Notes under the pieces: generated by a model
Told to the model about the DNA's origin: nothing
Database searches by the model: none
What the model saw: the letters and a program-made list of their open reading frames with translations, nothing else
Shown: in pieces, positions 1 to 64,000 of the stretch
Position numbering within the stretch: position 1 is the first letter of the stretch
Layout: each line of letters begins with the position of its first letter
Source of the DNA: Escherichia coli
GTDB taxonomy: Bacteria > Pseudomonadota > Gammaproteobacteria > Enterobacterales > Enterobacteriaceae
Assembly (NCBI GenBank): GCA_029351405.1
Contig: GCA_029351405.1_4841.1
Length of the DNA: 64,000 nt
Direction: 5' to 3' (one strand)
Made by a program: the position numbers and the translations under genes

Positions 1-96
1 ACCAAAACGGGCGCGTCGCCGTCCGCATCTATGGCGTACACACCGACGATCCCGTCCTCCTGCCTACGGACAAACTCCCATGGGCGAAGGTACTGA
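1..96 (+). CDS. 3' end of an upstream gene (5'-partial at window edge)
   Basis: Frame open from window start; stop TGA at 94-96 overlaps the ATG at 96 (TGATG coupling). Confidence 0.3.
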   Translation, partial: TKTGASPSASMAYTPTIPSSCLRTNSHGRRY

Positions 97-1556
97 TGCC
101 TGCTTCAAACGCCTCCTCTGCTGGTTTAGGTTGGTCTCCAACGGGTATCATTCCTGGTACTGAGGTTATGGGGTTCGCCCTTGACGAAGCATACCAGAAT
201 TTACGCATCACCTGGACTTGGACTGGTTCAAGTCCTACTGATGGTGCCGACACAAACCCACTGGCTCTCGGGCAGGTCGTTCAATCTGTGGAACGTCAGG
301 CGTACAACGCCGTCACTGACGTTCCTGTGAAACAAGAAGACGAACCACAACCAGATCCACAACCACCTGTTGGCGGGTATGATCCAGAGAAGTGGATGAC
401 AATCGCGCGTGGTGAATTGGGTATCAAGGAGTACGCCGGAAAGTTCAACAACAACCCGCGCATTATAGAATATCACAAGACAACCTCCCTTGGTGCTTCT
501 GAAGATGAAGTGTCGTGGTGTGCGGCGTTCGTGGGTTGGGTTATGATACAGGCTGGATACACGTCTACGCGCTCCGCTCTTGCCCGATCTTACCTTACAT
601 GGGGTACTGCACTGTCAGCACCACAATATGGCGCTATCGTAGTCTTCCGGCGTGGTAACAACCCCACATTTGGACACGTAGCGTTTGTGCAGAAGTTCGA
701 TGCAAACTATGTCTGGTGTATTGGTGGCAACCAATCCGATTCAGTGAAGGTTAGTCGTTTCAGACGTTCTTCGGTCTTGGGATATCGTTGGCCTGGTCCT
801 GCTAACACAGCCACAGCCGCGCCTGCGCAGCAGAATGGTAAATGGTCAGAACCTATCCCAGATCGTACTCCAAAGGAACAACCGACTCCGGCTCCTACTG
901 GGCGAGTACAGGATATTGACAACACTGGAGAAACCATGGTTCCGGCTGCGGGTGGATCTAAATACCCGTACAATAACGTCATGGTGTCCCGAGCTGGGCA
1001 TATTATGGAAGTGGATGACACCCCTGGCGGTGAACGTCTTCACTGGATGCATAAGTCTGGGTCTTACAAGCAAATGTTGCCGGATGGTGATGTGGTCAAC
1101 AAGTCCGTCAAAGACCACTATGACCTGACGATGTTCAACAAGCGTTATTATGTCGGCGGGGACCACAACCTGACGGTCAAAGGAACTGAAGTTCAGCGCA
1201 AGACAGGTGAGGTCTATCATTTGCATTCCAACAATTACTCCAACGTGGTTGCGGGCACAGCGCTGATGAAATTCAGTGACCTAGCTGAGTTTCAAGCACA
1301 GAATATTCTGCGCATTATCTGCGAGACTCTGGAGGTCGGCGGGACATTGAAGGTTCCTAAGATTCTAACGACTGAGATCATCGCTGACAAACTGACTGTC
1401 GCTCAGACGATCAATGGTAACATCATATATGCCGAAGGTGCTGGTCGCGCTTCTTCTCTGTCGGGTGCAACCCCTGCATCCCCTACGGGTCCGGGTGAGA
1501 TTGACATCAAGGCAGAATTAAAAGACAATGGTGGTAATTTCGGCACCAAAGAGTAA
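96..1556 (+). CDS. virion (baseplate/tail)-associated peptidoglycan hydrolase, NlpC/P60 or TIGR02594-like domain
   Basis: 486 aa; RBS GAAGG; WCAAFVGW...GHVAFV Cys/His signature; Pro-rich linker; directly upstream of the gp25 homolog. Confidence 0.6.
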   Translation: MPASNASSAGLGWSPTGIIPGTEVMGFALDEAYQNLRITWTWTGSSPTDGADTNPLALGQVVQSVERQAYNAVTDVPVKQEDEPQPDPQPPVGGYDPEKWMTIARGELGIKEYAGKFNNNPRIIEYHKTTSLGASEDEVSWCAAFVGWVMIQAGYTSTRSALARSYLTWGTALSAPQYGAIVVFRRGNNPTFGHVAFVQKFDANYVWCIGGNQSDSVKVSRFRRSSVLGYRWPGPANTATAAPAQQNGKWSEPIPDRTPKEQPTPAPTGRVQDIDNTGETMVPAAGGSKYPYNNVMVSRAGHIMEVDDTPGGERLHWMHKSGSYKQMLPDGDVVNKSVKDHYDLTMFNKRYYVGGDHNLTVKGTEVQRKTGEVYHLHSNNYSNVVAGTALMKFSDLAEFQAQNILRIICETLEVGGTLKVPKILTTEIIADKLTVAQTINGNIIYAEGAGRASSLSGATPASPTGPGEIDIKAELKDNGGNFGTKE

Positions 1557-1628
1557 GTTGGTATAAGTTTAGTGGCAGAGGGCAGCACGTCTCTCTGCTC
1601 CTTATAGGCATCCTGAGAGGATCGCGAA

Positions 1629-2009
1629 ATGAAAGAGTACAAAGATGTCGATCTGAAGTTCGGCATGCATCCGGTGACCAAAGATGTCACCATGAAATCA
1701 GGTGTATATGCTGTCTTACAATCCGTGCGGAATATCGTCATGTCTTCAGTCGGGGACTGGCCCACTTATCCTGGGATCGGCGCAGGGTTGTATAATCTCC
1801 TCGGAGAGAACACCACCCCAACGATTCAGGTAGATGTGAAGAACAAAGTAGAGGACGCTATCGCCCTGTATGAACCCAGAGCAGAGGTAGAAGAAGTCAC
1901 GGTGAGTCTGTCAGAGGATTACCATTCTCTGGGCGTGACCATCACATTCTATGTGGTCAACAATCCAGATCCAATAACAGACACCGTGTGGTTGAAAAGG
2001 ACGAATTAG
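1629..2009 (+). CDS. gp25: baseplate wedge subunit, T4 gp25-like
   Basis: 126 aa; YEPR and NNPDPI regions align with T4 gp25; SD GAGAGGA upstream. Confidence 0.85.
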   Translation: MKEYKDVDLKFGMHPVTKDVTMKSGVYAVLQSVRNIVMSSVGDWPTYPGIGAGLYNLLGENTTPTIQVDVKNKVEDAIALYEPRAEVEEVTVSLSEDYHSLGVTITFYVVNNPDPITDTVWLKRTN

Positions 2010-2356
2010 AGTTTCGTCCTGAATGCCGGAGCCACGACTAACATGAAGTGGCTCAATAACCTGAACATTTCTTTGCCGTTGAAGTGGTAGAGGATAATCA
2101 TCGGCCTGACGTCAACCACTGATCCCTCCAGCTTCTTGTTCAACATAAATCTGGAACCGACACTGACCTTCCCGCGCTCTTCGTCTCCTGGTTTGTCGTA
2201 GACCACGCAACTGGTGGCATAACCGATCTGAGATCCATCCTCAGACCGCAAGGGCAGCATATGCCCTTCAGACATCAGATGATGCAGGTTTTGGTATAAA
2301 CCTTTGTCTGGTATGGGGACTGCCAGCTGCATTCTCAACTCTTTGTAATCTTGCAT
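2006..2356 (-). CDS. hypothetical protein
   Basis: 116-aa ORF, ATG start, GGAG upstream; convergent with gp25. Confidence 0.5.
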   Translation of the reverse strand: MQDYKELRMQLAVPIPDKGLYQNLHHLMSEGHMLPLRSEDGSQIGYATSCVVYDKPGDEERGKVSVGSRFMLNKKLEGSVVDVRPMIILYHFNGKEMFRLLSHFMLVVAPAFRTKL

Positions 2357-2361
2357 GAGGA

Positions 2362-2823
2362 CTACTCCGCCAGGGTGATCACAACCATATTTAAGACTGT
2401 GTCGATAGCTCGGCCTGTTTCCTCTTCATGGAGGGTTTCGGCGCGGAGGTGCACGTCGGTGATGAAATTGTCGATGTGCATTGACGTCAGGTACGGGCGG
2501 TGCTGGCTGACCGGACGGTTGATCAGTACATAGTTACGCAGTGTGTTGAAGTCCTGCTGAGAGCACCCGGTGGTGTCAATGCGCAGGAAGCGTTCATTGT
2601 GGCTTGTCTTCAACTCAGTTACTTTGCCGAGGTAGACCAGAGGTCCATTGCGACCGATACGGAACATAACATCAACAACAGACTTGAAGATTTCGCGTTC
2701 AATCAGTGCGGTGGGTGACCAGCAGATCTCTTCTTTGTCGTCGGCGTACAGGGTGTCGATCACCAGAGGGAGTTGAATGTAACCGAAGTTGTGCAGTGGG
2801 TTGGTGAGTACCTTGTTTGTCAT
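2362..2823 (-). CDS. hypothetical early protein
   Basis: ATG at 2823 preceded by conserved leader TTGAAAGCAGGAACTATATC; the ORF-track N-terminal extension is the in-frame leader. Confidence 0.6.
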   Translation of the reverse strand: MTNKVLTNPLHNFGYIQLPLVIDTLYADDKEEICWSPTALIEREIFKSVVDVMFRIGRNGPLVYLGKVTELKTSHNERFLRIDTTGCSQQDFNTLRNYVLINRPVSQHRPYLTSMHIDNFITDVHLRAETLHEEETGRAIDTVLNMVVITLAE

Positions 2824-2873
2824 GATATAGTTCCTGCTTTCAATTTGTGGCGAATGCCAATGAATTACTGGGA

Positions 2874-2902
2874 AGTATAGGGGAGGGCGTTTCAAAAGTA
2901 AA
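2874..2902 (-). promoter_or_regulatory. early sigma70-like promoter (TTTACT-17-TATACT), PeSL-type cassette
   Basis: -35 and -10 hexamers with 17-nt spacer read on the minus strand; the same architecture recurs at 16126, 50399, 59009, 9190 and 31546. Confidence 0.5.
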
Positions 2903-2920
2903 GCCCCTCAATGAGGGGCT
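2902..2920 (-). terminator. stem-loop (gcccctc / gaggggc) abutting the early promoter
   Basis: 7-bp GC stem followed on the minus strand by a U-rich tract that overlaps the -35; lies after the glutaredoxin gene stop. Confidence 0.45.
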
Positions 2921-2928
2921 TTGACAGA

Positions 2929-3153
2929 TCAGCGTTTGAGGCTGGCGGCGAGTCCATTAACGTCGGTCACGGTCTGGTCAGCGAGGACGATTACAGGCAT
3001 CGACACGCGCGGCTTACCCGTCAACTGCTGAAGTTCTTCCAGCCGGTAATCTTTGTCCAGCTTGAGGATCTTGTGTTCCAGCCCTTTCATTTTGCACAGA
3101 TTTTCGGCTGTTACACACTGAGCGCAACCTTGTTTGGAATAGATCGTAATCAT
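2929..3153 (-). CDS. nrdH: glutaredoxin-like protein (NrdH/NrdC type)
   Basis: 74 aa; CAQC redox motif near N-terminus; immediately downstream of nrdB; SD AAAGGTGAG. Confidence 0.8.
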   Translation of the reverse strand: MITIYSKQGCAQCVTAENLCKMKGLEHKILKLDKDYRLEELQQLTGKPRVSMPVIVLADQTVTDVNGLAASLKR

Positions 3154-3162
3154 TTCTCACCT

Positions 3163-4266
3163 TTAAGCGAATTTGAGGCCATCGGATACCGAACCAGTCA
3201 GTACACCCATCAGATAATCAGGAGCTTCCGCTTCCTGCAACGCGTACTGCATTGCCTTATTATCTAGCCAGTCATTAATCCATGGAACTGGGTTCTCCTT
3301 GCGAGGTTCACCGGGATATGGGTGCCCGATAGCGCCCATCCGGTGGGTTGCCAGCCAGTCTACCATCTGATGAAGGATCTTGGCGTTCAGCCCCAGGATG
3401 GAACCGTCTTTGAACAGGTAGTTCGCCCACTCCTTCTCTTGATGAACCACGTCCAGGAACATCTGGGTCATCTCACCACGCAGTTCCTCACGGATGATTG
3501 CAAAGTCGGGGTCCATACCAGGCAGGCGGTTTAGTAGCGTCTGGGTCAGTATCAGGTGATCCTGCTCATCACGGGCGATCTGTCGAATGATTTTGGCATT
3601 GCCTTCCATCTTCTTCTGGAACTGTGTGAATGCCCAAGAGCACGCAAAGGACACGTAGAAGCGGATGCCTTCCAGTGTGTTGGCAGCAAACAGAGCACGC
3701 CAGAATGCGCGTTTGGCATTCATCAGATCTTCTCGGGTGAAGATGCGTCCGGCCATACGCATGCCACTGTACTGTACCATGTCATCGTAGTACACACTGA
3801 TCTGGTGAGCACAGTCCACGATCTCTGCAACATCCAGTACATGGTCAAACACGATACCTGGATCGTTCACAGTGTTGCGCAAAATGTGGGTGTACGATAA
3901 AGAGTGAATGGCTTCCTGGCGCGTCCATTCAAGGACAGCAAACTGCATTTCAGGGGTAGACGCCCATGGACCAAACGCCTCGAAAGGAGCCGCACCCTGG
4001 ATAGAGTCCAGCATGGTCTGGCGCTTCAGGTTGCTGAAGTAGACATGTTTCTCTGCTTCGTTCAGAGTAGCGAAGTCTGCCTTGTCCTTGGTGATGTCCA
4101 CCTCTTCAGGACGCCAGAATTGACTGAGACCTTTCTCATACCACTTCTGTACGAATGGCCAGGCCACGACATCGTAACGCTGGATGCTCACTGGGTCGCC
4201 GAAGAACGGTAGACCAGTGTTGTCCGAGCTTGGGTCGAATACGGAGAATTGTTTCTGTTCGCTCAT
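3163..4266 (-). CDS. nrdB: ribonucleotide reductase class Ia beta subunit
   Basis: 367 aa with R2-type di-iron sequence features; uninterrupted reading frame (no intron). Confidence 0.95.
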   Translation of the reverse strand: MSEQKQFSVFDPSSDNTGLPFFGDPVSIQRYDVVAWPFVQKWYEKGLSQFWRPEEVDITKDKADFATLNEAEKHVYFSNLKRQTMLDSIQGAAPFEAFGPWASTPEMQFAVLEWTRQEAIHSLSYTHILRNTVNDPGIVFDHVLDVAEIVDCAHQISVYYDDMVQYSGMRMAGRIFTREDLMNAKRAFWRALFAANTLEGIRFYVSFACSWAFTQFQKKMEGNAKIIRQIARDEQDHLILTQTLLNRLPGMDPDFAIIREELRGEMTQMFLDVVHQEKEWANYLFKDGSILGLNAKILHQMVDWLATHRMGAIGHPYPGEPRKENPVPWINDWLDNKAMQYALQEAEAPDYLMGVLTGSVSDGLKFA

Positions 4267-4283
4267 GTTTCTTTCCTGATTAA

Positions 4284-4306
4284 TAAGGGGTGATCGCTCA
4301 CCCCTG
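4284..4306 (-). promoter_or_regulatory. intercistronic stem-loop between nrdA and nrdB
   Basis: ggggtga-tcgc-tcacccc hairpin 20 nt upstream of the nrdB RBS; weak U-tract; possible attenuator or processing site. Confidence 0.3.
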
Positions 4307-4336
4307 ATGATATAACGGTAGTAGGTTTAGACCAAT

Positions 4337-6619
4337 TTATACAACACAGCTATCGCACTGAGTTTCCTCAGCCTGTTTCAACTCTTCGTCTTCCTTGGCG
4401 TCCTTGTTTGTGTTGTAATACAGAGTCTTGCCACCCCACATATAGAATGACAGGATATCCTGCATCATCTTGGCACGAGGGATCTTGCTGTCAGGGTACT
4501 TCTCTGGGTCATACCACGTGTTGGTACTGATGGACTGGTCAACCCAGCGCTGGATGACAGCAGCGGTCTTCAGGTACTCAATACAGTCCAGATCCCACTT
4601 GAGGTCATACATCGGTCCAAGGGTCTCAACGTCCGGGACGACCTGCTTATAAGTGCCGTCCTTGCTACCCTTGATGCTCACCAAGCCCTTCGGTGGCTCA
4701 ATGCCGTTCGTTGCGTTGAGGACCTGTGAGGAGCTTTCGGTAGGGGCTACTGCCAGCAGGGTAGCGTTGCGGATACCATAGGTCTTCAGATTATCCTTCA
4801 ACTCATCCCAATCCAGCCCATATGCCATGCCTTCCGGCTTCTTGCCATTTGGTAGGATATCAAGTGGAAGAGGCTGAAGGTCGGCGGTGACCTGCCCATT
4901 ATTGTGGATGGTTCCGCGTTTACACGCCCCGAACTTCATAGCCAGACGGTTGGATGCCTTGACCAGATAGAAGTGCAGGTGTGCCATCCACGTATCCAGC
5001 ATTTCAAGACCAGCTGGTGAGCCATAGCCCGTGAAGTTCTTGGCCAAGAAGTGAGCCACGTTCACGATACCAACACCCAGAGGACGATAGTCTTCAACAG
5101 CTTTACGAGCCTGAATCGCTGGATAGTCCTGATATTCCAACAGCATGTCCAGCGCAGACACCAACACGAACGCAACGTCTTCCATTTCCGTAGGATCTTC
5201 GAACGCCGTCAGGTTAAAGGAAGCTAGGGTGCACAGAGCCACGCGCCCGTTTTCATCGTTGTACTGCTCAAACTCACGGGTCGGCAGGGCGATTTCTAAA
5301 CAAAGATTTGAAGAATAAATCGTGTCTAGGTTGAATGGACTGTATTCATTCATGTGATCGACAAATGCGATGTAGATGCGGCCTGTGTCTGAACGCTGGT
5401 CTAACAGCATCTGGAACACCTCTTCTGCCTGCAACTTTTTAGCACGAACCAAACCAGCATCAGCGGCCTTGATCATGTTCTCATACAGAGTACGGAACTT
5501 GTCAACGTCAGCGAAGTATGCTTCATACATTTCGCGGTTGTCTTTCGGGTCGAACAGATACAGAGGCTGCTTGGCAACAAGGCGCTCAAACATCACGCGG
5601 TTGATCTGAATGCCATAGTCGATACGGCGTTCGCGGTTTTCTTCAGTACCACGGTTGTTCTTCAGAACAACGACGTCATCGAACTGGTAATGCCACAGAG
5701 GGATGTATGCTGTTGCTGCACCACCACGAATGCCGCCCTGAGAGCACGATTTGAGTGCCCCAGTGAGATACTTGATGAACGGGATCAGGCCTGTGTGAAC
5801 CATCTCTCCGCCGCGAATAGGACTACCAATCCCACGGATTGCCCCGACGTCGAAGCCGATACCCGCACGTTTGGAGACATAGTCAACGATGGTCTTGGCT
5901 GTTGCGTTGATAGAGTTCAGGGTGTCATCAGTCTTGATTAACACACAGGAACTGAACTGACGAGTAGGAGTACGAACACCTGCCATAATCGGGGTGGGAA
6001 GACTGAACTTGCCTGTGCTGGCATATTCATAGAACTTTTTCACCATCTCCAGGCGGCTGTCTTTGTCCCAGTTAGAGAACAACGCCATGGCTATGCCCAT
6101 GTACATGACCTGTGGGGTTTCGTAGAAGATCTTGCTGTCTTTCTTGGAACGGTCGCGCAACAGGTACTTCTCAGTCAGCTGACCCATGGCCGCCCACGTG
6201 AAGTTCTTATCGCGTTTGTGATTGATGACATCGTTCAGCTCGTTGAACTCTTCGGTCGTGTAGAGATCAAGGAACTCACGATCATACACGCGCTGTTTGA
6301 TGTTCTTGACGAAGATGTCCAGCAGGTGAGGCGGCTTGTACTGACCGTAGACAGCCTTGCGCAGATCATACGACTTCAGACGAGCAGCCACATACTGGTA
6401 ATTGGGTTTGTCTACAGAGATCAGTGAAGCTGCAGCCTGGATGAGGATATCCTGAATGCGATCTGTTCTCATGTTGTCGGTGAACTGAATCTTCGATGCA
6501 GCGATCACCTCTGACATTGACACACCAGACAGGCCATCACATGCGCGGTCTACGACTGCGTGTAGTTTCTCAATATCAAATGGGACAGAAGATCCGTCAC
6601 GTTTTATAACGTTAATCAT
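4337..6619 (-). CDS. nrdA: ribonucleotide reductase class Ia alpha subunit
   Basis: 760 aa; N-terminal ATP-cone-like region and R1 length; SD GAGGAA. Confidence 0.95.
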   Translation of the reverse strand: MINVIKRDGSSVPFDIEKLHAVVDRACDGLSGVSMSEVIAASKIQFTDNMRTDRIQDILIQAAASLISVDKPNYQYVAARLKSYDLRKAVYGQYKPPHLLDIFVKNIKQRVYDREFLDLYTTEEFNELNDVINHKRDKNFTWAAMGQLTEKYLLRDRSKKDSKIFYETPQVMYMGIAMALFSNWDKDSRLEMVKKFYEYASTGKFSLPTPIMAGVRTPTRQFSSCVLIKTDDTLNSINATAKTIVDYVSKRAGIGFDVGAIRGIGSPIRGGEMVHTGLIPFIKYLTGALKSCSQGGIRGGAATAYIPLWHYQFDDVVVLKNNRGTEENRERRIDYGIQINRVMFERLVAKQPLYLFDPKDNREMYEAYFADVDKFRTLYENMIKAADAGLVRAKKLQAEEVFQMLLDQRSDTGRIYIAFVDHMNEYSPFNLDTIYSSNLCLEIALPTREFEQYNDENGRVALCTLASFNLTAFEDPTEMEDVAFVLVSALDMLLEYQDYPAIQARKAVEDYRPLGVGIVNVAHFLAKNFTGYGSPAGLEMLDTWMAHLHFYLVKASNRLAMKFGACKRGTIHNNGQVTADLQPLPLDILPNGKKPEGMAYGLDWDELKDNLKTYGIRNATLLAVAPTESSSQVLNATNGIEPPKGLVSIKGSKDGTYKQVVPDVETLGPMYDLKWDLDCIEYLKTAAVIQRWVDQSISTNTWYDPEKYPDSKIPRAKMMQDILSFYMWGGKTLYYNTNKDAKEDEELKQAEETQCDSCVV

Positions 6620-6702
6620 GGTGTTCCTCGGGTTTGTTTACGCAGGTTTTATTATACGCCGCCCTCATAGATTGAAGGCGGCAGGGAGGGTTGGCGGGTT
6701 AC

Positions 6703-7545
6703 TTAAATGTCGTACAGATCGTTGACTTCCAGCATCAGGCGGGTGAAGTCGCCGCGCCCGTTGCGGTCAGACTTGTCGAACTCGATGACACTGAAAGGCT
6801 GAACCCATTCAGGGTACTCATCGCCGACGCCAACACCATCGATCTTCAGGGTTCCGGCCTCCAGCTTGGCGTTGAAGTCGCGGAAGGAACTGACGTACTT
6901 TTCAAGGGCGCTGTCGCGCAGGCGCTTGTTAGACTGTTTGATGTCACCGTTGACGAAGATGTAAGTCGAGTCGGATGCGCGGGTCAGTAGGTTCTTCAGC
7001 TGCTCCATATCACATTCCTGCGCTTCTTCAATGATCAGGAAGGTGTCGTCGAAGGTCATCCCCTTGATGGTCTCCAGATCCTGGATCTCAATGATCCGCT
7101 TCTCCCACAGATAGTTGAAGAAACCGTCGCTACCTGTGTCAGTCTTCAGCACCTTCTTCAGCGTCTGAATCAGGGGCATCAGATATGGCATCAGCTTTTC
7201 GTATGTGTCGCCAGGGCGGAAGCCTGCAGTCTGGCCTGTTGGCAGCGGAGAGCGCGTGATGACGATCTTGCTGACCACTTTATCGATCAGGAGCTTGGCG
7301 GCGGCTGAGGCACCACAGTACGATTTACCTGTGCCTGCCGGACCGATTGCGATGGTGAGGTTTTCTTCAAGAGCAGATTGATACGCGAGGTTCTGATTTT
7401 CTGAGAGGCCATTGAACGGAGCGATTCTGAAGTCACCTTTAGAGAACTTCATCCAGTCATCTTCTTTCTGAATTGTCTCTTTCTTACGTGCTGACTTGGT
7501 CTTGCCCGCTGGCTTCTTACTTACAACTTTGGTGGCAGATTGCAT
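6703..7545 (-). CDS. phoH: PhoH-like ATPase
   Basis: 280 aa; Walker A GPAGTGKS; typical PhoH length. Confidence 0.9.
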   Translation of the reverse strand: MQSATKVVSKKPAGKTKSARKKETIQKEDDWMKFSKGDFRIAPFNGLSENQNLAYQSALEENLTIAIGPAGTGKSYCGASAAAKLLIDKVVSKIVITRSPLPTGQTAGFRPGDTYEKLMPYLMPLIQTLKKVLKTDTGSDGFFNYLWEKRIIEIQDLETIKGMTFDDTFLIIEEAQECDMEQLKNLLTRASDSTYIFVNGDIKQSNKRLRDSALEKYVSSFRDFNAKLEAGTLKIDGVGVGDEYPEWVQPFSVIEFDKSDRNGRGDFTRLMLEVNDLYDI

Positions 7546-7623
7546 GGGAACCTTCCTATATCTCAGGGTGTCATCACCTCTAATTAAGGTGACAACCCCA
7601 GCATACCTGAGGATTGGATAAAG

Positions 7624-7645
7624 AAAAGGCCGTTTCCGGCCTTTG
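7624..7645 (-). terminator. rho-independent terminator after the endolysin gene
   Basis: ggccg-tttc-cggcc hairpin followed by UUUUCUUU on the minus strand. Confidence 0.5.
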
Positions 7646-7647
7646 AG

Positions 7648-8442
7648 TTAACTGAAACTCTTGTATGCTGCTGCGAGCTTCGTGTCGTACTGGTTCTTGG
7701 CATACGCCGGACCATTATAGCGCCGCGCAAACTCAGCCCAGTTCTTGTCCTTCAGAGCCTGCCAGAGCTTGGCGTCAGCCTTGATGAACTTCACGAATGC
7801 CATCAAATGAGCACGTTCTCCTGTCAGGAAGTCGTTGAACATCTCCTTGGCGTTGGCATATCCACAGACCTGGCAGTTGAATCCCATGATCTGGAAGAGA
7901 CCGTAAGAGGCGCTCTCGTACGCACAATCCTCGTCGATGTTGATCGCTGCATGAAGTCGATCCAACTCCGCGTCGCCGCCCGTGTACCCGCCTGCGGAAG
8001 GGCTGACCAACGTCGGGTACATATGTCCCATGGCATTCGCCCGAGCCTGTCCGAACTTCGCCATCAGCTTCTTATACATGATGTGGCGCTCAAATAATGT
8101 CTTGATCTTACCTGATTTGGTGAAGCCCGTGCCGCGCGACTCAACCTGATTCACCGCCTTGACAGAGGCAAGGTCAACACCCAGATCGTTAGCAGCATCA
8201 ATCAGGTCTGACTCAGTTAGATGATCCTGATGGGCGTCTCCGGCGTTGCGAATAGCATAGGAGGTCTTTGGACCCACGATACCATCAATGACAAGTCCCG
8301 CACCCGCCTGAACCGTCTTGACGGCGTTCTCTGTTACCTTGCCAAAGATACCATCAGCGACGAGGGTGAAGCCGATTTTGTTGAGGCTATTCTGAAGTGC
8401 CTTCACTTCAGTGCCACGGTTGCCAAGTTTTAGAATGGCCAT
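7648..8442 (-). CDS. endolysin (peptidoglycan-binding domain plus muramidase-like domain)
   Basis: PG_binding-like N-terminus (LKLGNRGTEVKALQ...); C-terminal FARRYNGP region; ATG at 8442 with SD GGAGG (ORF-track start at 8457 is GTG). Confidence 0.8.
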   Translation of the reverse strand: MAILKLGNRGTEVKALQNSLNKIGFTLVADGIFGKVTENAVKTVQAGAGLVIDGIVGPKTSYAIRNAGDAHQDHLTESDLIDAANDLGVDLASVKAVNQVESRGTGFTKSGKIKTLFERHIMYKKLMAKFGQARANAMGHMYPTLVSPSAGGYTGGDAELDRLHAAINIDEDCAYESASYGLFQIMGFNCQVCGYANAKEMFNDFLTGERAHLMAFVKFIKADAKLWQALKDKNWAEFARRYNGPAYAKNQYDTKLAAAYKSFS

Positions 8443-8471
8443 AAGAAATACCTCCACAATGAATGCAGAGG

Positions 8472-8479
8472 TATTTAAA
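8472..8479 (-). promoter_or_regulatory. candidate late promoter box (TTTAAATA)
   Basis: 30 nt upstream of the endolysin ATG; one mismatch to TATAAATA. Confidence 0.3.
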
Positions 8480-8627
8480 GTGAAAGTGAACTACTCGAGA
8501 AACTGAGGGAAAACTTTGTTCGGAATGTGGTCAGCAACCCAGAGAGCGCCTAAAGATGATTGAATGACTGTGATCTCCTCCCAAGACCTGATAGGGGGAG
8601 TTGCCTCCCCTATGTTACACGTCGGGA

Positions 8628-9116
8628 TTAGGCCAGTTTGCTCACCAGAGCTTCAACTGCGTCGGCGCTCAGTTTACCCATTTTGACGTACTGAGCTTTT
8701 GCTTCGCCGCCAACTGCTTTCACGATGTCGGTGTTGTCGTACCCCTTCTTAGGGAAGACCATCACAGAGAAGGAACCGTTGTTCAGCGGGTTCAGCTGGA
8801 TGCGACCTTTACCGACTACGATGGTGCCGTAAGTTTCGGTGTTTGCTTCGACAATGTGGATGTCGTGACCCAGGTTTTTCAGCATACCAACTTTGTCGGC
8901 AGTCTTAGCAACCACAGCTTTGTCAACCACAACCTGCTCTACCAGGGTGAAGCCGTTAGTCGATTTCACTTTACCGTTCAGCAGGTTCATGAAGGAAGTT
9001 TTGCCACCAGTGAAGCCAGCCGCCTGAGCGATGCGGAACATTTCAACTTTAGCAACTTCGGTGTTCAGTTCGAAAGAGATGGTGCCGTTGGTGATCAGAG
9101 TTTTGGTAGTAGCCAT
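8628..9116 (-). CDS. hypothetical early protein
   Basis: 162 aa; SD GAGGAA; strong early promoter upstream. Confidence 0.65.
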   Translation of the reverse strand: MATTKTLITNGTISFELNTEVAKVEMFRIAQAAGFTGGKTSFMNLLNGKVKSTNGFTLVEQVVVDKAVVAKTADKVGMLKNLGHDIHIVEANTETYGTIVVGKGRIQLNPLNNGSFSVMVFPKKGYDNTDIVKAVGGEAKAQYVKMGKLSADAVEALVSKLA

Positions 9117-9189
9117 GATGTAATTCCTCATAATGTAGTTGGTTCATTTCACTTTTCATTCGGCGGTGTGTTGCCGCCCTATGTGAACT

Positions 9190-9218
9190 ATAATAGTGCA
9201 TCATTATTGAAGAGTAAA
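9190..9218 (-). promoter_or_regulatory. early sigma70-like promoter (CTTTACT-17-TATTAT)
   Basis: Hexamers with 17-nt spacer about 75 nt upstream of the 9116 start. Confidence 0.5.
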
Positions 9219-9256
9219 GTCTTTTTCAATAATTTTTTAAAATATTTTTGAAGTAT

Positions 9257-9283
9257 TTTAAAAGGCCTCATTCGACGAGGCCT
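9257..9283 (-). terminator. rho-independent terminator
   Basis: ggcctc / gaggcc hairpin followed by UUUUAAAAU on the minus strand. Confidence 0.45.
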
Positions 9284-9311
9284 GGAGGGAGGTGATGTGA
9301 AGTAAAAAGTT

Positions 9312-9518
9312 TTAGCTCGGGCGAAATCTTACAAACTCGCGAGCCAATTCGGCCTGCTCAGCACTGATAGGAACTCCATGGAAGTCCACCTGACCATTCT
9401 TCCAGCCGTGGATGAAACTCGGGGACTCTTCCCCAGATAGGACATACCCCTCACGAGATTTCAAGTACCCCCGCAGGATCTCTCCGTCGTCCAGTTTGTT
9501 CAGTTCTTCTAACGTCAT
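9312..9518 (-). CDS. hypothetical protein
   Basis: 68-aa ORF; SD GAGGAAAG; overlaps the primase stop. Confidence 0.55.
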   Translation of the reverse strand: MTLEELNKLDDGEILRGYLKSREGYVLSGEESPSFIHGWKNGQVDFHGVPISAEQAELAREFVRFRPS

Positions 9519-10573
9519 CGCACTTTCCTCAGTTCAGCGAATTGTAATGATGCGGCCATACCTTGGTAAACGTTCTTGGCGATCAGCTTCAGGAGGTCTT
9601 GTATGGACATGTTGCCCTTTGATGGCATGACCATGTCGTTGATATCCTTCCAAGGAACGTCTGGTGGGAACAGTACAACTTTGACACCTTTATCTATCAT
9701 CTTCTGAATACCGTCACACACCTGCGGGTTCCGGTACTGATTATCAGGGATATAAATGTCGCCCTTCACGCTCAGTAGATCAGCATCGGCCGATGCAAGA
9801 CAGTTGGGTAGGAACAGGCTGTCAATCGGACCTTCCACAACCAGCTTGGTCTTGTGAATGTTCACCCGGTCTTCACCATACACCTTAGTGTCTTCATCCT
9901 TGGGCTTGACTGTTGCGTAGCGCAGTGTCGCACTCTTGTCGAATGCACGCCCCTGAACGATCTTCATGCGACCATCCTGAGTCCAGAACGGAATCACCAG
10001 CCGCTCATCGTCGGGGATCTTCAGCTGCTTCTCAGGGTTCGTTTCGAACTGGAGTAGATCCTGGCGGAAGTGCTGTGTGTAATATAGGAGGGTCAAAGTG
10101 CTCTCCGGCAGTCCACGCCACTGTACGTACTGTCGAGCCTTATGGTCAGGCGGTAGCAGATCAAGCCGTAGCATATTGCCGAGGAGGCTCTCGTCGCGTT
10201 TCGCCGCCACTGAGCCAATACGGGCGGTCTGTGTCAGCTTTGGCAACGGCTTCAGGGAAGGAAGTGGTCTGCCCGACGTATCACCCAGCAGACGGAACTT
10301 CTCCATGTTGTACTCTGTTGAGAGGCGTTCGTCGAACTTCTTCAGCCAGAACTCAAATGACCAGCCATTCATCTGGTTGCAGTTGTGGCACTTGAACCGG
10401 AAGCAGTCATTATCTCGATCGAAGAAAAAATAACCGCGTCGCTTATTAGCACTTTTGAGAGAATCTCCACAAAGCGGGCATCTAAAATTTGCGACAGACC
10501 CAACGCGTTCCCACTTGAATTTATCGAGTCTGGGAGCAACGTAATTTATGAATTGTTCATCAAGAAATTTCAT
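9515..10573 (-). CDS. gp61: DNA primase, T4 gp61-like
   Basis: Zinc ribbon CPLCG...CHNC plus TOPRIM (VVEGPIDSLF); ATG at 10573 overlaps the upstream stop (TAATG). Confidence 0.85.
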   Translation of the reverse strand: MKFLDEQFINYVAPRLDKFKWERVGSVANFRCPLCGDSLKSANKRRGYFFFDRDNDCFRFKCHNCNQMNGWSFEFWLKKFDERLSTEYNMEKFRLLGDTSGRPLPSLKPLPKLTQTARIGSVAAKRDESLLGNMLRLDLLPPDHKARQYVQWRGLPESTLTLLYYTQHFRQDLLQFETNPEKQLKIPDDERLVIPFWTQDGRMKIVQGRAFDKSATLRYATVKPKDEDTKVYGEDRVNIHKTKLVVEGPIDSLFLPNCLASADADLLSVKGDIYIPDNQYRNPQVCDGIQKMIDKGVKVVLFPPDVPWKDINDMVMPSKGNMSIQDLLKLIAKNVYQGMAASLQFAELRKVR

Positions 10574-11184
10574 TAGATCTTCGGCCTCTGGAACACTTCG
10601 GTCACAGTATAGTCTACACCACGACTTTGAGCTATACACAGTTGTCGCCAAGCCCCATACAGGATATTCTGCTCCCCGGCAGTGTTGCGCTCAAAGTGGG
10701 CGAAGCCGTCGAGGAGTTTCATGTAGCTGCGCATAAGCTGGGTAACGGTTCTTCCTCTCTTGATCTGTTCATCAAGGTACTTCTGATAATGCTCTGGTGA
10801 TGACAATGAAGAGTACTTCATGTCTGGCACATGAACTGGCATCAGGGACTTGCGGGGTGTGAAGTAGAACAACCCCCACTTTGGTGGCAGGTCTTCAACC
10901 CTGATCACGTCCTGAGGGCAGACATAAAAGCGGTATGCGCCCATGCCCGTCGTCGGATCCATGCGATGAGGCTTCTTCTTGTCGGTAAGGAAATCAGAGC
11001 GAGACACCTTCACTTCCATCAGGATAGAGCAACCGCCGGAACGGAACCCGATGGCATCAGGTGATTCTTTGTTGTCAAACGAATTTGGCTCGATGAAGAC
11101 AGCGCCGCAGTTCATGCGACCGCGCAGGTAGTTGGCCGCGATTTCACATCCTTCGCGGTGTGACGGGATAAAGATTTTGCTCAT
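10573..11184 (-). CDS. PD-(D/E)xK nuclease-like protein
   Basis: 203 aa; PDAIGF...ILMEVK motif; SD AAGGAAAGGA. Confidence 0.55.
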   Translation of the reverse strand: MSKIFIPSHREGCEIAANYLRGRMNCGAVFIEPNSFDNKESPDAIGFRSGGCSILMEVKVSRSDFLTDKKKPHRMDPTTGMGAYRFYVCPQDVIRVEDLPPKWGLFYFTPRKSLMPVHVPDMKYSSLSSPEHYQKYLDEQIKRGRTVTQLMRSYMKLLDGFAHFERNTAGEQNILYGAWRQLCIAQSRGVDYTVTEVFQRPKI

Positions 11185-11241
11185 TGTCCTTTCCTTTTGG
11201 TGAATAATGAGCAAAATTATATGCCTTTATTTCGTATTGAC

Positions 11242-11595
11242 TTACGACAGCTGCTTCAGTTTGTAGATCGTCTGATAGCACAGTGTCTTGATTTCATCAA
11301 GCGTGTTCTGAAGGTGGGAGTCACACTGCTTGTAGATGCCATCGACGTCTATCACCACACTGTTAATATAGGAGATAGGGTCTGGGTTGTAGAGCTTGAT
11401 GTTCTCGAATGATGGAACATACTGACCACCCGCACCGATGTATGCTTCGGTAAACGTGTCCAGCAAGCCCTCCAGTTCCCCGTAGAACTCCCCGAGTGCC
11501 TTGTGCTTGGCATAGGATGTTGTAACGAAGTGCAAGGCATGAGAGTGGGCTATAGCAAGCAGTCCACGGTTGATGAAAATACTCGCATTGACCAT
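11242..11595 (-). CDS. hypothetical protein
   Basis: 117 aa; SD GAGGA. Confidence 0.6.
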   Translation of the reverse strand: MVNASIFINRGLLAIAHSHALHFVTTSYAKHKALGEFYGELEGLLDTFTEAYIGAGGQYVPSFENIKLYNPDPISYINSVVIDVDGIYKQCDSHLQNTLDEIKTLCYQTIYKLKQLS

Positions 11596-11617
11596 GATGT
11601 TGTCCTCAGAAAAAGAA

Positions 11618-11639
11618 ATCCCCCTGTATTTAGGGGGAT
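11618..11639 (-). terminator. stem-loop with U-tract carrying a CTAAATA box in its loop
   Basis: 7-bp stem (tcccccT / Aggggga) followed by UUUCUUUUUCU on the minus strand. Confidence 0.45.
11627..11633 (-). promoter_or_regulatory. candidate late promoter box CTAAATA
   Basis: 32 nt upstream of the 11595 start; same heptamer precedes gp18, gp19 and gp22. Confidence 0.4.
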
Positions 11640-11688
11640 CCAGTTACAGACCAAGTTCTTTCGTCGTGGCGTCGTCTAGTGCAACCTC

Positions 11689-12258
11689 CTAGACAGGCTT
11701 AACACCGAGGAACTTGGCAATGTCAGCAGCCAGGTTTTTACCCTTGCTGATATCATGCTCCTTGCCGTTGCAGGTGACGATCACATACGGGTCATCTTCA
11801 CCACCGAAGTTCACGGTGATCGCCTTGCCGATGCCAGGGATGCCAGAGTATTCGAACTCAGTACGACCACTCTTGCGAGACTTGCCAGCACCCAGTGCTT
11901 TACCGATCATCTTGTCCATGTTCGCCAGTTCCTGAGCATAGGATTCGGTCACCTGGCCTTTGTCGGCAGACTTGCCAAAGAAGAATTCGAAGCCGTCATG
12001 GACAGCAACGACTTCCTGACCTTGGGAAATACCGTGAGTCTGATCCGGAGTCAGCTTCACCTTGATGGTGTTGCCGTTGGTTAACTCCAGGTTGTAGACA
12101 TCCGCCTGATTGTCAGGAGTGATCTGGGTCACGGTAGCGCCGGAACACCACTGGGTGCCGTCAGCTTGCTTGGTGATGGATACGGTCTTACCCTGGACAC
12201 CAGCATGGGTCTGAGGTTTAGCGGCTTGTTCTTTAAAATATTCGATAAACGGTTTCAT
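11689..12258 (-). CDS. hypothetical late protein
   Basis: 189 aa; SD GAGGAG; perfect TATAAATA 24 nt upstream. Confidence 0.65.
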   Translation of the reverse strand: MKPFIEYFKEQAAKPQTHAGVQGKTVSITKQADGTQWCSGATVTQITPDNQADVYNLELTNGNTIKVKLTPDQTHGISQGQEVVAVHDGFEFFFGKSADKGQVTESYAQELANMDKMIGKALGAGKSRKSGRTEFEYSGIPGIGKAITVNFGGEDDPYVIVTCNGKEHDISKGKNLAADIAKFLGVKPV

Positions 12259-12282
12259 CTTAATCTCCTCGGGGATTTCAGT

Positions 12283-12290
12283 TATTTATA
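12283..12290 (-). promoter_or_regulatory. T4-type late promoter TATAAATA
   Basis: Exact octamer on the minus strand upstream of the 12258 start. Confidence 0.5.
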
Positions 12291-12306
12291 AGCCCCCGAA
12301 GGGGCT
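12291..12306 (-). terminator. stem-loop (gcccc-cgaa-ggggc) after the large-protein gene
   Basis: Hairpin directly after the 12315 stop and abutting the late promoter box; weak U-tract. Confidence 0.35.
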
Positions 12307-12314
12307 TTCGATGA

Positions 12315-15300
12315 TCAGATCTTAATCTGCATGTTGCCACCCAGGGACTGCTCGTACTCGCTGTATGCGCCTTCCCCGTAGTCTCGTGCCCACTGGTCAG
12401 ACTGCTGGGCGCTATCCAGAGTCATCAGGTTTGGTTCAGTCGGGTTGTAACCCTTGGACTTCGCATCCCGGTACAGAGTCTGCAGGTACTGGTTGGCGCG
12501 GTCAATCTGAGCTTTGAACTCGCGATATGCCCCTTCAGTTGTGTTGCGGCGGAAGGTGATATCCCAGTCCACGTTCAGAGTCTGGCCATCACGGCTTGCA
12601 TAGATCTGCCAATCCAGGTCGCGACCTTTTGGTGCGTTGTCGCGGATGGAGTCGGCGTATGCCGCAAGGTCGACACCAGTCTTCTTCGCAGTACTCGACT
12701 CTTTCTCCAGTCTCTCGGTTTCTTTGGACAGGATACCCAACATAAATTCATTAGTGCGGCGATCCGCCATGTCGTACCCGCGCCAAAGGACTGAACCGTT
12801 GTTGTCAACAGAAATGTCGTCCAAAAATACTTGTTTCGGATTATGCGACGTGCTTTTCAGAGTTTGCATATTCCGAGATATCATTTCCATATTAGAAGAA
12901 ATTTCATCGATCAATGCCTGAACAATGTCTTTCTTCAAAGGAAGTTCATATGTCTTCGGATTGTTCAGCAGCCGCCCTTTCTGGGAGATCATCGGTGTGA
13001 ACGCGACTTTTCCTTTGTCGTAGTAATAGGTCACATTCGTGGTCAATACAGCACCATCATACTTCCCAGTTTTCGGGAAATTGACGCCAGACCAAGTGAT
13101 GGACATACCGTTGACAGTCTCACCAAACACCATGGCGTTGCTTGGCATCTTCAGGGTTCCAGAGTTGACCAGATCAGCGCCTTGGGCATTCAGGTCGATA
13201 GAACCATAGATGGCCCCGGTAATACGATCTTTCAGCATCAGGGTCTTGTCGCCCTTCTCTGGGATGATTTCCAGCGGGTGCTTGCCACGCGGAGGCTCTT
13301 TGATGAGTTCCAGCAGAGCAGTGTTCCCAGGCTTCACACGATTCAGGACAGCGTCGGACACTGTCAGAGTCCAGTTTGCGGTTTCCACATAACCCCAGCC
13401 CCGAGAACGGCGAATGGCTTTGATAGGATATGGAGCGCTTGTTGGAACTGCGCTAATTTCCCATTTGCCAGTGTACTGGGTCTTGGCAACCTCAAAGATG
13501 GACGCAATTACCGCATTGGCGACGTCACGGGCGCTACCTTTGGCCACGCTCTCCTCTTCAGCAATTTCGCTGAAAACTGAGTATTGAACGAAACCAGCGA
13601 GGACGTTTGTGAAGTTGACAACGATAACCAACCCGCCTGCCGTCGTGTAACGACCAGCGCCCACGCGACGGATGTTTTCACCAGGAAGAATAGAAGTGTC
13701 CAGCCCAACGTTGGTATCAATGATACCCAGAACACGAGCGATGAAACCGCTGTCACGTAATTGATCAACACTGGTTGCACCCTCGGTCGAATCCGATGCG
13801 GATTTAGACACTTTGTTCAACTTGATAGAGACAAGAGTTTCCCCGTTGACACCGATGATATCCCATTCAGTACCCTGCTCGTTCGAGATGCGGGCAATCT
13901 TGCGCTTTGAATTGATGGCACCTTCGTAACGCCCGTTTTTGACCACAACAGAGGCAGTAGCAGCATCAGTAGCACTTGCTGCATTTGAAAAGTCTGGGTC
14001 AGAAATACTGATGTCGACGTCACCGTTTTGAGAACGCATGCGAACACCGTTTTTGAATCGTTCCACGTTTACTTCTCGAGCACCAAGTCGTTTGGCATCA
14101 ATAACAGCAGTTCCAGAACCGATAATGTTGGCTGGGTTATTTCTGTCTGAACTGTTTTGAGAACCTTTCCAAAATTTTGTGGACGCTGTGGTGAAATCAT
14201 TCAGGATACTGATAGGGACTTGTGGTAATTTCAACTGACGAGCAATGAAATCAGCACTTTGCCCACGCACAGGTTTCTCATTCATGTATGCGCCAACATA
14301 CACGCCCGGCTCATTGTAGTGGGGAGCGATATTTGCCGTGACTAAGCGACCTTTTTCTTTCCCCGCCCACACTAACATTGGTTGAGTGGCATCGGCTTTT
14401 GTGAGTTTCCAACCGTTGTCATTGCTGGTGTCATTGCTGGTGTCATTGCTGGTGTCAACGTCCACCACCAGAATTATCTGAGCACCTTTCTTGAAAGTGT
14501 ACTGATCGTACATGCCTTTCTTCTGTTTGGTCATGGACGCACCGACCAAGTCTTGGTTGGTGAAGCCGCGCTTCATATTCCAAGATACCTCAGTCCCGTC
14601 TGGATATTTGTCAAAATCATAACCATAGAATGCGGCTACTTCTTTCGAACCGCTTATCAGGCGGACGTAGTTTCCACGAATCGGGTCTCGCCCGCTCTTC
14701 AACTCCAGACCAGTGTCCGAGCTGTTGTACCACTCGCGGTTGACTTCGATTTCAGAAGAACCAGCCCCAACTCCCACATCCGAAGTATTATTCTGAACCG
14801 GAACGTCGCCGACCTTGTCTGGATCATCCCAGGTGATACCCTGCATCTTCGGACCGTCGAATACCTGAGCCGGATCTTTACCCTTGCGGACCAGCCACAC
14901 ATAACCACGGTCAGGGACAGGCGCGTAGGTCAGGTCCATGACATTCAGTTTCTGTTTCAGACCGGACTGGCGGATAATCTTAGGAATCAGGGTCATACCG
15001 CGATCCAGTGCTTTCTTGGAGAAGTTGACAGCAAAGCCATCGATGGTCTTGCCCAGAGGAGTCGCCATGAATTGTTTGGTCGCTTCGATCATGCTGGCAA
15101 TAACGCGCATTGGGTTCTTGAAGCGAGCGATGGCGTCAGGATAGACGGAGCCGCGCTTCTGGCCGATGAAAACCTGACGAACGCTCTTGCCCAGCCCCTG
15201 AGGGGTATAGAACTGAATACGGTATTCCTTTTCATCTTCGTCGACGAAGGTGAAGAACACATCGCCTGCGTTCTTCTTACCCATGGTCAGCTCATACGGA

Positions 15301-15368
15301 GCGGAGTTGAACGCTTCGTCCAACTGATCTCTTTCCTGCATGAACTGGAGGAAACTTAGCTTTGACAT
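12315..15368 (-). CDS. large hypothetical protein (1017 aa)
   Basis: Long ORF; SD AGGAGA; contains a DTSN x3 tandem repeat. Confidence 0.75.
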   Translation of the reverse strand: MSKLSFLQFMQERDQLDEAFNSAPYELTMGKKNAGDVFFTFVDEDEKEYRIQFYTPQGLGKSVRQVFIGQKRGSVYPDAIARFKNPMRVIASMIEATKQFMATPLGKTIDGFAVNFSKKALDRGMTLIPKIIRQSGLKQKLNVMDLTYAPVPDRGYVWLVRKGKDPAQVFDGPKMQGITWDDPDKVGDVPVQNNTSDVGVGAGSSEIEVNREWYNSSDTGLELKSGRDPIRGNYVRLISGSKEVAAFYGYDFDKYPDGTEVSWNMKRGFTNQDLVGASMTKQKKGMYDQYTFKKGAQIILVVDVDTSNDTSNDTSNDNGWKLTKADATQPMLVWAGKEKGRLVTANIAPHYNEPGVYVGAYMNEKPVRGQSADFIARQLKLPQVPISILNDFTTASTKFWKGSQNSSDRNNPANIIGSGTAVIDAKRLGAREVNVERFKNGVRMRSQNGDVDISISDPDFSNAASATDAATASVVVKNGRYEGAINSKRKIARISNEQGTEWDIIGVNGETLVSIKLNKVSKSASDSTEGATSVDQLRDSGFIARVLGIIDTNVGLDTSILPGENIRRVGAGRYTTAGGLVIVVNFTNVLAGFVQYSVFSEIAEEESVAKGSARDVANAVIASIFEVAKTQYTGKWEISAVPTSAPYPIKAIRRSRGWGYVETANWTLTVSDAVLNRVKPGNTALLELIKEPPRGKHPLEIIPEKGDKTLMLKDRITGAIYGSIDLNAQGADLVNSGTLKMPSNAMVFGETVNGMSITWSGVNFPKTGKYDGAVLTTNVTYYYDKGKVAFTPMISQKGRLLNNPKTYELPLKKDIVQALIDEISSNMEMISRNMQTLKSTSHNPKQVFLDDISVDNNGSVLWRGYDMADRRTNEFMLGILSKETERLEKESSTAKKTGVDLAAYADSIRDNAPKGRDLDWQIYASRDGQTLNVDWDITFRRNTTEGAYREFKAQIDRANQYLQTLYRDAKSKGYNPTEPNLMTLDSAQQSDQWARDYGEGAYSEYEQSLGGNMQIKI
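14417..14456 (-). repeat. 12-bp tandem repeat (gtcattgctggt) x3.3 inside the 1017-aa gene
   Basis: Three perfect units plus a partial; encodes DTSNDTSNDTSN. Confidence 0.8.
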
Positions 15369-15443
15369 TTTATATCTCCTGATTGAATTAACGGCGATTT
15401 CTTCTAATTAGCGAAACCAAAAGGGAGCGTCAGCCCCCTTATC

Positions 15444-15779
15444 TTATTTTTGAACTTGGGCTACAGACATCGCCCAGAGCGGGAGGGTGTGGGGGTCCAG
15501 GGCTTCCAGTAGATATTCGACGCGCTCTGACATGATACCTTCAGGGAAGTTTACTTCTTCTGGTTCGTTGTTGGCCGTCCAACCCAAGGTCAGTCCTTCA
15601 GCGTGATGGATGATATAAACGAAGTCGCCCGATTCGTAGTCCTTTTCCATCAGGTCGAAGAACGCTTCCATTTCTTCGTCGGAGAAGTAGTAGATGCGAG
15701 GTACGGAGCCGTCAGCAAAGTGTTCAGCACCCTGGAAGGCAAACATGTCATCGGCGGTGAAGTTCTTGAGTTGTGTCAT
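15444..15779 (-). CDS. hypothetical early protein
   Basis: 111 aa; conserved leader GAAGGAACTATATC-ATG. Confidence 0.6.
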   Translation of the reverse strand: MTQLKNFTADDMFAFQGAEHFADGSVPRIYYFSDEEMEAFFDLMEKDYESGDFVYIIHHAEGLTLGWTANNEPEEVNFPEGIMSERVEYLLEALDPHTLPLWAMSVAQVQK

Positions 15780-15801
15780 GATATAGTTCCTTCGGTTCAA
15801 A

Positions 15802-16077
15802 TTAACGGCGGAAAGGGCGGTTTGCGTTTTCGCGGTTAGACCAATTCTTTTCAGCCCGAGCGATAGCCGCTGGACTCCATTCGCGCTCCCACTCTTTGTC
15901 TACTTCAGCCTGGTTGGCAGGCTCTACCATTTCAACGCCAGGGAAGTCGCATGACATGATTTCGCGCAGCTGGGCAGCTGGGGCGGTCTGGGCGTGGATC
16001 AATTCTTCGCCGTCGTAAACCTTGGCCATCAGGTATTTCTGACCGTGGCGGATATATGCGTCGAGGATAATTTTCAT
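15802..16077 (-). CDS. hypothetical early protein
   Basis: 91 aa; conserved leader TTGAAAAGCAGGAACTACACC-ATG; PeSL promoter upstream. Confidence 0.6.
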   Translation of the reverse strand: MKIILDAYIRHGQKYLMAKVYDGEELIHAQTAPAAQLREIMSCDFPGVEMVEPANQAEVDKEWEREWSPAAIARAEKNWSNRENANRPFRR

Positions 16078-16125
16078 GGTGTAGTTCCTGCTTTTCAAGT
16101 TGGTGTTGTACTGCTTATGGAATGA

Positions 16126-16154
16126 AGTATAGGGAAGGATATTGAAGAAGTAAA
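16126..16154 (-). promoter_or_regulatory. early sigma70-like promoter (TTTACT-17-TATACT), PeSL-type cassette
   Basis: Hexamers with 17-nt spacer; near-identical to the cassettes at 2874 and 50399. Confidence 0.5.
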
Positions 16155-16171
16155 GGGGCGAAAGCCCCTTT
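16152..16171 (-). terminator. stem-loop with GAAA tetraloop abutting the early promoter
   Basis: aaaggggc-gaaa-gccccttt; T-rich on both sides. Confidence 0.45.
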
Positions 16172-16192
16172 TATTGAATTATTTTTACGGCG

Positions 16193-16822
16193 TCAGCTCA
16201 CAACCGGAATGTGGGATCGAATACCTGCGATGATGTCCTTCAGCTGAGGCTTCCATCCACCCACCAAACGGGGTAGAGCGATAGCACCAGGCTGGACCAA
16301 AATGATGTCGCTGCCTGTGATATTGTGCTGAGGGAACTGGGCGAGGTACTGCTCCATTGTGACACCCTCATCAATCAGAACCGCACCGACGTCAGACGAT
16401 GCGTAGGTTGCACCCAGACCGTCAACGCCCCATGCCAAGATGCCCCAGTCAGGGATGTTGGCTTCAGATGTGATGGTGAATCCAAACACGGTGTTCAGCG
16501 ATGTAAAGGAGTAGACATCGTGGGTGAGGTCATGCACCAGATACCCCTTGGCCAGCATATCGGCAAAGATCGCGTCTGTATCGCCAGCAGCCGGAGTCGG
16601 CACAGTAAACAACAGCTCACCCTCAGGAGGAGCAGGGTATGTTCTGAGGGCATAGAGGCACCATGCGTCAATACACTTCTTGATAAATGCCTCTGGTGCG
16701 ACATAATCGGCAAGGCGAACCGTGCCTGAGTACTCGGATACGATGATGCCTTCCTTCGCGCCCTGTAGAGCGATGAAGACCAAGATATGTTCATATCCGG
16801 TCTGAGATGGAGTGATGTTCAT
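16193..16822 (-). CDS. hypothetical protein
   Basis: 209 aa; ATG overlaps the upstream stop (TAATG). Confidence 0.6.
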   Translation of the reverse strand: MNITPSQTGYEHILVFIALQGAKEGIIVSEYSGTVRLADYVAPEAFIKKCIDAWCLYALRTYPAPPEGELLFTVPTPAAGDTDAIFADMLAKGYLVHDLTHDVYSFTSLNTVFGFTITSEANIPDWGILAWGVDGLGATYASSDVGAVLIDEGVTMEQYLAQFPQHNITGSDIILVQPGAIALPRLVGGWKPQLKDIIAGIRSHIPVVS

Positions 16823-17436
16823 TATCTTGTCCTCTTCAGTTTCTCTATCGTGTGCTTGTTCATGGCGATCACCCGAGGATCTACCTCGGAGATGGTCCGG
16901 CCTTTGAAGGACACACATTTCTGAAGATATTTAGCTTTCTTCACGACGTCAGCGGCATAAGCGTTCGATGCAGGATTACGGGCAAAGCCAGCATTGTAAG
17001 AGGAGAGGGATTTGCGGATATTCTGATTGTGATAGGTCAGCCAGAACTGCATCTCATCGAGGGCGGCTTGCGCGGCATATTCTTGGTCGGTCAGCAACTT
17101 TATGGCGACATTGGCATAGCACTTGCGATTCTTACAACCTTCGCGATCACCAACTGTCTTCACCTTGTTCTGAAAGGCTCCCATGTTGGCCGCCTTGAGG
17201 CCGTATCGCATTGACACTACATCTTCGCCAGCGCGGCTCTCACGCCAAGATATGGCGGCCAGAGTGTAGCCAAGATCTTGTGTCTTGCCCACGTGATAGG
17301 CGGTTGCCATCGTATTAAGTTGTTGCTCGGAGAAATTATAAACACATTGGCTTGTATTTTGGGAAGCGTGCACATTCCCGCTGGCAATGGTAAAGGTCAC
17401 GGACAAGGCCATGGCCTTCAACGTTGTCATCGTCAT
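16822..17436 (-). CDS. secreted protein with signal peptide, possibly lytic-transglycosylase-like
   Basis: N-terminal signal peptide (MTMTTLKAMALSVTFTIASGNVHA); WRESRAGED resembles the SLT catalytic region; SD AAGGAA. Confidence 0.55.
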   Translation of the reverse strand: MTMTTLKAMALSVTFTIASGNVHASQNTSQCVYNFSEQQLNTMATAYHVGKTQDLGYTLAAISWRESRAGEDVVSMRYGLKAANMGAFQNKVKTVGDREGCKNRKCYANVAIKLLTDQEYAAQAALDEMQFWLTYHNQNIRKSLSSYNAGFARNPASNAYAADVVKKAKYLQKCVSFKGRTISEVDPRVIAMNKHTIEKLKRTR

Positions 17437-17503
17437 GATGGCGTTCCTTATGTTTTGTCGACTTGCAGCTCGCTTGAGCCTCCTGACAGGGGGTTAAAAG
17501 ATA

Positions 17504-17529
17504 AAGGGCACGTGATATTTAGTGCCCTT
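17504..17529 (-). terminator. rho-independent terminator
   Basis: 8-bp stem (aagggcac / gtgccctt) followed by UUUAUCUUUU on the minus strand. Confidence 0.5.
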
Positions 17530-17534
17530 CAGCC

Positions 17535-17819
17535 TCATTCGTAGATGAGGTGGTAGGATTCCTCGATACACTCCAGCCAGCCGTAGACGAACTGTAGAGG
17601 GTCATCCCATGCCGTCTTGGTCGCGACGGTAAAGTTGCCGTCCAGGATCTGCATATCTTGGTACTTGTTGAAAGCGAGTACAGCATCAACCACAATCAGA
17701 CCGCCCTGCTCAAGATAACGATTCGGAGTGACGGTCACTTGGTAATGAGGATTCCTGCGATTCCATATCTCCACAGCAATGTCACAGGATTCCTGAATTT
17801 CATCTTTGTTTTCTGACAT
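17535..17819 (-). CDS. hypothetical protein
   Basis: 94-aa ORF with ATG start. Confidence 0.55.
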   Translation of the reverse strand: MSENKDEIQESCDIAVEIWNRRNPHYQVTVTPNRYLEQGGLIVVDAVLAFNKYQDMQILDGNFTVATKTAWDDPLQFVYGWLECIEESYHLIYE

Positions 17820-18129
17820 ACGTTTGTCTCAGATGTTCGGTAAAGGATTTACCCAGCTTGCGGAATAGTTTAATACGACCAATGACTTTGACGTAAACAT
17901 CTCCGTGGCAGGGGCGCGGCTTACACCAGCACCCCAATACCTTCCCGTCAAGATCAAGGAGTTCATCCTCAGTGATATCCCCTTCAATCAGGCGCACATA
18001 CAGGTCGTCCTCAAACAGTTCGATACAGACGCCTCGTCCATGGTCTTTGACCTCAAACGGGTTTCCCCATTTACCAGGCCGACCAATGTAGACGTCATAT
18101 GGCTCCTTCTTGAAGTGGACGACTTTCAT
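17800..18129 (-). CDS. DUF4326-like protein
   Basis: 109 aa; GNPF and C-terminal HGD motifs; ATG overlaps the upstream stop. Confidence 0.6.
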   Translation of the reverse strand: MKVVHFKKEPYDVYIGRPGKWGNPFEVKDHGRGVCIELFEDDLYVRLIEGDITEDELLDLDGKVLGCWCKPRPCHGDVYVKVIGRIKLFRKLGKSFTEHLRQTYVRKQR

Positions 18130-18290
18130 TTCAGGATTTGACCTGCAAGTAGATAACAGAACCAGACAGAGAACCCGAGATACCCCAGTGCTTTCAGGTA
18201 GTTTTTCCTTTCGACTTCACGAGAAAACGCAACGATGTCAATGATGCATGCAAAGACCAGGATTGCGAGTTTAATTTGTTCGTAGTTCAT
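18126..18290 (-). CDS. small membrane protein (54 aa), not in the ORF track
   Basis: ATG 2 nt after the gp46 stop; SD AAGGAT; two hydrophobic segments; stop overlaps the next ATG. Confidence 0.4.
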   Translation of the reverse strand: MNYEQIKLAILVFACIIDIVAFSREVERKNYLKALGYLGFSVWFCYLLAGQILK

Positions 18291-18292
18291 GA

Positions 18293-20638
18293 TCAATCCT
18301 TATTGATAACTTCGGTCAGGCCGTTGCGCAGGCCATAGCGAATATTGTGTTGGAAGTATTCCTGGAACTCCTGCTCACGCTGGCTGATGACAAACAGGTT
18401 GTTCCCGCCGAACTTATGCTTCAACATCTCAACCGATTCCTGCACCCCGCGCTCGCTCATGTTCTCAAGGATCTCGTCCAGCACGAACAGGTTACATTGT
18501 ACAGACGCCTTGAGGTTAGCCACATCGCGCAGGGCTAATGTCACAGCCAGGTTCAGACGACTGCGCTGACCAGTAGACAGGGAGAAGATACTCTGTCCTT
18601 TGCGGCCTGCTGCGCTCATGGTGATCTCAAAGGTATCGTCAACAACGATGTCCAAGAACATGTTGAGGGCTTCAAGATACTCGTTGATCTTGCTATTGAG
18701 GAATGGCAGATACAGGGCGATGATACGCGCCTTGGTCTGGTCATCTTTCAAGAAGAACAGCAGGTGCTGTAAGTCCTGGAGTTCCTGGTCGGCATCCTCG
18801 CGGCGCTGGTATAGATCCTCCAGTTCACCCTCCAACGCAGCGATAGAGTTCTCTAGGTCGGTGGTAGGTGTTGGCTGTACAGCCAGTTTACGCTCCAGAT
18901 CGGCAATAGACGCCACGAGAGGAGCACGACGGGCTTTCAGCTCGGCGATCTTATCATCGACGGCTTTAATCCCGCTGACGGCATTCTCTCGCGTTTGTTG
19001 TAGTGACGCAGTGATGTCTTCAAAACGAACGTTCAGTGCCTTGCGGATGTCAAGGATCTTCTGTTGGCATTCACGGTTCAGCGAATTACACTCAATCGTG
19101 GCGGCATCATGAAAACCTTGAATATCACGGCGCAGCTGCTTGATGTTGTCAACGATTTCGTCGGCCTGCTTGCGCATTGCATCCAGTTCAGCATCCAACA
19201 CAGCAATGTCAGCAACCAGCTTGTCGTCCTGGGCTTTGTGGTCATCGATCAGGACATTGATATCGGCGGTAACTTTGTCCAGTTGATCTAACTTCGACTG
19301 CAGTTCCTGGATCTGAGGATTGTACTCGCTTTCAATACGCGCCTTGGTGTCATCAGACACTAGTTGGGTACATGTTGGGCAAGTCCCCATGTCGTGGAAG
19401 CGCTTGATGGCCGACTGATGCCCATCCATTTCGGTCTGGAACTTGATACGGAAGTTTTCACCCTGTTGACGGCGCTGGATAGCAGCGTTCAGGGCGTCCA
19501 GGTTTGTGTTGCGCTCGGTGAGCAGAGTGTTCTTGCGTTCGGCCACTGTAAAGGCGCGGTCACGCAAGACCTGAAGATCATGCTCCGCAGTAGACACTTC
19601 GATGCGCTCATAATCGTCAGCCTTGTCCTGCGCGGCGTCCTTCACCGCCTGGATCTTGGTATCAAAGTCTTTCTTGACAGCCTCGATCTCCACCATGGAT
19701 TCATCATGCAGGCGGCTTTCTACCGTCTTCATTTCCTGGCTGGCTTCGAACTCAACCGCAGCGAGACGGGTGCGCTCTTCATTCTGGGAAGCGATGTCAG
19801 CATCCAGGGCATTCAGGGCTTCCTGTTGCTGTACAAGGATATCGGCCGACTGCTGTTGGATCAGGGCGTTGGATTGCTCGATCTGCTGAAGCTGCGTCTT
19901 CTTGTTGGTGTGGTCAACAACCTTCAGTGCGCATTCGTTAGATATAGAGTCCAGAGTTGCATTTGTCCTTTTGATGGCGGCCTTGACATCTTCGTTCATC
20001 AGGCTGAAGAAGCCCAAGTCCCAGATAGTCTCCACCATCGCGCGGCGGTCGGCTGTGTACATCTCCGTGAACGGAATGAACTTCTCTTTACCCAGCACCA
20101 GAGAGTTCTCAAACATCTTCTGGTCCACGCCGATGAGATTCACGATGTACTTGTTCATGTCGGCTTTGGCTGCTTCGTTATCGATCTGCAACCACTTGCC
20201 GTCCACCATCTGGTAGACTTCAACAAAGTCAGGTTTAATGCCACGGCGAACCTTCCATTCGCTACCACGGCAGGCAAACTCCACCTCACCCACACATTCC
20301 TTGCGGCTTTGTGAGTTAACCAGGCCTGCCTTCTTCTCCTTCTTGCTGTATGTGTCGTTGTACAGTACGAAAAACAGCAGCCATACCAACATCGTGGATT
20401 TACCCGCGCCGTTGTCATCAGACGTGACAAGGGTGGCCGGGTTGCGCTGATAATCAATCTCCATGAACTGATTGCCGATGGAGCGGAAGTTCTTGGCGCG
20501 GCCTTTGCGGAAGGTCAGTTTGTGTGTAACAACGTTACGCACTTCAAATGGGACTTCAACCTCGACCGGGGCGTCGGCTTCCTTCAAAAGATTACCAAAT
20601 TTGGTCAAGATATCTGTGCTCTGAGTCATGTTATGCAT
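18293..20638 (-). CDS. gp46: recombination endonuclease subunit, T4 gp46-like (Rad50/SbcC family)
   Basis: 781 aa; Walker A NGAGKST; long coiled-coil with CPTC zinc hook; C-terminal signature/Walker B region. Confidence 0.9.
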   Translation of the reverse strand: MHNMTQSTDILTKFGNLLKEADAPVEVEVPFEVRNVVTHKLTFRKGRAKNFRSIGNQFMEIDYQRNPATLVTSDDNGAGKSTMLVWLLFFVLYNDTYSKKEKKAGLVNSQSRKECVGEVEFACRGSEWKVRRGIKPDFVEVYQMVDGKWLQIDNEAAKADMNKYIVNLIGVDQKMFENSLVLGKEKFIPFTEMYTADRRAMVETIWDLGFFSLMNEDVKAAIKRTNATLDSISNECALKVVDHTNKKTQLQQIEQSNALIQQQSADILVQQQEALNALDADIASQNEERTRLAAVEFEASQEMKTVESRLHDESMVEIEAVKKDFDTKIQAVKDAAQDKADDYERIEVSTAEHDLQVLRDRAFTVAERKNTLLTERNTNLDALNAAIQRRQQGENFRIKFQTEMDGHQSAIKRFHDMGTCPTCTQLVSDDTKARIESEYNPQIQELQSKLDQLDKVTADINVLIDDHKAQDDKLVADIAVLDAELDAMRKQADEIVDNIKQLRRDIQGFHDAATIECNSLNRECQQKILDIRKALNVRFEDITASLQQTRENAVSGIKAVDDKIAELKARRAPLVASIADLERKLAVQPTPTTDLENSIAALEGELEDLYQRREDADQELQDLQHLLFFLKDDQTKARIIALYLPFLNSKINEYLEALNMFLDIVVDDTFEITMSAAGRKGQSIFSLSTGQRSRLNLAVTLALRDVANLKASVQCNLFVLDEILENMSERGVQESVEMLKHKFGGNNLFVISQREQEFQEYFQHNIRYGLRNGLTEVINKD

Positions 20639-21746
20639 CCAGTTTGTTCAGGCGTTGTTGGGCAGCATTATAGAAGTGCTCTGCCAGTTTACAGACGTTG
20701 TCGGGGCGCTGAATGTTGTTCCCGGCGCGGATATCCTTCTTCAGGACTTCCACCGCATCGGTCGCCACCATCTCTTCGGTGACCTCAACCTTCTCGGCAG
20801 CAACAGTAATCGTCCGGTCGATGAAGTTGTAGTCAATACACTTGCATCGCTTCATGGCATCACAGAACTTTTCATAATGCTTAGCATTGTCACGGTTCTG
20901 TACAATAACCTTAACGATTTGCCCTTCAATACCCAAGCCTGTGTTCAACCATTCCGGGTCGATCCAATTACCTTCTTCATCAGAGGACAACTTGGTGTAA
21001 TCATATTCCACATAGCGGAACAGCGTCTGGTGCTCGGCGTTCGGGATAAAGATCTCACCACCACGCATGTCGTCTACATAGAAGCCACGATTGGTCCCGT
21101 CTTTGTAGTCTTCCCAGTTCAGGTGATACGGAGTCCCAATATATTGAATGTTACCTTCCATCGAACGGGTATGGAAATGCCCCGTGTCGACCCTGGTAAA
21201 CTTGGAAAGCAGCGCAACGTCGATCTGACCGTGATCACAAGTAGAAGACTGGTACATTTTGAACCCCGCCAGCTCCAGATGCGCAAAACAGTACTCGGCG
21301 TCTGTATCCTGTATCGCTTTAATAGACGCATCATAGTTCTCCTTGTTGATCCAAGGCAGCAGCAGAGTCTTGACACCCTCGATCATCACTTCGGTCGGTT
21401 CGCTGTAATAGCAGTACACATCCGGGTCGAGTTCGTTCAGGTAGGATGGCCAGTTGATGCGGTTGGACTCTTCCAGGGTGATGTCATGGTTGCCCACGAT
21501 GCCATTCCACTTGATACCAGCCGCTTTCAACGCAGGGGTGAGTTCATCCTTCAGCCAGTCTTTGTCGCGCCCGTACATGAATTTGCGGACATCAAACGTA
21601 TCACCGAACTGCCAGACCTCTTTGATATCAGAGTCGGCAAGTTCAGGAATGAAATAATTGATGAGATAGTTCTTGATGAAGTCGCGAACGTATCGAGAAC
21701 CATTACGGCTCCCGATATGCAGATCGCCAATTTTAGCAATCGCCAT
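20631..21746 (-). CDS. gp47: recombination endonuclease subunit, T4 gp47-like (Mre11/SbcD family)
   Basis: 371 aa; phosphoesterase motifs GDLHIG, GNHD, GHFH. Confidence 0.9.
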   Translation of the reverse strand: MAIAKIGDLHIGSRNGSRYVRDFIKNYLINYFIPELADSDIKEVWQFGDTFDVRKFMYGRDKDWLKDELTPALKAAGIKWNGIVGNHDITLEESNRINWPSYLNELDPDVYCYYSEPTEVMIEGVKTLLLPWINKENYDASIKAIQDTDAEYCFAHLELAGFKMYQSSTCDHGQIDVALLSKFTRVDTGHFHTRSMEGNIQYIGTPYHLNWEDYKDGTNRGFYVDDMRGGEIFIPNAEHQTLFRYVEYDYTKLSSDEEGNWIDPEWLNTGLGIEGQIVKVIVQNRDNAKHYEKFCDAMKRCKCIDYNFIDRTITVAAEKVEVTEEMVATDAVEVLKKDIRAGNNIQRPDNVCKLAEHFYNAAQQRLNKLDA

Positions 21747-22524
21747 TGTTCTTTTTCTCCCGTTCTTCTAATCTTTGTTTGAGGGCTTCCCAATCTGGTT
21801 CCATCGCACAGATATCATCTTCCAGATTGAATTGGGTTTTGCCAAAGTCCTGATCTGAATTGTCTTCGGCCTGCGCTGTTACCGTATTCTTAGCCTGCGC
21901 CATGTATTGAAGTATGCCTTTCGCAATCTTTTTATTCGATTCTGCGAGACGAGCCGCCTCCACCTTCTCTCGTTCCTTTTGCCTTTGAGCGTCCTTTTTG
22001 TTCTCAAAGTTGCCGATACGTTCACGGAAGTCCATGCCAATTCCTGTAGCATCAACAAAGACCTCTTGTTGGAAGTCGGGATCGTCTGCCAGGCCTGCGA
22101 ACCCACCCGCCTCTTCAAATGAGCGCAATTTAATGTACGTGTGCTCTTCTTCGATGTTCAGTTTACGAGCAAATGATCGATCAGCACACATGGTCACCCA
22201 AGAGAAGAAGTTGATCTTCCCTTTCTTTCCAATGTGTTCGACGTCAAATGTGTGGAGGTAGCGCAAGATGTTGACTATTGCTTCAGAGACCATGTCTTCA
22301 CGGAAGGGATAGTCGCGATAGTTGTAGCGGGTGCTCATCTTGGTGATGATGCGCTGGACCTGTAGAGCAACATAGTTGGGGATCTTTGGAAGCCTGGTGC
22401 CTTCAGCTAGAGCCTTCTTACGAGCAGGGATCCAATCACGCAGGATGCTGATGACACGCTCGTTATCTTCGTCTGTGAAATATTTGACGACATTCTCCCC
22501 TCTGTCCACGAAGTTCATTCCCAT
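21733..22524 (-). CDS. gp55: late-transcription sigma factor, T4 gp55-like
   Basis: 263 aa; aligns with T4 gp55 (DW...HTFD region); T4 synteny 55-47-46. Confidence 0.8.
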   Translation of the reverse strand: MGMNFVDRGENVVKYFTDEDNERVISILRDWIPARKKALAEGTRLPKIPNYVALQVQRIITKMSTRYNYRDYPFREDMVSEAIVNILRYLHTFDVEHIGKKGKINFFSWVTMCADRSFARKLNIEEEHTYIKLRSFEEAGGFAGLADDPDFQQEVFVDATGIGMDFRERIGNFENKKDAQRQKEREKVEAARLAESNKKIAKGILQYMAQAKNTVTAQAEDNSDQDFGKTQFNLEDDICAMEPDWEALKQRLEEREKKNNGDC

Positions 22525-22535
22525 TATGATAGCCC

Positions 22536-23063
22536 TCAGATACCGATAAATTCATCAAAAGATCCAACAACCTTCTTCACCGAGATATTGTCATTCTCAA
22601 TCAGGAAGTTGCTGTCGTTTTTGGCTGCTGTGGCCCAGTCATCGGCAAGTTCGTTGCCTTCGTGCCCCGCATGACCCTTAACCCATTTTAGTTCAACATC
22701 ACAAATTGAACAAACGAGATCATAGATTCTGAACAGATCTTTGATGAGTTCAACGTTCTTTTCTGGAAACCCCTGATACTCCCACTTCGCTCGCCATTCG
22801 GTGACGCTCTTGATGGCATATTGGCTGTCAGACCAAATTGTTGCCTTTGGTATTCTGCGCTCACCCTTTCCTGAGAATGCCCACAGTAGCTTCAATGCGT
22901 TGGTCACACCCAACAACTCGGCGATATTGTTAGTGGACGGGGGAGGTAGATGACCGAAGAACACCTTCCATTGCATACCCGTTATTGGCCTGATGACAAA
23001 TGCCCATCCTGCGGCCTGGTTGGTCTTCGGGTTAGAACCCCCGTCAGAATAAATTTCTATCAT
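22536..23063 (-). CDS. rnhA: ribonuclease HI (host rnhA type)
   Basis: MIEIYSDGG N-terminus and WVKGHAGHEGNELAD signature; ATG at 23063. Confidence 0.85.
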   Translation of the reverse strand: MIEIYSDGGSNPKTNQAAGWAFVIRPITGMQWKVFFGHLPPPSTNNIAELLGVTNALKLLWAFSGKGERRIPKATIWSDSQYAIKSVTEWRAKWEYQGFPEKNVELIKDLFRIYDLVCSICDVELKWVKGHAGHEGNELADDWATAAKNDSNFLIENDNISVKKVVGSFDEFIGI

Positions 23064-23065
23064 GA

Positions 23066-23073
23066 TATAAATA
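23066..23073 (+). promoter_or_regulatory. T4-type late promoter TATAAATA on the plus strand
   Basis: Exact octamer 35 nt upstream of the plus-strand ATG at 23109; overlaps the rnhA start on the other strand. Confidence 0.45.
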
Positions 23074-23108
23074 TCCCAAACTGGTTTTATAGAAAGAGGA
23101 ATGAAACT

Positions 23109-23876
23109 ATGGCACCCCGCGCATATCGTTTCAGTCTCACCGCCCCGCAGATTGAGCAATTGCTCCTCTCTATCTATGATGCTATCAAGTCAGAAGATAT
23201 CATCTATGATTATGCTGCAGGTGGGACTGCTGGACAAGTCGCAGCAGCGTCTGCTGTCAAGAACATGTGGTTGAAGCTCAACGAGATGGTGACAGGCCAA
23301 GGTCTCAAAGATGCCATCAACGATGCAGAAGACAGCAACGTGTTCACCGACTATTATAAGTCTTTACTGGATCGCGAAGGCTGGAAATTTATTGGATCTC
23401 CAGCAGATGAACTTCAGCGAGGCGACATCGATACCTCGAACTTCAAAGGTGGTGAGGTCATTCTACTTCAGAAGAACGCTTCGGGCAACCCAGAATTCCA
23501 ATACTGGAAGCGAACCCCTGTTGCTGGGGGTGATCCTACCTTTGCATGGGCTTCGGTCTATGAAGGGAACTCCAATGATTCCAGCATAGAGATTCCCGTG
23601 GTTGGCACCAGCGTACTCAAGGACATCCCCAAGGCACTCTTCCATATGATCGAGTTCAGAGTGCATGTCTACGATGAGACACTGGGTCATTGGCAAGACA
23701 CCGATGGGAAGGTAGGGTATCGTGGCGAGGATCTGATCTACAGTGTCTATAACCATATTCAGACCAAACCTCTCGCCACCATTGACTTCAGCCAAGATAC
23801 GGACAATATGACGGTTTCTGTGACGTCGTTGGAACCGAATGTCAAATGTCATCTGTCCTTCGTTGCGGGTTACTAA
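23109..23876 (+). CDS. hypothetical late protein (plus strand)
   Basis: 255 aa; SD AGGAA; convergent 4-nt overlap with the helicase gene. Confidence 0.6.
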   Translation: MAPRAYRFSLTAPQIEQLLLSIYDAIKSEDIIYDYAAGGTAGQVAAASAVKNMWLKLNEMVTGQGLKDAINDAEDSNVFTDYYKSLLDREGWKFIGSPADELQRGDIDTSNFKGGEVILLQKNASGNPEFQYWKRTPVAGGDPTFAWASVYEGNSNDSSIEIPVVGTSVLKDIPKALFHMIEFRVHVYDETLGHWQDTDGKVGYRGEDLIYSVYNHIQTKPLATIDFSQDTDNMTVSVTSLEPNVKCHLSFVAGY

Positions 23877-25591
23877 ACCTCAAACACGGCATCAGTGAAC
23901 CAAGCGGGGAAGAACTCTGGGTTGCGCATCATCAGTGATTCAAAAGAAGAATCAAGGATGTACGTCGCAGCCCAGTCATTCACGCCCCTGACCGAACGCC
24001 CACACATCTGAACGATACGCAGTACCGCCATCCTGAAGTACGCCGATGGGTCCACACTGTTGACGTGGGCCACCAGAGGATCACCAAGGTAATCGTATGG
24101 CACCTTGATCAAGATCTGAAATCGACTATAATCGCCTTTGAAGTCATACCCCTCTTCCATGGCCGGACTGGCGATGACACAAGGCGTCTTCGTCCTGAAC
24201 GCGTGTTCCATGATGTCCATCAGAGCCTTACGGGTACGAGGAACGTGAATCATATTCCGGTACTTACTGAACTTTTGTAGAGCCAGGGCGCGGTCATAAC
24301 TCACGGTGTGGATGATACCAGACTGCCCAGGGTGGAATGCGATGATTTCATCCACGTATTCGGCCAGCTTCTTCATCTCATAGTCACCCATGTTCGCCGT
24401 CATCTTCATGATGGGCATGTAGTTGACTTTCCGGTTCTCAATCGGGATAGGATTGCCGATCTGTATCTTGTGGTACTCACCCTCACGGATACCCAGTGAC
24501 CGGGCGTACGAGTCAATCCCACAAATGGTCGCCGACATGTGAACGTGGTAGTCACCCTTGCGGAACAGACCGAACTGGGATACATCAGAGGCGATGACAG
24601 GCTTGAACTGAATCATACCCTTGTCCTTCTCCTGTACGATGAAAGTGCTGGCGTTGGTCTGCCCCATGATACCACAGTAGTCGCTGAGGTTGTGAAGAGT
24701 ATCAATAATATCAGACAGCTTCATCACCTGGGCTTCAGTCAGGCGCTCGTCTTCTACCAGTTCCTCAAGAGTTTCCAGCAGGGATTCAACCTTGCCGTGT
24801 AGTTCATCAAATATCGCATGCATCTCACCAGACAGGGAATACAGCTTGCCCAATTCATAGTTCTCTGTGCGCCTGATGATATCCTTGATGGTCTCCACGA
24901 TAGGCACTCCCTCGGGGATCGTAAGCAGCCCTTCCACAGCCTTTGTGCTGTATTCCATGATAGTATGCTCTAGGAGCGTAGAGGGCATTTTATGACACTC
25001 GTCAAGGATCAGCATATCGGCGCGGTTTTCCGGCTTCATACAGATCGTCGTGCACATCTCCACCATCATGGCGGCGTTGGTGCAGCGCAAGGAGGAGACG
25101 TCGGTCCACTGTCGACGCGCCTGAACATATGGGCAACGATTCTTACTACAGTGGCCATCACGGCATGCCATACGACACTGAATGGCGTTGTAGTATAGGT
25201 CGGGACTGATGTGGCAACGATAGTTCTTCTTGCCCTTCAGGATGTCTATCGCCACGGCTTTCTCTGCTGCATACTGATCCTGTAAACCTTTGGTCGGCGT
25301 CGTGATAGACGTGCGAAACTGACCATACGGGTTGTGCTCAAGAACCAAATGGCGAAGCACGTTATGGATGGTAGTGCCGATGAGGGATTTACCCACACCA
25401 GTCGGAGCCTCGATGATCACGTGTTTGAATTTCTTATTCACAAGGGCATCAATGGCTTCAACGATGCACTCCATCTGGCCGGGGTTGGCGGTGTCATACG
25501 GGAAGAACTCAGTGGCAAGAGACTTGATGCGGTCTATGCTGACTGGTCCGACGCCGTCAAGCGCCTTGGTATATTGGTTGAATGCTGTCAC
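23873..25591 (-). CDS. ATP-dependent helicase, XPD/DinG family with Fe-S cluster cysteines
   Basis: Walker A PTGVGKS, DECH box, four-Cys cluster; GTG start with SD AGGAGGAAG. Confidence 0.8.
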   Translation of the reverse strand: MTAFNQYTKALDGVGPVSIDRIKSLATEFFPYDTANPGQMECIVEAIDALVNKKFKHVIIEAPTGVGKSLIGTTIHNVLRHLVLEHNPYGQFRTSITTPTKGLQDQYAAEKAVAIDILKGKKNYRCHISPDLYYNAIQCRMACRDGHCSKNRCPYVQARRQWTDVSSLRCTNAAMMVEMCTTICMKPENRADMLILDECHKMPSTLLEHTIMEYSTKAVEGLLTIPEGVPIVETIKDIIRRTENYELGKLYSLSGEMHAIFDELHGKVESLLETLEELVEDERLTEAQVMKLSDIIDTLHNLSDYCGIMGQTNASTFIVQEKDKGMIQFKPVIASDVSQFGLFRKGDYHVHMSATICGIDSYARSLGIREGEYHKIQIGNPIPIENRKVNYMPIMKMTANMGDYEMKKLAEYVDEIIAFHPGQSGIIHTVSYDRALALQKFSKYRNMIHVPRTRKALMDIMEHAFRTKTPCVIASPAMEEGYDFKGDYSRFQILIKVPYDYLGDPLVAHVNSVDPSAYFRMAVLRIVQMCGRSVRGVNDWAATYILDSSFESLMMRNPEFFPAWFTDAVFEV

Positions 25592-25641
25592 TTTCTTCCT
25601 CCTATGGGATTCGCCTATAGTTTACCCGATCCCCAAGAACG

Positions 25642-25670
25642 AAAAAGCCGGAGTACAATGCTCCGGCTTT
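25642..25670 (-). terminator. rho-independent terminator after the HU gene
   Basis: gccggag / ctccggc stem followed by UUUUUCGUU on the minus strand. Confidence 0.5.
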
Positions 25671-25719
25671 CTCTTTTGCCATGCCCTGATTACAGAGCCT
25701 GGCCGCGCGTCAGATAGAA

Positions 25720-25998
25720 TTACTTGCCGTTGGCAGCGTTCTTCAGACCTTCGCCCACTTTGAATTTCACAACGTTTTTCGCCGCGATCTGAATGGTCTG
25801 GCCGTTCAGAGGGTTGCGACCTTCACGCGCTTCTTGGTGTTTCACTTCGAACGCACCGAAGCCGACCAGCTGTACAGATGCGCCTGCAGCAACTGCAGTC
25901 TTAACACCGTCGATAAAGGATGCCACTACTTTCTCCGCTTCGCCTTTGGTGATATTCTGGGTCGAAGCAATGTGGGCAACAAATTCAGTACGATTCAT
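25720..25998 (-). CDS. hup: HU/IHF-family DNA-binding protein
   Basis: 92 aa; GFGAFEV...REGRNPLNGQ signature arm; SD GGAGAAA. Confidence 0.9.
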   Translation of the reverse strand: MNRTEFVAHIASTQNITKGEAEKVVASFIDGVKTAVAAGASVQLVGFGAFEVKHQEAREGRNPLNGQTIQIAAKNVVKFKVGEGLKNAANGK

Positions 25999-26091
25999 CT
26001 AGATTTCTCCGTTGGGTTAATGTTTACTTTCATGTTCACTACAAGAGGACTACAGCTTACCTAACAAAACATATTGAATAAAGCGAAATTA

Positions 26092-26340
26092 TTAGCCTTT
26101 CACCACGTCTTCAGTCGTTATCGTGCCATAACATCCACAGCGTTCACAAATCACTCTGACGCAAGGCTTAAAAGTCTGAATATTAGACACAGGAACGTTC
26201 ACCGCCTTTGAAGAAACCTGCATTTCGCGGACTTTAACCCGTTGTTCGGCCAGGCGCTCATCGTCCAAGAAGGTGATCGTCTTGTGAGGACAACGCATTG
26301 ACGATTCACCAACCCAGATTATTGCCATGTTGGGACTCAT
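26092..26340 (-). CDS. small zinc-ribbon protein
   Basis: 82 aa; Cys pairs near both ends; ATGA overlap with the upstream gene. Confidence 0.55.
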   Translation of the reverse strand: MSPNMAIIWVGESSMRCPHKTITFLDDERLAEQRVKVREMQVSSKAVNVPVSNIQTFKPCVRVICERCGCYGTITTEDVVKG

Positions 26341-26615
26341 GATTTGACCTCCGATTTGGAGATTAACGATTCCATCTCCTGACGACCAATGACAGTCTCA
26401 ACTTTGTCTTCTTCAACCATCATTTCATTCAGAAGATCGTACCCCAGGACTTGTACACCAAAAGACTTTTTGTTCAGTTCTGCCTCAATATTGAGAACTC
26501 GCTGAACCGTCAGGCCACCGGAAGAGGACGGTACTGGATAGAAGGCGGAACGCACTTGAACACACCCATTTACGCTGTAACGAACCAGCAAGACATCACA
26601 CCATACACCAGCCAT
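26337..26615 (-). CDS. hypothetical protein
   Basis: 92 aa; SD GGAGGTG. Confidence 0.55.
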   Translation of the reverse strand: MAGVWCDVLLVRYSVNGCVQVRSAFYPVPSSSGGLTVQRVLNIEAELNKKSFGVQVLGYDLLNEMMVEEDKVETVIGRQEMESLISKSEVKS

Positions 26616-26616
26616 G

Positions 26617-27279
26617 TTACACCTCCACCGCGTGAGACTTCAGGAGTTCATCAATCTCTTTCTGTCCCATGTATGAGAACGGGGTGCGCTGGTAGAACGC
26701 CCAGAGTACTAACTGGACAACAGCACGGGAACGGGTTTCGGCCGTCATCACCAGGCCACTGAAATGAGGAGACTCAGCTGTCCATTGTATCTCTTCGCCC
26801 AGGTCTTGATTACAGGTCACCGAGATGCGGAACTTGTTGCACAGATTGTCGACTTCTTTGTACGCATCGGTAGACACACGAAGTTGTTCCGCATGTGCCC
26901 ACGGAGTTGTGACGATTCTTTCACCCATCACTTTATCAGAGATAAACCAATCAATACATTCGGTAAACTCACTAAAATGGTCGATACGATAAATGCAGTC
27001 TCCCCCTTCCATAGAACGCATGGCATGATAGCGAGCGTCGATTTCGTTGTTGTGCATCGCGTTGAAGTCGATGAACACGCGACGCGCCAGCACAACATCT
27101 TCTGGTTGAAGTGCCAGGAAATCGTTCAGGCGGCTATAATGGAGGACATTGGAACCGTCGTGGCCACGTGTGCAATATGCGTAATGGCTACCGATACGGG
27201 CGTGGGCAATATAAGACAACGGGGCGAAGAATAATCCGTCAGGATCAGGACCGACGATAATAGAATAAAGTTTTTCCAT
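26617..27279 (-). CDS. hypothetical early protein
   Basis: 220 aa; leader GACTATATC-ATG variant. Confidence 0.6.
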   Translation of the reverse strand: MEKLYSIIVGPDPDGLFFAPLSYIAHARIGSHYAYCTRGHDGSNVLHYSRLNDFLALQPEDVVLARRVFIDFNAMHNNEIDARYHAMRSMEGGDCIYRIDHFSEFTECIDWFISDKVMGERIVTTPWAHAEQLRVSTDAYKEVDNLCNKFRISVTCNQDLGEEIQWTAESPHFSGLVMTAETRSRAVVQLVLWAFYQRTPFSYMGQKEIDELLKSHAVEV

Positions 27280-27335
27280 GATATAGTCACTCAAATGAAA
27301 GGGCAGCTTTATGATAAGCCGCCCGAGGTTATTGA

Positions 27336-28202
27336 TTATTGGAAATCGCCAACATACATGTTCAGCTTGTCGTCCCAATTCAGAACGACACGGATCGTTC
27401 CGGTATCTTCTGGGAAGGTCAGTTTGTCACACATGGCGCGATTAACATAAGTCCCGCTCTGGTTGACGTTGTAGTCCTTGCCTTGCATGATACCAAAACG
27501 CTTGAAGTCGCGAGTGACCATCATGTTCAACGTGGTCCACGGAATGATGTCACGCAAGGCTTTGCACAGGACGATCTTGCCATCCGACCTGAACGACACA
27601 AACAGCTCGTTGGCGATACGACGGCGAGTAGGCGGTTCAAGTTCACGCAGGGAAATGAATTGTGAATTCTTTACCTTTTCTGCCAGCGCCTGTACTTCTG
27701 CTGGATCCGGCTTGAACGGCTCCACTGAAGAGTCAGACTTCATCACAACATCACCCTTGCGCTTCTCAACCAATTGCTTCACAGCCTTTTGACTCACGGG
27801 CGGGAGGTATTTGGACTTAGGAACAACCGCTGGCTTGATGACAGGGCTTGCATCTGGTTTCGCCTTTGGGGTACTCCGAGCCGCACGCAGCTTTTCCTGG
27901 GCTTGTAGAATGCGCTCTTGACGAGAAAGCGGAGCCTTTGGGGTGATCTTCGTACTGAAGTCAGAAACTCCGACCCAGTCACCCTGGTCGTTGCGCTTGG
28001 CGACCAGAGTCAGTTTGTGGATGATACCCTGAAGTTTGCTCTCACGTAAGTTGTCGGCATACCAGAACTTCGCGCCCATCTCGAACTTCTCGGCGAAGAT
28101 CACGCGAGCGTCTTCGTGTACCAACATAACTTTGGCTGCGTTGGGGGCAAAAGCCTTATTCTTTTCGATAATCGCCGCAGCGATTGTTTTGGTCAGGAGC
28201 AT
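27336..28202 (-). CDS. hypothetical protein
   Basis: 288 aa; ATG at 28202 with SD GAAGGAA. Confidence 0.6.
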   Translation of the reverse strand: MLLTKTIAAAIIEKNKAFAPNAAKVMLVHEDARVIFAEKFEMGAKFWYADNLRESKLQGIIHKLTLVAKRNDQGDWVGVSDFSTKITPKAPLSRQERILQAQEKLRAARSTPKAKPDASPVIKPAVVPKSKYLPPVSQKAVKQLVEKRKGDVVMKSDSSVEPFKPDPAEVQALAEKVKNSQFISLRELEPPTRRRIANELFVSFRSDGKIVLCKALRDIIPWTTLNMMVTRDFKRFGIMQGKDYNVNQSGTYVNRAMCDKLTFPEDTGTIRVVLNWDDKLNMYVGDFQ

Positions 28203-28241
28203 CACAGTGTATTCCTTCAGTTCACAATGTAGGGCTAAATT

Positions 28242-28568
28242 TTAACCCGAAACTTTATTTTGAAATCCGACAAAGTCCTGGGCAATTCCCCGGCAATACA
28301 TCAGGTCTTTCTTCGTTTGTGCACTGTTGTCAGCCGCAGTCAGCATCATGGGAAGGTCCAGCGCATTCTCTATCTGATCAACACTGAACAGATCAAGGCG
28401 CTTCAGCTCTCCCTCGAAGTCAGACAGTAGGATAGATGTGTCTTTGTCATCTGGGTGGAACTGCTGATACGTCTCCATCCATGCCACACATGTGTTCAGT
28501 TTGGACGGTGGCGCAGCGTTTACACACCCGGCTATCAGTACCAACAAGAGCAGGATTTTACATTTCAT
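28242..28568 (-). CDS. putative lipoprotein
   Basis: MKCKILLLLVLIAGC signal with lipobox LIAGC; SD AAGGAGAA; start overlaps the upstream stop. Confidence 0.6.
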   Translation of the reverse strand: MKCKILLLLVLIAGCVNAAPPSKLNTCVAWMETYQQFHPDDKDTSILLSDFEGELKRLDLFSVDQIENALDLPMMLTAADNSAQTKKDLMYCRGIAQDFVGFQNKVSG

Positions 28569-29254
28569 CACTCGTTCTCCTTCATCATATTGTCGCAGTC
28601 AACGCGAGTCTGCTGGAGTTCGCGTGACATGCGAGGATCATCAAGGTTCACGCTCAGATTCGTGGCCAGGTCTTTCAGACCGTTCTGAACCCTGTCTTCA
28701 AAGTAATAATCGTTCTCAACCAACCAGGCTCTGAGACCGAGAGCGCGAGTGCGCCATTCCTTCTTCAGGACGCGATCAGAGGTCTGCGTAGCGCTGTATT
28801 CGAATACTTTGATGCACTGGTTGCCATCGTTGATAAGGTTCAGGTGGCGGCGACCAACCTGCACACCCTTCTGTAATGCCGGAGAAGGGAGCGAACGACA
28901 CTGTCTTACGGTCATTCGGCCTTGGGTGCCCATACGCCCAGTCATGATTAAATCGCCAGCCTCCATGCCTCCACGGTTAAATTCGTCGTCATTGAGGTAG
29001 CCCTTGAGGTTATAGGCTCCCTGTTTGTAACGGTTGAACTCAATTCCGGCATTGACGACAGCAGTGGAGACGTTGCCTGTGTTCCAGAGTTCAGCGAAGT
29101 TCTCTATGGAACCAGACTTGTCGATGGCAACCGCCTGGGAGAACCCAGCACAATAGGAAAGGTCGGACCACAGTTTATCACCTGTGGAGTTCAGATTGGC
29201 AGCGGCGGGTAATGCCAGACCAGCCAGCACAACCCCGAGGATTAAACGTTTCAT
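28568..29254 (-). CDS. secreted or membrane-anchored protein (signal peptide)
   Basis: ATG at 29254 with SD AAGGAGAA; N-terminus MKRLILGVVLAGLALPAAA. Confidence 0.6.
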   Translation of the reverse strand: MKRLILGVVLAGLALPAAANLNSTGDKLWSDLSYCAGFSQAVAIDKSGSIENFAELWNTGNVSTAVVNAGIEFNRYKQGAYNLKGYLNDDEFNRGGMEAGDLIMTGRMGTQGRMTVRQCRSLPSPALQKGVQVGRRHLNLINDGNQCIKVFEYSATQTSDRVLKKEWRTRALGLRAWLVENDYYFEDRVQNGLKDLATNLSVNLDDPRMSRELQQTRVDCDNMMKENE

Positions 29255-29282
29255 GGTGATTCTCCTTATTTCATTGGATGAA

Positions 29283-29311
29283 ATGATAGGCGGCTCACCA
29301 TGTTGAGTAAA
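29283..29311 (-). promoter_or_regulatory. candidate early promoter (TTTACT-17-TATCAT)
   Basis: Hexamers with 17-nt spacer upstream of the 29254 start. Confidence 0.35.
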
Positions 29312-29333
29312 GGGTTTCAATAAACTATCGTAT

Positions 29334-29783
29334 TCAGAAACGGGTATCGCTGACCGTTCTGTATCGCACACCCTGAAACTGTTTAGCGAGTTTAACAAAT
29401 TCCATCGCTGGTAAATCAACTTTGTAGACCTTCATGCGCTGTTTGCCGTCCATGTTCAACGCAGCGACAAATCGGTGTGAGCCGTCAACAACGTAATTGT
29501 CAGAAGACACCCAAACCCGACCCATAGGTTTCTTATTTCTGATGTTCTTCATGATCTTCCAGACCTTCATCTTGTTGATTTCGTTCTGGGTAAGACGAAG
29601 CATTTTGATGGGCACTTGCGCAGCATCTATGGACACGCCGTTGTCTTCAAGATATTTGTGAAAATCTTCTTGTTTGTCGGCATCGATTTGCGGCATAGAA
29701 GAACGAGAAAGCCCGAGGTTCCCAACAGGAATCCTCAGGCCGTTAATGATGTTCAACCAGTCAATAAAAGATGTAAGGAACAT
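29334..29783 (-). CDS. ParB-like nuclease domain protein
   Basis: 149 aa; VVDGSHRFVAAL resembles the ParB/Srx N-domain motif; SD GAGGTG. Confidence 0.55.
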   Translation of the reverse strand: MFLTSFIDWLNIINGLRIPVGNLGLSRSSMPQIDADKQEDFHKYLEDNGVSIDAAQVPIKMLRLTQNEINKMKVWKIMKNIRNKKPMGRVWVSSDNYVVDGSHRFVAALNMDGKQRMKVYKVDLPAMEFVKLAKQFQGVRYRTVSDTRF

Positions 29784-29815
29784 GACACACCTCGGGATAT
29801 AGGGTTATCCCTTAG

Positions 29816-30007
29816 TTAGCGCATCCATCGATCCTTTCTCTCTTTCTCCTTGCGTTCGCGACGTTTCTGGTCGGATCGGAATAACCAATAGAAGAAGTTC
29901 CCACCCAAGATGAAAACCACCGCGATTATTACTAGGACACCCTTCACAATTTCCCAAACCAATTCTTTATCCAAATTACACCTCGTCTTCTTCAGGTCCA
30001 CCGTCAA
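29816..30007 (-). CDS. possible small membrane protein (start uncertain, non-ATG)
   Basis: Hydrophobic core VLVIIAVVFILGGNFFYWLF; only TTG/GTG starts available; overlaps the neighbouring ORF. Confidence 0.25.
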   Translation of the reverse strand: MTVDLKKTRCNLDKELVWEIVKGVLVIIAVVFILGGNFFYWLFRSDQKRRERKEKERKDRWMR

Positions 30008-30263
30008 TCAGGATACGAGCGGTGTCGAAAGTTTCCCCACCCGTGTTCAACAGCTTGGTTAGATCATCAAGAGTACCGACAGGACCAAGATCAGCCTGGC
30101 GGAGAACGAACTCTAGAAGCCCGTAGAGCGCTGATTGGAAACGGGAGTTGTCGATATCGTTCTTGACTTCCATCAGGCGGACAACATTGGCAGACTGGAC
30201 ATAACTCAGCTGAGTCTTACCTTTTGCCATGTCTTTCACGGAACGGCGTTGTTCAGGCGTCAT
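29976..30263 (-). CDS. hypothetical protein
   Basis: 95 aa; ATGA overlap with the upstream gene. Confidence 0.55.
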   Translation of the reverse strand: MTPEQRRSVKDMAKGKTQLSYVQSANVVRLMEVKNDIDNSRFQSALYGLLEFVLRQADLGPVGTLDDLTKLLNTGGETFDTARILIDGGPEEDEV

Positions 30264-30637
30264 AATGTTCCACCCCCGACAGAGATCAAGAACTCTTCTT
30301 GCATGGTCTTGACCGGGTGGTGGTTTCGGATTTCGATCATGAAGCCCCAGCCGCCGTCGGCGACGTTGCCAAAGGTCTTGACGCCAAAGGACTTCGTCCC
30401 GTTGGAGCAGGAATAGATGTCCAGGACGTATGGGCTACCCTGATTGTCGATCCCACGATTCACGTCTTCTGATACGCAGCGCTCAATCATCTTCCCGTTC
30501 TTATACAGAACGAGGTCTTGGCCATACGCCTTGAAAGCATAAACACCGTTGGTAGACACTCCGGTGATGACAGGAGGGGCGGAAACAGCAGCAAAGGAAG
30601 CGCCTAGCAGGGCAACAGCGAGGATTAACTTTTTCAT
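30260..30637 (-). CDS. secreted protein (signal peptide)
   Basis: MKKLILAVALLGASFAAVSA signal peptide; conserved leader ...GACTATATC-ATG. Confidence 0.6.
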   Translation of the reverse strand: MKKLILAVALLGASFAAVSAPPVITGVSTNGVYAFKAYGQDLVLYKNGKMIERCVSEDVNRGIDNQGSPYVLDIYSCSNGTKSFGVKTFGNVADGGWGFMIEIRNHHPVKTMQEEFLISVGGGTL

Positions 30638-30661
30638 GATATAGTCTCTTGGTTTCAAATG

Positions 30662-30683
30662 GGCGGGGTATGATTACCCCGCC
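30662..30683 (-). repeat. GC-rich leader stem-loop (ggcggggta-tgat-taccccgcc), family member
   Basis: 9-bp stem; related copies at 31223, 43148 and 31960; loop is the reverse complement of the 31223 copy. Confidence 0.5.
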
Positions 30684-30689
30684 GTGGGT

Positions 30690-31196
30690 TTATAGAGTAA
30701 CAAGTGATACGGTAAAAACCATCGTCCCGTCTGTTGCCATTTTTCTTGAAACTGGTATGACGCGAGGCTGGCAGAATATCCATTCTTTCTCCATGGACGC
30801 CAAGTCCAGCATATCCATTTCTGATTCATCGCCTTTGTTCACAAATTTTTCTAGAGAACCATAGACATTAAGCCCCTCCGGGAGTCCGTTTCGATGTTTG
30901 TAACAAATGCGGGCAACAGCTTTGGTTCCGTACGATTTAGAAAATTGTTTGGCCACATGCTTCAGTTCACTGAAGCTAAGACAAGAATCCCATGTCTGGA
31001 ACATGTCGCCTCGTTCAAACATCATCTCTAAACGCGCAACGTCCTCTTTAGGCAGCCCGCGATAAAGTGTGGTCGTCTGTGGTTCGCGTAATTCTTGCAC
31101 CAGATCACGGACGGCAGGGGAAACAGTACCGGGGCGCATTATGTGGGACTTATCATGGACGAGGTAAAATAAATCTTGAATTTGTTGATCGGTCAT
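30690..31196 (-). CDS. putative ADP-ribosyltransferase (R-S-E type, ModA/ModB-like)
   Basis: 168 aa; YRG ... SFS ... EKEWIF spacing matches the R / S-x-S / E-x-E triad; conserved early leader. Confidence 0.45.
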   Translation of the reverse strand: MTDQQIQDLFYLVHDKSHIMRPGTVSPAVRDLVQELREPQTTTLYRGLPKEDVARLEMMFERGDMFQTWDSCLSFSELKHVAKQFSKSYGTKAVARICYKHRNGLPEGLNVYGSLEKFVNKGDESEMDMLDLASMEKEWIFCQPRVIPVSRKMATDGTMVFTVSLVTL

Positions 31197-31222
31197 GGTA
31201 TAGTTCCTGCATTTCAAATAGA

Positions 31223-31240
31223 CGGGGTAATCATACCCCG
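31223..31240 (-). repeat. GC-rich leader stem-loop (cggggta-atca-taccccg), family member
   Basis: Same stem as the 30662 copy with inverted loop. Confidence 0.5.
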
Positions 31241-31302
31241 CCCAAAGTTATAGAATTAACTGATGTGCTTCAGAAGAGCGAAGAGGATCGCGGCCTTGGC
31301 CT

Positions 31303-31494
31303 TTACCTTTCCCACGATACCTGTCTCGACATCAACTTCTTCAGCAACCCACTCTTTCCCTTCTTGCTGATGATAACGTCACGACGCTGTGCGTAGACTT
31401 CTTTGGTCGCATACACACGACGGAACCCTTTAGCGCGGAGCAAGCCCCAATTGCGATCAATTTCTACTGAGGTTTCTACCATTTTGTTCTTCAT
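31303..31494 (-). CDS. small basic protein
   Basis: 63 aa; leader TTGAAAGGTAAGATTATAAC-ATG. Confidence 0.5.
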   Translation of the reverse strand: MKNKMVETSVEIDRNWGLLRAKGFRRVYATKEVYAQRRDVIISKKGKSGLLKKLMSRQVSWER

Positions 31495-31545
31495 GTTATA
31501 ATCTTACCTTTCAACCCGGTGAACCCATCGTTCGCCAGTTATTGA

Positions 31546-31574
31546 ATAATAGGACATTCCTTAGAGGAAGTAAA
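31546..31574 (-). promoter_or_regulatory. early sigma70-like promoter (GTTTACT-17-TATTAT)
   Basis: Hexamers with 17-nt spacer immediately 3' of the terminator hairpin (PeSL architecture). Confidence 0.5.
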
Positions 31575-31590
31575 CCCCTAAAAGTAAAAA

Positions 31591-31610
31591 TCCCCAACGT
31601 TTGTTGGGGA
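31591..31610 (-). terminator. rho-independent terminator ending the vWA / ACP-like operon
   Basis: tccccaac / gttgggga 8-bp stem followed by UUUUUACUUUU on the minus strand. Confidence 0.55.
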
Positions 31611-31616
31611 CTTCTG

Positions 31617-31940
31617 TTATTTGCGCAGGGCAACTACGAGTTCAGCGAGTTCACCCATGGTCGGGTCATCACCTTTACTGCCCAGCCAACCATCGTCGAT
31701 TTCGACCTGAAACTCTTCTTCGAGGTCCATTACAATTTCGATAGCGTCCAGTTCATCACCGCCGAGGTCTTTCTTGGTACGGAGGCCAGCCAGCTTGTCC
31801 AGGGCGTCCTCGTTCTGAGATGCCACGTCGTCCAGCAATTTGCGCTTGTCATCGTCACGCCACAGATCCAAGTTCAGATTGTCAGTGGCGTACTGAGCCA
31901 GATGACGCATGACTTCAACATATGTTGGTTTGCTGCTCAT
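31617..31940 (-). CDS. acyl-carrier-protein-like protein lacking the phosphopantetheine serine (DSL replaced by DEL)
   Basis: 107 aa; DLGGDELDAIEIVMDLEEEFQVEI aligns with the E. coli ACP core [34 protein letters not shown]. Confidence 0.65.
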   Translation of the reverse strand: MSSKPTYVEVMRHLAQYATDNLNLDLWRDDDKRKLLDDVASQNEDALDKLAGLRTKKDLGGDELDAIEIVMDLEEEFQVEIDDGWLGSKGDDPTMGELAELVVALRK

Positions 31941-31982
31941 GCTACTTCTCCCAAAGAATGGCGGGTTGCCCCGCCCGTTGGA

Positions 31983-34184
31983 TTAGATTTTGATTTCTTT
32001 CTCTGTCAGTTCGGCAGTGACCTTGTACTTCACCCCATCCACTTCAACTTCCATGGTGGACTCTTCCAGGTCGAGGTCGGTGAACCAGCCATGACCAGCA
32101 ACGATACCATACACCACTTTAGACAGCGTCTTGTTCAGGGCGCGGACTTCGGTGATGGCCGCCTTGGTAGCAGCGTCGATCCAGTTTTCGATCAGCTGTT
32201 TCTGTAGGGCTTCAGGCACGGCAGTGATCATAGGAGACTTCACAAATGCTTCGTACTCTTTCAGAGCATTGGCGATGAACAAGTCACCAGCATTGAGTTT
32301 CTTGTTCTCGGCGATCTTCTTCTGTACTGCCGCGATGCTCGGTAGTGAAGATGCCCCGGCGATCTTAACGTTCAGCTCACGGCTCATGTAGACGTCCGTG
32401 GAGTCCTTCAGTTCGGTCTTCGGTGAGAAGCCGTAATCGCGGATGCCGTAGGAGGACAGGAACTCGGCCGCCTCAGCGCCGTACTGTACTGCCAGGCCTT
32501 TGGCGTTACCCTTACCAACCAGGGCGTCTCGATAGAACTTCAGTACCTTCTGCTTGCCTTTCAGGGCTTCCAGGCGGACATTATCCGCAAAGAACTGAGC
32601 AGCACTGATGTTCTTGACCATGGCGCGGTTGACCAGCGGTACGCTTTCCAGGTTCAGGATGAACACTTCCGGACCACCAAACACGTGGACGCCCATTTCG
32701 ATCAGCTTCTGTACAACTTCGATATCAGCCTTGAACGGCAGAGTCTTCACGTTAATGATACCGTCTTTGACGATGGTGTAGTTGCGCCACTGGAAAGTAT
32801 CCAGTTCTTCAGGCAGGCCAAACTTCTTCTGTGCGAATTCAGGCACAGCCACAGTACCGTGTTGAATTGTACGCACACTGATGTTCGGGCGCTCGGAGTT
32901 ATAGACCAAATCGCTGATTGGCACAACACCCAGGTCGTTGGTAGGTTCGAACGTCGGGTTCCACTCTTCGTGTTCTGCCAGCTTGAGAGCCAGGGCTTTA
33001 CGCTCTTCTTTGGACTGAGCATTCGCGATCTGTTCTGCCAGCTTGTCTTCGGTGTCGTCGGTTTTCTGCACAGTACCGCGCCCGATACTCTTATAGGAGA
33101 ACATCGGATGCTTGGTAGCAACAGGCACACCAGCTTCAGCCAGGTACGTCAGCACATCAACGACGGTTGTCGCATCTTCAGCCGGAACCATGTCATAGTC
33201 AATACCGTCAACGCCGCGCAGCTGGTCATCAACAATCGCCTGAACCAGATCGTTCTTGATGTTGGAGTAGTCCTGCTTGGTGAAGCAGTTGCTGTACTGT
33301 TTGATGAAGCGAACGTCGCCCGTCTTCTTCAGCGCAGCCCAAACCAGATCTGCGTCCATAGTGTGTACGCCGTAGAACGCCAGCACGTATGCCGCCTGGA
33401 TGTCCGTCAGGCTATCCATCTGGTCGATCATGTTAGGGTTTACAACCCACAGCTTGGTGACGCTCTCAGGGATGCTCACATAGCCGACCGGGTGAGAGTC
33501 ATCGTCCTGTACCGCCAGCACTGTTGCCACACCGTTTTCGACGTAGATTGCATGGGTGTAGATGACTGGGACATCAACTTTCACCTTCGGCACTGATGAC
33601 TTCAGCACGTTTTCCAGTTCGTTCTGGTATTCGGTCTGACCTTCGGCAAACACGTGAGTAGCACCGGAGCGTTCGGCCATCTGCGCCAGCAGTTCGCGGT
33701 TACAGTACCAGCCGTATTCGATAAATGTAATGTTATCGAAAGCAAATGGCAGGGTCTCAGCAACCAGTAAGATTTCGTTGGTACGCCAGCAGTTGTCATA
33801 ACCATCGGTCATGAATGCCAGGTTGTTGACGTAGCCAGGTTTCTTCAGGTCACGCGCAGTATCCATCGCCAGTTTCAATGGCTCAACGAAACCAGTACAG
33901 CCGGATGGTTGCAGGAAACGGTCGATCAGTTTGTTCAGCTCGCTCAGGTCAGATGCGACACCGATCTGACGCCCGGCAAATACCGTTCCGAAATCACCGC
34001 GAGATGAAAAGTAAAGGATGCTCACAGTATCTTCGGGTTTCACCAGGGAAGGTAGGTTCTCCTTCAGATGCTTACGGACTTCTGGAAGTGAACGATACAT
34101 GGAACCGGAGATATCCACAACGATTACATGGTTAGACGGCGCGACGGTCGCAACCGCATTCTTAAATGTTAATGATTCAATCAT
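31983..34184 (-). CDS. von Willebrand factor A domain protein
   Basis: 733 aa from the ATG at 34184; MIDAS-like VVDISGSM ... FMTDGYDN. Confidence 0.7.
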   Translation of the reverse strand: MIESLTFKNAVATVAPSNHVIVVDISGSMYRSLPEVRKHLKENLPSLVKPEDTVSILYFSSRGDFGTVFAGRQIGVASDLSELNKLIDRFLQPSGCTGFVEPLKLAMDTARDLKKPGYVNNLAFMTDGYDNCWRTNEILLVAETLPFAFDNITFIEYGWYCNRELLAQMAERSGATHVFAEGQTEYQNELENVLKSSVPKVKVDVPVIYTHAIYVENGVATVLAVQDDDSHPVGYVSIPESVTKLWVVNPNMIDQMDSLTDIQAAYVLAFYGVHTMDADLVWAALKKTGDVRFIKQYSNCFTKQDYSNIKNDLVQAIVDDQLRGVDGIDYDMVPAEDATTVVDVLTYLAEAGVPVATKHPMFSYKSIGRGTVQKTDDTEDKLAEQIANAQSKEERKALALKLAEHEEWNPTFEPTNDLGVVPISDLVYNSERPNISVRTIQHGTVAVPEFAQKKFGLPEELDTFQWRNYTIVKDGIINVKTLPFKADIEVVQKLIEMGVHVFGGPEVFILNLESVPLVNRAMVKNISAAQFFADNVRLEALKGKQKVLKFYRDALVGKGNAKGLAVQYGAEAAEFLSSYGIRDYGFSPKTELKDSTDVYMSRELNVKIAGASSLPSIAAVQKKIAENKKLNAGDLFIANALKEYEAFVKSPMITAVPEALQKQLIENWIDAATKAAITEVRALNKTLSKVVYGIVAGHGWFTDLDLEESTMEVEVDGVKYKVTAELTEKEIKI

Positions 34185-34353
34185 CGTTTTGACCTTTTTG
34201 GGCTTTGGAGTGTTTGGAGTTCGCGTCGGCGTTCTCCAGCATAGTTTCAATGAAATCCCGGTTGTTTTCCATTTGGGCGACCAGAACATCACTGGGGCGG
34301 AATGATTTGTCAAGACAATCAAGTCCGGCGCGTTTTAATTTGTTGTCGGTCAT
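34177..34353 (-). CDS. small hypothetical protein
   Basis: 58 aa from the ATG at 34353; overlaps the vWA start; first gene after the promoter at 34402-34429. Confidence 0.4.
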   Translation of the reverse strand: MTDNKLKRAGLDCLDKSFRPSDVLVAQMENNRDFIETMLENADANSKHSKAQKGQNDD

Positions 34354-34401
34354 CAGGCTCTCGTGAGTTATATTTCCCAACTATTTCAACATGGAACTAT
34401 T

Positions 34402-34429
34402 ATATTACGACAGGCGGTATTGATGTCAA
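34402..34429 (-). promoter_or_regulatory. sigma70-type promoter (TTGACA-16-TAATAT)
   Basis: Consensus -35 on the minus strand in a 150-bp AT-rich intergenic region upstream of the vWA / ACP-like operon. Confidence 0.45.
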
Positions 34430-34503
34430 TTAATATAATAAAAATACCCGATTGAATATAACCGGGCATTATATTATTGACAGGTTGAAATATTATTCAG
34501 AGC

Positions 34504-35376
34504 TTATTTAAAGGAGTCTACAATGGATTTGAAAATATAATCTTTGGAGCGCTGTTGTACCGGGAGTTCTCCATACGGAACCATGCAAGGGTGTTGTTTG
34601 GTCTGAGGGTCTTTGACTGGGCCATACACCCAACCCTCAGACTCCTTCTCCGCCATCCATCTCTCATGCGATTCGCTGGGCTTACGATCACCAGTGAGGT
34701 GGAAGATAACACCTTTGCAAGCGCTCTCACGTTGCCAGGCCGGAGATTGTTCCCAAGGCAGTTGAGAGTCGTCACCAACAGACTTACAGTATGCGCGGTT
34801 GGCTTCATGACAAATCTTGGCGATGCGCAGAACCAATGGCGAATAAGTGAGATCGAGTTTGGAGTTGGCGCGCAGGAAATCACTAACAGTCTTACGAGAT
34901 TTGGCGTTATGAGATTCAACAACAAGTTCCATGTCATCCGGCCCACAAACGAAAGACGCCAAGAAGCGCTCACCATTTTCCGCTCTGAACGTCACGTCCT
35001 GAATCATCACATTGAAGCCGAGGTGATAGGCCGGATAGAGGGCGCTACGTTCAACAGCGTATTGATCGATCCGGATCTCTGCCGTTTCCGTGGCTTTGGC
35101 CAACAGATCTTGTTCAACAAGCGCCCGGTACGTCTCGAGCTGCCACAGCTGGTCGAAGGTATTATTGTAGGAAATCTCTTTGCCCAGGGCTTCATCGAAG
35201 TTGGCAGGGTCTATGGATGTGCTGGGCTTGGTGCCGTGAACGACGAAGCCGTTATCCATCTTGAAATGACAAGTGATAGCCCGGTGACCGCCGACTTCGC
35301 GGTCTTCGTAAATCACCTCAGCGATATGTGACTTCAGGACTTCAGGAGTGAGTTTTATGCCAGTACGAGTTGTCAT
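34504..35376 (-). CDS. RyR-domain protein
   Basis: 290 aa; C-terminal ...HERWMAEKESEGWVYGPVKDPQTKQHPCMVPYGELP matches the RyR-domain consensus; SD AGGATAA. Confidence 0.65.
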   Translation of the reverse strand: MTTRTGIKLTPEVLKSHIAEVIYEDREVGGHRAITCHFKMDNGFVVHGTKPSTSIDPANFDEALGKEISYNNTFDQLWQLETYRALVEQDLLAKATETAEIRIDQYAVERSALYPAYHLGFNVMIQDVTFRAENGERFLASFVCGPDDMELVVESHNAKSRKTVSDFLRANSKLDLTYSPLVLRIAKICHEANRAYCKSVGDDSQLPWEQSPAWQRESACKGVIFHLTGDRKPSESHERWMAEKESEGWVYGPVKDPQTKQHPCMVPYGELPVQQRSKDYIFKSIVDSFK

Positions 35377-35384
35377 GTGTTATC

Positions 35385-35759
35385 CTATGATAGTTGTTTA
35401 CAGACCTCCACTACTTTACGACACATATCGATATTGAACAACCCAATATGACAATCGCGCTTCTTGATCCCCAGCTTATGCGCCAGCCAACTGTAAGCGT
35501 CGCTCCTGCTCAACTCTCCGCTTTTCCACAGTGGGTCAAACGATCTATGGGCTTCCTGCTTAGCAGCACGGAGAGCGGCATTCGCCATCCTTCCCAAAGG
35601 TTGTCTGCCGTCGCCATGGGCATGGCAACCGACACGGGCATCACATGGGGTACATACCCAGAACTTCAGATTGCGGAGGTCAGGACGATGAGGGTAGAGA
35701 ACATCACCACCGACGAATTCGGCTGGGAGGCCACAGTAATCACATATAACAGGTTCCAT
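35385..35759 (-). CDS. zinc-ribbon protein (CDYCG ... CTPCD)
   Basis: 124 aa from the ATG at 35759; two CxxC pairs; terminator hairpin immediately upstream. Confidence 0.55.
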   Translation of the reverse strand: MEPVICDYCGLPAEFVGGDVLYPHRPDLRNLKFWVCTPCDARVGCHAHGDGRQPLGRMANAALRAAKQEAHRSFDPLWKSGELSRSDAYSWLAHKLGIKKRDCHIGLFNIDMCRKVVEVCKQLS

Positions 35760-35777
35760 ATTCTTTGTCCAAAAGAA

Positions 35778-35796
35778 ACCCCGCACATGGCGGGGT
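35778..35796 (-). terminator. rho-independent terminator
   Basis: aaccccgc / gcggggtt stem followed by UUUCUUUUGG on the minus strand. Confidence 0.5.
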
Positions 35797-35819
35797 TGCT
35801 CAGGCCGAGGCCAACAGGG

Positions 35820-36191
35820 TTATTTCAGCAGCGCTTCCAGTTCTTCAATAGATTTGCCTTCCAGCTCCTGCTGTTTCTTACGCTGGATCAGCTCCAGGAT
35901 AACCTGGTTGTTCGCCTTACGCTCTGCCGCGTCTTTGATGTCGTCGCGTTCTTTCAGCTTAACACCGATGATGTGCTTGACAACGTCGAAGCGCAGCTGC
36001 AATTCGGAATCAACGTTGCTTTTGGTGCCAATGAAATCTTCTTCATCGGTTTCTGCTGCTTTCACCTGACGGCTCAGACCTTTCGCCATTTCGTTCAGGG
36101 CGGTCAGGCTCAGATCCCAAACCTGCTCAACAGACAGCAGACCTTTGTTAGACTCGAAGCGCAGTTTCAGACGGGTTACTTTATCAAACAT
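35820..36191 (-). CDS. hypothetical coiled-coil protein
   Basis: 123 aa; SD GAGGATAG. Confidence 0.6.
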   Translation of the reverse strand: MFDKVTRLKLRFESNKGLLSVEQVWDLSLTALNEMAKGLSRQVKAAETDEEDFIGTKSNVDSELQLRFDVVKHIIGVKLKERDDIKDAAERKANNQVILELIQRKKQQELEGKSIEELEALLK

Positions 36192-36235
36192 TTTACTATC
36201 CTCAATGATGAATGGGTCACAATTTCAAATCAGGT

Positions 36236-38254
36236 TTAGAACACAACTTTCACAGTGCGGTTGAACGAGCCGCTCACCTTCACGAACACGTGGTTGCGTT
36301 GGGTGGTAGAGAAGCCCAGACCGGACAGCTGCTCAGTGCTTGGCTGTACTTTAATCTTACCACCTAACATTTCAAAAACCTTGCGGTGTTTATCAAGTTC
36401 CGGCTTCAGATATTCGTTATAGAAGCCACGGGTGCCGACAGGGTTAGCACAACCTTCCAGGATGAAGAACACGTGCTTGTTGCCAGTCTGCTCACCGTCC
36501 CAATGGTTTGGTGAGTTCAGAACCAGCTGTACCTTCTGGAAGACCGAGGTCTTGATGCCCCAGATTTCCTGAGAGCGAGCGTCGTCCTTCAGGGTAGAAC
36601 GGATGTCTACCACCTGACCAGCGCGGACATCAATCACAACAGCCAGAGTGCGATCTTTGTGCTTCAGACCAGGATGCGAAAAACGCTTGGTCTGGCCTTT
36701 GTATTCAACTTCGATTTCGAAGCCCATATCACAGGTTTCACGCTGGCTGAAGTTAGTGACATAGAACTCGTACAGACCATCACGCAGCTTGCGTTCATCG
36801 CTGAAGAAGATGTTCTCCACCGGGCGGCGGTTGGGATCAATGCCGTCCATACCGTTCATGTCGATATCCAGGGTTGCGCCAGTTGCCGAACGACGGTTGT
36901 GATAATACACGTGGTTGTGAAGAGGATCGTTCAGGCTCAGATCCAGGTCGTCGTTGTTATGCCAAGCCAGTGACACGCGGAGGAAGCTGTCGACATTGCC
37001 GCCTGCGGTCTTCACGCGCTCTTTGATAGAGTCGGCCACTTCGCCATTGTACGACCAGCTGAAGCCGTTGTTCCACTTGAACAGGTTAGGAGCGCCTGCG
37101 GTAGCCGGAGCGATCAGGGACATCAGGTTGCCAATGTGAGAGTTTTCGACCAGCACTTCCAGGGAATGCGCCTTTGGCAACACGTTGGTCAGGAAGTCGT
37201 CGATCGTGATCTCTTCAACCTTGTCCAGGGACTTGGTCGGAGTCTTCACTTCAGACGCCAGCTGAGCAAACGGGTCCATCTTCTTCTGAGCTGCCAGATC
37301 GGCGAACAGAACGTTGTTGATGGTCAGATCGTCATACACGGCATAACGGCGACCCAGTGAATCAGTCAGACCCAGCGCTTCGACTTCTTTCTGCGCGTTT
37401 TCAATCATAGACTTCGTGACCAGCGCGGTTGGGCGCTTGTAGTTCGTCGGAGCGACTTTGGTTTCAAAGGACTTCACGGCGGTTTCCAGATCCCGGCCTT
37501 CATTGAGGTCTACCAGCAGAGAGCCAATCACGGTATTACGAATGCCGTGAGGGGTATGACCGTTTGCACGGTAGCCAGTGCGCCAAGCCCACAGAGCGCG
37601 TTTCTCTTCTGCAGTTTGTTCGTACAGGGTCTTGTTCACCACAAACGCCTGCACTGCCGCTTTGTGCTCTTCACCGCGATACAGAGAATTCTGGTCGATC
37701 AATTCCAGAACGATTTCAGCCGATTCCAGAGACAGTTCACGCAGGCCGCGCTCAAACACTTCAATCGCCTGGCGGATTTCACCCTTCTTAGAAGCGATGG
37801 CATCTGCCCGCAGAACATAGCTGCCCAGCAGGTCGGTGTGGAAGTGGTTGTAGGTGCGGACAATACCGTCTTTCATTTCGTGATTCGACCCAACACCAAC
37901 TTTCTTGGTGTCGTTGAAGTACACGTCGACGATTGCGTGCTGCTTAACATACGCTGACAGCGCCGCAGCGACAACGTCATATTCGTTACCCAGCTGAATG
38001 TTATCCCAGATAGAGATCACGTTCAGGTCGGAGTCGATGGTGACCACACCGCCGATGTTACGGATGAATTGTTTACAGCAGGTGCAGTCGTGCTCGGTAC
38101 GCTCACGGTAGAGCGGGTTGGTACCAGCAGGGAAAGAAGACAGATACAGATCCCACAGAGCATCTTTATCGATGTTGGTCATGAACAGACCAGTTGCTGA
38201 CATGGCCAGCACGTTATTGTTGACAGCTACTGCGAAGGGCTTAAAATCTGACAT
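36236..38254 (-). CDS. large hypothetical protein (672 aa)
   Basis: SD AGGAAGA with ACATC-ATG leader; no motif I can assign. Confidence 0.7.
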   Translation of the reverse strand: MSDFKPFAVAVNNNVLAMSATGLFMTNIDKDALWDLYLSSFPAGTNPLYRERTEHDCTCCKQFIRNIGGVVTIDSDLNVISIWDNIQLGNEYDVVAAALSAYVKQHAIVDVYFNDTKKVGVGSNHEMKDGIVRTYNHFHTDLLGSYVLRADAIASKKGEIRQAIEVFERGLRELSLESAEIVLELIDQNSLYRGEEHKAAVQAFVVNKTLYEQTAEEKRALWAWRTGYRANGHTPHGIRNTVIGSLLVDLNEGRDLETAVKSFETKVAPTNYKRPTALVTKSMIENAQKEVEALGLTDSLGRRYAVYDDLTINNVLFADLAAQKKMDPFAQLASEVKTPTKSLDKVEEITIDDFLTNVLPKAHSLEVLVENSHIGNLMSLIAPATAGAPNLFKWNNGFSWSYNGEVADSIKERVKTAGGNVDSFLRVSLAWHNNDDLDLSLNDPLHNHVYYHNRRSATGATLDIDMNGMDGIDPNRRPVENIFFSDERKLRDGLYEFYVTNFSQRETCDMGFEIEVEYKGQTKRFSHPGLKHKDRTLAVVIDVRAGQVVDIRSTLKDDARSQEIWGIKTSVFQKVQLVLNSPNHWDGEQTGNKHVFFILEGCANPVGTRGFYNEYLKPELDKHRKVFEMLGGKIKVQPSTEQLSGLGFSTTQRNHVFVKVSGSFNRTVKVVF

Positions 38255-38368
38255 GATGTAATCTTCCTGTTTCAGTTCAAATGTGCGCCCCGTTTGCCAG
38301 GGCGCTTCGTTTAAGTGAGGTCAATATACGCTGGATTGAGTTATTGAAGAACGAAGTAAAGGGAATCT

Positions 38369-39592
38369 TTATTCAGGTTTCTTCAAACGGTCCAGCAAAT
38401 TGACGGAACCACGTTTGAGCACGACTTCATCACAGCGCTTTTTGTATTCCCCACCGCCGTCATAGCTGACCTTGCCCCGAGGTTTTTCACCGCGCCCAAC
38501 CGCCTCAACACAGCGGGTGTACTTGCTCAGTTCACAGAACATGTTCTCCAGCTGCATAACGTTCATGCACTGATCTACAGGCTCTTCAGCCGACCAGAAT
38601 TGCTCACGAACATACCCATATTGGGAATACACCGCGTCCTGATTGTCCCGCAACCAGAAGATGCATTCTTCATGCGTCATGCCATCTTTGTCCTGGAACA
38701 TCAGATCAATCCCTGCGCGACAGCCTGGTCCAGCAACCGTGAAGTGGTTCTCACTGAAAGGATATCCAGGAATGTACGTGAAATCAACCCAGATCTGATA
38801 GGCCAGGAATGGACCAAGCCCTTCGATGTCGTCATACATGCGCTGGTATACTTCCAGAGGAGTACCAAGGCGCAGCAAGTCATGGAAATAGTTTGGATAC
38901 TTGTTGACGAATGCCTTCAGAGAACGGATAACACGCATCGGCATGTATGGTTCCCATCCCTCGATGGTATATTCACCAGGATTCTCTTCGACCAGCTTTT
39001 TGGCGACCTTGTAGTCCATCTCGTCCACAATACCCTGGCCAACGCGATACACTTTCACCATCATCCCACCGAAGCGCTGCTCCTTGTGGTTGACAACCAG
39101 CTCAGGGAAAGCCAGGCATTGCTTCAGGCCGCCCGTGTTGAAGGCATTGGTGAATACCTTACCGCCGTCGGCCTCGAACTTCTGAAGTCGTTCGCGGGTT
39201 GCATCAAGGTTGATCTTGGCGAATTCTTTGATCGTCATCGCGCCGCCGATAGCCTGGATTGGATCCCAGAGGTTGAACATGCGGAACAACACGCAGTTGA
39301 ACATCTTGTCGGCCATACCCAGAGCATCGTTGTTGACGATGTTGTTGATCAGGTTGAGAGACTGCCTGTCGTGCTCTCTCCGGACATTACAGAACTTGAC
39401 CTGCCGTAATATGGGATTATCAGTCCAAGGAGCAGGAAGGCGCTGGACATCCTTCTTGACGTGGATCTGATAACGATCGCGCATCCATTCGTAAGACAGG
39501 CGGGTATGGGTCGGACTGAGAACCGGTTTGGCCGACTTTATCTTTTCTTCACGGACACCGCAGTACGGGACGTCTAGGGCTTTATCTTTCAT
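38369..39592 (-). CDS. hypothetical protein (407 aa)
   Basis: SD AAGAGGATA; function not recognisable from sequence. Confidence 0.7.
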   Translation of the reverse strand: MKDKALDVPYCGVREEKIKSAKPVLSPTHTRLSYEWMRDRYQIHVKKDVQRLPAPWTDNPILRQVKFCNVRREHDRQSLNLINNIVNNDALGMADKMFNCVLFRMFNLWDPIQAIGGAMTIKEFAKINLDATRERLQKFEADGGKVFTNAFNTGGLKQCLAFPELVVNHKEQRFGGMMVKVYRVGQGIVDEMDYKVAKKLVEENPGEYTIEGWEPYMPMRVIRSLKAFVNKYPNYFHDLLRLGTPLEVYQRMYDDIEGLGPFLAYQIWVDFTYIPGYPFSENHFTVAGPGCRAGIDLMFQDKDGMTHEECIFWLRDNQDAVYSQYGYVREQFWSAEEPVDQCMNVMQLENMFCELSKYTRCVEAVGRGEKPRGKVSYDGGGEYKKRCDEVVLKRGSVNLLDRLKKPE

Positions 39593-39610
39593 GGTATCCT
39601 CTTAGAATAC

Positions 39611-39636
39611 GAAAACAGAGGCCATTATAGCCTCTG
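39611..39636 (-). terminator. stem-loop with U-tract
   Basis: cagaggc / gcctctg stem followed by UUUUCGUAUUC on the minus strand; loop contains TATAAT. Confidence 0.4.
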
Positions 39637-39660
39637 TTGTTTAGTGAATAACTGTATATC

Positions 39661-40533
39661 TTAATCGATACGGGTCAGTTGGGTGATAGATGATTGCACT
39701 GGGCTGGCCACATAGATACGGACGTTGGCTTTCCATTCACCCCAGATCAACGGTAGAGTTGGAAAGTTGTCTTCATTGAAAACAAACACGGGAATGTAGC
39801 TCTCGACTGTTTCGCCAGAGAACGCCTGGAAGCCCATCTTGGTGTATCCCACGATCTCGTCAATAAAATCGAACGGCGCGTAGGCAACACCAGCATGTTC
39901 GTTGCATCCGAGTCGACCTGGGGTAGCCGTGCCCGTCAGAATGATTTCGGTGATCTGGCGCTTAGGCTCGGTGGTCAACATATCAGAGAAGTCAGGCTCT
40001 TTGAAGGTTGCCATGTTCTTCAGGAACTTGCCAGCCGGGTATTCTTTGCCGTCGACGGTGATGGTGTTCACCACTTTGATACACGCCTGAGGGAATTCCC
40101 CTTCGATGCGCAGACTTTCGCGTGGGAAGCCTTTGTTGTAGTAGTAATCCAGTGCTGGCACAACTTCACCTTCATTACGGATGAACTTGCTCATGTTAGA
40201 GGCATACACGCGTTGTAGGCATTCGTCACCGTCGAAACCAGCAATATGAGCCACACCGTCGTTGACTGTTGTGATGTCGCCCTGAGCATCCATGATCTGG
40301 CGCATAATGCCTTTGATGTCGACAACAACGGGTTCTTTCAGGACTCGCGGAGATGCAGTGAACTCAATTTTCACCTCATGGTCGAAATACGCCGCTTCCA
40401 GCAGTTCACGGGTTTCTTCCAGCACCAGTTTCGCCTGATTGCGGATCTTGTCAAAATTGGGCGACGTGACATCGCCCTTTGCATTACCGAAAGCCAGATT
40501 CAGATTCACGTTCTTAGAAAATGTAGTTGTCAT
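39661..40533 (-). CDS. hypothetical protein (290 aa), possibly MazG-like NTP pyrophosphohydrolase
   Basis: SD GGAG; N-terminal LVLEETRELLEAAYFDHE resembles the MazG EExxE helix (weak). Confidence 0.6.
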   Translation of the reverse strand: MTTTFSKNVNLNLAFGNAKGDVTSPNFDKIRNQAKLVLEETRELLEAAYFDHEVKIEFTASPRVLKEPVVVDIKGIMRQIMDAQGDITTVNDGVAHIAGFDGDECLQRVYASNMSKFIRNEGEVVPALDYYYNKGFPRESLRIEGEFPQACIKVVNTITVDGKEYPAGKFLKNMATFKEPDFSDMLTTEPKRQITEIILTGTATPGRLGCNEHAGVAYAPFDFIDEIVGYTKMGFQAFSGETVESYIPVFVFNEDNFPTLPLIWGEWKANVRIYVASPVQSSITQLTRID

Positions 40534-40549
40534 GATTTAGCGACTCCAG

Positions 40550-41014
40550 TTATTCGCTTTTGGCCTTTGTAGGCCGGATAATGTATTTTGGGACCAGCTT
40601 CCATTCAGGAACCTGATCGTGTTTAACCACTTTAATGCGTGACATATCAGCGGCTTCGGTGACCTGCTCAGGATGAATGACCTTCACCATGTTCCACTGC
40701 TCCAGCAGCTTGATGATTCGGTTCATCCTCAGGACATCTTCGCGGTTAAATCCGTTGTAATGCCCGTCCAGCATAAATAGATGCTTAAAGTGGACGATAT
40801 AATACTTACCACACTTATGAAGAATATGGCAAGTCTGATACAGAGTATTCGGCTCTTGGCGCGTGTTTACCCCAATTCGACTCAGTGTTTCCTTGATCCC
40901 CAGGAATATACCTGGCCGATCTTGGTTCAATTGAACTTCAACCATACAATCAACGATGCTGGCCTCATCGTTGACTGCTGAAATATTCAATATGTCTAGC
41001 GTATTACGCGCCAT
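40550..41014 (-). CDS. regA: translational repressor RegA
   Basis: Core aligns with T4 RegA (GIKETLSRIG ... LYQTCHILHKCGKYYIVHFK ... EWKLVPKYII); T4 synteny after 44/62; an alternative start at 40945 is possible. Confidence 0.85.
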   Translation of the reverse strand: MARNTLDILNISAVNDEASIVDCMVEVQLNQDRPGIFLGIKETLSRIGVNTRQEPNTLYQTCHILHKCGKYYIVHFKHLFMLDGHYNGFNREDVLRMNRIIKLLEQWNMVKVIHPEQVTEAADMSRIKVVKHDQVPEWKLVPKYIIRPTKAKSE

Positions 41015-41042
41015 GACTCATTCCCCTTTACAATAGTTTGAA

Positions 41043-41465
41043 CTACTTAGCCTTGCGCGGTTTCGCTTTGGCGTTCAGCTCAGTGCGTCTCATCTTCTCG
41101 CGTATCTCGGCCAGGACTTCCTTCGGCAAGAAACGGACGTACTCCGATGCCTTCTCCATGCTGATGTAGAAGTACTCTGAGAGTAACTTCACGTCAGGAT
41201 CAATCGGACCTTTCTTAGACCATTTGTCGTAGCGTTTCCGAGCCGGAATGGTGTAAAAGGCATATGACCATTGCATCCATGGAGTGATAGCATGTAGCTT
41301 ATTCATCTGTTGCGCAGCCACTAGAGTGTCTTTGCTCTGAGCTAAACCACGCCGCGTCATAAACGGGTCGAATCCTTTCAACACTTCTGGGTCATCAGAC
41401 CGCAAAAGGTTTTCTTTGCTGCTGTTCAGAGCAGCCAGGTAATCGAACAATCCAAGGGCGGCCAT
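41043..41465 (-). CDS. gp62: clamp loader small subunit, T4 gp62-like
   Basis: ARKRYDKWSK region aligns with T4 gp62 RGKRYGKWAK; ATG at 41465 just after the gp44 stop. Confidence 0.7.
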   Translation of the reverse strand: MAALGLFDYLAALNSSKENLLRSDDPEVLKGFDPFMTRRGLAQSKDTLVAAQQMNKLHAITPWMQWSYAFYTIPARKRYDKWSKKGPIDPDVKLLSEYFYISMEKASEYVRFLPKEVLAEIREKMRRTELNAKAKPRKAK

Positions 41466-41469
41466 AATA

Positions 41470-42459
41470 TCACTTCCACTTGATGTTGAGCATGACATTG
41501 GTCAGGAAAAACACAGCATGCAACCAGACATCGCCGACTTGGCGGTGTTCAATCTGAGACTGACCACATACGCACACCAGATCAGGGATAGACTCATTCT
41601 GAACCAACATTTGCTTCTCTTTATCCTGTGGCACACAGAACTGGAAGAAGCGGGAATAGAAGTCTTCAGTGATATAGTTCTGGTTGTCGGTCACCCACTG
41701 CTTCATCCCAGCCCAGTCATTATCCTTCAACATATTCACCAACATGCCCATATCGGCCGATTTTAACACAGCCAGTGCACGTTCGTCGATCTTGCCGTAA
41801 GTGGTGACGTTATCCTGTAGAACACCCATGATGCGGCGGTTATCAGGGAAATGGCGCTTGACAATAGCAGCCAACACAGGAGGGTCATACTCAACACCTT
41901 CGCTGCGAAGGATTTCAGCACAGCGGCGCATGAACTGAAGTTTGACCTCATCAGCCTCAGTCTCATTCCAGATAAAGTCGATTTCACGGCAACGAGAGCG
42001 CAGAGGTTCGTTCACACGTTGCTTGGCGTTGGTGGTCAGGATGAATGAACAGTTCTTGGAGACCTTCTCCACAATACCCTTCAGCGACTCCTGCGCCGCC
42101 ATAGACAGACGCTCTACTTCGTCGAGGATAACGACTTTGCGACCACCGAATACACTCACACCAGTAGAGTACTGAATCACGCGGTCACGGATAACGTCGA
42201 TACTGTTGTCCAGGGATGCGTTGATCATCAGTGGTTGCTTACAACCGATCTCGTTACACACAGCCAGGGCGGAGGTAGTCTTGCCAGTACCAGGCTGAGG
42301 GGAGTAGAACAGCATAGACGGGATGTTACCGTTGCCGCTGGTGATGTAGCCATGGATTTTAGCGCGGACGTCTTGAGGGATGATAATCTCGTCCAGGTTG
42401 TCAGGGCGGAAACGGTTCTCCCAGGCGTACTGGTCTTTTACAATCGTGATATTAGACAT
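41470..42459 (-). CDS. gp44: clamp loader large subunit, T4 gp44-like (AAA+ RFC family)
   Basis: 329 aa; Walker A SPQPGTGKTT; SRC-like motif; aligns with T4 gp44. Confidence 0.9.
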   Translation of the reverse strand: MSNITIVKDQYAWENRFRPDNLDEIIIPQDVRAKIHGYITSGNGNIPSMLFYSPQPGTGKTTSALAVCNEIGCKQPLMINASLDNSIDVIRDRVIQYSTGVSVFGGRKVVILDEVERLSMAAQESLKGIVEKVSKNCSFILTTNAKQRVNEPLRSRCREIDFIWNETEADEVKLQFMRRCAEILRSEGVEYDPPVLAAIVKRHFPDNRRIMGVLQDNVTTYGKIDERALAVLKSADMGMLVNMLKDNDWAGMKQWVTDNQNYITEDFYSRFFQFCVPQDKEKQMLVQNESIPDLVCVCGQSQIEHRQVGDVWLHAVFFLTNVMLNIKWK

Positions 42460-43115
42460 TATGTATTTCCATGATATAGTTTACAGAACAGAACCCAAGC
42501 GTCGTCATCATACGGGTTCCAGCCCTCTTTGAATTTGTTTAACATACTCGTTGCGGTGTTCTCTTTAATAGAGAACAAACGGGCAATTCTATGGCACCCA
42601 TCACCAGTAGAAACCCAGTGATCATACACTACCCCAGCCTTTAACCACATCGGTCTGGTGTTGTGTAGCAGCGCAGCCCCGGTGTCCCAGGGTTTTATTC
42701 CTGCGGCGGGGTGGCTTTTACCAGTTCTTCCGTGCATGGGATGAAGATTCCCAGACTTGCCCTTCAACCAACTCGAGACACCAACTCGGTGATGTTTAGG
42801 TCCCGCTGACCTACCGTTGGCGATACCACAACCCCGTGGCTGAAATGATTTGTTTAAACATTTTGGGTGATCAATGTTCTCACTAATCAACTGCTGCTCT
42901 CTCCAATATGCTTCTTCTGGGGAGTCAAACAGTTCTACGAATTCTACATCAAAGAAATCAGAACCTTTCTTAGATATGATTTCCTTGACTGTTTGTGAAG
43001 AAGTGAAATATGAAGTGAACAATTGTAAAGGATGTGCACCCAATTTCGTTCTAGAACCAAAATAGAAAGAACCATCCTTCCCTAACAAATGATATACAAA
43101 CGGTTGGTTCCTCAT
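42459..43115 (-). CDS. GIY-YIG homing endonuclease (seg-like) with NUMOD3-type repeats
   Basis: VYHLL ... FYFGSR GIY-YIG motifs, 10-aa spacing; C-terminal KGKSGNLHPMHGRTGKSHP repeats; inserted between gp45 and gp44; start at 43115 or 43139. Confidence 0.7.
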   Translation of the reverse strand: MRNQPFVYHLLGKDGSFYFGSRTKLGAHPLQLFTSYFTSSQTVKEIISKKGSDFFDVEFVELFDSPEEAYWREQQLISENIDHPKCLNKSFQPRGCGIANGRSAGPKHHRVGVSSWLKGKSGNLHPMHGRTGKSHPAAGIKPWDTGAALLHNTRPMWLKAGVVYDHWVSTGDGCHRIARLFSIKENTATSMLNKFKEGWNPYDDDAWVLFCKLYHGNT

Positions 43116-43147
43116 TTCAGCCTCGTGTAGAAGAATCATTTCAAATA

Positions 43148-43166
43148 GGCGGGGAACTCCCCCGCC
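43148..43166 (-). repeat. GC-rich leader stem-loop (ggcgggg-aactc-ccccgcc), family member
   Basis: 7-bp stem followed by TATTTGAAATG, as in the 30662 and 31223 copies. Confidence 0.4.
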
Positions 43167-43196
43167 CACACATTATAGCATCAGGCTGGAGATTGA

Positions 43197-43865
43197 TTAC
43201 TCAATCTGTGCGCCGACGAAGTAATTGATCGTCGCGTCGGATGATTGGAAGTTCACCATCTGTAGATCAGCACATGCACGCAGAGTGTAGTTGCCTTCGA
43301 TCATTTTCAGGTTGGCAACATCCAGCGGCATTACGAAGTCCGGCAGCGCGGTTTCGCCCAGCTCAACAGTGTAATTGTTGGAGTTGTCCAGGGTAGTGGT
43401 GGTTGCAACCAGGCGTGTTTTGCCACCCTGAGCAACCAGACGCACAGTCTTATGTCCTAGGGTAGAGCAGGCGCGGGTCAGTTCTTTCATCTTCTCTGGA
43501 GTGATGATCGCTTCAAAATCGACAGACGGCAGTTCAATGGTGTCAGCCGGAACAACAGTGAGTTCTTTAGCAGAACGCCAGAATTGCAGCTGAGAGCTTT
43601 CGCCTTTCAACAGGATGTAGTCCTGATGGAATTCGGCTTTGGCACCTTTGAAGGAAGGTAGGCGCTGGATGGCCAGAAGTTTGGTCAGGTCCAGAATCGG
43701 GAACTCAAACGGGAAGTCTTCTTCGATCTGCGCCACGGCGATCACAGTAGAAGAATCATTAATACTGCGCAGCATCTTGCCCGGTGTCAGAACGATAGAT
43801 GGGTTGATGGTCTCAAAGTTGGCCAGCAACTGAAGTGTACGTTCAGAGAGAGTGATCTCTTGCAT
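43197..43865 (-). CDS. gp45: sliding clamp, T4 gp45-like
   Basis: 222 aa; N-terminal region aligns with T4 gp45; SD GAGGA. Confidence 0.9.
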   Translation of the reverse strand: MQEITLSERTLQLLANFETINPSIVLTPGKMLRSINDSSTVIAVAQIEEDFPFEFPILDLTKLLAIQRLPSFKGAKAEFHQDYILLKGESSQLQFWRSAKELTVVPADTIELPSVDFEAIITPEKMKELTRACSTLGHKTVRLVAQGGKTRLVATTTTLDNSNNYTVELGETALPDFVMPLDVANLKMIEGNYTLRACADLQMVNFQSSDATINYFVGAQIE

Positions 43866-44207
43866 TTGTATGTATCCTCAAAATATAGTGGGGGTTCAAG
43901 TCATGTTTGACGCAATCTAGTATCGCTGTGTTTTGCTTATAGAACAAGTGGCAAATTGCGCTACGCGTTATTAATAAATGCCTTCGGCATTTATGGACTT
44001 TATTAAAGATAATAACCTTTATTAATCCTATTCGCTTCGCTCATAAAACAAATACTCGTTGTTCGCTAACGCTCACAACTCGTATAATACCACGCCGTTG
44101 TTCAACAAGAAAGCAGTTTTTATTCAACAGCAAAAATAATTTATTTGGTCTAAACATGCACGCGAAATAATATGTATGTCATGTTAACCAACACACGAGA
44201 GTAATAT

Positions 44208-44552
44208 ATGAAACAGTTCGTAGGATTATACGCAGTTGGGTGTAGTAAGCCAGACGCCAACACCCCAGTTTATCTGACACAGCTGGCGTCAGACAAGAAC
44301 TTACCATCGGAACCGCGATTTGTCCCCCTTGGCTTGATGACAGGCCTGAAAGTTGGTCTGTATGTCGGCGTTGTGACGTTTGAAAACGGCATCGAAGCGA
44401 AGGTTCTGCCATTCAAATTGGGTAGTGAACAAATGCTGAAGGATACGATCAGTGAACACCTGAACTCACAATGTCTGGCTTCTCTGGATAAATTGTTCGG
44501 CGTAGTATCTGATGAAGGCGAGGCCACCCCCGCCTATGTGAATCAAGATTAA
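44208..44552 (+). CDS. hypothetical protein (plus strand)
   Basis: 114-aa ORF after a 342-bp AT-rich intergenic region; SD GAGAG. Confidence 0.5.
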   Translation: MKQFVGLYAVGCSKPDANTPVYLTQLASDKNLPSEPRFVPLGLMTGLKVGLYVGVVTFENGIEAKVLPFKLGSEQMLKDTISEHLNSQCLASLDKLFGVVSDEGEATPAYVNQD

Positions 44553-46057
44553 TCGTGATTACCCAGCGCCACCTTCATGAACTCCACAGGGTGGCGCTCT
44601 GCCAGGTAAAACTTGTAACGCTCATGAGAGTGCCTAAGAGCGTGGTTCGTGCTGGCGTTATACGATGCATCATCAACTAAGTCCCATATCCACGCAACGT
44701 CCTTAGAGGAGTGCTGACGCATCAGACGACCCAATGTCTGTATGACGCGGATATATGACTTGCTCGGGTGTGCCAGTACAAGGTGGTGCAGCTTCTTGAT
44801 TGACACACCCTGCTGCATTGTTCCGTATGATGCTAACAGGGTGATGTCCTCTCCATCCTCCATCGCTTTCTGTATGCGACGGCGGTCTTCTATCTTCACT
44901 TCCCCGTTGATGACAAACACGTTGGGCTTGACTGCGCTCAGCATATCATACACGACCATCATGTGACCATCAATACGCTCGAACATGATGGCCACGTTTC
45001 CTTTCAGATTCAGTGCCATCTTGGCGATCAGTTCGTTGCGGGACTGGTGTGTAATAAGGTATTCTATTTCCTTGGAATAATCCCCGTCCAGACCAACGGC
45101 ATCCGCCGGAGTGTGCTTCAGCTGAATCATCTTCACTTTGATGTCAGTGGCGTACCCGAGATTGATAAGGTCGCGAGCCGTGATGATCTTATGGTACGCC
45201 CCGAAGTGAGCCACCACCTGAAGCCCGGCAACTTTGGTGTTCGCCAGCGTACCTGTAACCCCCAGGCGCTGGTCGGCATAGATGCAGTTGTTTAGGATGT
45301 AAGACAGTTTATCAGACTTGGAGGTGTGCACTTCGTCCACCACGATATCACCGAACTGGTGGAACCATTCCTTCGGCTGGTCTTGAATGCCTTGCCATGT
45401 ACTGATGACGATTGGTTTGCTGATCTCCTTTGTCGCGCCCTCAAAAATCAGCTGGGTGTTAGCAACGGGCTTCCAATCACTGCCATGAGCATACTCTTCG
45501 AAGTTGTCGTACAGCTGAGTGACTAGGTGGATTGACGGCACCACGATAAGCGTCTTCAGAGGACTTTCGAGAGCTTCTCTGCGCCGCCTGTAGTACCGCG
45601 CCATGACATACAGAATAAAGGACTTACCGGCACTCGTAGCCAGTTCACAGACGCATCTGGTTTGACGCATAGCCTTGGCGATGGTGTCGTACTGGTAGTC
45701 ACGAGTCTCGGCATCGATATATTCGTGATTTTCGGTGCGGATCTTTGGATGCAGACTGTCGATGAAGTCACGGATTTCTTCATCTGGGATTTCCTGAATG
45801 TACTTCAGTGTCGGATCCAGTTCAATTGTGTATCCGTTGTTCTTACAGAACTTAAATACCTCAAACAGCAGACCGATATCGATTAGACCAGATGACTTGG
45901 TAAATAGGCGGACAACCCCGTCCCATTTAGAGAAGGGGTTGGGAACGAAGTTCGGGTCTTCGAATTTGAAGTAATCATTAAGTTCTTCCCTGATAGAAAG
46001 ATCTGCGATGCAACGCATGCGGACTTCGTTAACCTTAACAATCTGAATGTCTGCCAT
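44549..46057 (-). CDS. uvsW: UvsW-like SF2 helicase
   Basis: N-terminus and NLHHLVLAH motif align with T4 UvsW; Walker A TSAGKS, DEVH box; ATG at 46057 with SD GGGAGA. Confidence 0.85.
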   Translation of the reverse strand: MADIQIVKVNEVRMRCIADLSIREELNDYFKFEDPNFVPNPFSKWDGVVRLFTKSSGLIDIGLLFEVFKFCKNNGYTIELDPTLKYIQEIPDEEIRDFIDSLHPKIRTENHEYIDAETRDYQYDTIAKAMRQTRCVCELATSAGKSFILYVMARYYRRRREALESPLKTLIVVPSIHLVTQLYDNFEEYAHGSDWKPVANTQLIFEGATKEISKPIVISTWQGIQDQPKEWFHQFGDIVVDEVHTSKSDKLSYILNNCIYADQRLGVTGTLANTKVAGLQVVAHFGAYHKIITARDLINLGYATDIKVKMIQLKHTPADAVGLDGDYSKEIEYLITHQSRNELIAKMALNLKGNVAIMFERIDGHMMVVYDMLSAVKPNVFVINGEVKIEDRRRIQKAMEDGEDITLLASYGTMQQGVSIKKLHHLVLAHPSKSYIRVIQTLGRLMRQHSSKDVAWIWDLVDDASYNASTNHALRHSHERYKFYLAERHPVEFMKVALGNHD

Positions 46058-46085
46058 ACAAAATCTCCCAAGGATTATGGGGTAT

Positions 46086-46832
46086 TTAGTGATCCGGCCA
46101 GACTCCGTTTTGTTCTTTATCCATGCGATGATACAGACGAACACGCTCAAACATCTTTGTCAGAATGTCATCACGGTTGAACTCAATGATGGTTGGTAGA
46201 GGGGAAGACTCGTTGGCAATCACGTTGATGAGGCGGGTGATCTTGACACCGAACATCTGCTGGAACATGACCGAATATAAACACAGCTGGATACTGTAAT
46301 CCTCGATCATGCCCCGCGTCTTCATAGTGTTCGATGTCTTGAAGTCGATGACAGCAGGTTTACCCTCATAAACCCCGATAAGGTCTACACGACCTGCAAG
46401 ACCAAGCACCTCGCTATATAATGGGATCTCCTGAGCATAGATCTTTGTCATCTTGTTCAGGTAAGGGAACAGCTGCTTGAACATGAACATGTATTCGCCA
46501 GCCGCTTCCAACACTTCTTTCATTGGGCGGTTCTTTAGATACAGTTCACACGCAAGGTGCAGCTTCTCCCCTCGGTCAGCACAGCGCATGGTCTCAAGAT
46601 CAGCGGCCTCTGCGCCCAGCTTCTTCCTCCAAGACTCAAGCCATTCATGATCTCCAGTGCGTCCCAGCATAGTCGTGACGGATGTCAGTTTAACACCAGA
46701 CGGTGAAACGTAATGACGACCATTCTCCGTCGTAACACACTCCAGTTCCTTGTAAGGAAGTTCGTATTGCTGGAATGTGTAATGACGGTTTTCGAAGTCA
46801 TTCAGCTTGCGTAGATCCTGGAGAGATGCCAT
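46086..46832 (-). CDS. PD-(D/E)xK nuclease-like protein
   Basis: 248 aa; GRVDLIGVYEGKPAVIDFK motif; SD GAGGAT. Confidence 0.55.
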   Translation of the reverse strand: MASLQDLRKLNDFENRHYTFQQYELPYKELECVTTENGRHYVSPSGVKLTSVTTMLGRTGDHEWLESWRKKLGAEAADLETMRCADRGEKLHLACELYLKNRPMKEVLEAAGEYMFMFKQLFPYLNKMTKIYAQEIPLYSEVLGLAGRVDLIGVYEGKPAVIDFKTSNTMKTRGMIEDYSIQLCLYSVMFQQMFGVKITRLINVIANESSPLPTIIEFNRDDILTKMFERVRLYHRMDKEQNGVWPDH

Positions 46833-46847
46833 TATGTGTGATCCTCG

Positions 46848-47300
46848 TTATACACCATCAATATATTTTCTCCACTCAATAGCATTTTTCACTTCGTATC
46901 CCAGTTTGTTCAGGCGATCCAAACAAGTCTCTATGAACTTGACTTTTGCTTTTTGTTCTTGTAACAGAACAGACAACTCCACATAGTCATCGTCTGCTTT
47001 GACCCATGTATCCAGGTCAGACTTCAGGGGGCGAACCTTCAGGGGGCGCTCTGCGTAGATGTTAGGGGGTAACTCCCCTGCATAGTAGCGGCGCAGATAG
47101 AGATCGATCTGGCGGAAGCGTCCGTTGAGAAATTCAAGATAACGCCCCTCGCGCAGATAATGCCGCTGTACAGCCATCCAAGAGCGCCCGATTTTCAGCG
47201 AGATCTGGTCAAGGTTCATGTCTTCTGGGTCCACTGTGATCAGCGGCTCCAGTTCGTTCATGATGTCCTCGGTAGCCATTGTCTGTAGTTGTTCTTTCAT
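46848..47300 (-). CDS. uvsY: probable recombination mediator UvsY
   Basis: 150 aa; regional similarity to T4 UvsY (LRRYYAGE vs LDYYSG; C-terminal amphipathic region) and uvsW neighbourhood. Confidence 0.5.
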   Translation of the reverse strand: MKEQLQTMATEDIMNELEPLITVDPEDMNLDQISLKIGRSWMAVQRHYLREGRYLEFLNGRFRQIDLYLRRYYAGELPPNIYAERPLKVRPLKSDLDTWVKADDDYVELSVLLQEQKAKVKFIETCLDRLNKLGYEVKNAIEWRKYIDGV

Positions 47301-47330
47301 AAAATATCCCAGCTTGTCAATGTCATAGAA

Positions 47331-47843
47331 TTATACCGCATTTCGTGGATTAGAATCAATCGCCTTCCCACCAGATAGTGGAACCAGCTGTTGGAACTTG
47401 AAGGTCACTGTCGTCACCAGCTGAGGTACAGCCGCGTCTACGTCCACCAGTACGTTGTCCAAAGCAGTCGGGCGGGCTTCCTCCAGCACGAGAGTGAGGC
47501 CAATCGGTCGGTTGAGGTTATCCAGCAATTCAATGGTAATGTCCTTGCTGACAGGCAAATCCTTGCCGACGTTGCTGGTAATCCATTGGTGGATCTGTAA
47601 CCATGATTTCCAGTCCTCGTCTATAACGAAAGTAAATACGACGGGATCATAGGTTAAACGCTCTGAAGGTATAGAAACCAACACGTCACCAGGAGACGGA
47701 CCATCGATGCCTTCGGAGTACACCCCTGGTATACTGAAGTCGTGGATGTTACGGGTTAGGAGTACAAGGTCTCCGATAGTCAGACGCCACTTATCGGACG
47801 CCGCGAAATTAGGGTTTTCGTTCTTAAATTGTACGTTGGACAT
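47331..47843 (-). CDS. hypothetical protein
   Basis: 171 aa from the ATG at 47843 with SD AAAGGTG; the ORF-track extension to 48146 would overlap the divergent plus-strand gene. Confidence 0.5.
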   Translation of the reverse strand: MSNVQFKNENPNFAASDKWRLTIGDLVLLTRNIHDFSIPGVYSEGIDGPSPGDVLVSIPSERLTYDPVVFTFVIDEDWKSWLQIHQWITSNVGKDLPVSKDITIELLDNLNRPIGLTLVLEEARPTALDNVLVDVDAAVPQLVTTVTFKFQQLVPLSGGKAIDSNPRNAV

Positions 47844-47880
47844 AATAGCACCTTTACTGTGGAGATATTTTGTGACCCTG

Positions 47881-48522
47881 ATGCGCGGGATCAGTAGATT
47901 GTTGTTGGCATGCTCGATGCTCTTGTTTACGAGCTGTCGCATCTTTGTCACGCCAATAATTTCTGTTTCCGAACTCTGGAACCCAGAAGTGCGCACTGTA
48001 CCTGTGACGTTGTCGGCCAGCGTTCCCACTTGTAACAAGGGTATGCTGGACATCATCGTGCAAGAGTTCCAGCCCTTCCAGAAGCTCGTACCTTTAGGTT
48101 GCTTTGATGAGAACACGAGCACCCTCAAGCCATACTGGAAGACCACAATTCCTCTCCTGCGGCGTGGCGATGAAGGGAAGATTCCATACCTATCAGCAAG
48201 TATTTATTACTCTCAGAACAACAGCATCATTATCACCTTTAATCCATCATTCCATGCCAAGCTGAAGCAACACATAGTTGGGCGACTGGATACAACATCA
48301 GATATAATCGTGACGTTCAAGATCATGAATGACTCAGATAAACCAGTACGAATCGCAACTCAGGGTGTGTTCGTTAACAACGACGCGGTTGGAAATGGGA
48401 TGAGTATCTTTGAAGTTAACCCAGGGGGAACGATCTTGATCAGACTGAGTAATGTGGGTGTGAACTCCCTGCTGTTGGATGGCATCGAACCAGTGGGAGT
48501 TCTTCCGGCGCGGGAGCACTGA
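47881..48522 (+). CDS. putative lipoprotein (plus strand)
   Basis: MRGISRLLLACSMLLFTSC signal/lipobox-like N-terminus; a GTG at 47872 with GGAG 7 nt upstream is an alternative start. Confidence 0.5.
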   Translation: MRGISRLLLACSMLLFTSCRIFVTPIISVSELWNPEVRTVPVTLSASVPTCNKGMLDIIVQEFQPFQKLVPLGCFDENTSTLKPYWKTTIPLLRRGDEGKIPYLSASIYYSQNNSIIITFNPSFHAKLKQHIVGRLDTTSDIIVTFKIMNDSDKPVRIATQGVFVNNDAVGNGMSIFEVNPGGTILIRLSNVGVNSLLLDGIEPVGVLPAREH

Positions 48523-49251
48523 TTACTTCAGCGCGTTCTTCAGATTATCGGAACCGATGCTGTTGATGACACCTCCGGCGCAGATATCTTTCGCCCACTC
48601 TGAGATCACGTTGGCGAAAGAGAAGTTAAGACACTTACCAACCATGTCTTGGATATGGGCTAACTCTGCTGCAATACCGTTCGTGATGTCCTGAGCAATA
48701 GAGGCTACTGATGCGACAGCAGTGTCGATGGCCTGAGTAACTTCAGCGGCCAGTGCCTGAATAGCATCAAGACCAGCACTGACACCCTGAGCTACCAACT
48801 CAGCCAGCTCATTCATCTTGTTTGTGATAGTTGTGAGAACACTTTGCATTGTGTTGATCCACTGTTTGCCGAGGTTCTGAATAACCCCAAATGCATTATT
48901 GATCAGATCACAGTTGTTCGGTTCTCGACCTATAGACTTCAGGGCGGACTTATACGACACAGATGTACCGATGCGGGAATATGCCTCGTTCACTGACTGG
49001 TAGCCATAGTTGTTCAAAGTAGTGATGCTGTCGTTGGCTGAGTTGAACATTGCTGTAGATTCGTTGAGTTTGGCTGTAGTCAACCCACCTGCCGTCAGCG
49101 CTTCCTGAATCTGCGTATTTCCGGTGTTAGCCAGTGACGCTGTAGTCGCCTTACCACTGGTGATTAACCCCTGTGAGGCGCTGCTGAGGGACGGGAGAGG
49201 ATTGGTAAAGGCGTTGCCCTGCGATAGGGCGTCATAGATCTGTGCGTTCAT
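48523..49251 (-). CDS. hypothetical late protein
   Basis: 242 aa, Ser/Thr/Ala/Asn-rich; no SD outside the upstream hairpin; CTAAATA box upstream. Confidence 0.6.
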   Translation of the reverse strand: MNAQIYDALSQGNAFTNPLPSLSSASQGLITSGKATTASLANTGNTQIQEALTAGGLTTAKLNESTAMFNSANDSITTLNNYGYQSVNEAYSRIGTSVSYKSALKSIGREPNNCDLINNAFGVIQNLGKQWINTMQSVLTTITNKMNELAELVAQGVSAGLDAIQALAAEVTQAIDTAVASVASIAQDITNGIAAELAHIQDMVGKCLNFSFANVISEWAKDICAGGVINSIGSDNLKNALK

Positions 49252-49260
49252 AAGAAAATA

Positions 49261-49279
49261 CCCCCATGGATGATGGGGG
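49261..49279 (-). promoter_or_regulatory. stem-loop that sequesters the probable SD of the 48523-49251 gene
   Basis: 7-bp stem cccccat / atggggg; the G-run is the only SD-like sequence, 9 nt from the ATG. Confidence 0.4.
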
Positions 49280-49280
49280 G

Positions 49281-49287
49281 TATTTAG
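49281..49287 (-). promoter_or_regulatory. candidate late promoter box CTAAATA
   Basis: Heptamer immediately 5' of the hairpin, 30 nt upstream of the ATG. Confidence 0.4.
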
Positions 49288-49290
49288 GGA

Positions 49291-49461
49291 TCATGGTAGT
49301 TTGTAAACGAAGTTGGACCAGAACTTACGAACAAACTTCTTGACATAAACCATTCGGTTGGCGTATTCCCCATCCTTCAGGTCATTGTAGGTCTCGATCC
49401 CTACCGCGCCCAAGAAGTACGCCGTGAAGATATAGCAGAACAGATTGATGACGACAAACAT
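49291..49461 (-). CDS. small membrane protein (56 aa), not in the ORF track
   Basis: ATG with SD GGAGATACATC; hydrophobic N-terminus MFVVINLFCYIFTAYFLGAV; translated by hand. Confidence 0.45.
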   Translation of the reverse strand: MFVVINLFCYIFTAYFLGAVGIETYNDLKDGEYANRMVYVKKFVRKFWSNFVYKLP

Positions 49462-49502
49462 GATGTATCTCCGCTGTGTGTACTCAAATTATTTATGATA
49501 TG

Positions 49503-49925
49503 TTACAAAAGACGCTTGGTCTTCGGCTTACCCATTAGAGTGATATCCACAGGGAGGCCAGCTTTCTTGCAACGGTTGATCATGTCCAGGGTGCCAGTGG
49601 ACGAACCATCCCACATCGCAATCGGATACACTTCCAGCTTGGTCTGCCTGACGAGATCCAATGCCTTGTCTAACATGTCCTGATTGCGTTTGTTGCCCAT
49701 CCCTTTCCCATACTTTTCATAATAGCTCGGAGGTATTGGCATAGGAGTGATATGAACATAATTGATTTCAGCCCAATCACGGCAAATCGTGTCGACACCC
49801 GTGGCCTCACCCTCAATCAGTGTATAGACCTCACGAGGATCCAAGAGTTCGTCCAGCTTGGCGAATACCTTATCCCGCTCGGTGATTGAGCGGGAACCCG
49901 TAATGAGAACGATATACTTCTTCAT
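49503..49925 (-). CDS. hypothetical protein, possibly SLOG/YspA-like fold
   Basis: 140 aa from the ATG at 49925; KKYIVLITGSRS N-terminus. Confidence 0.5.
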   Translation of the reverse strand: MKKYIVLITGSRSITERDKVFAKLDELLDPREVYTLIEGEATGVDTICRDWAEINYVHITPMPIPPSYYEKYGKGMGNKRNQDMLDKALDLVRQTKLEVYPIAMWDGSSTGTLDMINRCKKAGLPVDITLMGKPKTKRLL

Positions 49926-49929
49926 AGAA

Positions 49930-50250
49930 TCACAGCGCCCCAAGATTGCCGATTACGTACAGGGAGCACAGAGGAGTGCCTGACGAACGAGGTTCGATCG
50001 TCATCCCGCTCAGGCGGATCAGTTCCAGTAAGCCGTCAGTGGTCTGATACGCGCGTGTCGAACCGTTCGGTCGATATAGCTCCAGCTCAGTTCGCCCTTC
50101 CTTTATTGCATTGCGAATGCGAGTGAACACGCTGTGGTCGCCGAATTTCTGTTTCAGAATATCCAGTTTGGTGGTCAGGCGGCGACGCGATTTGCGCGCA
50201 CGAGGGTTCTCTTTTACGACCGCTTCTAAAATCGGGATGCTGTTAGTCAT
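49930..50250 (-). CDS. hypothetical protein
   Basis: 106 aa; SD AGAGGAC. Confidence 0.55.
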   Translation of the reverse strand: MTNSIPILEAVVKENPRARKSRRRLTTKLDILKQKFGDHSVFTRIRNAIKEGRTELELYRPNGSTRAYQTTDGLLELIRLSGMTIEPRSSGTPLCSLYVIGNLGAL

Positions 50251-50277
50251 GATAAAGTCCTCTATTTGTAGGGGATA

Positions 50278-50298
50278 GGGTATGCGGTTAACATACCC
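50278..50298 (-). repeat. leader stem-loop (gggtatg / cataccc), family member
   Basis: 7-bp stem inside the 200-bp intergenic region. Confidence 0.35.
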
Positions 50299-50398
50299 TG
50301 TTCAAAGGTTTAGAACAAATTGCTGCAATGTTACTTTGTAACGAGAGTGGTGATAGTTCCTTCATTTCAGAGTCAGTGTTGTGCTGCTTATGGAATGA

Positions 50399-50426
50399 AG
50401 TATATGGGGTTTATTGAAGAAGTAAA
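50399..50426 (-). promoter_or_regulatory. orphan PeSL-type early promoter (TTTACT-16-TATACT) whose downstream start codon is lost
   Basis: Promoter and leader nearly identical to the 16126 cassette, but the leader reads GGAACTATCACCAC instead of GGAACTATATCATG. Confidence 0.4.
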
Positions 50427-50451
50427 CCCCGTTTATTGAATAAATTTAAAT

Positions 50452-50688
50452 TTATTTGAAGCGATCAGGAAGGGTGTCGTGAACCTCGGCGCTCAGCACC
50501 AGAAACTTACCATCCGTCGTTGGGAAGCAATAGTCTTTCTTGATGTGACGCAAGTGTTCAGCTACAGCTGCCACGCAGTCATCTGTCACGTCGGTCTTCT
50601 CACCAACCCACATGCTGGTTTTAGTGTTCAACCTGCCCTGGAATATAGTACCAGTGAGAGGACTTGTGCCGATCTTTTTGATAATCAT
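50452..50688 (-). CDS. hypothetical protein
   Basis: 78 aa; SD TGAGGT. Confidence 0.55.
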   Translation of the reverse strand: MIIKKIGTSPLTGTIFQGRLNTKTSMWVGEKTDVTDDCVAAVAEHLRHIKKDYCFPTTDGKFLVLSAEVHDTLPDRFK

Positions 50689-50696
50689 GTTTGACC

Positions 50697-51140
50697 TCAG
50701 TTGTTAATGCGGAACAGTTGTGGATAACCACCTGGATGCCCTTCTCCGGTCACGAAGACCTCGTACCGGGCACCTTTAACCAAACCGGGCAAATTGCCTG
50801 AGTCGAGCAGATAGCGGATTTTATCCATAGTGTCCATCCAGGACTTAGCAGGTTCAGCTTCAGCCTCTCCACGATTGAGGACGAGTTCACCTTCAGAATA
50901 ATACTTCCCGCTGTCCTTCATGTAGTACAGCTTGATATGGATATACTGAGGGGATGGGACCAAACGCCAGCCGTCATCAATCAGATCCTGGCGATCATTA
51001 TCCAGGGACTGGTAATCGATCTCACCAGACGCCAGACCATAGCTGCGCATGTAGCGGAACTTCTCAACACGGTCTTTCACGTCAGAGATGAAGAACTCCT
51101 TCGCGGCTGGACTGATAAAAATGTATTTCTCTTTTGACAT
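50697..51140 (-). CDS. hypothetical early protein
   Basis: 147 aa; conserved leader TTTGAAAGGAAGGAACTATATC-ATG overlapping the upstream stop. Confidence 0.6.
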   Translation of the reverse strand: MSKEKYIFISPAAKEFFISDVKDRVEKFRYMRSYGLASGEIDYQSLDNDRQDLIDDGWRLVPSPQYIHIKLYYMKDSGKYYSEGELVLNRGEAEAEPAKSWMDTMDKIRYLLDSGNLPGLVKGARYEVFVTGEGHPGGYPQLFRINN

Positions 51141-51157
51141 GATATAGTTCCTTCCTT

Positions 51158-51382
51158 TCAAAGAATGATGTGTTTGTCGATATCGGACTGCGTTGCAATC
51201 TCCCAGCGGACGATGTTCTCGGTTGTGATGAAATCACGGTTCAGGTGAGAGGCTGGCACATACACCAATGTGTTGACCATGAAGTAGCGCTGCTCATTGT
51301 TCCAGGAGTCAACATAAGCCTCAATAAGGCACACTTCGATCACTTCGCCTTTCGGATTCTTCACAGTCTTTTTCAGATACAT
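51158..51382 (-). CDS. hypothetical protein (start uncertain)
   Basis: ATG at 51382 with SD GAGGG preferred; the ORF-track start at 51469 overlaps the upstream gene. Confidence 0.45.
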   Translation of the reverse strand: MYLKKTVKNPKGEVIEVCLIEAYVDSWNNEQRYFMVNTLVYVPASHLNRDFITTENIVRWEIATQSDIDKHIIL

Positions 51383-51441
51383 GACACAGCCCTCGGTAGT
51401 AGACGGGGCAATAATACCTCTCACCCCGTTATTGAAAACTG

Positions 51442-51642
51442 TTATCCTTCTTGTTCTTCCCAACCCCATTCATCTTCCCAAGACTGGCGAGGGGTCTTGC
51501 CCGCTTCGTAATCATCACGCCAGGCGTCGGCGTCGGCGGCTGAACCGCCCTGGCTTTTCGCGACTTTGCACAATACGTCGTGCCACTCACGGAAAGTGGA
51601 GTTGGCGACTGTGGTGTTTACAGAATCTTCTTTCAGGCTCAT
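51442..51642 (-). CDS. small acidic protein
   Basis: 66 aa from the ATG at 51642 with SD GAGGAAA; Trp/Glu-rich C-terminus. Confidence 0.5.
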   Translation of the reverse strand: MSLKEDSVNTTVANSTFREWHDVLCKVAKSQGGSAADADAWRDDYEAGKTPRQSWEDEWGWEEQEG

Positions 51643-51664
51643 TGTGATTTCCTCGATTAATAGA

Positions 51665-51682
51665 GAGGGTAATAATACCCTC
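51665..51682 (-). repeat. leader stem-loop (gagggta-ataa-taccctc), family member
   Basis: 7-bp stem upstream of the 51642 RBS. Confidence 0.35.
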
Positions 51683-51701
51683 ATGCAATCTTTGAAACTC
51701 T

Positions 51702-52034
51702 TTATCCAGCCAAAGTCATATTCTGGGAACCAACCCCATCTTCACATTCTGGATGACATGAAGTGCCCAGTTTTTCATGGATCACATCCAGATGGGTAAA
51801 GATAGCGTCGATGATATCGTCTTGGTCAGACTGGACGTCAATCACCAAGCCGACCAGACCAGGCGCGGCCATTTCTTTATCTTCACCTTTCTGAGCGGTT
51901 GGGTAATCACCGTCGAGTTGGATACGGATGTTTCTGATATTAGTAAGGAGGTTGCACAAACGCTCTTTATGAGAACGAGCATTGACCAAGATTTGGGACA
52001 CGGATTGTGTTGGTGATACGAGGTTGCTTGACAT
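51702..52034 (-). CDS. hypothetical protein
   Basis: 110 aa; SD ACAGGAG lies in the 3' arm of an 11-bp inverted repeat. Confidence 0.55.
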   Translation of the reverse strand: MSSNLVSPTQSVSQILVNARSHKERLCNLLTNIRNIRIQLDGDYPTAQKGEDKEMAAPGLVGLVIDVQSDQDDIIDAIFTHLDVIHEKLGTSCHPECEDGVGSQNMTLAG

Positions 52035-52044
52035 GATTTATACT

Positions 52045-52080
52045 CCTGTTGTATGGTTGACCGTACAAGCATACAACAGG
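52045..52080 (-). repeat. perfect 11-bp inverted repeat (cctgttgtatg / catacaacagg), 14-nt loop, overlapping the SD of the 51702-52034 gene
   Basis: Arms at 52045-52055 and 52070-52080; no U-tract, so not a simple terminator. Confidence 0.6.
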
Positions 52081-52126
52081 CAGGTGTATTGAACAACGCG
52101 GGTATTAAATCGACACGATAAAGGAA

Positions 52127-52354
52127 TTAACTCGGAATGTGTCTAGCGATCTTCTTGTTGATGTCGTCTAGCAGAATATTCATCGTATCTTTGCAGACCT
52201 CTACAGCCAATATCGATTTGGAATTCATGAATGAGCTGAAGATACCAGATTTCAAACGCCTCAACTCCTTTTCCGCTTCTTCAATCTGTCCCATGATGTA
52301 TTTCTTCGCGCCCTGTAGCTCTATAGCACGGATGTCTATTTCTTTATCGTTCAT
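52127..52354 (-). CDS. hypothetical protein
   Basis: 75 aa from the ATG at 52354 with SD GGAGGT. Confidence 0.5.
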   Translation of the reverse strand: MNDKEIDIRAIELQGAKKYIMGQIEEAEKELRRLKSGIFSSFMNSKSILAVEVCKDTMNILLDDINKKIARHIPS

Positions 52355-52404
52355 GATGACCTCCAATTAGTTTGGCACATCATATAGCGAATCCACATAA
52401 TGAA

Positions 52405-52427
52405 AAACCCCGCCGAAGCGGGGTTTT
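52405..52427 (-). terminator. rho-independent terminator after gp23 (ccccgc-cgaa-gcgggg + U-tract)
   Basis: 6-bp GC stem with flanking A/U extension and UUUUU; the same 22-mer occurs after gp18. Confidence 0.7.
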
Positions 52428-52446
52428 GTAGGACCAGCCTGTTAGA

Positions 52447-53778
52447 TTAGAACAAGCCTTTGATCAGCCCTTTACGGAAGTACACGTTGCTGTCCTGGGC
52501 GATACCGTCCGCAGTCACATAGACCTGTGGATCCTGGTTCGCTGGGATCTGAACGAATGGGTTAGCACAAATCCCGTAGCGGGTCTTGAACGCCATACGT
52601 GGCGCGAAGGTGGTTTCACCCTGGGTGCGGTACATTTCCAGCGGCACATACGGCGCGAAGAAGATACCAGCATCCAGCGCGGTCGCGCCTTTGTATGCCA
52701 GGGTGATGTACTCTGCTACTGCATACGGGTCGATGTAAACGCGCATGCCGTTAGACAGAACACCAGCGAAGGTCTGACCAGTTGGGTCAATCGCCAGCTT
52801 GGTGTTTTCCTGCAGCGCCGGAGCATAATCCAGCATGCCGGACATCGCCAGAGCGGATGCTACGTTCGGAGAGCACAGAACACGGTTGCCTTTACCACGA
52901 CGGGTGTCAACACCGATGCCGTTCGCTTCAACTTCCAGCATGAAAGTCATGTACTTCCATTTTTCCAGCGCCCAACGACCGGAGATGTCAGTGGAGATGT
53001 CTACGATACCGTTGGTGCCGAATTTTTTGAAGCGTACTGCGCTGAAGTTCATGGTGCGGATAAACTCACGGTTCATCTCTGCCTGAATTTCAGTTACCAT
53101 CACGTCGGACAGGATGCTGTCAACGTCTTCGCCGTGGATCGCCATCATGTCCTGGCGCAGTTCGTGGCTGTAGTCAGCGTACAGGCCGCGAGACTTCGCA
53201 GTCACGGTTGCTTTCTGAACGGTGATACCGACACGTGCCCATGGGTTGGTGGTGGTGCCCAGCAGTTCAGCGTCGGTAGATGGCATGCCTTTACCGATGG
53301 TGGTGGTAGCAGCGCCGGAACCTTCGATCTCAGTCTGGGTAAAGCCAGATGGGTCGCCAGCCTGAGCAGTGCCGTCACCAGAATAGCCAGAATCAGCTTC
53401 CTGCATGAACAGTTCTTTACGGGACTGTGCAGTGTTGGAACCGTCTGCAACACCTTGGCGAGCACGCAGTGCGAAGATCTGACCGTCAGGACCAGACAGC
53501 GGCTGAACGCCGAAGAAGTCCATCGCGATGTTGACCGGAGCCAGACGTTTGGCCATGTCGATCAGGACTGGCTGCCATTTGCCCACAGAGGCGTTCACGG
53601 AGCCAGGAGCGTCGGATTCGCCCAGGTTTTTGGCGTTCCACTCAGCCTGGTTTTGCAGCAGACGGACGGCAACGTTTTCGGCAGAAAGCGGCTGGATGCT
53701 TTCAGATTCTTTCTGAAGAACCGGCAGCCACTGCTCGCGCATTTGTTCGGTAACAAGTTTCTTAGCCATGATGGTCAT
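52447..53778 (-). CDS. gp23: major capsid protein, T4 gp23-like
   Basis: 443 aa; MTI N-terminus; NIAMDFFGVQPLSGPDGQIFALRA aligns with T4 gp23. Confidence 0.95.
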   Translation of the reverse strand: MTIMAKKLVTEQMREQWLPVLQKESESIQPLSAENVAVRLLQNQAEWNAKNLGESDAPGSVNASVGKWQPVLIDMAKRLAPVNIAMDFFGVQPLSGPDGQIFALRARQGVADGSNTAQSRKELFMQEADSGYSGDGTAQAGDPSGFTQTEIEGSGAATTTIGKGMPSTDAELLGTTTNPWARVGITVQKATVTAKSRGLYADYSHELRQDMMAIHGEDVDSILSDVMVTEIQAEMNREFIRTMNFSAVRFKKFGTNGIVDISTDISGRWALEKWKYMTFMLEVEANGIGVDTRRGKGNRVLCSPNVASALAMSGMLDYAPALQENTKLAIDPTGQTFAGVLSNGMRVYIDPYAVAEYITLAYKGATALDAGIFFAPYVPLEMYRTQGETTFAPRMAFKTRYGICANPFVQIPANQDPQVYVTADGIAQDSNVYFRKGLIKGLF

Positions 53779-53827
53779 TCCTTACATTGATATTCAGTTA
53801 AGTTGAAATTACTTAGTAGTTCAAAAT

Positions 53828-53850
53828 CAAGCCCCCTTTCGAGGGCTGTG
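53828..53850 (-). terminator. stem-loop with GAAA loop after gp22
   Basis: GCCCUC-GAAA-GGGGGC (one G-U pair) followed by UUGAUUUUG on the minus strand. Confidence 0.4.
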
Positions 53851-53860
53851 GCTGCTAAAA

Positions 53861-54715
53861 TTAGCCGTTGATGCCGAAGCGACGATTATAGTCGGCCAAC
53901 TGACGCTTGATAGATTCTTTCAGCTCTTTGTCTGTTTCGTCTTCATCGTCATTGTCATCGCCTTCTTTCTTAGGCTTTTTGCCTTCTTCGACTTTACCAT
54001 CTTTGTTGTCGTCATCGCCGTCTTTACCGCCGACTTTGTCCTGGAAGTCATCGTCATCGTCATCACCTTCTTTCTTCACGGACTTACCTTCTACCAGGTT
54101 GCGGAAGGTGTGTACGCGGGAAGCGAATTCGCTTTCGGTGGTGAACTGCACAGCTTCCAGCAGATTGACAACCGTTGCTTTCTTGGTGTCGACCATACCT
54201 TCACAGACACGGGCGATCACAGAGTCACGCAGAGTCGCATTCGCGGCTTCTTTGATTTGACGGTTTTCGCTTTCGGCAATCGCAGCACGTCGTTCTGCTT
54301 CGGTCAGGCGGGCAGTCAGCGCAGCGATCTGGCCGTTTTCGTCGGTGGCAAAGTTAATACCAGCTTCTTTCAGAACACCAGTCAGGCCAGTCAGCAGATT
54401 TTCAGCCGCTTCACGTTTGATCTGAGCATCGATTGCAGGAGCGTTCTTGTTAGCCCACTCTTCTACAACCGCGTTCAGGAAGCCATCGACTTTGGTCGCG
54501 ATTTCCATCAAGTGAGACTCTTTCAGCTGAGCAATCTCAGCCTGATGAGCTTCAACCAGACGCAGGCGCTCAATGTTGGCAGCGTTTTCGGTTTCTTGAA
54601 TAGCGGTCAGGCGAGCGGCTTCTACTTTAGATTCCAGCAGACCAGATACTTTATCCAGGAAGTCGGTGCTGAGGCCGTTAACACCCTCAAACAGTTTTTG
54701 CAATTCAGGTTTCAT
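53861..54715 (-). CDS. gp22: prohead scaffold/core protein, T4 gp22-like
   Basis: 284 aa, alpha-helical, highly acidic C-terminus; position between gp21 and gp23. Confidence 0.8.
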   Translation of the reverse strand: MKPELQKLFEGVNGLSTDFLDKVSGLLESKVEAARLTAIQETENAANIERLRLVEAHQAEIAQLKESHLMEIATKVDGFLNAVVEEWANKNAPAIDAQIKREAAENLLTGLTGVLKEAGINFATDENGQIAALTARLTEAERRAAIAESENRQIKEAANATLRDSVIARVCEGMVDTKKATVVNLLEAVQFTTESEFASRVHTFRNLVEGKSVKKEGDDDDDDFQDKVGGKDGDDDNKDGKVEEGKKPKKEGDDNDDEDETDKELKESIKRQLADYNRRFGING

Positions 54716-54742
54716 GATTGTTTCCTTCTGAACGATTTTCAG

Positions 54743-54749
54743 TATTTAG
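54743..54749 (-). promoter_or_regulatory. late promoter box CTAAATA upstream of gp22
   Basis: tcaCTAAATAc 28 nt upstream of the ATG, then SD AGAAGGAAA. Confidence 0.5.
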
Positions 54750-54752
54750 TGA

Positions 54753-54766
54753 GGCTGAATTCAGCC
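54753..54766 (-). terminator. palindromic stem-loop (ggctgaattcagcc) at the gp21 stop
   Basis: 14-bp palindrome directly 5' of the late promoter box. Confidence 0.35.
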
Positions 54767-55429
54767 CAGATGTTTCAATGCGATATCGAGGCGGCGCAGG
54801 AAGTCGTCTTCTAACTGAATATTGGTTTTCACCAATGAATCGACCACATGCCCCTTAATGTCCTTAGGAACCCAAATTCCTGAAGATTCATCAAGCTGCC
54901 ATTCCACAGATTCGCTCACAGCCTTTACATAACAAACTTGTCCAGAAGGACGGTCGACTGCATCAACAGCAGTGAGCATAAAGCCGGGTTGAACGTCATC
55001 ATAGCCGTTCACTGACTTGGTCTCACCAAGGCCACGTGTAGACACGGCCAGGTTGAAGTCTGCTTCAGCCAGAGCACGAATGATCTGACCTTTCGGTGTA
55101 TTCAGGATCCGCGCTCGACCGATAGCGTTGGTGCCTTCCCAGCGCAAAGATTCGGTTTTGAGTGCAGCGTGTTCGATATCGGGGAAAGGATAATCCGGAT
55201 GCTTGAGTTCACCGATTGCACGACGATCCTGGATATACTCTTTGTCGTATGCTTCGACAGCAGGGATACCCACCTTTTGGAGATCGTAGTTGCGACCATT
55301 ACGGTTCACCTGGTTACACATCACGAATGGACCTTCGATGTACATGGCTTTTCCGCCAGTAGCCGTGGCCGCTTCACCAATCTGAAGGTCTTTCCCTATC
55401 GCAGTGATCTCACGCAACAGTTTCATCAT
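54761..55429 (-). CDS. gp21: prohead core protease, T4 gp21-like
   Basis: 222 aa; position and sequence similarity to T4 gp21. Confidence 0.85.
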   Translation of the reverse strand: MMKLLREITAIGKDLQIGEAATATGGKAMYIEGPFVMCNQVNRNGRNYDLQKVGIPAVEAYDKEYIQDRRAIGELKHPDYPFPDIEHAALKTESLRWEGTNAIGRARILNTPKGQIIRALAEADFNLAVSTRGLGETKSVNGYDDVQPGFMLTAVDAVDRPSGQVCYVKAVSESVEWQLDESSGIWVPKDIKGHVVDSLVKTNIQLEDDFLRRLDIALKHLG

Positions 55430-55436
55430 TCGCTCC

Positions 55437-55742
55437 TTAACTCAGTCCCATCATACGACGGAACTTCATTGCTTTTTTCTTACGACGCTCGATTTTGCGC
55501 TGGTATCCCATACCCATGCGTTTCTTGGCTCGGATCGCCTTGCGGTTGCCCAGCTTGCGAGTACGGCGCTCACTGGCGACCATCACCTCACAACGGGAAC
55601 CATCCGCAGACAGTTTGAAACCAGGAGCACACTGCAGACGGCGACGGCGTTTGCCTTTTGCGTTCACCTTGTCAATGACTTTCTGCTCATCCATGCGGGA
55701 AGCCAGGAAATCAGCGAACGTTGCAACTTCTTCGATTTCCAT
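55437..55742 (-). CDS. gp68: prohead core protein, gp68-like (highly basic)
   Basis: 101 aa; Arg/Lys-rich; T4 synteny between gp67 and gp21; SD AAGAGGAA. Confidence 0.5.
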   Translation of the reverse strand: MEIEEVATFADFLASRMDEQKVIDKVNAKGKRRRRLQCAPGFKLSADGSRCEVMVASERRTRKLGNRKAIRAKKRMGMGYQRKIERRKKKAMKFRRMMGLS

Positions 55743-55754
55743 GATACATTCCTC

Positions 55755-55931
55755 TTACTGGTCGTCGCCGAAAGGACCCATGTCTTGGCTCAGGGAGTTC
55801 AAGACATATTCAGTGCCCTGCTGGACCAGTTCTTGGGCGCGAGCGGACAGTTCCATTTCGCATTCAGCAGTAGCGGCATCAGTATCACCAGCGATGATTG
55901 CTTTTACCAGATCGATAGCGGCCATGTTCAT
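55755..55931 (-). CDS. gp67: prohead core protein, gp67-like
   Basis: 58 aa from the ATG at 55931 with SD AGAGGA; small acidic protein after the portal gene. Confidence 0.5.
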   Translation of the reverse strand: MNMAAIDLVKAIIAGDTDAATAECEMELSARAQELVQQGTEYVLNSLSQDMGPFGDDQ

Positions 55932-55962
55932 ATCCTCTAAATGTTTTCTATACTTAGTCGAA

Positions 55963-57657
55963 TTATTCTTCACCACCAGGAGGGTTAGTCGCTGGGATGA
56001 CGTTAGGTCTGAATTTCAGTGGACTGACTTCCCCGCTGCCGAAGCCGCCGGACTCATCTGCCTGCACTTCAGGGTATTTGCCTTCTTTCTTCTCTTTCTC
56101 GATCTTCTCTTGCTGGTCTTTGATGTCTTCATCGGACATACGCAGCAAATTGCGTTGAGCAAAATCGATAGAGAAGAGAGTGCCGATATATGGTTCGATC
56201 TGACCGAGAGCCGCCATACGCTGTGACAAGATTTCGTTCTCTTGTTGTTCACGGATGAAGCTGTCAGAAGTGAATTCGAACTTGACGAACGGCTTGATCT
56301 TCTCATTCCAGTCAGCCTGATCTGTAATGCCTTTCAATATCAGCTGGCGGCGCAGAAGTTCCAGGAAGATACCAGAAGAATAACGACGGCGCAGGCTCGC
56401 ACAGAACTTGTTGAAGCGCAGTTCTTCCTGTGTGATTTCAGCAAGATTGGAACCACCGATGTTGATGGAACCTTCCTCTTGCAGGCGGCTCTTAGGGATC
56501 ATCAGAGCCTCGTAGAGCTTCTCGCGGAAGTATACCACATGATCCATTTGACCCAGTTGATCGCCACCGCCTACGTTGGAGATCTCGGTTGCGTTCTGCC
56601 CTTCGCGACGTGGTAGCCAGTAGTCCTCAGCGATACCCATCAAATGAGTGTTACCAGCCACCTTACCAGTGGTGCGATCATACGCCAGACGGTTCTTGAA
56701 TTTGCCCATCATGGCTTGCATGTATTCTTCGGCCGACTTCTTACCCAGCGTACCCACGTCGAGATAGAACGCTCGCTTCTCAGGAGCACGTGTGATCGCA
56801 TAGATTACCGTTGCATCTTCAGTTGTAACAAGGTTGTTCAGGGGACGGATAGCCGGGTTCAGCAGGCTTGGCACAACCCCATTCGCCAGAGGCTCTTCAC
56901 CACTGTCCAGATACACTATGCTCTCATCATCAAACACCAGCTCTTGCTGTGACGGTTGGAAGTTCTGAGACGTACCGGACTGGCCAGTGAATTGGTTGCG
57001 GTTGTAGTTCGGGTTGTAGTAGTATTGAAGTTTTACGTCATTGATGACTTCGATACCGTCGCGCATCGCTTTTTGAACGATGTATACAGGACGGATACAG
57101 CGTGAGTCCATCATGATGAGTTTGGCGATACCCGCTTTCTTGTTCTTCGGGTCCACTACAACGTGGAATGCCTGACGGCCTTCAATATACCATTTGCGGA
57201 TCTTCTGATACGCCGTGTTGTCAAAGTCAAGGAGATGCATGATCTCTTTGAATGCGTCAGTGATCTTCTCTTTGACTTCTTCTGTGATACCATCTACCTT
57301 TTCCAGGTTGATGGTTACAGGAGTCTCTTCCTCTTCACAAGTGACGACGTCGTTGACAATGATATCCACAGCCTTACGAATCTCAGGCTGCTGAGCCATA
57401 GACTGGTACTCTTCGACCAGCTGTTTGACGTTGAGCAACTCATTCTCAACACCAACGAAATTGAATGTGTTCGCGCCGCCCTGGAGGATGATGGAACCAT
57501 CCTGAGAATCGTCCAGCGCAACAACAGTCGCTTTTGAAAGCAACTTCTCTTCTTGGTTCGTGACCATCTTGTCGGTATCAATCGGCGCTTCTACTTTGCC
57601 GCCTCTACCGAACAGGCCGAAGAACCCATTTCCGAATGCACCATTACCGAATGCCAT
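55963..57657 (-). CDS. gp20: portal vertex protein, T4 gp20-like
   Basis: 564 aa; VIYAITRAPEKRAFYLDVG ... EDYWLPRREG align with T4 gp20. Confidence 0.95.
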   Translation of the reverse strand: MAFGNGAFGNGFFGLFGRGGKVEAPIDTDKMVTNQEEKLLSKATVVALDDSQDGSIILQGGANTFNFVGVENELLNVKQLVEEYQSMAQQPEIRKAVDIIVNDVVTCEEEETPVTINLEKVDGITEEVKEKITDAFKEIMHLLDFDNTAYQKIRKWYIEGRQAFHVVVDPKNKKAGIAKLIMMDSRCIRPVYIVQKAMRDGIEVINDVKLQYYYNPNYNRNQFTGQSGTSQNFQPSQQELVFDDESIVYLDSGEEPLANGVVPSLLNPAIRPLNNLVTTEDATVIYAITRAPEKRAFYLDVGTLGKKSAEEYMQAMMGKFKNRLAYDRTTGKVAGNTHLMGIAEDYWLPRREGQNATEISNVGGGDQLGQMDHVVYFREKLYEALMIPKSRLQEEGSINIGGSNLAEITQEELRFNKFCASLRRRYSSGIFLELLRRQLILKGITDQADWNEKIKPFVKFEFTSDSFIREQQENEILSQRMAALGQIEPYIGTLFSIDFAQRNLLRMSDEDIKDQQEKIEKEKKEGKYPEVQADESGGFGSGEVSPLKFRPNVIPATNPPGGEE

Positions 57658-57681
57658 GATTAAGTCCTCAACATTTTCTTG

Positions 57682-57688
57682 TAATTAG
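57682..57688 (-). promoter_or_regulatory. candidate late promoter box (CTAATTA variant) upstream of gp20
   Basis: ccctcaCTAATTAc 25 nt upstream of the ATG, adjacent to a terminator hairpin. Confidence 0.3.
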
Positions 57689-57691
57689 TGA

Positions 57692-57709
57692 GGGGGAATA
57701 AGATCCCCC
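57692..57709 (-). terminator. stem-loop after gp19 (ggggga / tccccc)
   Basis: 6-bp stem just downstream of the gp19 stop at 57723; weak U-tract. Confidence 0.4.
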
Positions 57710-57722
57710 AGCACTGAGGACA

Positions 57723-58256
57723 TTAGAGAGACTTGTCTGAGATGGCCTGGAAGTAACGCAGGTCAACAGTGAACTGAGTATAAGAGTCCATTGCAGACAT
57801 GTCCAGTTCCAGCTGACCGAGGTTCTGAGGCCAGGTGCCCTGAAGGGTCCAAGTCTTGGTGACGTTGTCATTCGCATCCAGCAGTTCCATGATTACATCA
57901 CGGAAATAATCATCTGGGTTAGCAGACGCACGGTTGTTGTTGCTGCCGTTGATATACTGCTGCCAGACTTCGAATGCGTTGTACGGGGCGTTGTCCACAA
58001 CGTTGATAAACGTTACAGGCAGAGCCTCGAAGCGGCGGTCACCTGGGAATGGAAGTTCACGACCACCCCATGGGACGAGTATTTCCCCGAGCTGGCCTGT
58101 TGGGGTATTTGTGGTCACCGCCAACAGCGAAACATCACGGATAGTATCGCTTCCAGCCACGAAGGAAGGGAAGTTAACAGTCACACGCCAACGGTGTTGG
58201 CGCTGAACGCCACCCCCGCGTGACATAGCTGCTCTGAATTCATTAACTGTAGCCAT
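57723..58256 (-). CDS. gp19: tail tube protein, T4 gp19-like
   Basis: 177 aa; position after gp18; SD AGAGGAGA. Confidence 0.85.
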   Translation of the reverse strand: MATVNEFRAAMSRGGGVQRQHRWRVTVNFPSFVAGSDTIRDVSLLAVTTNTPTGQLGEILVPWGGRELPFPGDRRFEALPVTFINVVDNAPYNAFEVWQQYINGSNNNRASANPDDYFRDVIMELLDANDNVTKTWTLQGTWPQNLGQLELDMSAMDSYTQFTVDLRYFQAISDKSL

Positions 58257-58282
58257 GGTCGTTCTCCTCTGAATAGTGTAAA

Positions 58283-58289
58283 TATTTAG
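58283..58289 (-). promoter_or_regulatory. late promoter box CTAAATA upstream of gp19
   Basis: aaaCTAAATAttt 27 nt upstream of the ATG. Confidence 0.5.
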
Positions 58290-58570
58290 TTTTGAAATAA
58301 ATGGGGGTTAAAATACTCCAAAGTGAAGATATTTATTATGTCATTCCCCGATAAAAATTATTCATGCTGGGAACGATGAAACGCAATCCGGGTTTGTTGG
58401 ATAACATCCGACGACCGAAACTGAATGCCGCTCTTGGGTTGATAGTAAACTCAGGAAAGAGAAATTCCTTAAACTTGGATACGATGTAGAAGGTAAAACA
58501 GAGGATATGCTGGCGATAGAAGCCGGGTTGGGGCGTATCTGGGGGTGTGGTCTTATCCGGTATGAACAGG

Positions 58571-58597
58571 AAAACTAAAACCCCGCCTCAGCGGGGT
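58571..58597 (-). terminator. rho-independent terminator
   Basis: ccccgc-ctca-gcgggg hairpin followed by UUUUAGUUUU on the minus strand. Confidence 0.55.
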
Positions 58598-58603
58598 AAA
58601 CTA

Positions 58604-58960
58604 CTATTTGCGAATGCCAACCTGAGCATAATACACATGATAATCACCGTGGGTACGGAAGCTGGTGAGGTGGAAGGTGACGAGGTGGCTCCCGAAAGCT
58701 ACAACTTTGGTATCTGGGGAGCATAAATCATTAGTTAGTTCACCCAGAACCTTACCACAAAACTCCCCAACAATAGCGTTAAATCTGTCAATGTGTGGAC
58801 TGGTCACCGTCATTGGACCAACATCTGCACAGTAGATCCCTTTTATCATCTTTCCCTGGCTGTCGCGTACTGGCTTTGCAGGCTGGTAAGGGTTGACGCG
58901 GCGTTTCAGGTTACAGAGGCCGATTTCTTTCAGGATAGCGTTAATTTCGGTCTTGGTCAT
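58604..58960 (-). CDS. hypothetical early protein inserted between gp18 and gp19
   Basis: 118 aa; conserved leader TTGAAACGAAGGATCTATATC-ATG; own early promoter. Confidence 0.6.
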   Translation of the reverse strand: MTKTEINAILKEIGLCNLKRRVNPYQPAKPVRDSQGKMIKGIYCADVGPMTVTSPHIDRFNAIVGEFCGKVLGELTNDLCSPDTKVVAFGSHLVTFHLTSFRTHGDYHVYYAQVGIRK

Positions 58961-59008
58961 GATATAGATCCTTCGTTTCAAGTTGGTGTCGTACTGCTTA
59001 TGTTTAGA

Positions 59009-59036
59009 ATTATACGTGAGTTATTGAAGAAGTAAA
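59009..59036 (-). promoter_or_regulatory. early sigma70-like promoter (TTTACT-16-TATAAT), PeSL-type
   Basis: Perfect -10; spacer tcttcaataactcacg shared with the other cassettes. Confidence 0.5.
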
Positions 59037-59065
59037 GTAATTCAATAAAATAATCTGGAAAATTT

Positions 59066-59088
59066 AAAACCCCGCCGAAGCGGGGTTT
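59066..59088 (-). terminator. rho-independent terminator after gp18 (same hairpin as after gp23)
   Basis: ccccgc-cgaa-gcgggg followed by UUUUAAAUU on the minus strand. Confidence 0.7.
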
Positions 59089-59093
59089 GTTTA

Positions 59094-60989
59094 TCAGGAA
59101 GCGGCTACGATACCACCGCCAGTTTCGATCTCGCTGAACTCCATGTCCGGACGTACCGCAGCAAAGTCCAGATACACCCAGTTGATGGAGTATTCTGGTT
59201 TCAGCCAGATACCCGCGACCATCTGGTTCGCAGCGATAACATCAGCGGTGTTATTGTCCTCGTCACACTTCACCATCCCGTCATAGATCGCGCCCATGTT
59301 GGCCAACTGGCGGATATATGGGCGGACAGCGTTGCTGAACAACCCACGAGTGAATGCATCGTTGTTCTCACCAAGGTAGTATTTGGCGATGGCTGCGATA
59401 TTCTGCTCTGCCATAATGAACAGACCACGAACGTTGATGCGGTCGAACGCAGATGGGCGGGTCAGGCCAGTCTTGTCGCCGTACAACACGATGCCTTCGT
59501 TGGAGAAGGTGACGATGCTGTTGATCTGGTTGCGATACAGCACAGCACGCTCATCAGAAGACGCAGACCACGCCATTCGATTATAGTTGTTGTATTTACC
59601 ACGGTTGTGGAACGCTGGAGATTTGTAGATACCCGCGATTTCAATGCTTCGCGCCCAAACACCTGCGGTGCCGCCACAAGCCGGAATCCAACGCATTTTG
59701 TCGTTGTACTTGTCGTACACATACGCCCAGTTGTCATCCATGAAGAAGTAGGAGGAGTCGCGAACAAGGCTTTCACGCCAGGCCACAACATCATCCATCT
59801 CACGGCCACGGTTTCCGACGACCGTATCGCGAAGAGGAGACACAAAGGACACTGTGTCTTTACGCTCAGTGGACAGGTCGATCAGTGCCTGCTGCTCAAT
59901 CAGTTCTTCACAGAAACCGAACACTGGCTTGGCATCATACGCTTCGGCGTTGTTCAGTGCCTGGATAGCCGCAACACGGTTCCCAGTGTAATCGTCTACA
60001 CCACCTTCGAGTTCAATGACACCAGCAGCCAGGGTAGTGGCGAAGGTGTACACCCAATTTGAGGTGCCGTTGATCACGTCTTTGAAGTACGCATTGGATC
60101 CATCAGATTTCTTAGAACCCTGAGCGGTCTGCACCAGTTCATACTTCTCGATGATCGTACCGGAAGCGCCAACAGTGGTGACGGCAGCGGTAGCAGTCAG
60201 ACCATTCGCGTCTGGAACAATCGCAGTCGCAGCCTGAGGACCGATTGCTTTGTGGGTGACGGTGACGGTGTTGGACTTCACGACAACAGAAGAATACACG
60301 TCAGACAGAGACGTCAGCGCGGTTCCGATCTTTGTCGCCAGAGTCGCCGGAGTATCAGCGTCAGTGTACGCCACGGCTTCCCCAGCAACAGAGATGGAAC
60401 CAGCAGCGGTGGCAGTACCGGATACAGAGATACGATCAACCTGGCTAACAGCGCCAGAAGAGTCTGTGATGCGACCTACTTTGTCAACGATGGCGATATG
60501 GTACTCGCCAGCCTGCGGAGCATATGCGAAGTTGTTACGGAATTCCCAGGTCGGGAACAGTGCAGCATCACAGATGTTCACAGCAATGTCGTTACCCAGA
60601 GAGCCAGCATAGCGGCCTGTCCAAGTAATAGACGCAGATGGGGACGCAGTTTCGAAGTCTAGTTTGTTGCGGATAAGGATTGCAGTCTGACCTTTGGTTA
60701 CAGCGTTGCGTGCCGCCGGACCGACCACACGGGTCACCCATGCAACAGAGCTGTAAGACAGGAAGTCAGCAATCACCAAGAAGTCGGTGGCAGTTGCATC
60801 GTTTGGCTTGAAGAATTTCTTTACCAGACCAGTTTCGCCACCAGTGACCAACACAGGGAGTTCTGCTTCACCCCATTGGAATTTGCCGACAGTCGCACCC
60901 TGAACAACAACGGATGGAGACGTCTGAAGCGTGGCATCACGCTCAGTCCACTGTACGGACGGCGCAACGCTGAAGCTTTGAGTTGCCAT
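59094..60989 (-). CDS. gp18: tail sheath protein, T4 gp18-like
   Basis: 631 aa from the ATG at 60989 (SD AGAAGGAA); GKFQWG and C-terminal FDRINVRGLF align with T4 gp18. Confidence 0.9.
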   Translation of the reverse strand: MATQSFSVAPSVQWTERDATLQTSPSVVVQGATVGKFQWGEAELPVLVTGGETGLVKKFFKPNDATATDFLVIADFLSYSSVAWVTRVVGPAARNAVTKGQTAILIRNKLDFETASPSASITWTGRYAGSLGNDIAVNICDAALFPTWEFRNNFAYAPQAGEYHIAIVDKVGRITDSSGAVSQVDRISVSGTATAAGSISVAGEAVAYTDADTPATLATKIGTALTSLSDVYSSVVVKSNTVTVTHKAIGPQAATAIVPDANGLTATAAVTTVGASGTIIEKYELVQTAQGSKKSDGSNAYFKDVINGTSNWVYTFATTLAAGVIELEGGVDDYTGNRVAAIQALNNAEAYDAKPVFGFCEELIEQQALIDLSTERKDTVSFVSPLRDTVVGNRGREMDDVVAWRESLVRDSSYFFMDDNWAYVYDKYNDKMRWIPACGGTAGVWARSIEIAGIYKSPAFHNRGKYNNYNRMAWSASSDERAVLYRNQINSIVTFSNEGIVLYGDKTGLTRPSAFDRINVRGLFIMAEQNIAAIAKYYLGENNDAFTRGLFSNAVRPYIRQLANMGAIYDGMVKCDEDNNTADVIAANQMVAGIWLKPEYSINWVYLDFAAVRPDMEFSEIETGGGIVAAS

Positions 60990-61031
60990 AATCTTATTCC
61001 TTCTCTGTAGAGTTTCGCTCAATTTGAAAGA

Positions 61032-61038
61032 TATTTAG
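61032..61038 (-). promoter_or_regulatory. late promoter box CTAAATA upstream of gp18
   Basis: tcaCTAAATAtc 43 nt upstream of the ATG. Confidence 0.5.
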
Positions 61039-61041
61039 TGA

Positions 61042-63252
61042 TCACCGTCTCAGCCATTCTTCCATAGACATACCAGAGTGTTCATCATAAACCTGAATTC
61101 CACCGAACCCTGGGATGTTCTCCACAGAGTGAGGATCTGGCGTCGACATCATACCCCCAAATGGTAGCATCTGTGATTCTTCCATCGCAGACAACCGTCC
61201 TCTCATGTCCGCAGAGATATTTGAATTGGTGAGATCACTAAACCATTCTTGTTTCACCGCCCATGCATACAACACGAGGGGCATTACACAGTCATCATGA
61301 CAACCATCATCGGCTTCATACCTTGTTCCAGTCCATACGAATGTACTGAGTTCATCTATCGTGTCCTGGTCATCTATCACCAGCATTTCACGTTCAATCA
61401 GGGCTTTCAGGTTGGCACAGCCGTTTGTGCGCACCTTCTTGTTGGTATTGATACCAGGTTCAGGGCGGCGACCACCGATTCTCTTGCCTGTGCCCTTGGT
61501 ATCTGTTGTGGTGAAGATGATCTCGGGATATTCAATTTCCTGGTATAGAATTGTGATTACCTGACCACCCACGTCGTTGTTGGTCTCGACTAGCATCGGG
61601 CACGTTCCATACTTCTCGCCCATATCGGCGATTGTGTACGCATACATCATTGGAGGTATCGTGTTATTTCGATACTTGGCTGCGATCTTGTGAGGATAGT
61701 CTGTGATGTCGATAATGGTCAGCACAGAATAATCCCCTTCGACACCCTTGCCTGTATCTGCGATACCCATATAGATGCGCTTAGGATCGTAGTCGTGATA
61801 AATCTTGGTGAACTCGTTCGGCTCCTGATACAGCTTCGAGGTCATCTTGTCCAGACACTTGGCAGGTATCAGTGATCCCACAGAACCACGGAACTTAATA
61901 CCAAATTCTTGATCGAAACGTGCATCACCCAGCTTCGCCCTTTGTTTGGATTCCCAGTCTGGATCTTTGGTGTACGTTGGAACACGATACCATGGGACCT
62001 CTGTGAGTTTGAAGTCGTTGTATTGTGGATGTTCTGGGTTCGCCTTGGTGACGATGTCGTAGAACAACCCGCGCTGACCTTTCGGCGTACTGGTCAGAAT
62101 ACAACGTGAAGTCTCTGCAGATGCAATCGCCGGGAATGTAGACTCCCAGAATTCAAAGTCGTTTTCAATGAACGCCACTTCGTCCACATACAGGAGCGAT
62201 ACAGATCGACCACGGATGGAGTCGGAAGATGTCGCATAGGCGTAGATCTTTGATCCGTTTTCGAACTCGATCAGCGTGGAACCGAACTTCTCACAACCCT
62301 GTTGGAGGAAGAATGGCAAATCTTGATATGCTTTGCGAATACGATCTAGGATTTCAATCGCCTGCTTCTCTTTGTTCGCCAGTACTGCGATCTCTTTGTC
62401 AGAGTGGAACATGGCATACCAGAGCAGGAACGCTGCCACGACAGTCGTGTTGTGGCTGAGGAAGCCGTTGGTGTAGTAGCGCTGATCACTAGATTTCACC
62501 TGTAGGTCATACATGTGATGCGTCTCACCAGTCTGCCAAACCTCACGGATTTCTTCTGGACCTTCTGATGTCATGATGTATGACCCAGCATTCAGGTCTT
62601 TGGCAAATATCTCCTTCATTTCCGGGGTGAAGAATATGTGTTCGTCGGCCACGTTAATTCGCCGCCCAGTAACAGTCACAATAACGAATTCCGCATATTT
62701 CTTCGTCTTATGCGCTGCGATAACCGGAACCCAGCCACTATCGGATTGCACAAAGTAACGTTTGCCGAAGCGGCTGTCCACAAACTTGTCATGGTTGCCA
62801 ATGGTATTCAGCGGCACAGCGTGATTGACGTCCTCGAAACGGCTGTGAAGCTCCCCTATGGTCAGGAGCAACTGCTCTTGGCTGAGAGTATCGTAAACTG
62901 TGACAAGCGTGTCACCTTTTACACATTTCCCAGACTGACGAGCCTGGACGACCGCATTGAATCGATAGTCCTGGAAGTCATGGAACAACTGCTTCTGATA
63001 ATCGTGCATGTCAAAGAGGATGAAGCCTTTATCGATGGTCGTGATCTTGTAGTAGTTGGCGGCGAAGTAATGGGCGTCCATCGCGCACTCGACGAACTCC
63101 GATTCCTGCTCATCTGTTAGCATCAACTCCACACGAGGAGCACGCACAGACGGCTTGCGCATGAACGTTTGGTCCATACGCAGTCTGACGTCTTCTGTCT
63201 TAAACCCCGTCTTGAGCGGGGCATATTCTACATCACGCTTCTGATACGCCAT
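61042..63252 (-). CDS. gp17: terminase large subunit, T4 gp17-like, interrupted by a mini-intein
   Basis: Walker A reads VVQARQSGK[intein]TTVVAAF; C-terminal nuclease region; ATG at 63252 with SD GGAAGAAGG, overlapping the gp16 end. Confidence 0.9.
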   Translation of the reverse strand: MAYQKRDVEYAPLKTGFKTEDVRLRMDQTFMRKPSVRAPRVELMLTDEQESEFVECAMDAHYFAANYYKITTIDKGFILFDMHDYQKQLFHDFQDYRFNAVVQARQSGKCVKGDTLVTVYDTLSQEQLLLTIGELHSRFEDVNHAVPLNTIGNHDKFVDSRFGKRYFVQSDSGWVPVIAAHKTKKYAEFVIVTVTGRRINVADEHIFFTPEMKEIFAKDLNAGSYIMTSEGPEEIREVWQTGETHHMYDLQVKSSDQRYYTNGFLSHNTTVVAAFLLWYAMFHSDKEIAVLANKEKQAIEILDRIRKAYQDLPFFLQQGCEKFGSTLIEFENGSKIYAYATSSDSIRGRSVSLLYVDEVAFIENDFEFWESTFPAIASAETSRCILTSTPKGQRGLFYDIVTKANPEHPQYNDFKLTEVPWYRVPTYTKDPDWESKQRAKLGDARFDQEFGIKFRGSVGSLIPAKCLDKMTSKLYQEPNEFTKIYHDYDPKRIYMGIADTGKGVEGDYSVLTIIDITDYPHKIAAKYRNNTIPPMMYAYTIADMGEKYGTCPMLVETNNDVGGQVITILYQEIEYPEIIFTTTDTKGTGKRIGGRRPEPGINTNKKVRTNGCANLKALIEREMLVIDDQDTIDELSTFVWTGTRYEADDGCHDDCVMPLVLYAWAVKQEWFSDLTNSNISADMRGRLSAMEESQMLPFGGMMSTPDPHSVENIPGFGGIQVYDEHSGMSMEEWLRR
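62449..62925 (-). mobile_element. mini-intein (159 aa) in the terminase P-loop
   Basis: Starts CVKGDTLVTV, ends GFLSHN, +1 residue Thr; boundary codons checked by hand; too short for a homing-endonuclease domain. Confidence 0.75.
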
Positions 63253-63949
63253 CGTCTTCACCTTCTTCCTTCGGCTCTGCCTGAACGTCGATTACATCTT
63301 CTTCGGGATCAGGTCCTTTGGATGCAGCTTTCGCTGCAGTACGTTCTTCAGCACGTTTACGGGCGTCTTCGATGGTCTTCAGTAGATCACGAGAAGACCT
63401 GGCCTGTTTACCGACGTTGACCGTGGTTGTGCCATCAGGGGACGTGGTGACCTCGACGGTTGTTTCGTCTCCAGGAGGTGGCTCTCTGTCGCCCGTGACC
63501 GCCTTGATAGTTTTCTGGTTCTCCATCAGGTCTTTGTTCAGACCGCGCATGAGTTCACCCAACTCTTTGAAGACTGTGAAAGCACGGGGTGCTTCAGTCG
63601 TCGTCGCAAGTTTGGCTGCCTGTCCCATCATGAACATCGTGGCTTCCTGCATGGCATAAGTCGTGTCACGGATGCGTTTGTAGTCGGTGGTGGCATCAGT
63701 GTCTTCGAAGTCTGGAACCTTAGATTCCTTGGGCTTCAGCTCTTCTGGGTCCAATGAAGGAGGAAACACCACAGGCTCATACCCCGCAGTCTCATACCCC
63801 GCAGGCTTTTCACCCAACCATTCGCCTGTATCCGGATCGTAATCTTTTCCGGCCATAGGCGAGGTCTTCTCCATGACTTCTTGAGCGACCTCATCCCGCG
63901 CTTGGATAGCACTGAGGGTGGATAATAGGCGTTCTGACATAGCACTCAT
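63233..63949 (-). CDS. gp16: terminase small subunit, T4 gp16-like
   Basis: About 238 aa; central region resembles T4 gp16; acidic C-terminus; overlaps the gp17 start; ATG at 63949 with SD GGAG. Confidence 0.6.
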   Translation of the reverse strand: MSAMSERLLSTLSAIQARDEVAQEVMEKTSPMAGKDYDPDTGEWLGEKPAGYETAGYEPVVFPPSLDPEELKPKESKVPDFEDTDATTDYKRIRDTTYAMQEATMFMMGQAAKLATTTEAPRAFTVFKELGELMRGLNKDLMENQKTIKAVTGDREPPPGDETTVEVTTSPDGTTTVNVGKQARSSRDLLKTIEDARKRAEERTAAKAASKGPDPEEDVIDVQAEPKEEGEDDGVSEA

Positions 63950-64000
63950 AATCAATCTCCAGGATGATGTACACCGTCTTTGTCAACACGGAACCACTCC

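What the first reader, a model, noticed from the sequence alone, without database searches (positions are those of the whole stretch)
2824..2921. Repeated early-promoter cassettes with a 5' stem-loop (PeSL-like) scattered through the window
At least six minus-strand copies share -35 (C/G)TTTACT, a 16-17-nt spacer often beginning tcttcaata, and -10 TATACT/TATAAT/TATTAT, frequently preceded directly by a GC stem-loop: 2874-2920, 9190-9218, 16126-16171, 31546-31610, 50399-50426, 59009-59036; a weaker copy is at 29283-29311. They precede small genes of unknown function and resemble the mobile promoter-early-stem-loop cassettes proposed to shuffle genes in T4-type phages. One copy sits between the tail sheath and tail tube genes and drives an inserted ORF (58604-58960).
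Basis: partly seen in the sequence, partly recalled or inferred. Interest (0 to 1): 0.55.

Follow-up and report, generated by a model that had tools for sequence, protein, structure and literature searches.

The report
Shared promoter cassettes that swap phage genes
A Salmonella/E. coli phage of the Ackermannviridae family reuses one short terminator-promoter-leader sequence in front of several small unknown genes, and close relatives gain, lose or swap genes exactly at these sequences, as was described earlier for T4-like phages.

Summary
TTTACT-N16-18-TATNMT occurs 7 times, all on the minus strand, against 0.07 expected. All 7 lie in the 7% of the window that is intergenic and point at the next gene.

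The window is an Agtrevirus phage (Ackermannviridae), about 96% identical to Salmonella phage vB_CECAV_050.

Each site is a composite:
- a G+C hairpin or terminator, in 6 of 7;
- an A/T-rich upstream block;
- a T4-early-type -35/-10 pair;
- a 45-70 nt leader;
- a shared translation-initiation motif, TTGAAAnGnAGGAACTAnnnCATG.

Three copies (16126, 50399, 59009) are 75-84% identical over about 80 nt; 29283 shares only the hexamers.

Across four genera the cassette is better conserved (0.92-1.00) than the upstream coding sequence (0.67-0.86). The gene behind it is not conserved: at least 5 and at least 4 unrelated families occupy two slots.

Indel junctions fall inside the repeats. Five of 7 cassette junctions vary among five close relatives.

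This matches PeSL cassettes of T4-like phages. Promoter activity, early timing and mini-circles are untested. Single sites were already annotated as putative promoters or terminators in Ag3 and LIMEstone1. I rate it a new member of a known kind, of moderate interest.

The parts
2821..2922 (-). Cassette c2874. Terminator hairpin 2900-2922 overlaps the -35 (2897-2902); -10 at 2874-2879; leader with the TTGAAAGCAGGAACTATATC initiation motif; ATG 2821-2823 of a 153-aa ORF (2362-2823).
   Evidence: (-17.2 kcal/mol, z -4.4). The hairpin is listed as terminator Torf088 in the Ag3 paper. ORF is PHROG 3902, unknown function.
9114..9282 (-). Cassette c9190. Terminator 9255-9282; A/T-rich block with TTATTGAAA; -35 at 9213-9218; -10 at 9190-9195; 73-nt leader with a 5' hairpin (GGGCGGCAACACACCGCC); ATG 9114-9116 of a 162-aa ORF.
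   Evidence: Ag3 lists the homologous site as Porf100 in a different register. LIMEstone1 annotates the homologue as 'putative middle promoter' plus terminator.
16075..16171 (-). Cassette c16126 (class A). Hairpin 16152-16171 overlaps the -35 (16149-16154); -10 at 16126-16131; unstructured A/C-rich leader CATAAGCAGTACAACACCAACTTGAAAAGCAGGAACTACACC; ATG 16075-16077 of ORF91.
   Evidence: The 86-nt cassette is 80-100% identical in 272 Ackermannviridae records. Followed by at least 5 unrelated first ORFs in other phages.
15777..15805 (-). Promoter-less copy of the translation-initiation motif (TTAATTTGAACCGAAGGAACTATATCATG) between ORF91 and ORF111. It is the partner of the leader motif in the ORF91 deletion or insertion seen in AV101.
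   Evidence: The AV101 junction reads CTTGAAAAGCAGGAACTA|TATCATGACACAAC.
29252..29311 (-). Weak copy c29283. It shares only TTTACT-N17-TATCAT and an upstream TTTATTGAAA. It has a short leader with a GGAG Shine-Dalgarno sequence and no hairpin. ATG 29252-29254 of a 228-aa signal-peptide protein that precedes an Rz-like spanin.
   Evidence: Pairwise identity to the other copies is 0.52-0.57, which is the shuffled level. A221 has an 856-bp insertion about 40 nt upstream of its -35.
31492..31614 (-). Cassette c31546. Terminator plus linker 31575-31614; -35 at 31569-31574; -10 at 31546-31551; leader with a 5' hairpin; ATG 31492-31494 of a 63-aa ORF.
   Evidence: -18.5 kcal/mol. CECAV_050 carries two tandem copies with a roughly 50-nt identical terminator/-35 block around an extra ORF. 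LIMEstone1 annotates the homologue as 'putative early promoter' overlapping a terminator.
30635..31243 (-). Gene 30690-31196 (weak PHROG match to an RNA-polymerase ADP-ribosylase family) flanked by imperfect direct repeats of 'hairpin + ATTTGAAA + Shine-Dalgarno + ATG' at 31194-31243 and 30635-30683. This is a promoter-less version of the same intergenic module.
   Evidence: Phage A221 lacks the gene, with the junction inside the shared ATTTGAAA.
50346..50430 (-). Cassette c50399 (class B). A perfect inverted repeat GGGGTTTA-N9-TAAACCCC (50406-50430) encloses the -35 (50421-50426) and spacer; -10 at 50399-50404; leader and initiation motif 50353-50398; no start codon follows.
   Evidence: -10.4 kcal/mol. 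The 28-nt promoter is invariant apart from one G-to-A difference in the window copy, across 16 distinct sequences from four genera. At least 4 unrelated cargo families follow it.
50251..50352 (-). Remnant of the cargo ORF (homologue of cecavS50_132, 93 aa), destroyed by two deletions at microhomologies ACTAT and ATTTGTT. Its terminator-like hairpin is retained.
58569..59086 (-). Inserted unit between tail sheath and tail tube: terminator T1 (59055-59086); A/T block; -35 at 59031-59036; -10 at 59009-59014; leader; ORF118 (58604-58960); terminator T2 (58569-58597). T1 and T2 are direct repeats of about 30 nt.
   Evidence: The site is empty in Ag3 and P46FS4 and holds a homing endonuclease in CECAV_050 and AV101. 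ORF118 plus an opposite-strand endonuclease is present in PC3, A221 and Mutine.
51138..51162 (-). Another promoter-less copy of the initiation motif (TTTGAAAGGAAGGAACTATATCATG), in front of the 147-aa ORF 50697-51140.

Best explanation
These are composite regulatory cassettes of an Agtrevirus (Ackermannviridae) phage.

Anatomy. Each cassette fills a whole intergenic gap and consists of:
1. an intrinsic terminator or hairpin that ends the preceding transcription unit; in three copies its U-tract is, or runs into, the TTT of the -35;
2. an A/T-rich UP-like block (TTATTSAA);
3. a host sigma-70-type promoter of the T4-early flavour (-35 TTTACT, 16-17 nt spacer, -10 TATACT/TATAAT/TATTAT);
4. a 45-70 nt leader, A/C-rich and unstructured in the core copies;
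5. a stereotyped translation-initiation region, TTGAAAnGnAGGAACTAnnnCATG.

Expression role (inferred). Host RNA polymerase starts at these sites and expresses one or two small accessory genes as short, insulated, moron-like units inside long co-directional gene arrays. One such unit sits inside the late tail operon.

Evolutionary role (shown by sequence comparison; causality inferred). The copies share 8 to about 55 nt of identity with one another and are nearly invariant between genera. They therefore serve as homology arms and crossover points. Genes are deleted between two repeats, inserted flanked by duplicated repeats, or replaced between the start codon and the downstream terminator. This is the PeSL mode of modular shuffling.
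For: Non-randomness
- 7 sites against 0.07 expected, all on one strand.
- All lie in the 7.1% of the window that is intergenic.

Promoter-like conservation pattern
- In orthologous copies the -35, the following TCTTCAATA and the -10 are fixed, while the 3' half of the spacer varies.
- The consensus equals the T4/PST PeSL promoter consensus TTTACW-N17-TAYWAT.

Hairpins
- Free energies are -10 to -18.5 kcal/mol, z -2.6 to -5.
- Loops vary between phages while stems are fixed.

Conservation profile (mean pairwise identity)
- Class A: upstream coding sequence 0.77-0.86, hairpin/-35 0.92, leader 0.95, cargo 0.35-0.56.
- Class B: upstream coding sequence 0.67-0.75, promoter 1.00, leader 0.93, cargo below 0.5.
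- An unbiased BLAST finds the 86-nt cassette at 80% identity or more in 272 records, against 282 records that match the first 20 kb of the window at all.

Cargo turnover
- At least 5 unrelated ORF families follow class A and at least 4 follow class B.
- Phages whose flanks are 94-98% identical differ in cargo, with the 5' break at +81/82 from the -35, which is the ATG.

Junctions inside the repeats
- AV101 lacks ORF91, with the crossover in the shared AGGAACTA.
- A221 lacks gene 30690-31196, between hairpin+TTGAAA repeats.
- CECAV_050 has tandem cassettes around an extra ORF.
- ORF118 is flanked by roughly 30-nt terminator repeats, and T1 alone follows the sheath gene in other lineages.
- The same cargo occurs with two initiation-motif variants, and the same variant occurs with different cargo.

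Association
- 5 of 7 cassette junctions are polymorphic among five relatives, against about 22 of 74 other junctions; rough Fisher p = 0.04.
Against: - No transcription data exist for any Ackermannviridae phage in the searched library. Promoter activity, the start site and 'early' timing are all inferred.
- LIMEstone1 annotators called two homologous sites 'middle' rather than 'early'.
- The generic sigma-70 scan is not enriched, and each site scores only 9-10 of 12 against TTGACA/TATAAT.
- A complete relative genome has only 8 strict copies (9-10 relaxed), all on one strand. The plus-strand blocks, which include rIIA/B and DNA polymerase, have none. This is therefore a sub-family of promoters, not the phage's early promoter set.
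- About 13 of 19 gene-content polymorphic sites have no cassette, and several involve homing endonucleases.
- The cargo loss at 50399 is due to microhomology deletions inside the ORF, not to cassette recombination.
- Cassettes 2874 and 9190 keep the same cargo in all genomes looked at.
- Breakpoints at conserved sequence can also arise because only recombinants that keep a working promoter survive.
- The Fisher test rests on a hand-curated junction count.
- The IMG/VR loci were found through 15 nt of the leader, which inflates leader conservation there.
Confidence: 0.7

Rival explanations
1. The sites are ordinary, functionally constrained promoters and terminators with no causal role in recombination. 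Gene flux comes from homing endonucleases and from illegitimate or microhomology recombination. Breakpoints appear at cassettes only because recombinants that keep a working promoter, leader and terminator are the ones that survive.
For: - The 50399 cargo was lost by two microhomology deletions inside the ORF.
- Crossover tracts in AV101 and A221 are only 8 nt long.
- Most polymorphic sites lack a cassette, and homing endonucleases sit at several of them. These include the sheath-tube locus itself, 7575, 51437-52404 and probably 42459-43169.
- 2874 and 9190 have stable cargo.
Against: - Repeats of 30-55 nt flank ORF118 and the extra CECAV_050 ORF.
- Initiation-motif variants and cargo recombine in several combinations.
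- The cassette is better conserved than the neighbouring coding sequence across genera.
- Cassette junctions are enriched among polymorphic junctions.
Confidence: 0.2
2. The motif is recognised only with a phage-encoded factor, as a middle-type or otherwise phage-specific promoter. Alternatively, the invariant palindromes and the TTTACTTCTTCAATA block are operators for a phage regulator that switches these units off. In either case the extreme conservation reflects protein binding rather than sigma-70 contacts.
For: - LIMEstone1 annotates two homologues as 'putative middle promoter'.
- The nine bases after the -35 and the whole class B promoter, with its perfect 8-bp inverted repeat, are invariant across genera. 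That is more than sigma-70 recognition needs.
- The copies are on one strand only.
Against: - ViI-like phages have no MotA or AsiA homologues, according to the CBA120 paper.
- The hexamers and spacing are a good sigma-70 fit and equal the T4/PST early consensus.
- The G+C hairpins followed by T-runs look like ordinary terminators, and their loops vary.
Confidence: 0.08
3. The motif is a chance or compositional recurrence with no function.
For: Generic sigma-70 consensus hits are no more frequent than in shuffles.
Against: - 7 sites against 0.07 expected, all on one strand and all intergenic.
- The motif is conserved in 272 genomes.
Confidence: 0.01

Closest known systems
PeSL (promoter-early stem-loop) cassettes of T4-like phages: RB49/phi1 (Arbiol et al. 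2010, PMC2839356); PST/T4 and nt-1/KVP40 (Comeau et al. 2014, PMC4122927)
   Same: - Composite of an A/T-rich block, a sigma-70-like promoter, a G+C stem-loop at a variable position, and a Shine-Dalgarno sequence plus ATG, filling the whole intergenic space.
- The promoter consensus is the same as in the T4/PST pair (TTTACW-N17-TAYWAT).
- Most stem-loops lie just upstream of the promoter, as in PST. One lies between the -35 and -10 as a G-run/loop/C-run hairpin, as in RB49/phi1.
- The cassettes sit next to small ORFs of unknown function that differ between close relatives.
- Indel junctions lie in the cassette, and ORFs are flanked by two copies.
   Different: - The host phage family is Ackermannviridae, which is only distantly T4-related and has about 50% G+C.
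- There are few copies (about 8-10 per 152-kb genome), all on one strand, scattered between core genes rather than packed in hyperplastic regions.
- The repeat extends through a long conserved leader and initiation region. That region also exists on its own, without a promoter, and is itself a crossover site.
- The cassette is nearly invariant across four genera.
- Promoter and terminator activity and mini-circles, all shown for RB49/phi1, are untested here.
Morons of lambdoid phages (a gene with its own promoter and terminator inserted between two genes)
   Same: ORF118 with its own promoter and terminator sits inside the late tail operon. The other units are equally self-contained.
   Different: Morons are not defined by a conserved, repeated flanking sequence. 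Here the regulatory flank is the conserved and repeated part.
Putative promoters and terminators already annotated in relatives: Ag3 Porf100, Porf138, Torf088, Torf141 (PMC3121705, suppl. 2); LIMEstone1 'putative early/middle promoter' features upstream of ORF073, ORF084, ORF106 and ORF133 (HE600015.1)
   Same: These are the same sites or their orthologues.
   Different: They were annotated one at a time by resemblance to TTGACA/TATAAT or to T4 classes, and one was placed in a different register. They were not recognised as a repeated family, as conserved across genera, or as linked to gene turnover.
Homing-endonuclease-mediated marker exchange in T-even phages
   Same: Endonuclease genes occupy several of the variable sites, including the sheath-tube locus next to ORF118.
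   Different: No endonuclease gene lies at the class A, class B or 31546 slots in the genomes examined, and junctions there are in the regulatory repeats.

Membership tests
PeSL cassettes (Arbiol 2010; Comeau 2014) | Sigma-70-like early-promoter motif (-35, about 17 nt, -10) repeated in the genome | tested here: met
   7 copies against 0.07 expected. 8 strict copies in the complete CECAV_050 genome. The consensus equals the T4/PST PeSL consensus TTTACW-N17-TAYWAT.
PeSL cassettes (Arbiol 2010; Comeau 2014) | [quoted passage not shown] | tested here: met
   TTATTSAA-containing A/T blocks lie upstream of all copies. Where a hairpin abuts the -35, the block lies upstream of the hairpin.
PeSL cassettes (Arbiol 2010; Comeau 2014) | Stable stem-loop within or next to the promoter, at a variable position | tested here: met
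   6 of 7 copies: two abutting, three 12-45 nt upstream, and one between the -35 and -10. Free energies are -10.4 to -18.5 kcal/mol. 29283 has none.
PeSL cassettes (Arbiol 2010; Comeau 2014) | [quoted passage not shown] | tested here: met
   The 50399 copy has lost its ATG.
PeSL cassettes (Arbiol 2010; Comeau 2014) | Sequence conservation between copies over roughly 100 bp | tested here: inconclusive
   Met for 16126, 50399 and 59009 (0.75-0.84 over about 80 nt) and weakly for 2874 (0.70-0.73). 9190 and 31546 are marginal (0.63-0.69, against a shuffled maximum of 0.65). 29283 is at background.
PeSL cassettes (Arbiol 2010; Comeau 2014) | Location next to ORFs that differ between closely related phages | tested here: met
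   5 of 7 cassette junctions are polymorphic among five relatives at 92-97% identity. The rough Fisher test gives p = 0.04. 2874 and 9190 are stable.
PeSL cassettes (Arbiol 2010; Comeau 2014) | Insertion, deletion or replacement junctions lie within the cassette sequences | tested here: met
   Loss of ORF91 in AV101, loss of gene 30690-31196 in A221, tandem cassettes in CECAV_050, the T1/T2 repeats around ORF118, and cargo replacement starting at the ATG.
PeSL cassettes (Arbiol 2010; Comeau 2014) | Clustering in hyperplastic regions | tested here: not met
   Copies lie 2-19 kb apart between core replication and structural genes. Only the 31.5-kb locus has tandem copies, and only in some relatives.
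PeSL cassettes (Arbiol 2010; Comeau 2014) | Demonstrated promoter and terminator activity, and formation of mini-circles | not testable with these tools
   Needs reporter fusions, 5'-end mapping and inverse PCR on infected cells.
T4-type early promoters | Transcription by unmodified host sigma-70 RNA polymerase immediately after infection, without phage protein synthesis | not testable with these tools
   No transcript data for Ackermannviridae were found.

The most novel reading that the evidence does not exclude
The roughly 85-nt promoter-leader module is more than a promoter that happens to recombine. It may be the conserved 5' arm of dedicated 'cargo slots' shared by all Ackermannviridae genera. 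Each slot has a fixed promoter, leader and initiation region on one side and a fixed terminator on the other, and unrelated small early genes are exchanged between them within and between genera, functionally like an integron without an integrase. The near-invariant parts that sigma-70 does not need are the TCTTCAATA block, the 8-bp perfect palindrome around the -35, and the A/C-rich leader with TTGAAAnGnAGGAACTA. These could be binding sites for a phage regulator, such as the RegA homologue at 40550-41014 or an unknown repressor, that co-regulates all cargo.
Probability: 0.25. Interest if true: 0.65.

Novelty: new member of a known kind. Interest (0 to 1): 0.45.

Why it matters
Ackermannviridae (ViI-like) phages are widely used and proposed for biocontrol of Salmonella, E. 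coli O157, Shigella, Klebsiella and Dickeya. Their early transcription signals were explicitly reported as unidentified for CBA120.

The cassette family provides three things:
- a concrete, testable set of candidate host-polymerase promoters, with a defined leader and ribosome-binding module;
- a map of the slots where accessory genes, which are likely host-takeover or anti-defence functions, are exchanged. That tells annotators where to look for strain-specific genes and tells engineers where foreign genes can be inserted with ready-made expression signals;
- evidence that PeSL-type modular shuffling, so far described only in T4-like phages, also operates in a second, distantly related myovirus family.

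Tried and rejected
- Generic sigma-70 and terminator consensus scans over 60 kb. Promoter-like hits equal the shuffle expectation, so they do not support function. The terminator rule also missed the hairpins whose T-tract is the -35.
- Rfam gathering scan of the whole window: no family. The leader is not a known RNA element.
- Folding of the core leaders: no structure (-1.5 to -2.2 kcal/mol, z above 0). With about 95% identity there is nothing on which covariation could be measured, so I built no covariance model.
- 'Empty cassette' at 50399 as evidence of cassette-mediated excision: rejected. The ORF was destroyed by two internal microhomology deletions.
- Recent inter-genus transfer of the class A cargo MNAIKTDFT (P46FS4 against a Kuttervirus-like contig): not supported. 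Cargo and flanks are colinear at 79.5% overall, so both cargo alleles are old in both genera.
- ORF118 as a recent transposition from the class A locus of Kuttervirus: rejected. The proteins are only 27-34% identical, although promoter, leader and the first 27 nt of the ORF are 91% identical.
- Pfam and PHROG searches of the cargo proteins: no function.
- Literature searches for transcript maps of Ackermannviridae, or for PeSLs in that family: nothing found.
- About 27 of the 59 IMG/VR hits to the 15-nt leader pattern were chance matches without a promoter and were discarded.
Full report
**Identity of the window.** The first 20 kb match Agtrevirus phages of the family Ackermannviridae. Identity is 96-97% to Salmonella phage vB_CECAV_050, Escherichia phage AV101 and A221, and about 92% to Shigella phage Ag3 and Salmonella phage P46FS4. 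G+C is about 50%. About 83 genes fill the window, almost all on the minus strand. They run from ribonucleotide reductase through replication and recombination genes to head, portal, tail tube, tail sheath and terminase. So this is a ViI-like phage, only distantly related to T4.

**The observation.** All are on the minus strand, against 0.07 expected; no shuffle gave more than one. All seven lie in the 7.1% of the window that is intergenic and point at the next gene. A generic TTGACA/TATAAT scan is not enriched over shuffles, so the evidence is the specific recurring motif.

**Anatomy.** Six of the seven copies come with a stable hairpin.
- At 2874 and 16126, the 3' arm and T-tract of the hairpin run into the TTT of the -35 (-17.2 and -13.5 kcal/mol).
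- At 31546 it ends 12 nt upstream (-18.5).
- At 59009 and 9190, canonical terminators lie 20-45 nt upstream.
- At 50399, a perfect inverted repeat GGGGTTTA-N9-TAAACCCC encloses the -35 and spacer (-10.4).
- 29283 has none.

Upstream there is an A/T-rich block containing TTATTSAA.

Copies 16126, 50399 and 59009 share the leader CATAAGCAGYACRACAC... and all but 29283 end in TTGAAAnGnAGGAACTAnnnCATG. From the -35 to the ATG, those three copies are 75-84% identical. Copy 2874 is 70-73% identical to them, 9190 and 31546 are marginal, and 29283 is at the shuffled level. The core leaders are unstructured, and no Rfam family matches.

The initiation motif also occurs without a promoter in front of four other minus-strand genes, whose ATGs lie at 15777-15779, 30635-30637, 31194-31196 and 51138-51140.

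**Conservation.** The 86-nt promoter-plus-leader of 16126 is found at 80-100% identity over at least 80% of its length in 272 phage records from Agtrevirus, Limestonevirus, Kuttervirus and the Klebsiella (Taipeivirus-type) phages, with 556 places in those 272 records. By comparison, 282 records match the window's first 20 kb at all.

An IMG/VR scan for 15 nt of the leader gave 32 genuine copies in two locus classes. Mean pairwise identities:

| Region | Class A (16126 type, 13 distinct sequences) | Class B (50399 type, 16 distinct sequences) |
|---|---|---|
| Upstream coding sequence | 0.77-0.86 | 0.67-0.75 |
| Hairpin/-35 (A) or promoter (B) | 0.92 | 1.00 |
| Leader | 0.95 | 0.93 |
| Sequence after the ATG | 0.35-0.56 | below 0.5 |

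The leader figures are inflated by how the loci were found. The promoter figures and the BLAST result are not.

Within orthologous copies, the -35, the next nine bases and the -10 are fixed, while the 3' half of the spacer varies. That is the pattern expected of a promoter.

**Cargo turnover.**
- The class A slot lies between the cassette and a conserved terminator. In different phages it holds ORF91+ORF111 (window, CECAV_050, Ag3), ORF91 alone, ORF111 alone, a 123-aa ORF, a 122-aa distant homologue of ORF118, or a 77-aa plus a 75-aa ORF. That is at least five mutually unrelated families.
- Class B is followed by at least four unrelated families.
- Phages whose flanks are 94-98% identical differ in cargo. 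Homology stops at +81/82 from the -35, which is the start codon, and resumes at the terminator.
- Both main class A cargo alleles occur in both Agtrevirus and Kuttervirus at genus-level divergence. The polymorphism is therefore old and is reassorted.

**Junctions.**
- AV101 (97% identical to the window) lacks ORF91. Its sequence CTTGAAAAGCAGGAACTA|TATCATGACACAAC is the window's leader joined to the window's internal initiation motif within the shared AGGAACTA.
- A221 lacks gene 30690-31196. In the window that gene is flanked by imperfect 45-nt direct repeats of hairpin + ATTTGAAA + Shine-Dalgarno sequence, and the A221 junction is in ATTTGAAA.
- CECAV_050 has two tandem cassettes at the 31546 locus with a roughly 50-nt identical terminator/-35 block around an extra 72-aa ORF. 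The window's single cassette has the upstream flank of one copy and the downstream flank of the other. Ag3 and P46FS4 hold yet other ORFs there.
- ORF118 lies between two copies of about 30 nt of the same terminator (T1, T2). T1 alone follows the sheath gene in the Klebsiella-type phages, where a GIY-YIG gene comes next.
- The sheath-tube spacer is empty (78 bp) in Ag3 and P46FS4. It holds a homing endonuclease in CECAV_050 and AV101, and ORF118 plus an opposite-strand endonuclease in PC3, A221 and Mutine. Window 58257-58600 looks like the remnant of that endonuclease.
- The same cargo occurs with two initiation-motif variants, and the same variant occurs with different cargo. Crossovers therefore fall at different points inside the leader.

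**Counter-examples.**
- The missing start codon at 50399 results from two deletions at 5- and 7-nt microhomologies inside the ORF.
- Of about 19 gene-content polymorphic sites among five relatives, about 13 are not at cassettes.
- 2874 and 9190 keep their cargo.
- A rough test gives 5 of 7 cassette junctions polymorphic against about 22 of 74 others, p = 0.04. It depends on my hand-curated junction count.

**How it most likely works.**
- Shown: the composite architecture, its non-random distribution, its conservation, and the position of recombination joints.
- Inferred: host sigma-70 polymerase initiates 5-9 nt after the -10, helped by the UP-like block. The upstream hairpin insulates the unit from read-through. 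The unstructured A/C-rich leader and the AGGA Shine-Dalgarno sequence 8-9 nt before the ATG give efficient translation. The units are expressed early.
- The repeats then act as portable homology for the phage's recombination system (UvsX, UvsY, gp46/47 homologues are encoded in this genome). This yields deletion between two copies, insertion flanked by duplicated copies, and allele replacement between promoter-leader and terminator.

**Comparison with the known.** The features that define PeSLs in RB49/phi1 and in PST/T4 and nt-1/KVP40 are met for:
- motif repetition;
- the A/T block;
- the stem-loop at a variable position;
- stop-to-ATG extent;
- association with variable ORFs;
- junctions inside the cassette.

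The promoter consensus is the one published for T4/PST.

Features that fall short:
- Clustering in hyperplastic regions is not met.
- Similarity over about 100 bp holds for three or four of the seven copies only.
- Promoter and terminator activity and mini-circles cannot be tested here.

**Prior knowledge.** Single sites were already annotated. Ag3's supplement lists Porf100 and Porf138 as sigma-70-like promoters, and Torf088 and Torf141 as terminators. The LIMEstone1 record marks the orthologous sites as putative 'early' or 'middle' promoters. The CBA120 paper states that early promoters could not be identified by informatics. The eight papers in the library that mention PeSLs concern T4-like, KVP40-like, cyanophage or archaeal viruses, and none concerns Ackermannviridae. 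No transcript map for the family was found.

**Verdict.** This is a real, well-defined regulatory repeat family. It is a new member of a known kind (PeSL-like cassettes in a second myovirus family).

Three observations remain unexplained:
- The extreme cross-genus invariance of sequence that sigma-70 does not need.
- The stand-alone initiation-region repeat, which is itself a crossover site.
- The restriction of all copies to one strand.

Noticed in passing
window 61032-61038, 58283-58289, 57682-57688, 54743-54749, 49281-49287, 46083-46089, 17516-17522, 16928-16934, 15405-15411 (all minus strand): CTAAWTA lies 20-45 nt upstream of the starts of tail sheath, tail tube, portal, scaffold, the 1017-aa protein and other genes. 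There are 13 matches against 6.7 expected, and 3 of 100 shuffles reach 13. This is probably the core of the gp55-type late promoter (compare T4 TATAAATA), which the CBA120 paper said had not been identified for ViI-like phages.
   Followed up: partly
window 42460-43113 (ORF 42459-43169, minus strand): A 652-bp insertion between the clamp-loader and sliding-clamp genes, absent from all five close relatives compared. The ORF has only a sub-threshold match to the SegE GIY-YIG endonuclease domain (E 0.003, 18 bits against a cut-off of 25). It is probably a homing endonuclease.
   Followed up: partly
window 58257-58600: About 340 bp of non-coding sequence between ORF118's terminator and the tail tube gene. 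A221 and PC3 carry a roughly 1.7-kb opposite-strand homing endonuclease here, with a 1466-bp gap at window 58451-58457. The window appears to keep only its remnants.
   Followed up: partly
window 40550-41014 (minus strand): A clear homologue of the T4 RegA translational repressor (Pfam PF01818, E 2e-34). The stereotyped initiation region TTGAAAnGnAGGAACTA shared by about ten small genes is an obvious candidate operator, but it does not resemble the T4 or RB69 RegA sites as I recall them.
   Followed up: no
window 34188-35394: This region is replaced between relatives. The window has a 290-aa protein with N4 gp49/Sf6 gp66 and RyR domains. Ag3, AV101 and P46FS4 have 2.8-3.5 kb there, including nicotinamide phosphoribosyltransferase and, in AV101 and P46FS4, ribose-phosphate pyrophosphokinase genes.
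   Followed up: no
window 26092-26371; 51437-52439: Two further variable slots without a TTTACT cassette. An 82-aa ORF is present, absent or replaced among relatives. A roughly 1-kb segment with two small ORFs is replaced by a 1.5-2.1-kb segment, annotated as a homing endonuclease in CECAV_050, in CECAV_050, AV101 and A221.
   Followed up: no
L005 (Ag3) 32043-32200, record 79742-79821: In Ag3 the promoter in front of orf138 is 28/28 identical to the window's sheath-tube promoter (59009-59036). It is followed by a terminator-like hairpin in the leader (Torf139) and by a different gene. Promoter modules are therefore reassorted relative to leaders, with the break right after the -10.
   Followed up: partly
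complete genome of vB_CECAV_050 (L006+L001+L002+L007): All 8 strict copies (9-10 relaxed) of the promoter motif are on the minus strand, between 37.7 and 139.2 kb. The plus-strand blocks, which include rIIA/B, topoisomerase and DNA polymerase, have none. They must use a different and still undefined promoter type.
   Followed up: partly

What the first reader, a model, noticed from the sequence alone, without database searches (positions are those of the whole stretch)
30637..30662. Conserved leader TTTGAAA-N-AGGAACTATATC-ATG in front of many early genes
Near-identical sequence runs into the start codons at 2823, 15779, 16077, 30637, 31196, 51140 and 58960, with variants at 9116, 27279, 31494, 38254 and 55742. 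It is in frame with the ORF, which is why the ORF track shows spurious N-terminal extensions such as MKxRNYIM. This is more conserved than a Shine-Dalgarno requires, so it may be a shared translational operator (a regA homolog is encoded at 40550-41014) or part of the mobile cassette.
Basis: partly seen in the sequence, partly recalled or inferred. Interest (0 to 1): 0.5.

Follow-up and report, generated by a model that had tools for sequence, protein, structure and literature searches.

The report
Repeated early-gene leader in Ackermannviridae phage
A 24-base ribosome-loading sequence really is repeated in front of about ten small genes of this ViI-like (Ackermannviridae) phage. It is best read as the downstream end of a repeated promoter-plus-leader cassette of a kind already known in T4-like phages, and not yet as a demonstrated RegA operator.

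Summary
TTGAAA-N3-AGGAACTATATC-ATG (minus strand) runs into the start codons at 2823, 15779, 16077, 30637, 31196, 51140 and 58960. Looser copies lie at 9116, 27279, 31494, 38254 and 29254. The site at 55742 is only a generic ribosome-binding site.

The window is an Agtrevirus-like Ackermannviridae phage, 96% identical to E. coli phage AV101. The box is more than a Shine-Dalgarno: its SD pairing is no stronger than that of other genes, TTGAA occurs in 9 of 11 motif genes and 0 of 61 others, and it recurs in Limestonevirus, Kuttervirus and Klebsiella relatives. It marks a subset of genes, with 8 hits in the whole AV101 genome, not all early genes.

Most copies end a cassette: stem-loop, AT-rich tract, sigma-70 promoter TTTACT-N17-TATAYT, unstructured 5'UTR, box, small ORF. 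This fits the published definition of PeSL cassettes. Gene gains, losses and swaps between relatives have their junctions inside the box, and one whole cassette sits at different loci in different phages.

The RegA homologue is real. However, the orthologues of eight canonical T4 RegA targets (rIIA, rIIB, dexA, cd, 45, 44, 62, regA) lack the box, so the operator idea is untested and somewhat disfavoured. I found no description of the box in the family literature I could reach.

The parts
2821..2843 (-). Leader box TTGAAA-GC-AGGAACTATATC-ATG of a 153-aa ORF (phrog_3902, function unknown). The gap is 2 nt here.
2874..2902 (-). Early sigma-70-type promoter TTTACT-N17-TATACT, directly preceded by the stem-loop GCCCCTCattGAGGGGC. 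It lies 51 nt upstream of the ATG at 2823.
15777..15800 (-). Promoter-less leader box TTGAAC-CGA-AGGAACTATATC-ATG of a 111-aa ORF. It starts right after the stop codon of the upstream ORF and is the right-hand repeat of a 298-nt indel relative to AV101.
16075..16098 (-). Leader box TTGAAA-AGC-AGGAACTACACC-ATG of a 91-aa ORF that is absent from AV101 and LIMEstone1. It is the left-hand repeat of the same indel.
16126..16154 (-). Early promoter TTTACT-N17-TATACT preceded by the stem-loop GGGGCtttcGCCCC. The predicted 5'UTR CATAAGCAGTACAACACCAAC is unstructured.
30635..30658 (-). Leader box TTGAAA-CCA-AGAGACTATATC-ATG of a 125-aa ORF.
30662..30683 (-). GC-rich hairpin GGCGGGGTAatcaTACCCCGCC immediately 5' of the box. 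The 61-nt segment containing it folds at -18.7 kcal/mol (z -3.8), almost all of it from this hairpin.
31194..31217 (-). Leader box TTGAAA-TGC-AGGAACTATACC-ATG of a 168-aa ORF with a weak PHROG match to RNA polymerase ADP-ribosylase. In LIMEstone1 the same hairpin and box precede denV instead.
31219..31244 (-). GC-rich hairpin (U)GGGCGGGGUAugauUACCCCGUC(UA) immediately 5' of the box. The 61-nt segment containing it folds at -19.8 kcal/mol (z -2.5).
51138..51161 (-). Promoter-less leader box TTGAAA-GGA-AGGAACTATATC-ATG of a 147-aa ORF. The TGA stop codon of the upstream ORF lies inside TTGAAA.
58958..58981 (-). Leader box TTGAAA-CGA-AGGATCTATATC-ATG of a 118-aa ORF (phrog_13016).
59009..59090 (-). 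Terminator hairpin AAACCCCGCTTCGGCGGGGTTTT, an AT-rich tract and the promoter TTTACT-N16-TATAAT of the 58960 cassette, inserted between gp18 and gp19. The same cassette lies after gp23 in Klebsiella phage Trex_ER12.
9114..9152 (-). Variant with a tandem copy of the SD-to-ATG unit: gTGAAAtgaACCAACTACATTATG followed by AGGAATTACATCATG. It lies behind the promoter at 9190-9218 and a 5'UTR hairpin.
27277..27300 (-). Variant TTTCATTTGAGTGACTATATC-ATG behind a hairpin, in front of a 220-aa ORF.
31492..31515 (-). Variant TTGAAA-GGT-AAGATTATAAC-ATG behind the promoter at 31546-31574.
38252..38280 (-). Variant cATTTGAACTGAAACAGGAAGATTACATC-ATG behind a 5'UTR hairpin, in front of a 672-aa ORF. It is conserved in all four relatives examined.
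29252..29311 (-). Promoter TTTACT-N17-TATCAT with a degenerate leader aTGAAA-TA-AGGAGAATCACC-ATG.
50353..50426 (-). Intact early promoter (50399-50426) and 5'UTR ending in a relic box CTGAAATGAAGGAACTAT (50353-50370). The ORF found here in relatives is replaced by 36 nt.
40550..41014 (-). regA homologue (154 aa). It is context for the operator hypothesis and is not shown to act on the box.

Best explanation
The 24-nt box is the ribosome-loading (3') end of a repeated early-gene expression cassette of the PeSL type ('promoter-early stem-loop').

A full cassette reads, 5' to 3':
- a GC stem-loop or terminator;
- an AT-rich tract;
- a sigma-70 promoter, TTTACT-N16-17-TATAYT;
- a 27-45 nt 5'UTR without G-rich stems, or one carrying a single 5' hairpin;
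- the box TGAAA-nGn-AGGAAC-TAYAYC-ATG;
- a small accessory ORF.

On the mRNA, the box offers host ribosomes a single-stranded landing site. It has a short AGGA Shine-Dalgarno 8 nt from the AUG, a spacer with no G, A at -3 and -5, and an A-rich TGAAA element upstream. These genes would therefore be translated as soon as host RNA polymerase transcribes them.

At the DNA level, the dispersed near-identical copies (about 8-12 per genome) act as short homologies. Recombination between them inserts, deletes or swaps the ORFs they flank. That process keeps the copies alike and produces promoter-less 'half' copies such as 15779 and 51140.

Shown here: the motif is real and enriched; conservation is position-specific; it is tied to the promoters; it is family-wide; junctions of gene gain, loss and replacement lie inside the box; one cassette sits at different loci.

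Inferred: early timing, the effect on translation efficiency, and recombination as the mechanism.
For: (1) Enrichment and specificity.
- 9 hits against 0.03 expected.
- 12 upstream pairs share at least 18 of 24 bases, against 0.05 under column shuffling.
- TTGAA occurs upstream of 9 of 11 motif genes, 0 of 61 other genes, background 0.03.

(2) Link to the promoters. In AV101, the regex TTTAC[N]-N16-18-TA[TC][AT][ACT]T finds 8 sites, all on the minus strand. Six are followed by the box or a variant. Cassette classes picked by promoter alone all end in TGAA(A/G)-N2-3-(A)AGGA...TAYAWC-ATG.

(3) Family-wide, family-specific.
- The same consensus is found in LIMEstone1, Det7 and Klebsiella phage Croc_ER14.
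- An exact scan of IMG/VR hits only 156-162 kb contigs. A degenerate scan hits mostly 152-162 kb contigs.
- There were 0 hits in 185,579 bacterial and archaeal genomes.
- blastn of one cassette gives 781 places in 281 Ackermannviridae records, but only 10 records carry its ORF.

(4) Junctions inside the box.
- A 298-nt indel holds the ORF at 16077. It is flanked by the two boxes, which both align to a single 28-nt stretch of AV101.
- That AV101 box is chimeric: its 5' half matches the window's 16077 box and its 3' half the 15779 box.
- denV in LIMEstone1 replaces the 168-aa ORF between the boxes of 31196 and 30637.
- The relic at 50353-50370 has lost its ORF downstream of AGGAACTAT.

(5) Cassette at different loci. 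The whole 58960 cassette lies between gp18 and gp19 here and in phage A221, but directly after gp23 in Klebsiella phage Trex_ER12.

(6) RNA features. The promoter-type 5'UTRs are unstructured (MFE -1.5, -2.2 and -4.9 kcal/mol, z above 0). In the hairpin-type leaders the box stays open in the centroid structure, with only weak pairing in the MFE. The +4..+20 region is more open than in other genes (p 0.003). The spacer has no G in the 7 core sites, against a mean of 1.5 in other genes.

(7) Fit to the published definition. PeSLs are described as an AT-rich region, a stem-loop, a sigma-70 promoter (TTTACW-N17-TAYWAT in T4/PST), and an SD plus start codon at the 3' end. They cluster at indels (PMC4122927).
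Against: - No expression, ribosome-profiling or recombination data exist for this phage family. Early timing and any translational benefit are therefore inferred.
- The predicted openness of the -12..+3 region is not significantly greater than in other genes (p 0.10). The SD pairing tends to be weaker (-5.1 against -6.2 kcal/mol, p 0.08). A simple 'strongest RBS' reading is not demonstrated.
- Nothing explains why TTGAAA in particular is kept.
- At orthologous sites the box diverges 17.6%, against 25.7% for third codon positions and 6.1% for positions 1+2. Constraint is moderate, not extreme.
- Position-specific conservation (free N3; only T/C changes at -4, -2 and -1) would also fit a sequence-specific binding factor.
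- In the hairpin-type copies the stem-loop lies downstream of the putative -10, unlike classical PeSLs.
Confidence: 0.6

Rival explanations
1. The box is an RNA operator for the phage RegA homologue. RegA binds the single-stranded AACUAYAYCAUG stretch between the SD and the AUG, competes with 30S subunits, and shuts off a defined set of accessory early genes together once RegA accumulates.
For: - A true RegA homologue is encoded in the conserved 45-44-62-regA cluster.
- Three T4 RNA-binding residues (T18, R21, W81) are conserved (read against PMC3014915).
- T4 and RB69 RegA sites overlap or lie just 5' of the AUG, are unstructured and are A+U-rich. The box has the same location and is single-stranded.
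- Conservation extends beyond what SD pairing needs and is position-specific.
- A copy of ACTATATCATG covers the weak SD of gene 44 in the window and in LIMEstone1.
Against: - The orthologues of eight canonical T4 RegA targets (rIIA, rIIB, dexA, cd, 45, 44, 62, regA) lack the box in AV101.
- The ACTATATCATG copy upstream of gene 44 is absent from AV101, Det7 and the Klebsiella phage.
- The box does not resemble the T4 selection consensus aaAAUUGUUAUGUAA or the RB69 consensus AAUAAUAAUAAnA.
- T4 RegA sites famously lack a sharp consensus, unlike this box.
- K14 and F106 of T4 RegA are replaced (G and H), so specificity cannot be transferred from T4.
- The hypothesis does not explain the recombination junctions.
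Confidence: 0.17
2. The box is the target of another trans-acting factor that inactivates early mRNAs. Candidates are a sequence-specific endoribonuclease working with ribosomal protein S1, in the manner of T4 RegB on GG*AGRAYARAA, or a phage or host small RNA.
For: - T4 RegB/S1 recognises an 11-nt site that starts in the SD and runs through the spacer. That is the same architecture as AGGAACUAUAUC.
- GGA is the minimal RegB determinant.
- The U/C-only variation at -4, -2 and -1 would be tolerated by pairing to G in a partner RNA.
Against: - The box matches the RegB consensus only at GGA.
- The LIMEstone1 'putative RegB' orthologue (16822-17436) gives only a weak SLT hit and no RegB hit.
- No antisense copy of the box occurs in the window.
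- Rfam finds nothing.
Confidence: 0.08
3. The box acts at the DNA level as a transcription signal. Either TTGAAA serves as a -35 element, or TATATC (or its reverse complement TGATATAGT) serves as a -10 or extended -10 element, or the box binds a DNA-binding regulator.
For: - TTGAAA resembles TTGACA.
- The reverse complement CATGATATAGT contains a TGnTATAGT extended -10-like word.
- The generic scan pairs TTGAAA with GAAAAT at 16098-16070.
- The LIMEstone1 authors annotated AACTAT upstream of gene 44 as the -10 of a middle promoter.
Against: - The TTGAAA-to-TATATC spacing is 9 nt, not 16-18.
- A -10 ending at -1 would start transcripts inside the ORF.
- About half of the copies have C at -4 (19 of 40 unique copies). 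On the opposite strand this removes the essential A at position 2 of the -10 hexamer.
- The box keeps a fixed distance to the ATG, not to the promoter (27-45 nt variable), and also occurs with no promoter.
- It has no dyad symmetry.
Confidence: 0.03
4. The box is nothing special: an ordinary Shine-Dalgarno plus chance similarity, or simply the genome-wide RBS consensus.
For: The other 61 genes also show a weak bias to A at -3, T at -2 and C at -1, with a GGA core.
Against: - The column-shuffle control, which keeps the general consensus, gives 0.05 pairs against 12 observed.
- TTGAA occurs in 0 of 61 other genes.
- There were 0 hits in 20 Markov-shuffled AV101 genomes against 8 observed.
Confidence: 0.02

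Closest known systems
PeSL (promoter-early stem-loop) regulatory cassettes of T4-type phages (Arbiol et al. 2010, PMC2839356, title and abstract seen; Comeau et al. 2014, PMC4122927, read)
   Same: Composite element with an AT-rich tract, a stem-loop, a sigma-70 early promoter (T4/PST consensus TTTACW-N17-TAYWAT; here TTTACT-N16-17-TATAYT), and an SD plus start codon at the 3' end. Several dispersed copies sit in front of small ORFs of unknown function. Insertions, deletions and replacements between close relatives have junctions in the element. Degraded 'half' copies exist.
   Different: - It is found here in Ackermannviridae, a family for which my searches found no PeSL description.
- The best-conserved part is not the promoter or stem-loop but a 24-nt SD-proximal box with its own upstream TTGAAA element.
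- The box also occurs without a promoter, or behind a hairpin that lies downstream of the putative -10.
- Mini-circle formation has not been shown.
T4/RB69 RegA translational operators
   Same: Located between the SD and the AUG or overlapping the AUG. Single-stranded, with a locally raised A+U content. A RegA homologue is encoded in the same genome in the same gene cluster.
   Different: T4 sites have no sharp consensus and carry a 5' A-tract with UU before the AUG. This box is a sharp 24-nt consensus and is absent from the orthologues of the eight classical targets I checked. Binding is untested.
T4 RegB/S1 cleavage site GG*AGRAYARAA
   Same: A long (11 nt) signal that starts in the SD of early mRNAs and extends through the spacer. 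It serves coordinated inactivation of early messages.
   Different: Only GGA is shared, and no RegB homologue was detected among the candidates tested.
Phage and bacterial translational enhancers upstream of a modest SD (for example the T7 gene 10 leader or the E. coli atpE leader). These are recalled from general knowledge and were not tested here.
   Same: An A/U-rich, G-poor, unstructured leader with a short SD at optimal spacing, and a conserved element a few nucleotides 5' of the SD.
   Different: No sequence identity was established and no functional data exist. This is a lead only.

Membership tests
PeSL cassette | Sigma-70-type early promoter inside the element (T4/PST: TTTACW-N17-TAYWAT) | tested here: met
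   TTTACT-N16-17-TATACT/TATAAT/TATTAT lies upstream of 2823, 9116, 16077, 31494, 58960, the relic at 50353-50370, and 29254. It is not present upstream of 15779 and 51140, which are promoter-less copies.
PeSL cassette | Stem-loop next to (upstream of) the promoter | tested here: met
   GC stem-loops abut or precede the -35 at 2902, 16154, 31574 and 59036. The scan flags 16149-16175 as terminator-like. In the 30637, 31196, 9116 and 38254 copies the hairpin lies downstream of the putative -10 instead.
PeSL cassette | AT-rich tract upstream of the -35 | tested here: met
   ttATTcAATAAA and ttattgaa tracts are present in the promoter-defined cassettes.
PeSL cassette | Shine-Dalgarno and start codon of the downstream ORF at the 3' end | tested here: met
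   This is the box itself.
PeSL cassette | Multiple dispersed copies associated with variable small ORFs | tested here: met
   8 copies in AV101 and 9-12 in the window. There are 781 places in 281 records. The ORFs are 91-168 aa, mostly of unknown function and variably present.
PeSL cassette | Indels and replacements between close relatives with junctions in the element | tested here: met
   A 298-nt indel with a chimeric box, the denV versus 168-aa ORF swap, the relic at 50353-50370, and the 58960 cassette at two different loci.
PeSL cassette | Experimentally shown recombination or mini-circle formation between copies | not testable with these tools
   Needs PCR or deep sequencing of infected cells.
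RegA operator | RegA protein encoded by the phage | tested here: met
   PF01818, E 2e-34. 1REG, E 4e-26, with T18, R21 and W81 conserved and K14 and F106 not.
RegA operator | Site at or just 5' of the AUG, unstructured, A+U-rich | tested here: met
   The box spans -21..+3. It is single-stranded in the centroid structures of all six leaders folded. The 8-nt spacer is 5.6/8 A+T with no G in the 7 core sites.
RegA operator | Present on the known RegA regulon (44, 45, 62, regA, rIIA, rIIB, dexA, cd) | tested here: not met
   None of these eight orthologues in AV101 carries the box. Only a partial ACTATATCATG lies upstream of gene 44, in the window and LIMEstone1.
RegA operator | Resemblance to the RegA selection consensus (T4 aaAAUUGUUAUGUAA; RB69 AAUAAUAAUAAnA) | tested here: not met
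   By inspection against the sequences quoted in PMC3014915.
RegA operator | RegA binds the RNA and represses translation | not testable with these tools
   Needs a binding assay, toeprinting or a regA mutant.
RegB/S1 target | GGAG core within GGAGRAYARAA, and a RegB nuclease encoded by the phage | tested here: not met
   The box is GGAACUAUAUC, so only GGA matches. The one annotated RegB candidate gives no RegB hit. The rest of the genome was not screened.
Plain Shine-Dalgarno site | Conservation limited to anti-SD complementarity 5-10 nt from the start | tested here: not met
   Conservation spans 24 nt, and SD pairing is no stronger than in other genes.

The most novel reading that the evidence does not exclude
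The 24-nt box is a sharply defined RNA operator. A phage factor, most plausibly the diverged RegA homologue, would use it to switch off a dedicated set of cassette-borne accessory early genes together. If so, every gene that enters the genome through a cassette would come under the same translational control automatically. That would be the first RegA-type operator with a clear consensus, and it would couple modular gene acquisition to post-transcriptional regulation.
Probability: 0.17. Interest if true: 0.65.

Novelty: new member of a known kind. Interest (0 to 1): 0.42.

Why it matters
Gene regulation in Ackermannviridae is essentially uncharted. The founding genome papers could find only a handful of promoters. 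A 2024 review of the family does not contain the words 'promoter' or 'transcription'.

This box and its cassette give three things:
- a concrete, searchable signature for one class of early transcription and translation units;
- a correction for mis-called starts, namely the 7-codon TTG extensions;
- a mechanism for the gain, loss and swapping of small accessory genes, which are probable host-takeover or anti-defence functions, in phages widely used for biocontrol and detection of Salmonella, E. coli O157 and Dickeya.

It also extends PeSL-type modular shuffling beyond the T4-like phages proper. Finally, it provides a short, well-defined RNA with which to test what the RegA homologue of this family recognises.

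Tried and rejected
- **TTGAAA as a -35, or TATATC as a -10.** The spacing is wrong (9 nt) and transcripts would start inside the ORF.
- **Antisense extended -10 (TGATATAGT).** About half of the copies have C at -4, which removes the key A of the hexamer.
- **Stronger SD.** Pairing to the anti-SD is -5.1 kcal/mol against -6.2 for other genes.
- **More open initiation region.** Not significant for -12..+3 (p 0.10). Only +4..+20 is more open.
- **Known RNA family.** Rfam gives 0 hits at gathering thresholds.
- **Host origin.** There were 0 exact hits in 596 Gb of bacterial and archaeal genomes.
- **RegB.** The only annotated candidate, the orthologue of LIMEstone1 ORF086, is not RegB by Pfam.
- **TGAA as a general upstream feature of this phage's genes.** It is not: 11 of 61 genes against a background of 0.15.
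- **Function of the downstream genes.** No Pfam hits. PHROGs are all 'unknown function' apart from one weak ADP-ribosylase match.
- **Literature.** Searches for a prior description or for transcriptomes of the family found nothing relevant.
- **Generic promoter scan.** It is not enriched over shuffles (18 against 17.6). The promoter calls therefore rest on the family-specific repeated consensus, not on that scan.
- **An apparent inverted leader fragment at about 34390.** I judged it a chance match.
Full report
**What the window is.** A 6-kb piece of the window is 96% identical to Escherichia phage AV101 (Ackermannviridae, Aglimvirinae). It matches 278 records of ViI-like phages of Salmonella, Klebsiella, Escherichia, Dickeya and Serratia. 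Nearly all genes lie on the minus strand. I transferred AV101's annotated starts to the window by tblastn and obtained 73 usable start sites.

- AGGAACTATATCATG with up to 2 mismatches occurs 9 times, all on the minus strand, against 0.03 expected. Each hit ends on an annotated start codon.
- TTGAA precedes it at a fixed distance in the seven core sites: 2823, 15779, 16077, 30637, 31196, 51140 and 58960.
- The TTG is in frame and produces the 7-codon extensions seen in the mechanical ORF list.
- The other 61 genes share only a weak version of the 3' part (GGA core, A at -3, T at -2, C at -1) and never have TTGAA.
- Column shuffling preserves that general consensus. Under it, 0.05 pairs of upstream regions share at least 18 of 24 bases, against 12 observed.

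The site at 55742 is a generic RBS. I add a degenerate copy at 29254 and a gene-less relic at 50353-50370.

**How widespread is it?**
- In the complete AV101 genome a degenerate pattern at up to 3 mismatches finds only 8 sites, all on the minus strand, against 0 in 20 Markov-shuffled genomes. The box therefore marks a subset of genes, not 'early genes' in general.
- The large plus-strand block with rIIA, rIIB, the DNA polymerase and the topoisomerase genes has none.
- The same consensus, (T/C)TGAAA-nGn-AGGAA(C/A)-TA(T/C)A(T/C)(C/T)-ATG, recurs in Limestonevirus LIMEstone1, Kuttervirus Det7 and a Klebsiella phage.
- An exact scan of IMG/VR hits only 156-162 kb contigs. A degenerate scan hits mostly 152-162 kb contigs.
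- A scan of 185,579 bacterial and archaeal genomes finds nothing. Rfam finds nothing.

**Anatomy around the box.** Most copies are the first start codon after a promoter of one repeated type:
- an AT-rich tract (ttATTcAATAAA);
- often a GC stem-loop abutting the -35;
- TTTACT, then a spacer TCTTCAATAA..., then TATACT, TATAAT or TATTAT;
- a 27-45 nt 5'UTR, in several copies cATAAGCAGtACgACACCAAC;
- the box.

In AV101 this promoter pattern gives 8 sites, all on the minus strand, and six are followed by the box or a variant. A second subtype (30637, 31196, 9116, 38254) has a stable GC hairpin immediately 5' of (c/t)ATTTGAA; the segments holding it fold at about -19 to -21 kcal/mol. Two copies, 15779 and 51140, have no promoter and follow the preceding ORF directly.

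Predicted 5'UTRs of the promoter type are essentially unstructured (MFE -1.5, -2.2 and -4.9 kcal/mol). In the hairpin-type leaders the box stays open in the centroid structure, with only weak pairing in the MFE.

The downstream ORFs are small (91-168 aa) and have no Pfam family. Their PHROGs are of unknown function, apart from one weak match to an RNA polymerase ADP-ribosylase.

**Is it more than a Shine-Dalgarno?** Yes.
- Its pairing to the anti-SD is, if anything, weaker than that of other genes (-5.1 against -6.2 kcal/mol, p 0.08). Its 8-nt spacer contains no G in the 7 core sites.
- Conservation is position-specific. N3 is free apart from a preference for G in the middle, and positions -4, -2 and -1 vary only between T and C. 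The logo is partly circular for the specified positions.
- At orthologous sites across genera the box diverges 17.6%, against 25.7% at third codon positions and 6.1% at positions 1+2. Constraint is moderate, not extreme.
- Predicted openness of -12..+3 is not significantly higher than in other genes (p 0.10). The region +4..+20 is more open (p 0.003).

**Evidence that the box belongs to a mobile or recombining cassette.**
1. The window has promoter, box 1, ORF16077, box 2, ORF15779. AV101 and LIMEstone1 have promoter, box, ORF15779. Det7 and the Klebsiella phage have promoter, box, ORF16077. Both window boxes align to the same 28 nt of AV101. The AV101 box is chimeric: TTGAAAAGC as in box 1, then AGGAAC, then TATATC as in box 2. 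The 298-nt indel therefore has its crossover inside the box.
2. Between the boxes of 31196 and 30637 the window carries a 168-aa ORF where LIMEstone1 carries denV. Homology stops at the ATG on one side and resumes at AGAGACTATATCATG on the other.
3. At 50353-50426 the promoter, 5'UTR and CTGAAATGAAGGAACTAT are intact, but the ORF present in relatives is replaced by 36 nt.
4. The whole 58960 cassette (terminator hairpin, AT-rich tract, promoter, 5'UTR, box, 118-aa ORF) lies between gp18 and gp19 here and in phage A221. It lies directly after gp23 in Klebsiella phage Trex_ER12.
5. blastn of that cassette finds 781 places in 281 records, but only 10 records contain the ORF. The rest match the promoter and leader alone.

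**Comparison with what is known.** Comeau, Arbiol and Krisch define PeSLs in T4-type phages as follows: an AT-rich region, a stem-loop, a sigma-70-like early promoter (TTTACW-N17-TAYWAT for T4/PST), and an SD with the start codon at the 3' extremity. PeSLs cluster at indels, and degraded half-elements exist (PMC4122927). Every sequence-level feature of that definition is met here. Only the experimental mini-circle evidence cannot be tested.

I found no paper that mentions PeSLs together with Ackermannviridae. The Ag3, LIMEstone and CBA120 genome papers and a 2024 family review do not describe the leader.

**The RegA idea.** The homologue is genuine, and the box has the position and single-stranded character of T4 and RB69 RegA sites. 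Against it:
- The orthologues of eight classical targets (rIIA, rIIB, dexA, cd, 45, 44, 62, regA) lack the box.
- The box resembles neither published RegA selection consensus.
- Two of five T4 RNA-contact residues are changed.

A partial copy, ACTATATCATG, covers the weak SD of gene 44 in the window and in LIMEstone1. It is absent from AV101, Det7 and the Klebsiella phage. The operator hypothesis is therefore not excluded, but I rate it at about 0.17.

A RegB-like target is less likely. Only GGA is shared with GGAGRAYARAA, and the annotated 'RegB' candidate is not RegB by Pfam. DNA-level promoter readings fail on geometry and on the C variants at -4.

**Verdict.** The best explanation (0.6) is that the box is the ribosome-loading 3' arm of PeSL-type early cassettes in an Ackermannviridae phage. 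It would serve both as an unstructured translation-initiation site and as the short homology through which accessory ORFs are exchanged. It is a new member of a known kind, with one distinctive feature: a sharply conserved 24-nt SD-proximal box that can exist on its own. Interest is moderate.

Noticed in passing
window 9114-9152 (-): The 15-nt SD-to-ATG unit is duplicated in tandem: gTGAAAtgaACCAACTACATTATG followed in frame by AGGAATTACATCATG. The first unit has its SD changed from GG to CC. The arrangement is conserved in AV101, LIMEstone1 and Det7.
   Followed up: partly
window 50353-50426 (-): An intact early promoter and 5'UTR end in a relic box, CTGAAATGAAGGAACTAT. The 93-109 aa ORF found here in AV101, LIMEstone1, Det7 and the Klebsiella phage is replaced by 36 unrelated bases.
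   Followed up: yes
window 42459-43169 (-): A 236-aa ORF with a weak SegE-type GIY-YIG match is inserted between the sliding-clamp gene (gp45) and the clamp-loader gene (gp44). It is absent from AV101 and is probably a free-standing homing endonuclease. Its stop codon overlaps the gp44 ATG.
   Followed up: partly
window 34504-35376 (-): A 290-aa ORF with N4 gp49/Sf6 gp66 and RyR domains occupies the place where AV101 has nadV (nicotinamide phosphoribosyltransferase) and prs. Another locus where relatives carry different genes.
   Followed up: partly
window 61038, 58289, 54749, 46089, 11633 (-): CTAAATA sits about 30-50 nt upstream of the starts of gp18, gp19, gp22, uvsW and a structural-protein orthologue. 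It is probably the family's version of the T4 late promoter TATAAATA. None of these genes has the TTGAA box.
   Followed up: partly
window 16822-17436 (-); L012 9882-10496: The gene annotated 'putative RegB' in LIMEstone1 gives only a weak SLT transglycosylase hit in Pfam and no RegB hit. The annotation looks unsafe.
   Followed up: partly
window 58256-59100 (-): The gp18-gp19 intergenic region appears to be an insertion hot spot. The window and phage A221 have the 118-aa early cassette, with A221 also carrying a large opposite-strand ORF. AV101 has an unrelated 232-aa ORF there.
   Followed up: partly
window 12315-15368 (-): This 1017-aa ORF aligns to the 906-aa AV101 protein only from AV101 residue 186 onward (93% identity). 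The N-terminal part differs between these otherwise near-identical phages.
   Followed up: no
L022, L024, L034, L042, L044 (IMG/VR contigs of 9-38 kb): A few matches to the degenerate box lie on short metagenomic contigs rather than on roughly 157-kb genomes. They could be chance matches, fragments of Ackermannviridae, or other phages.
   Followed up: no
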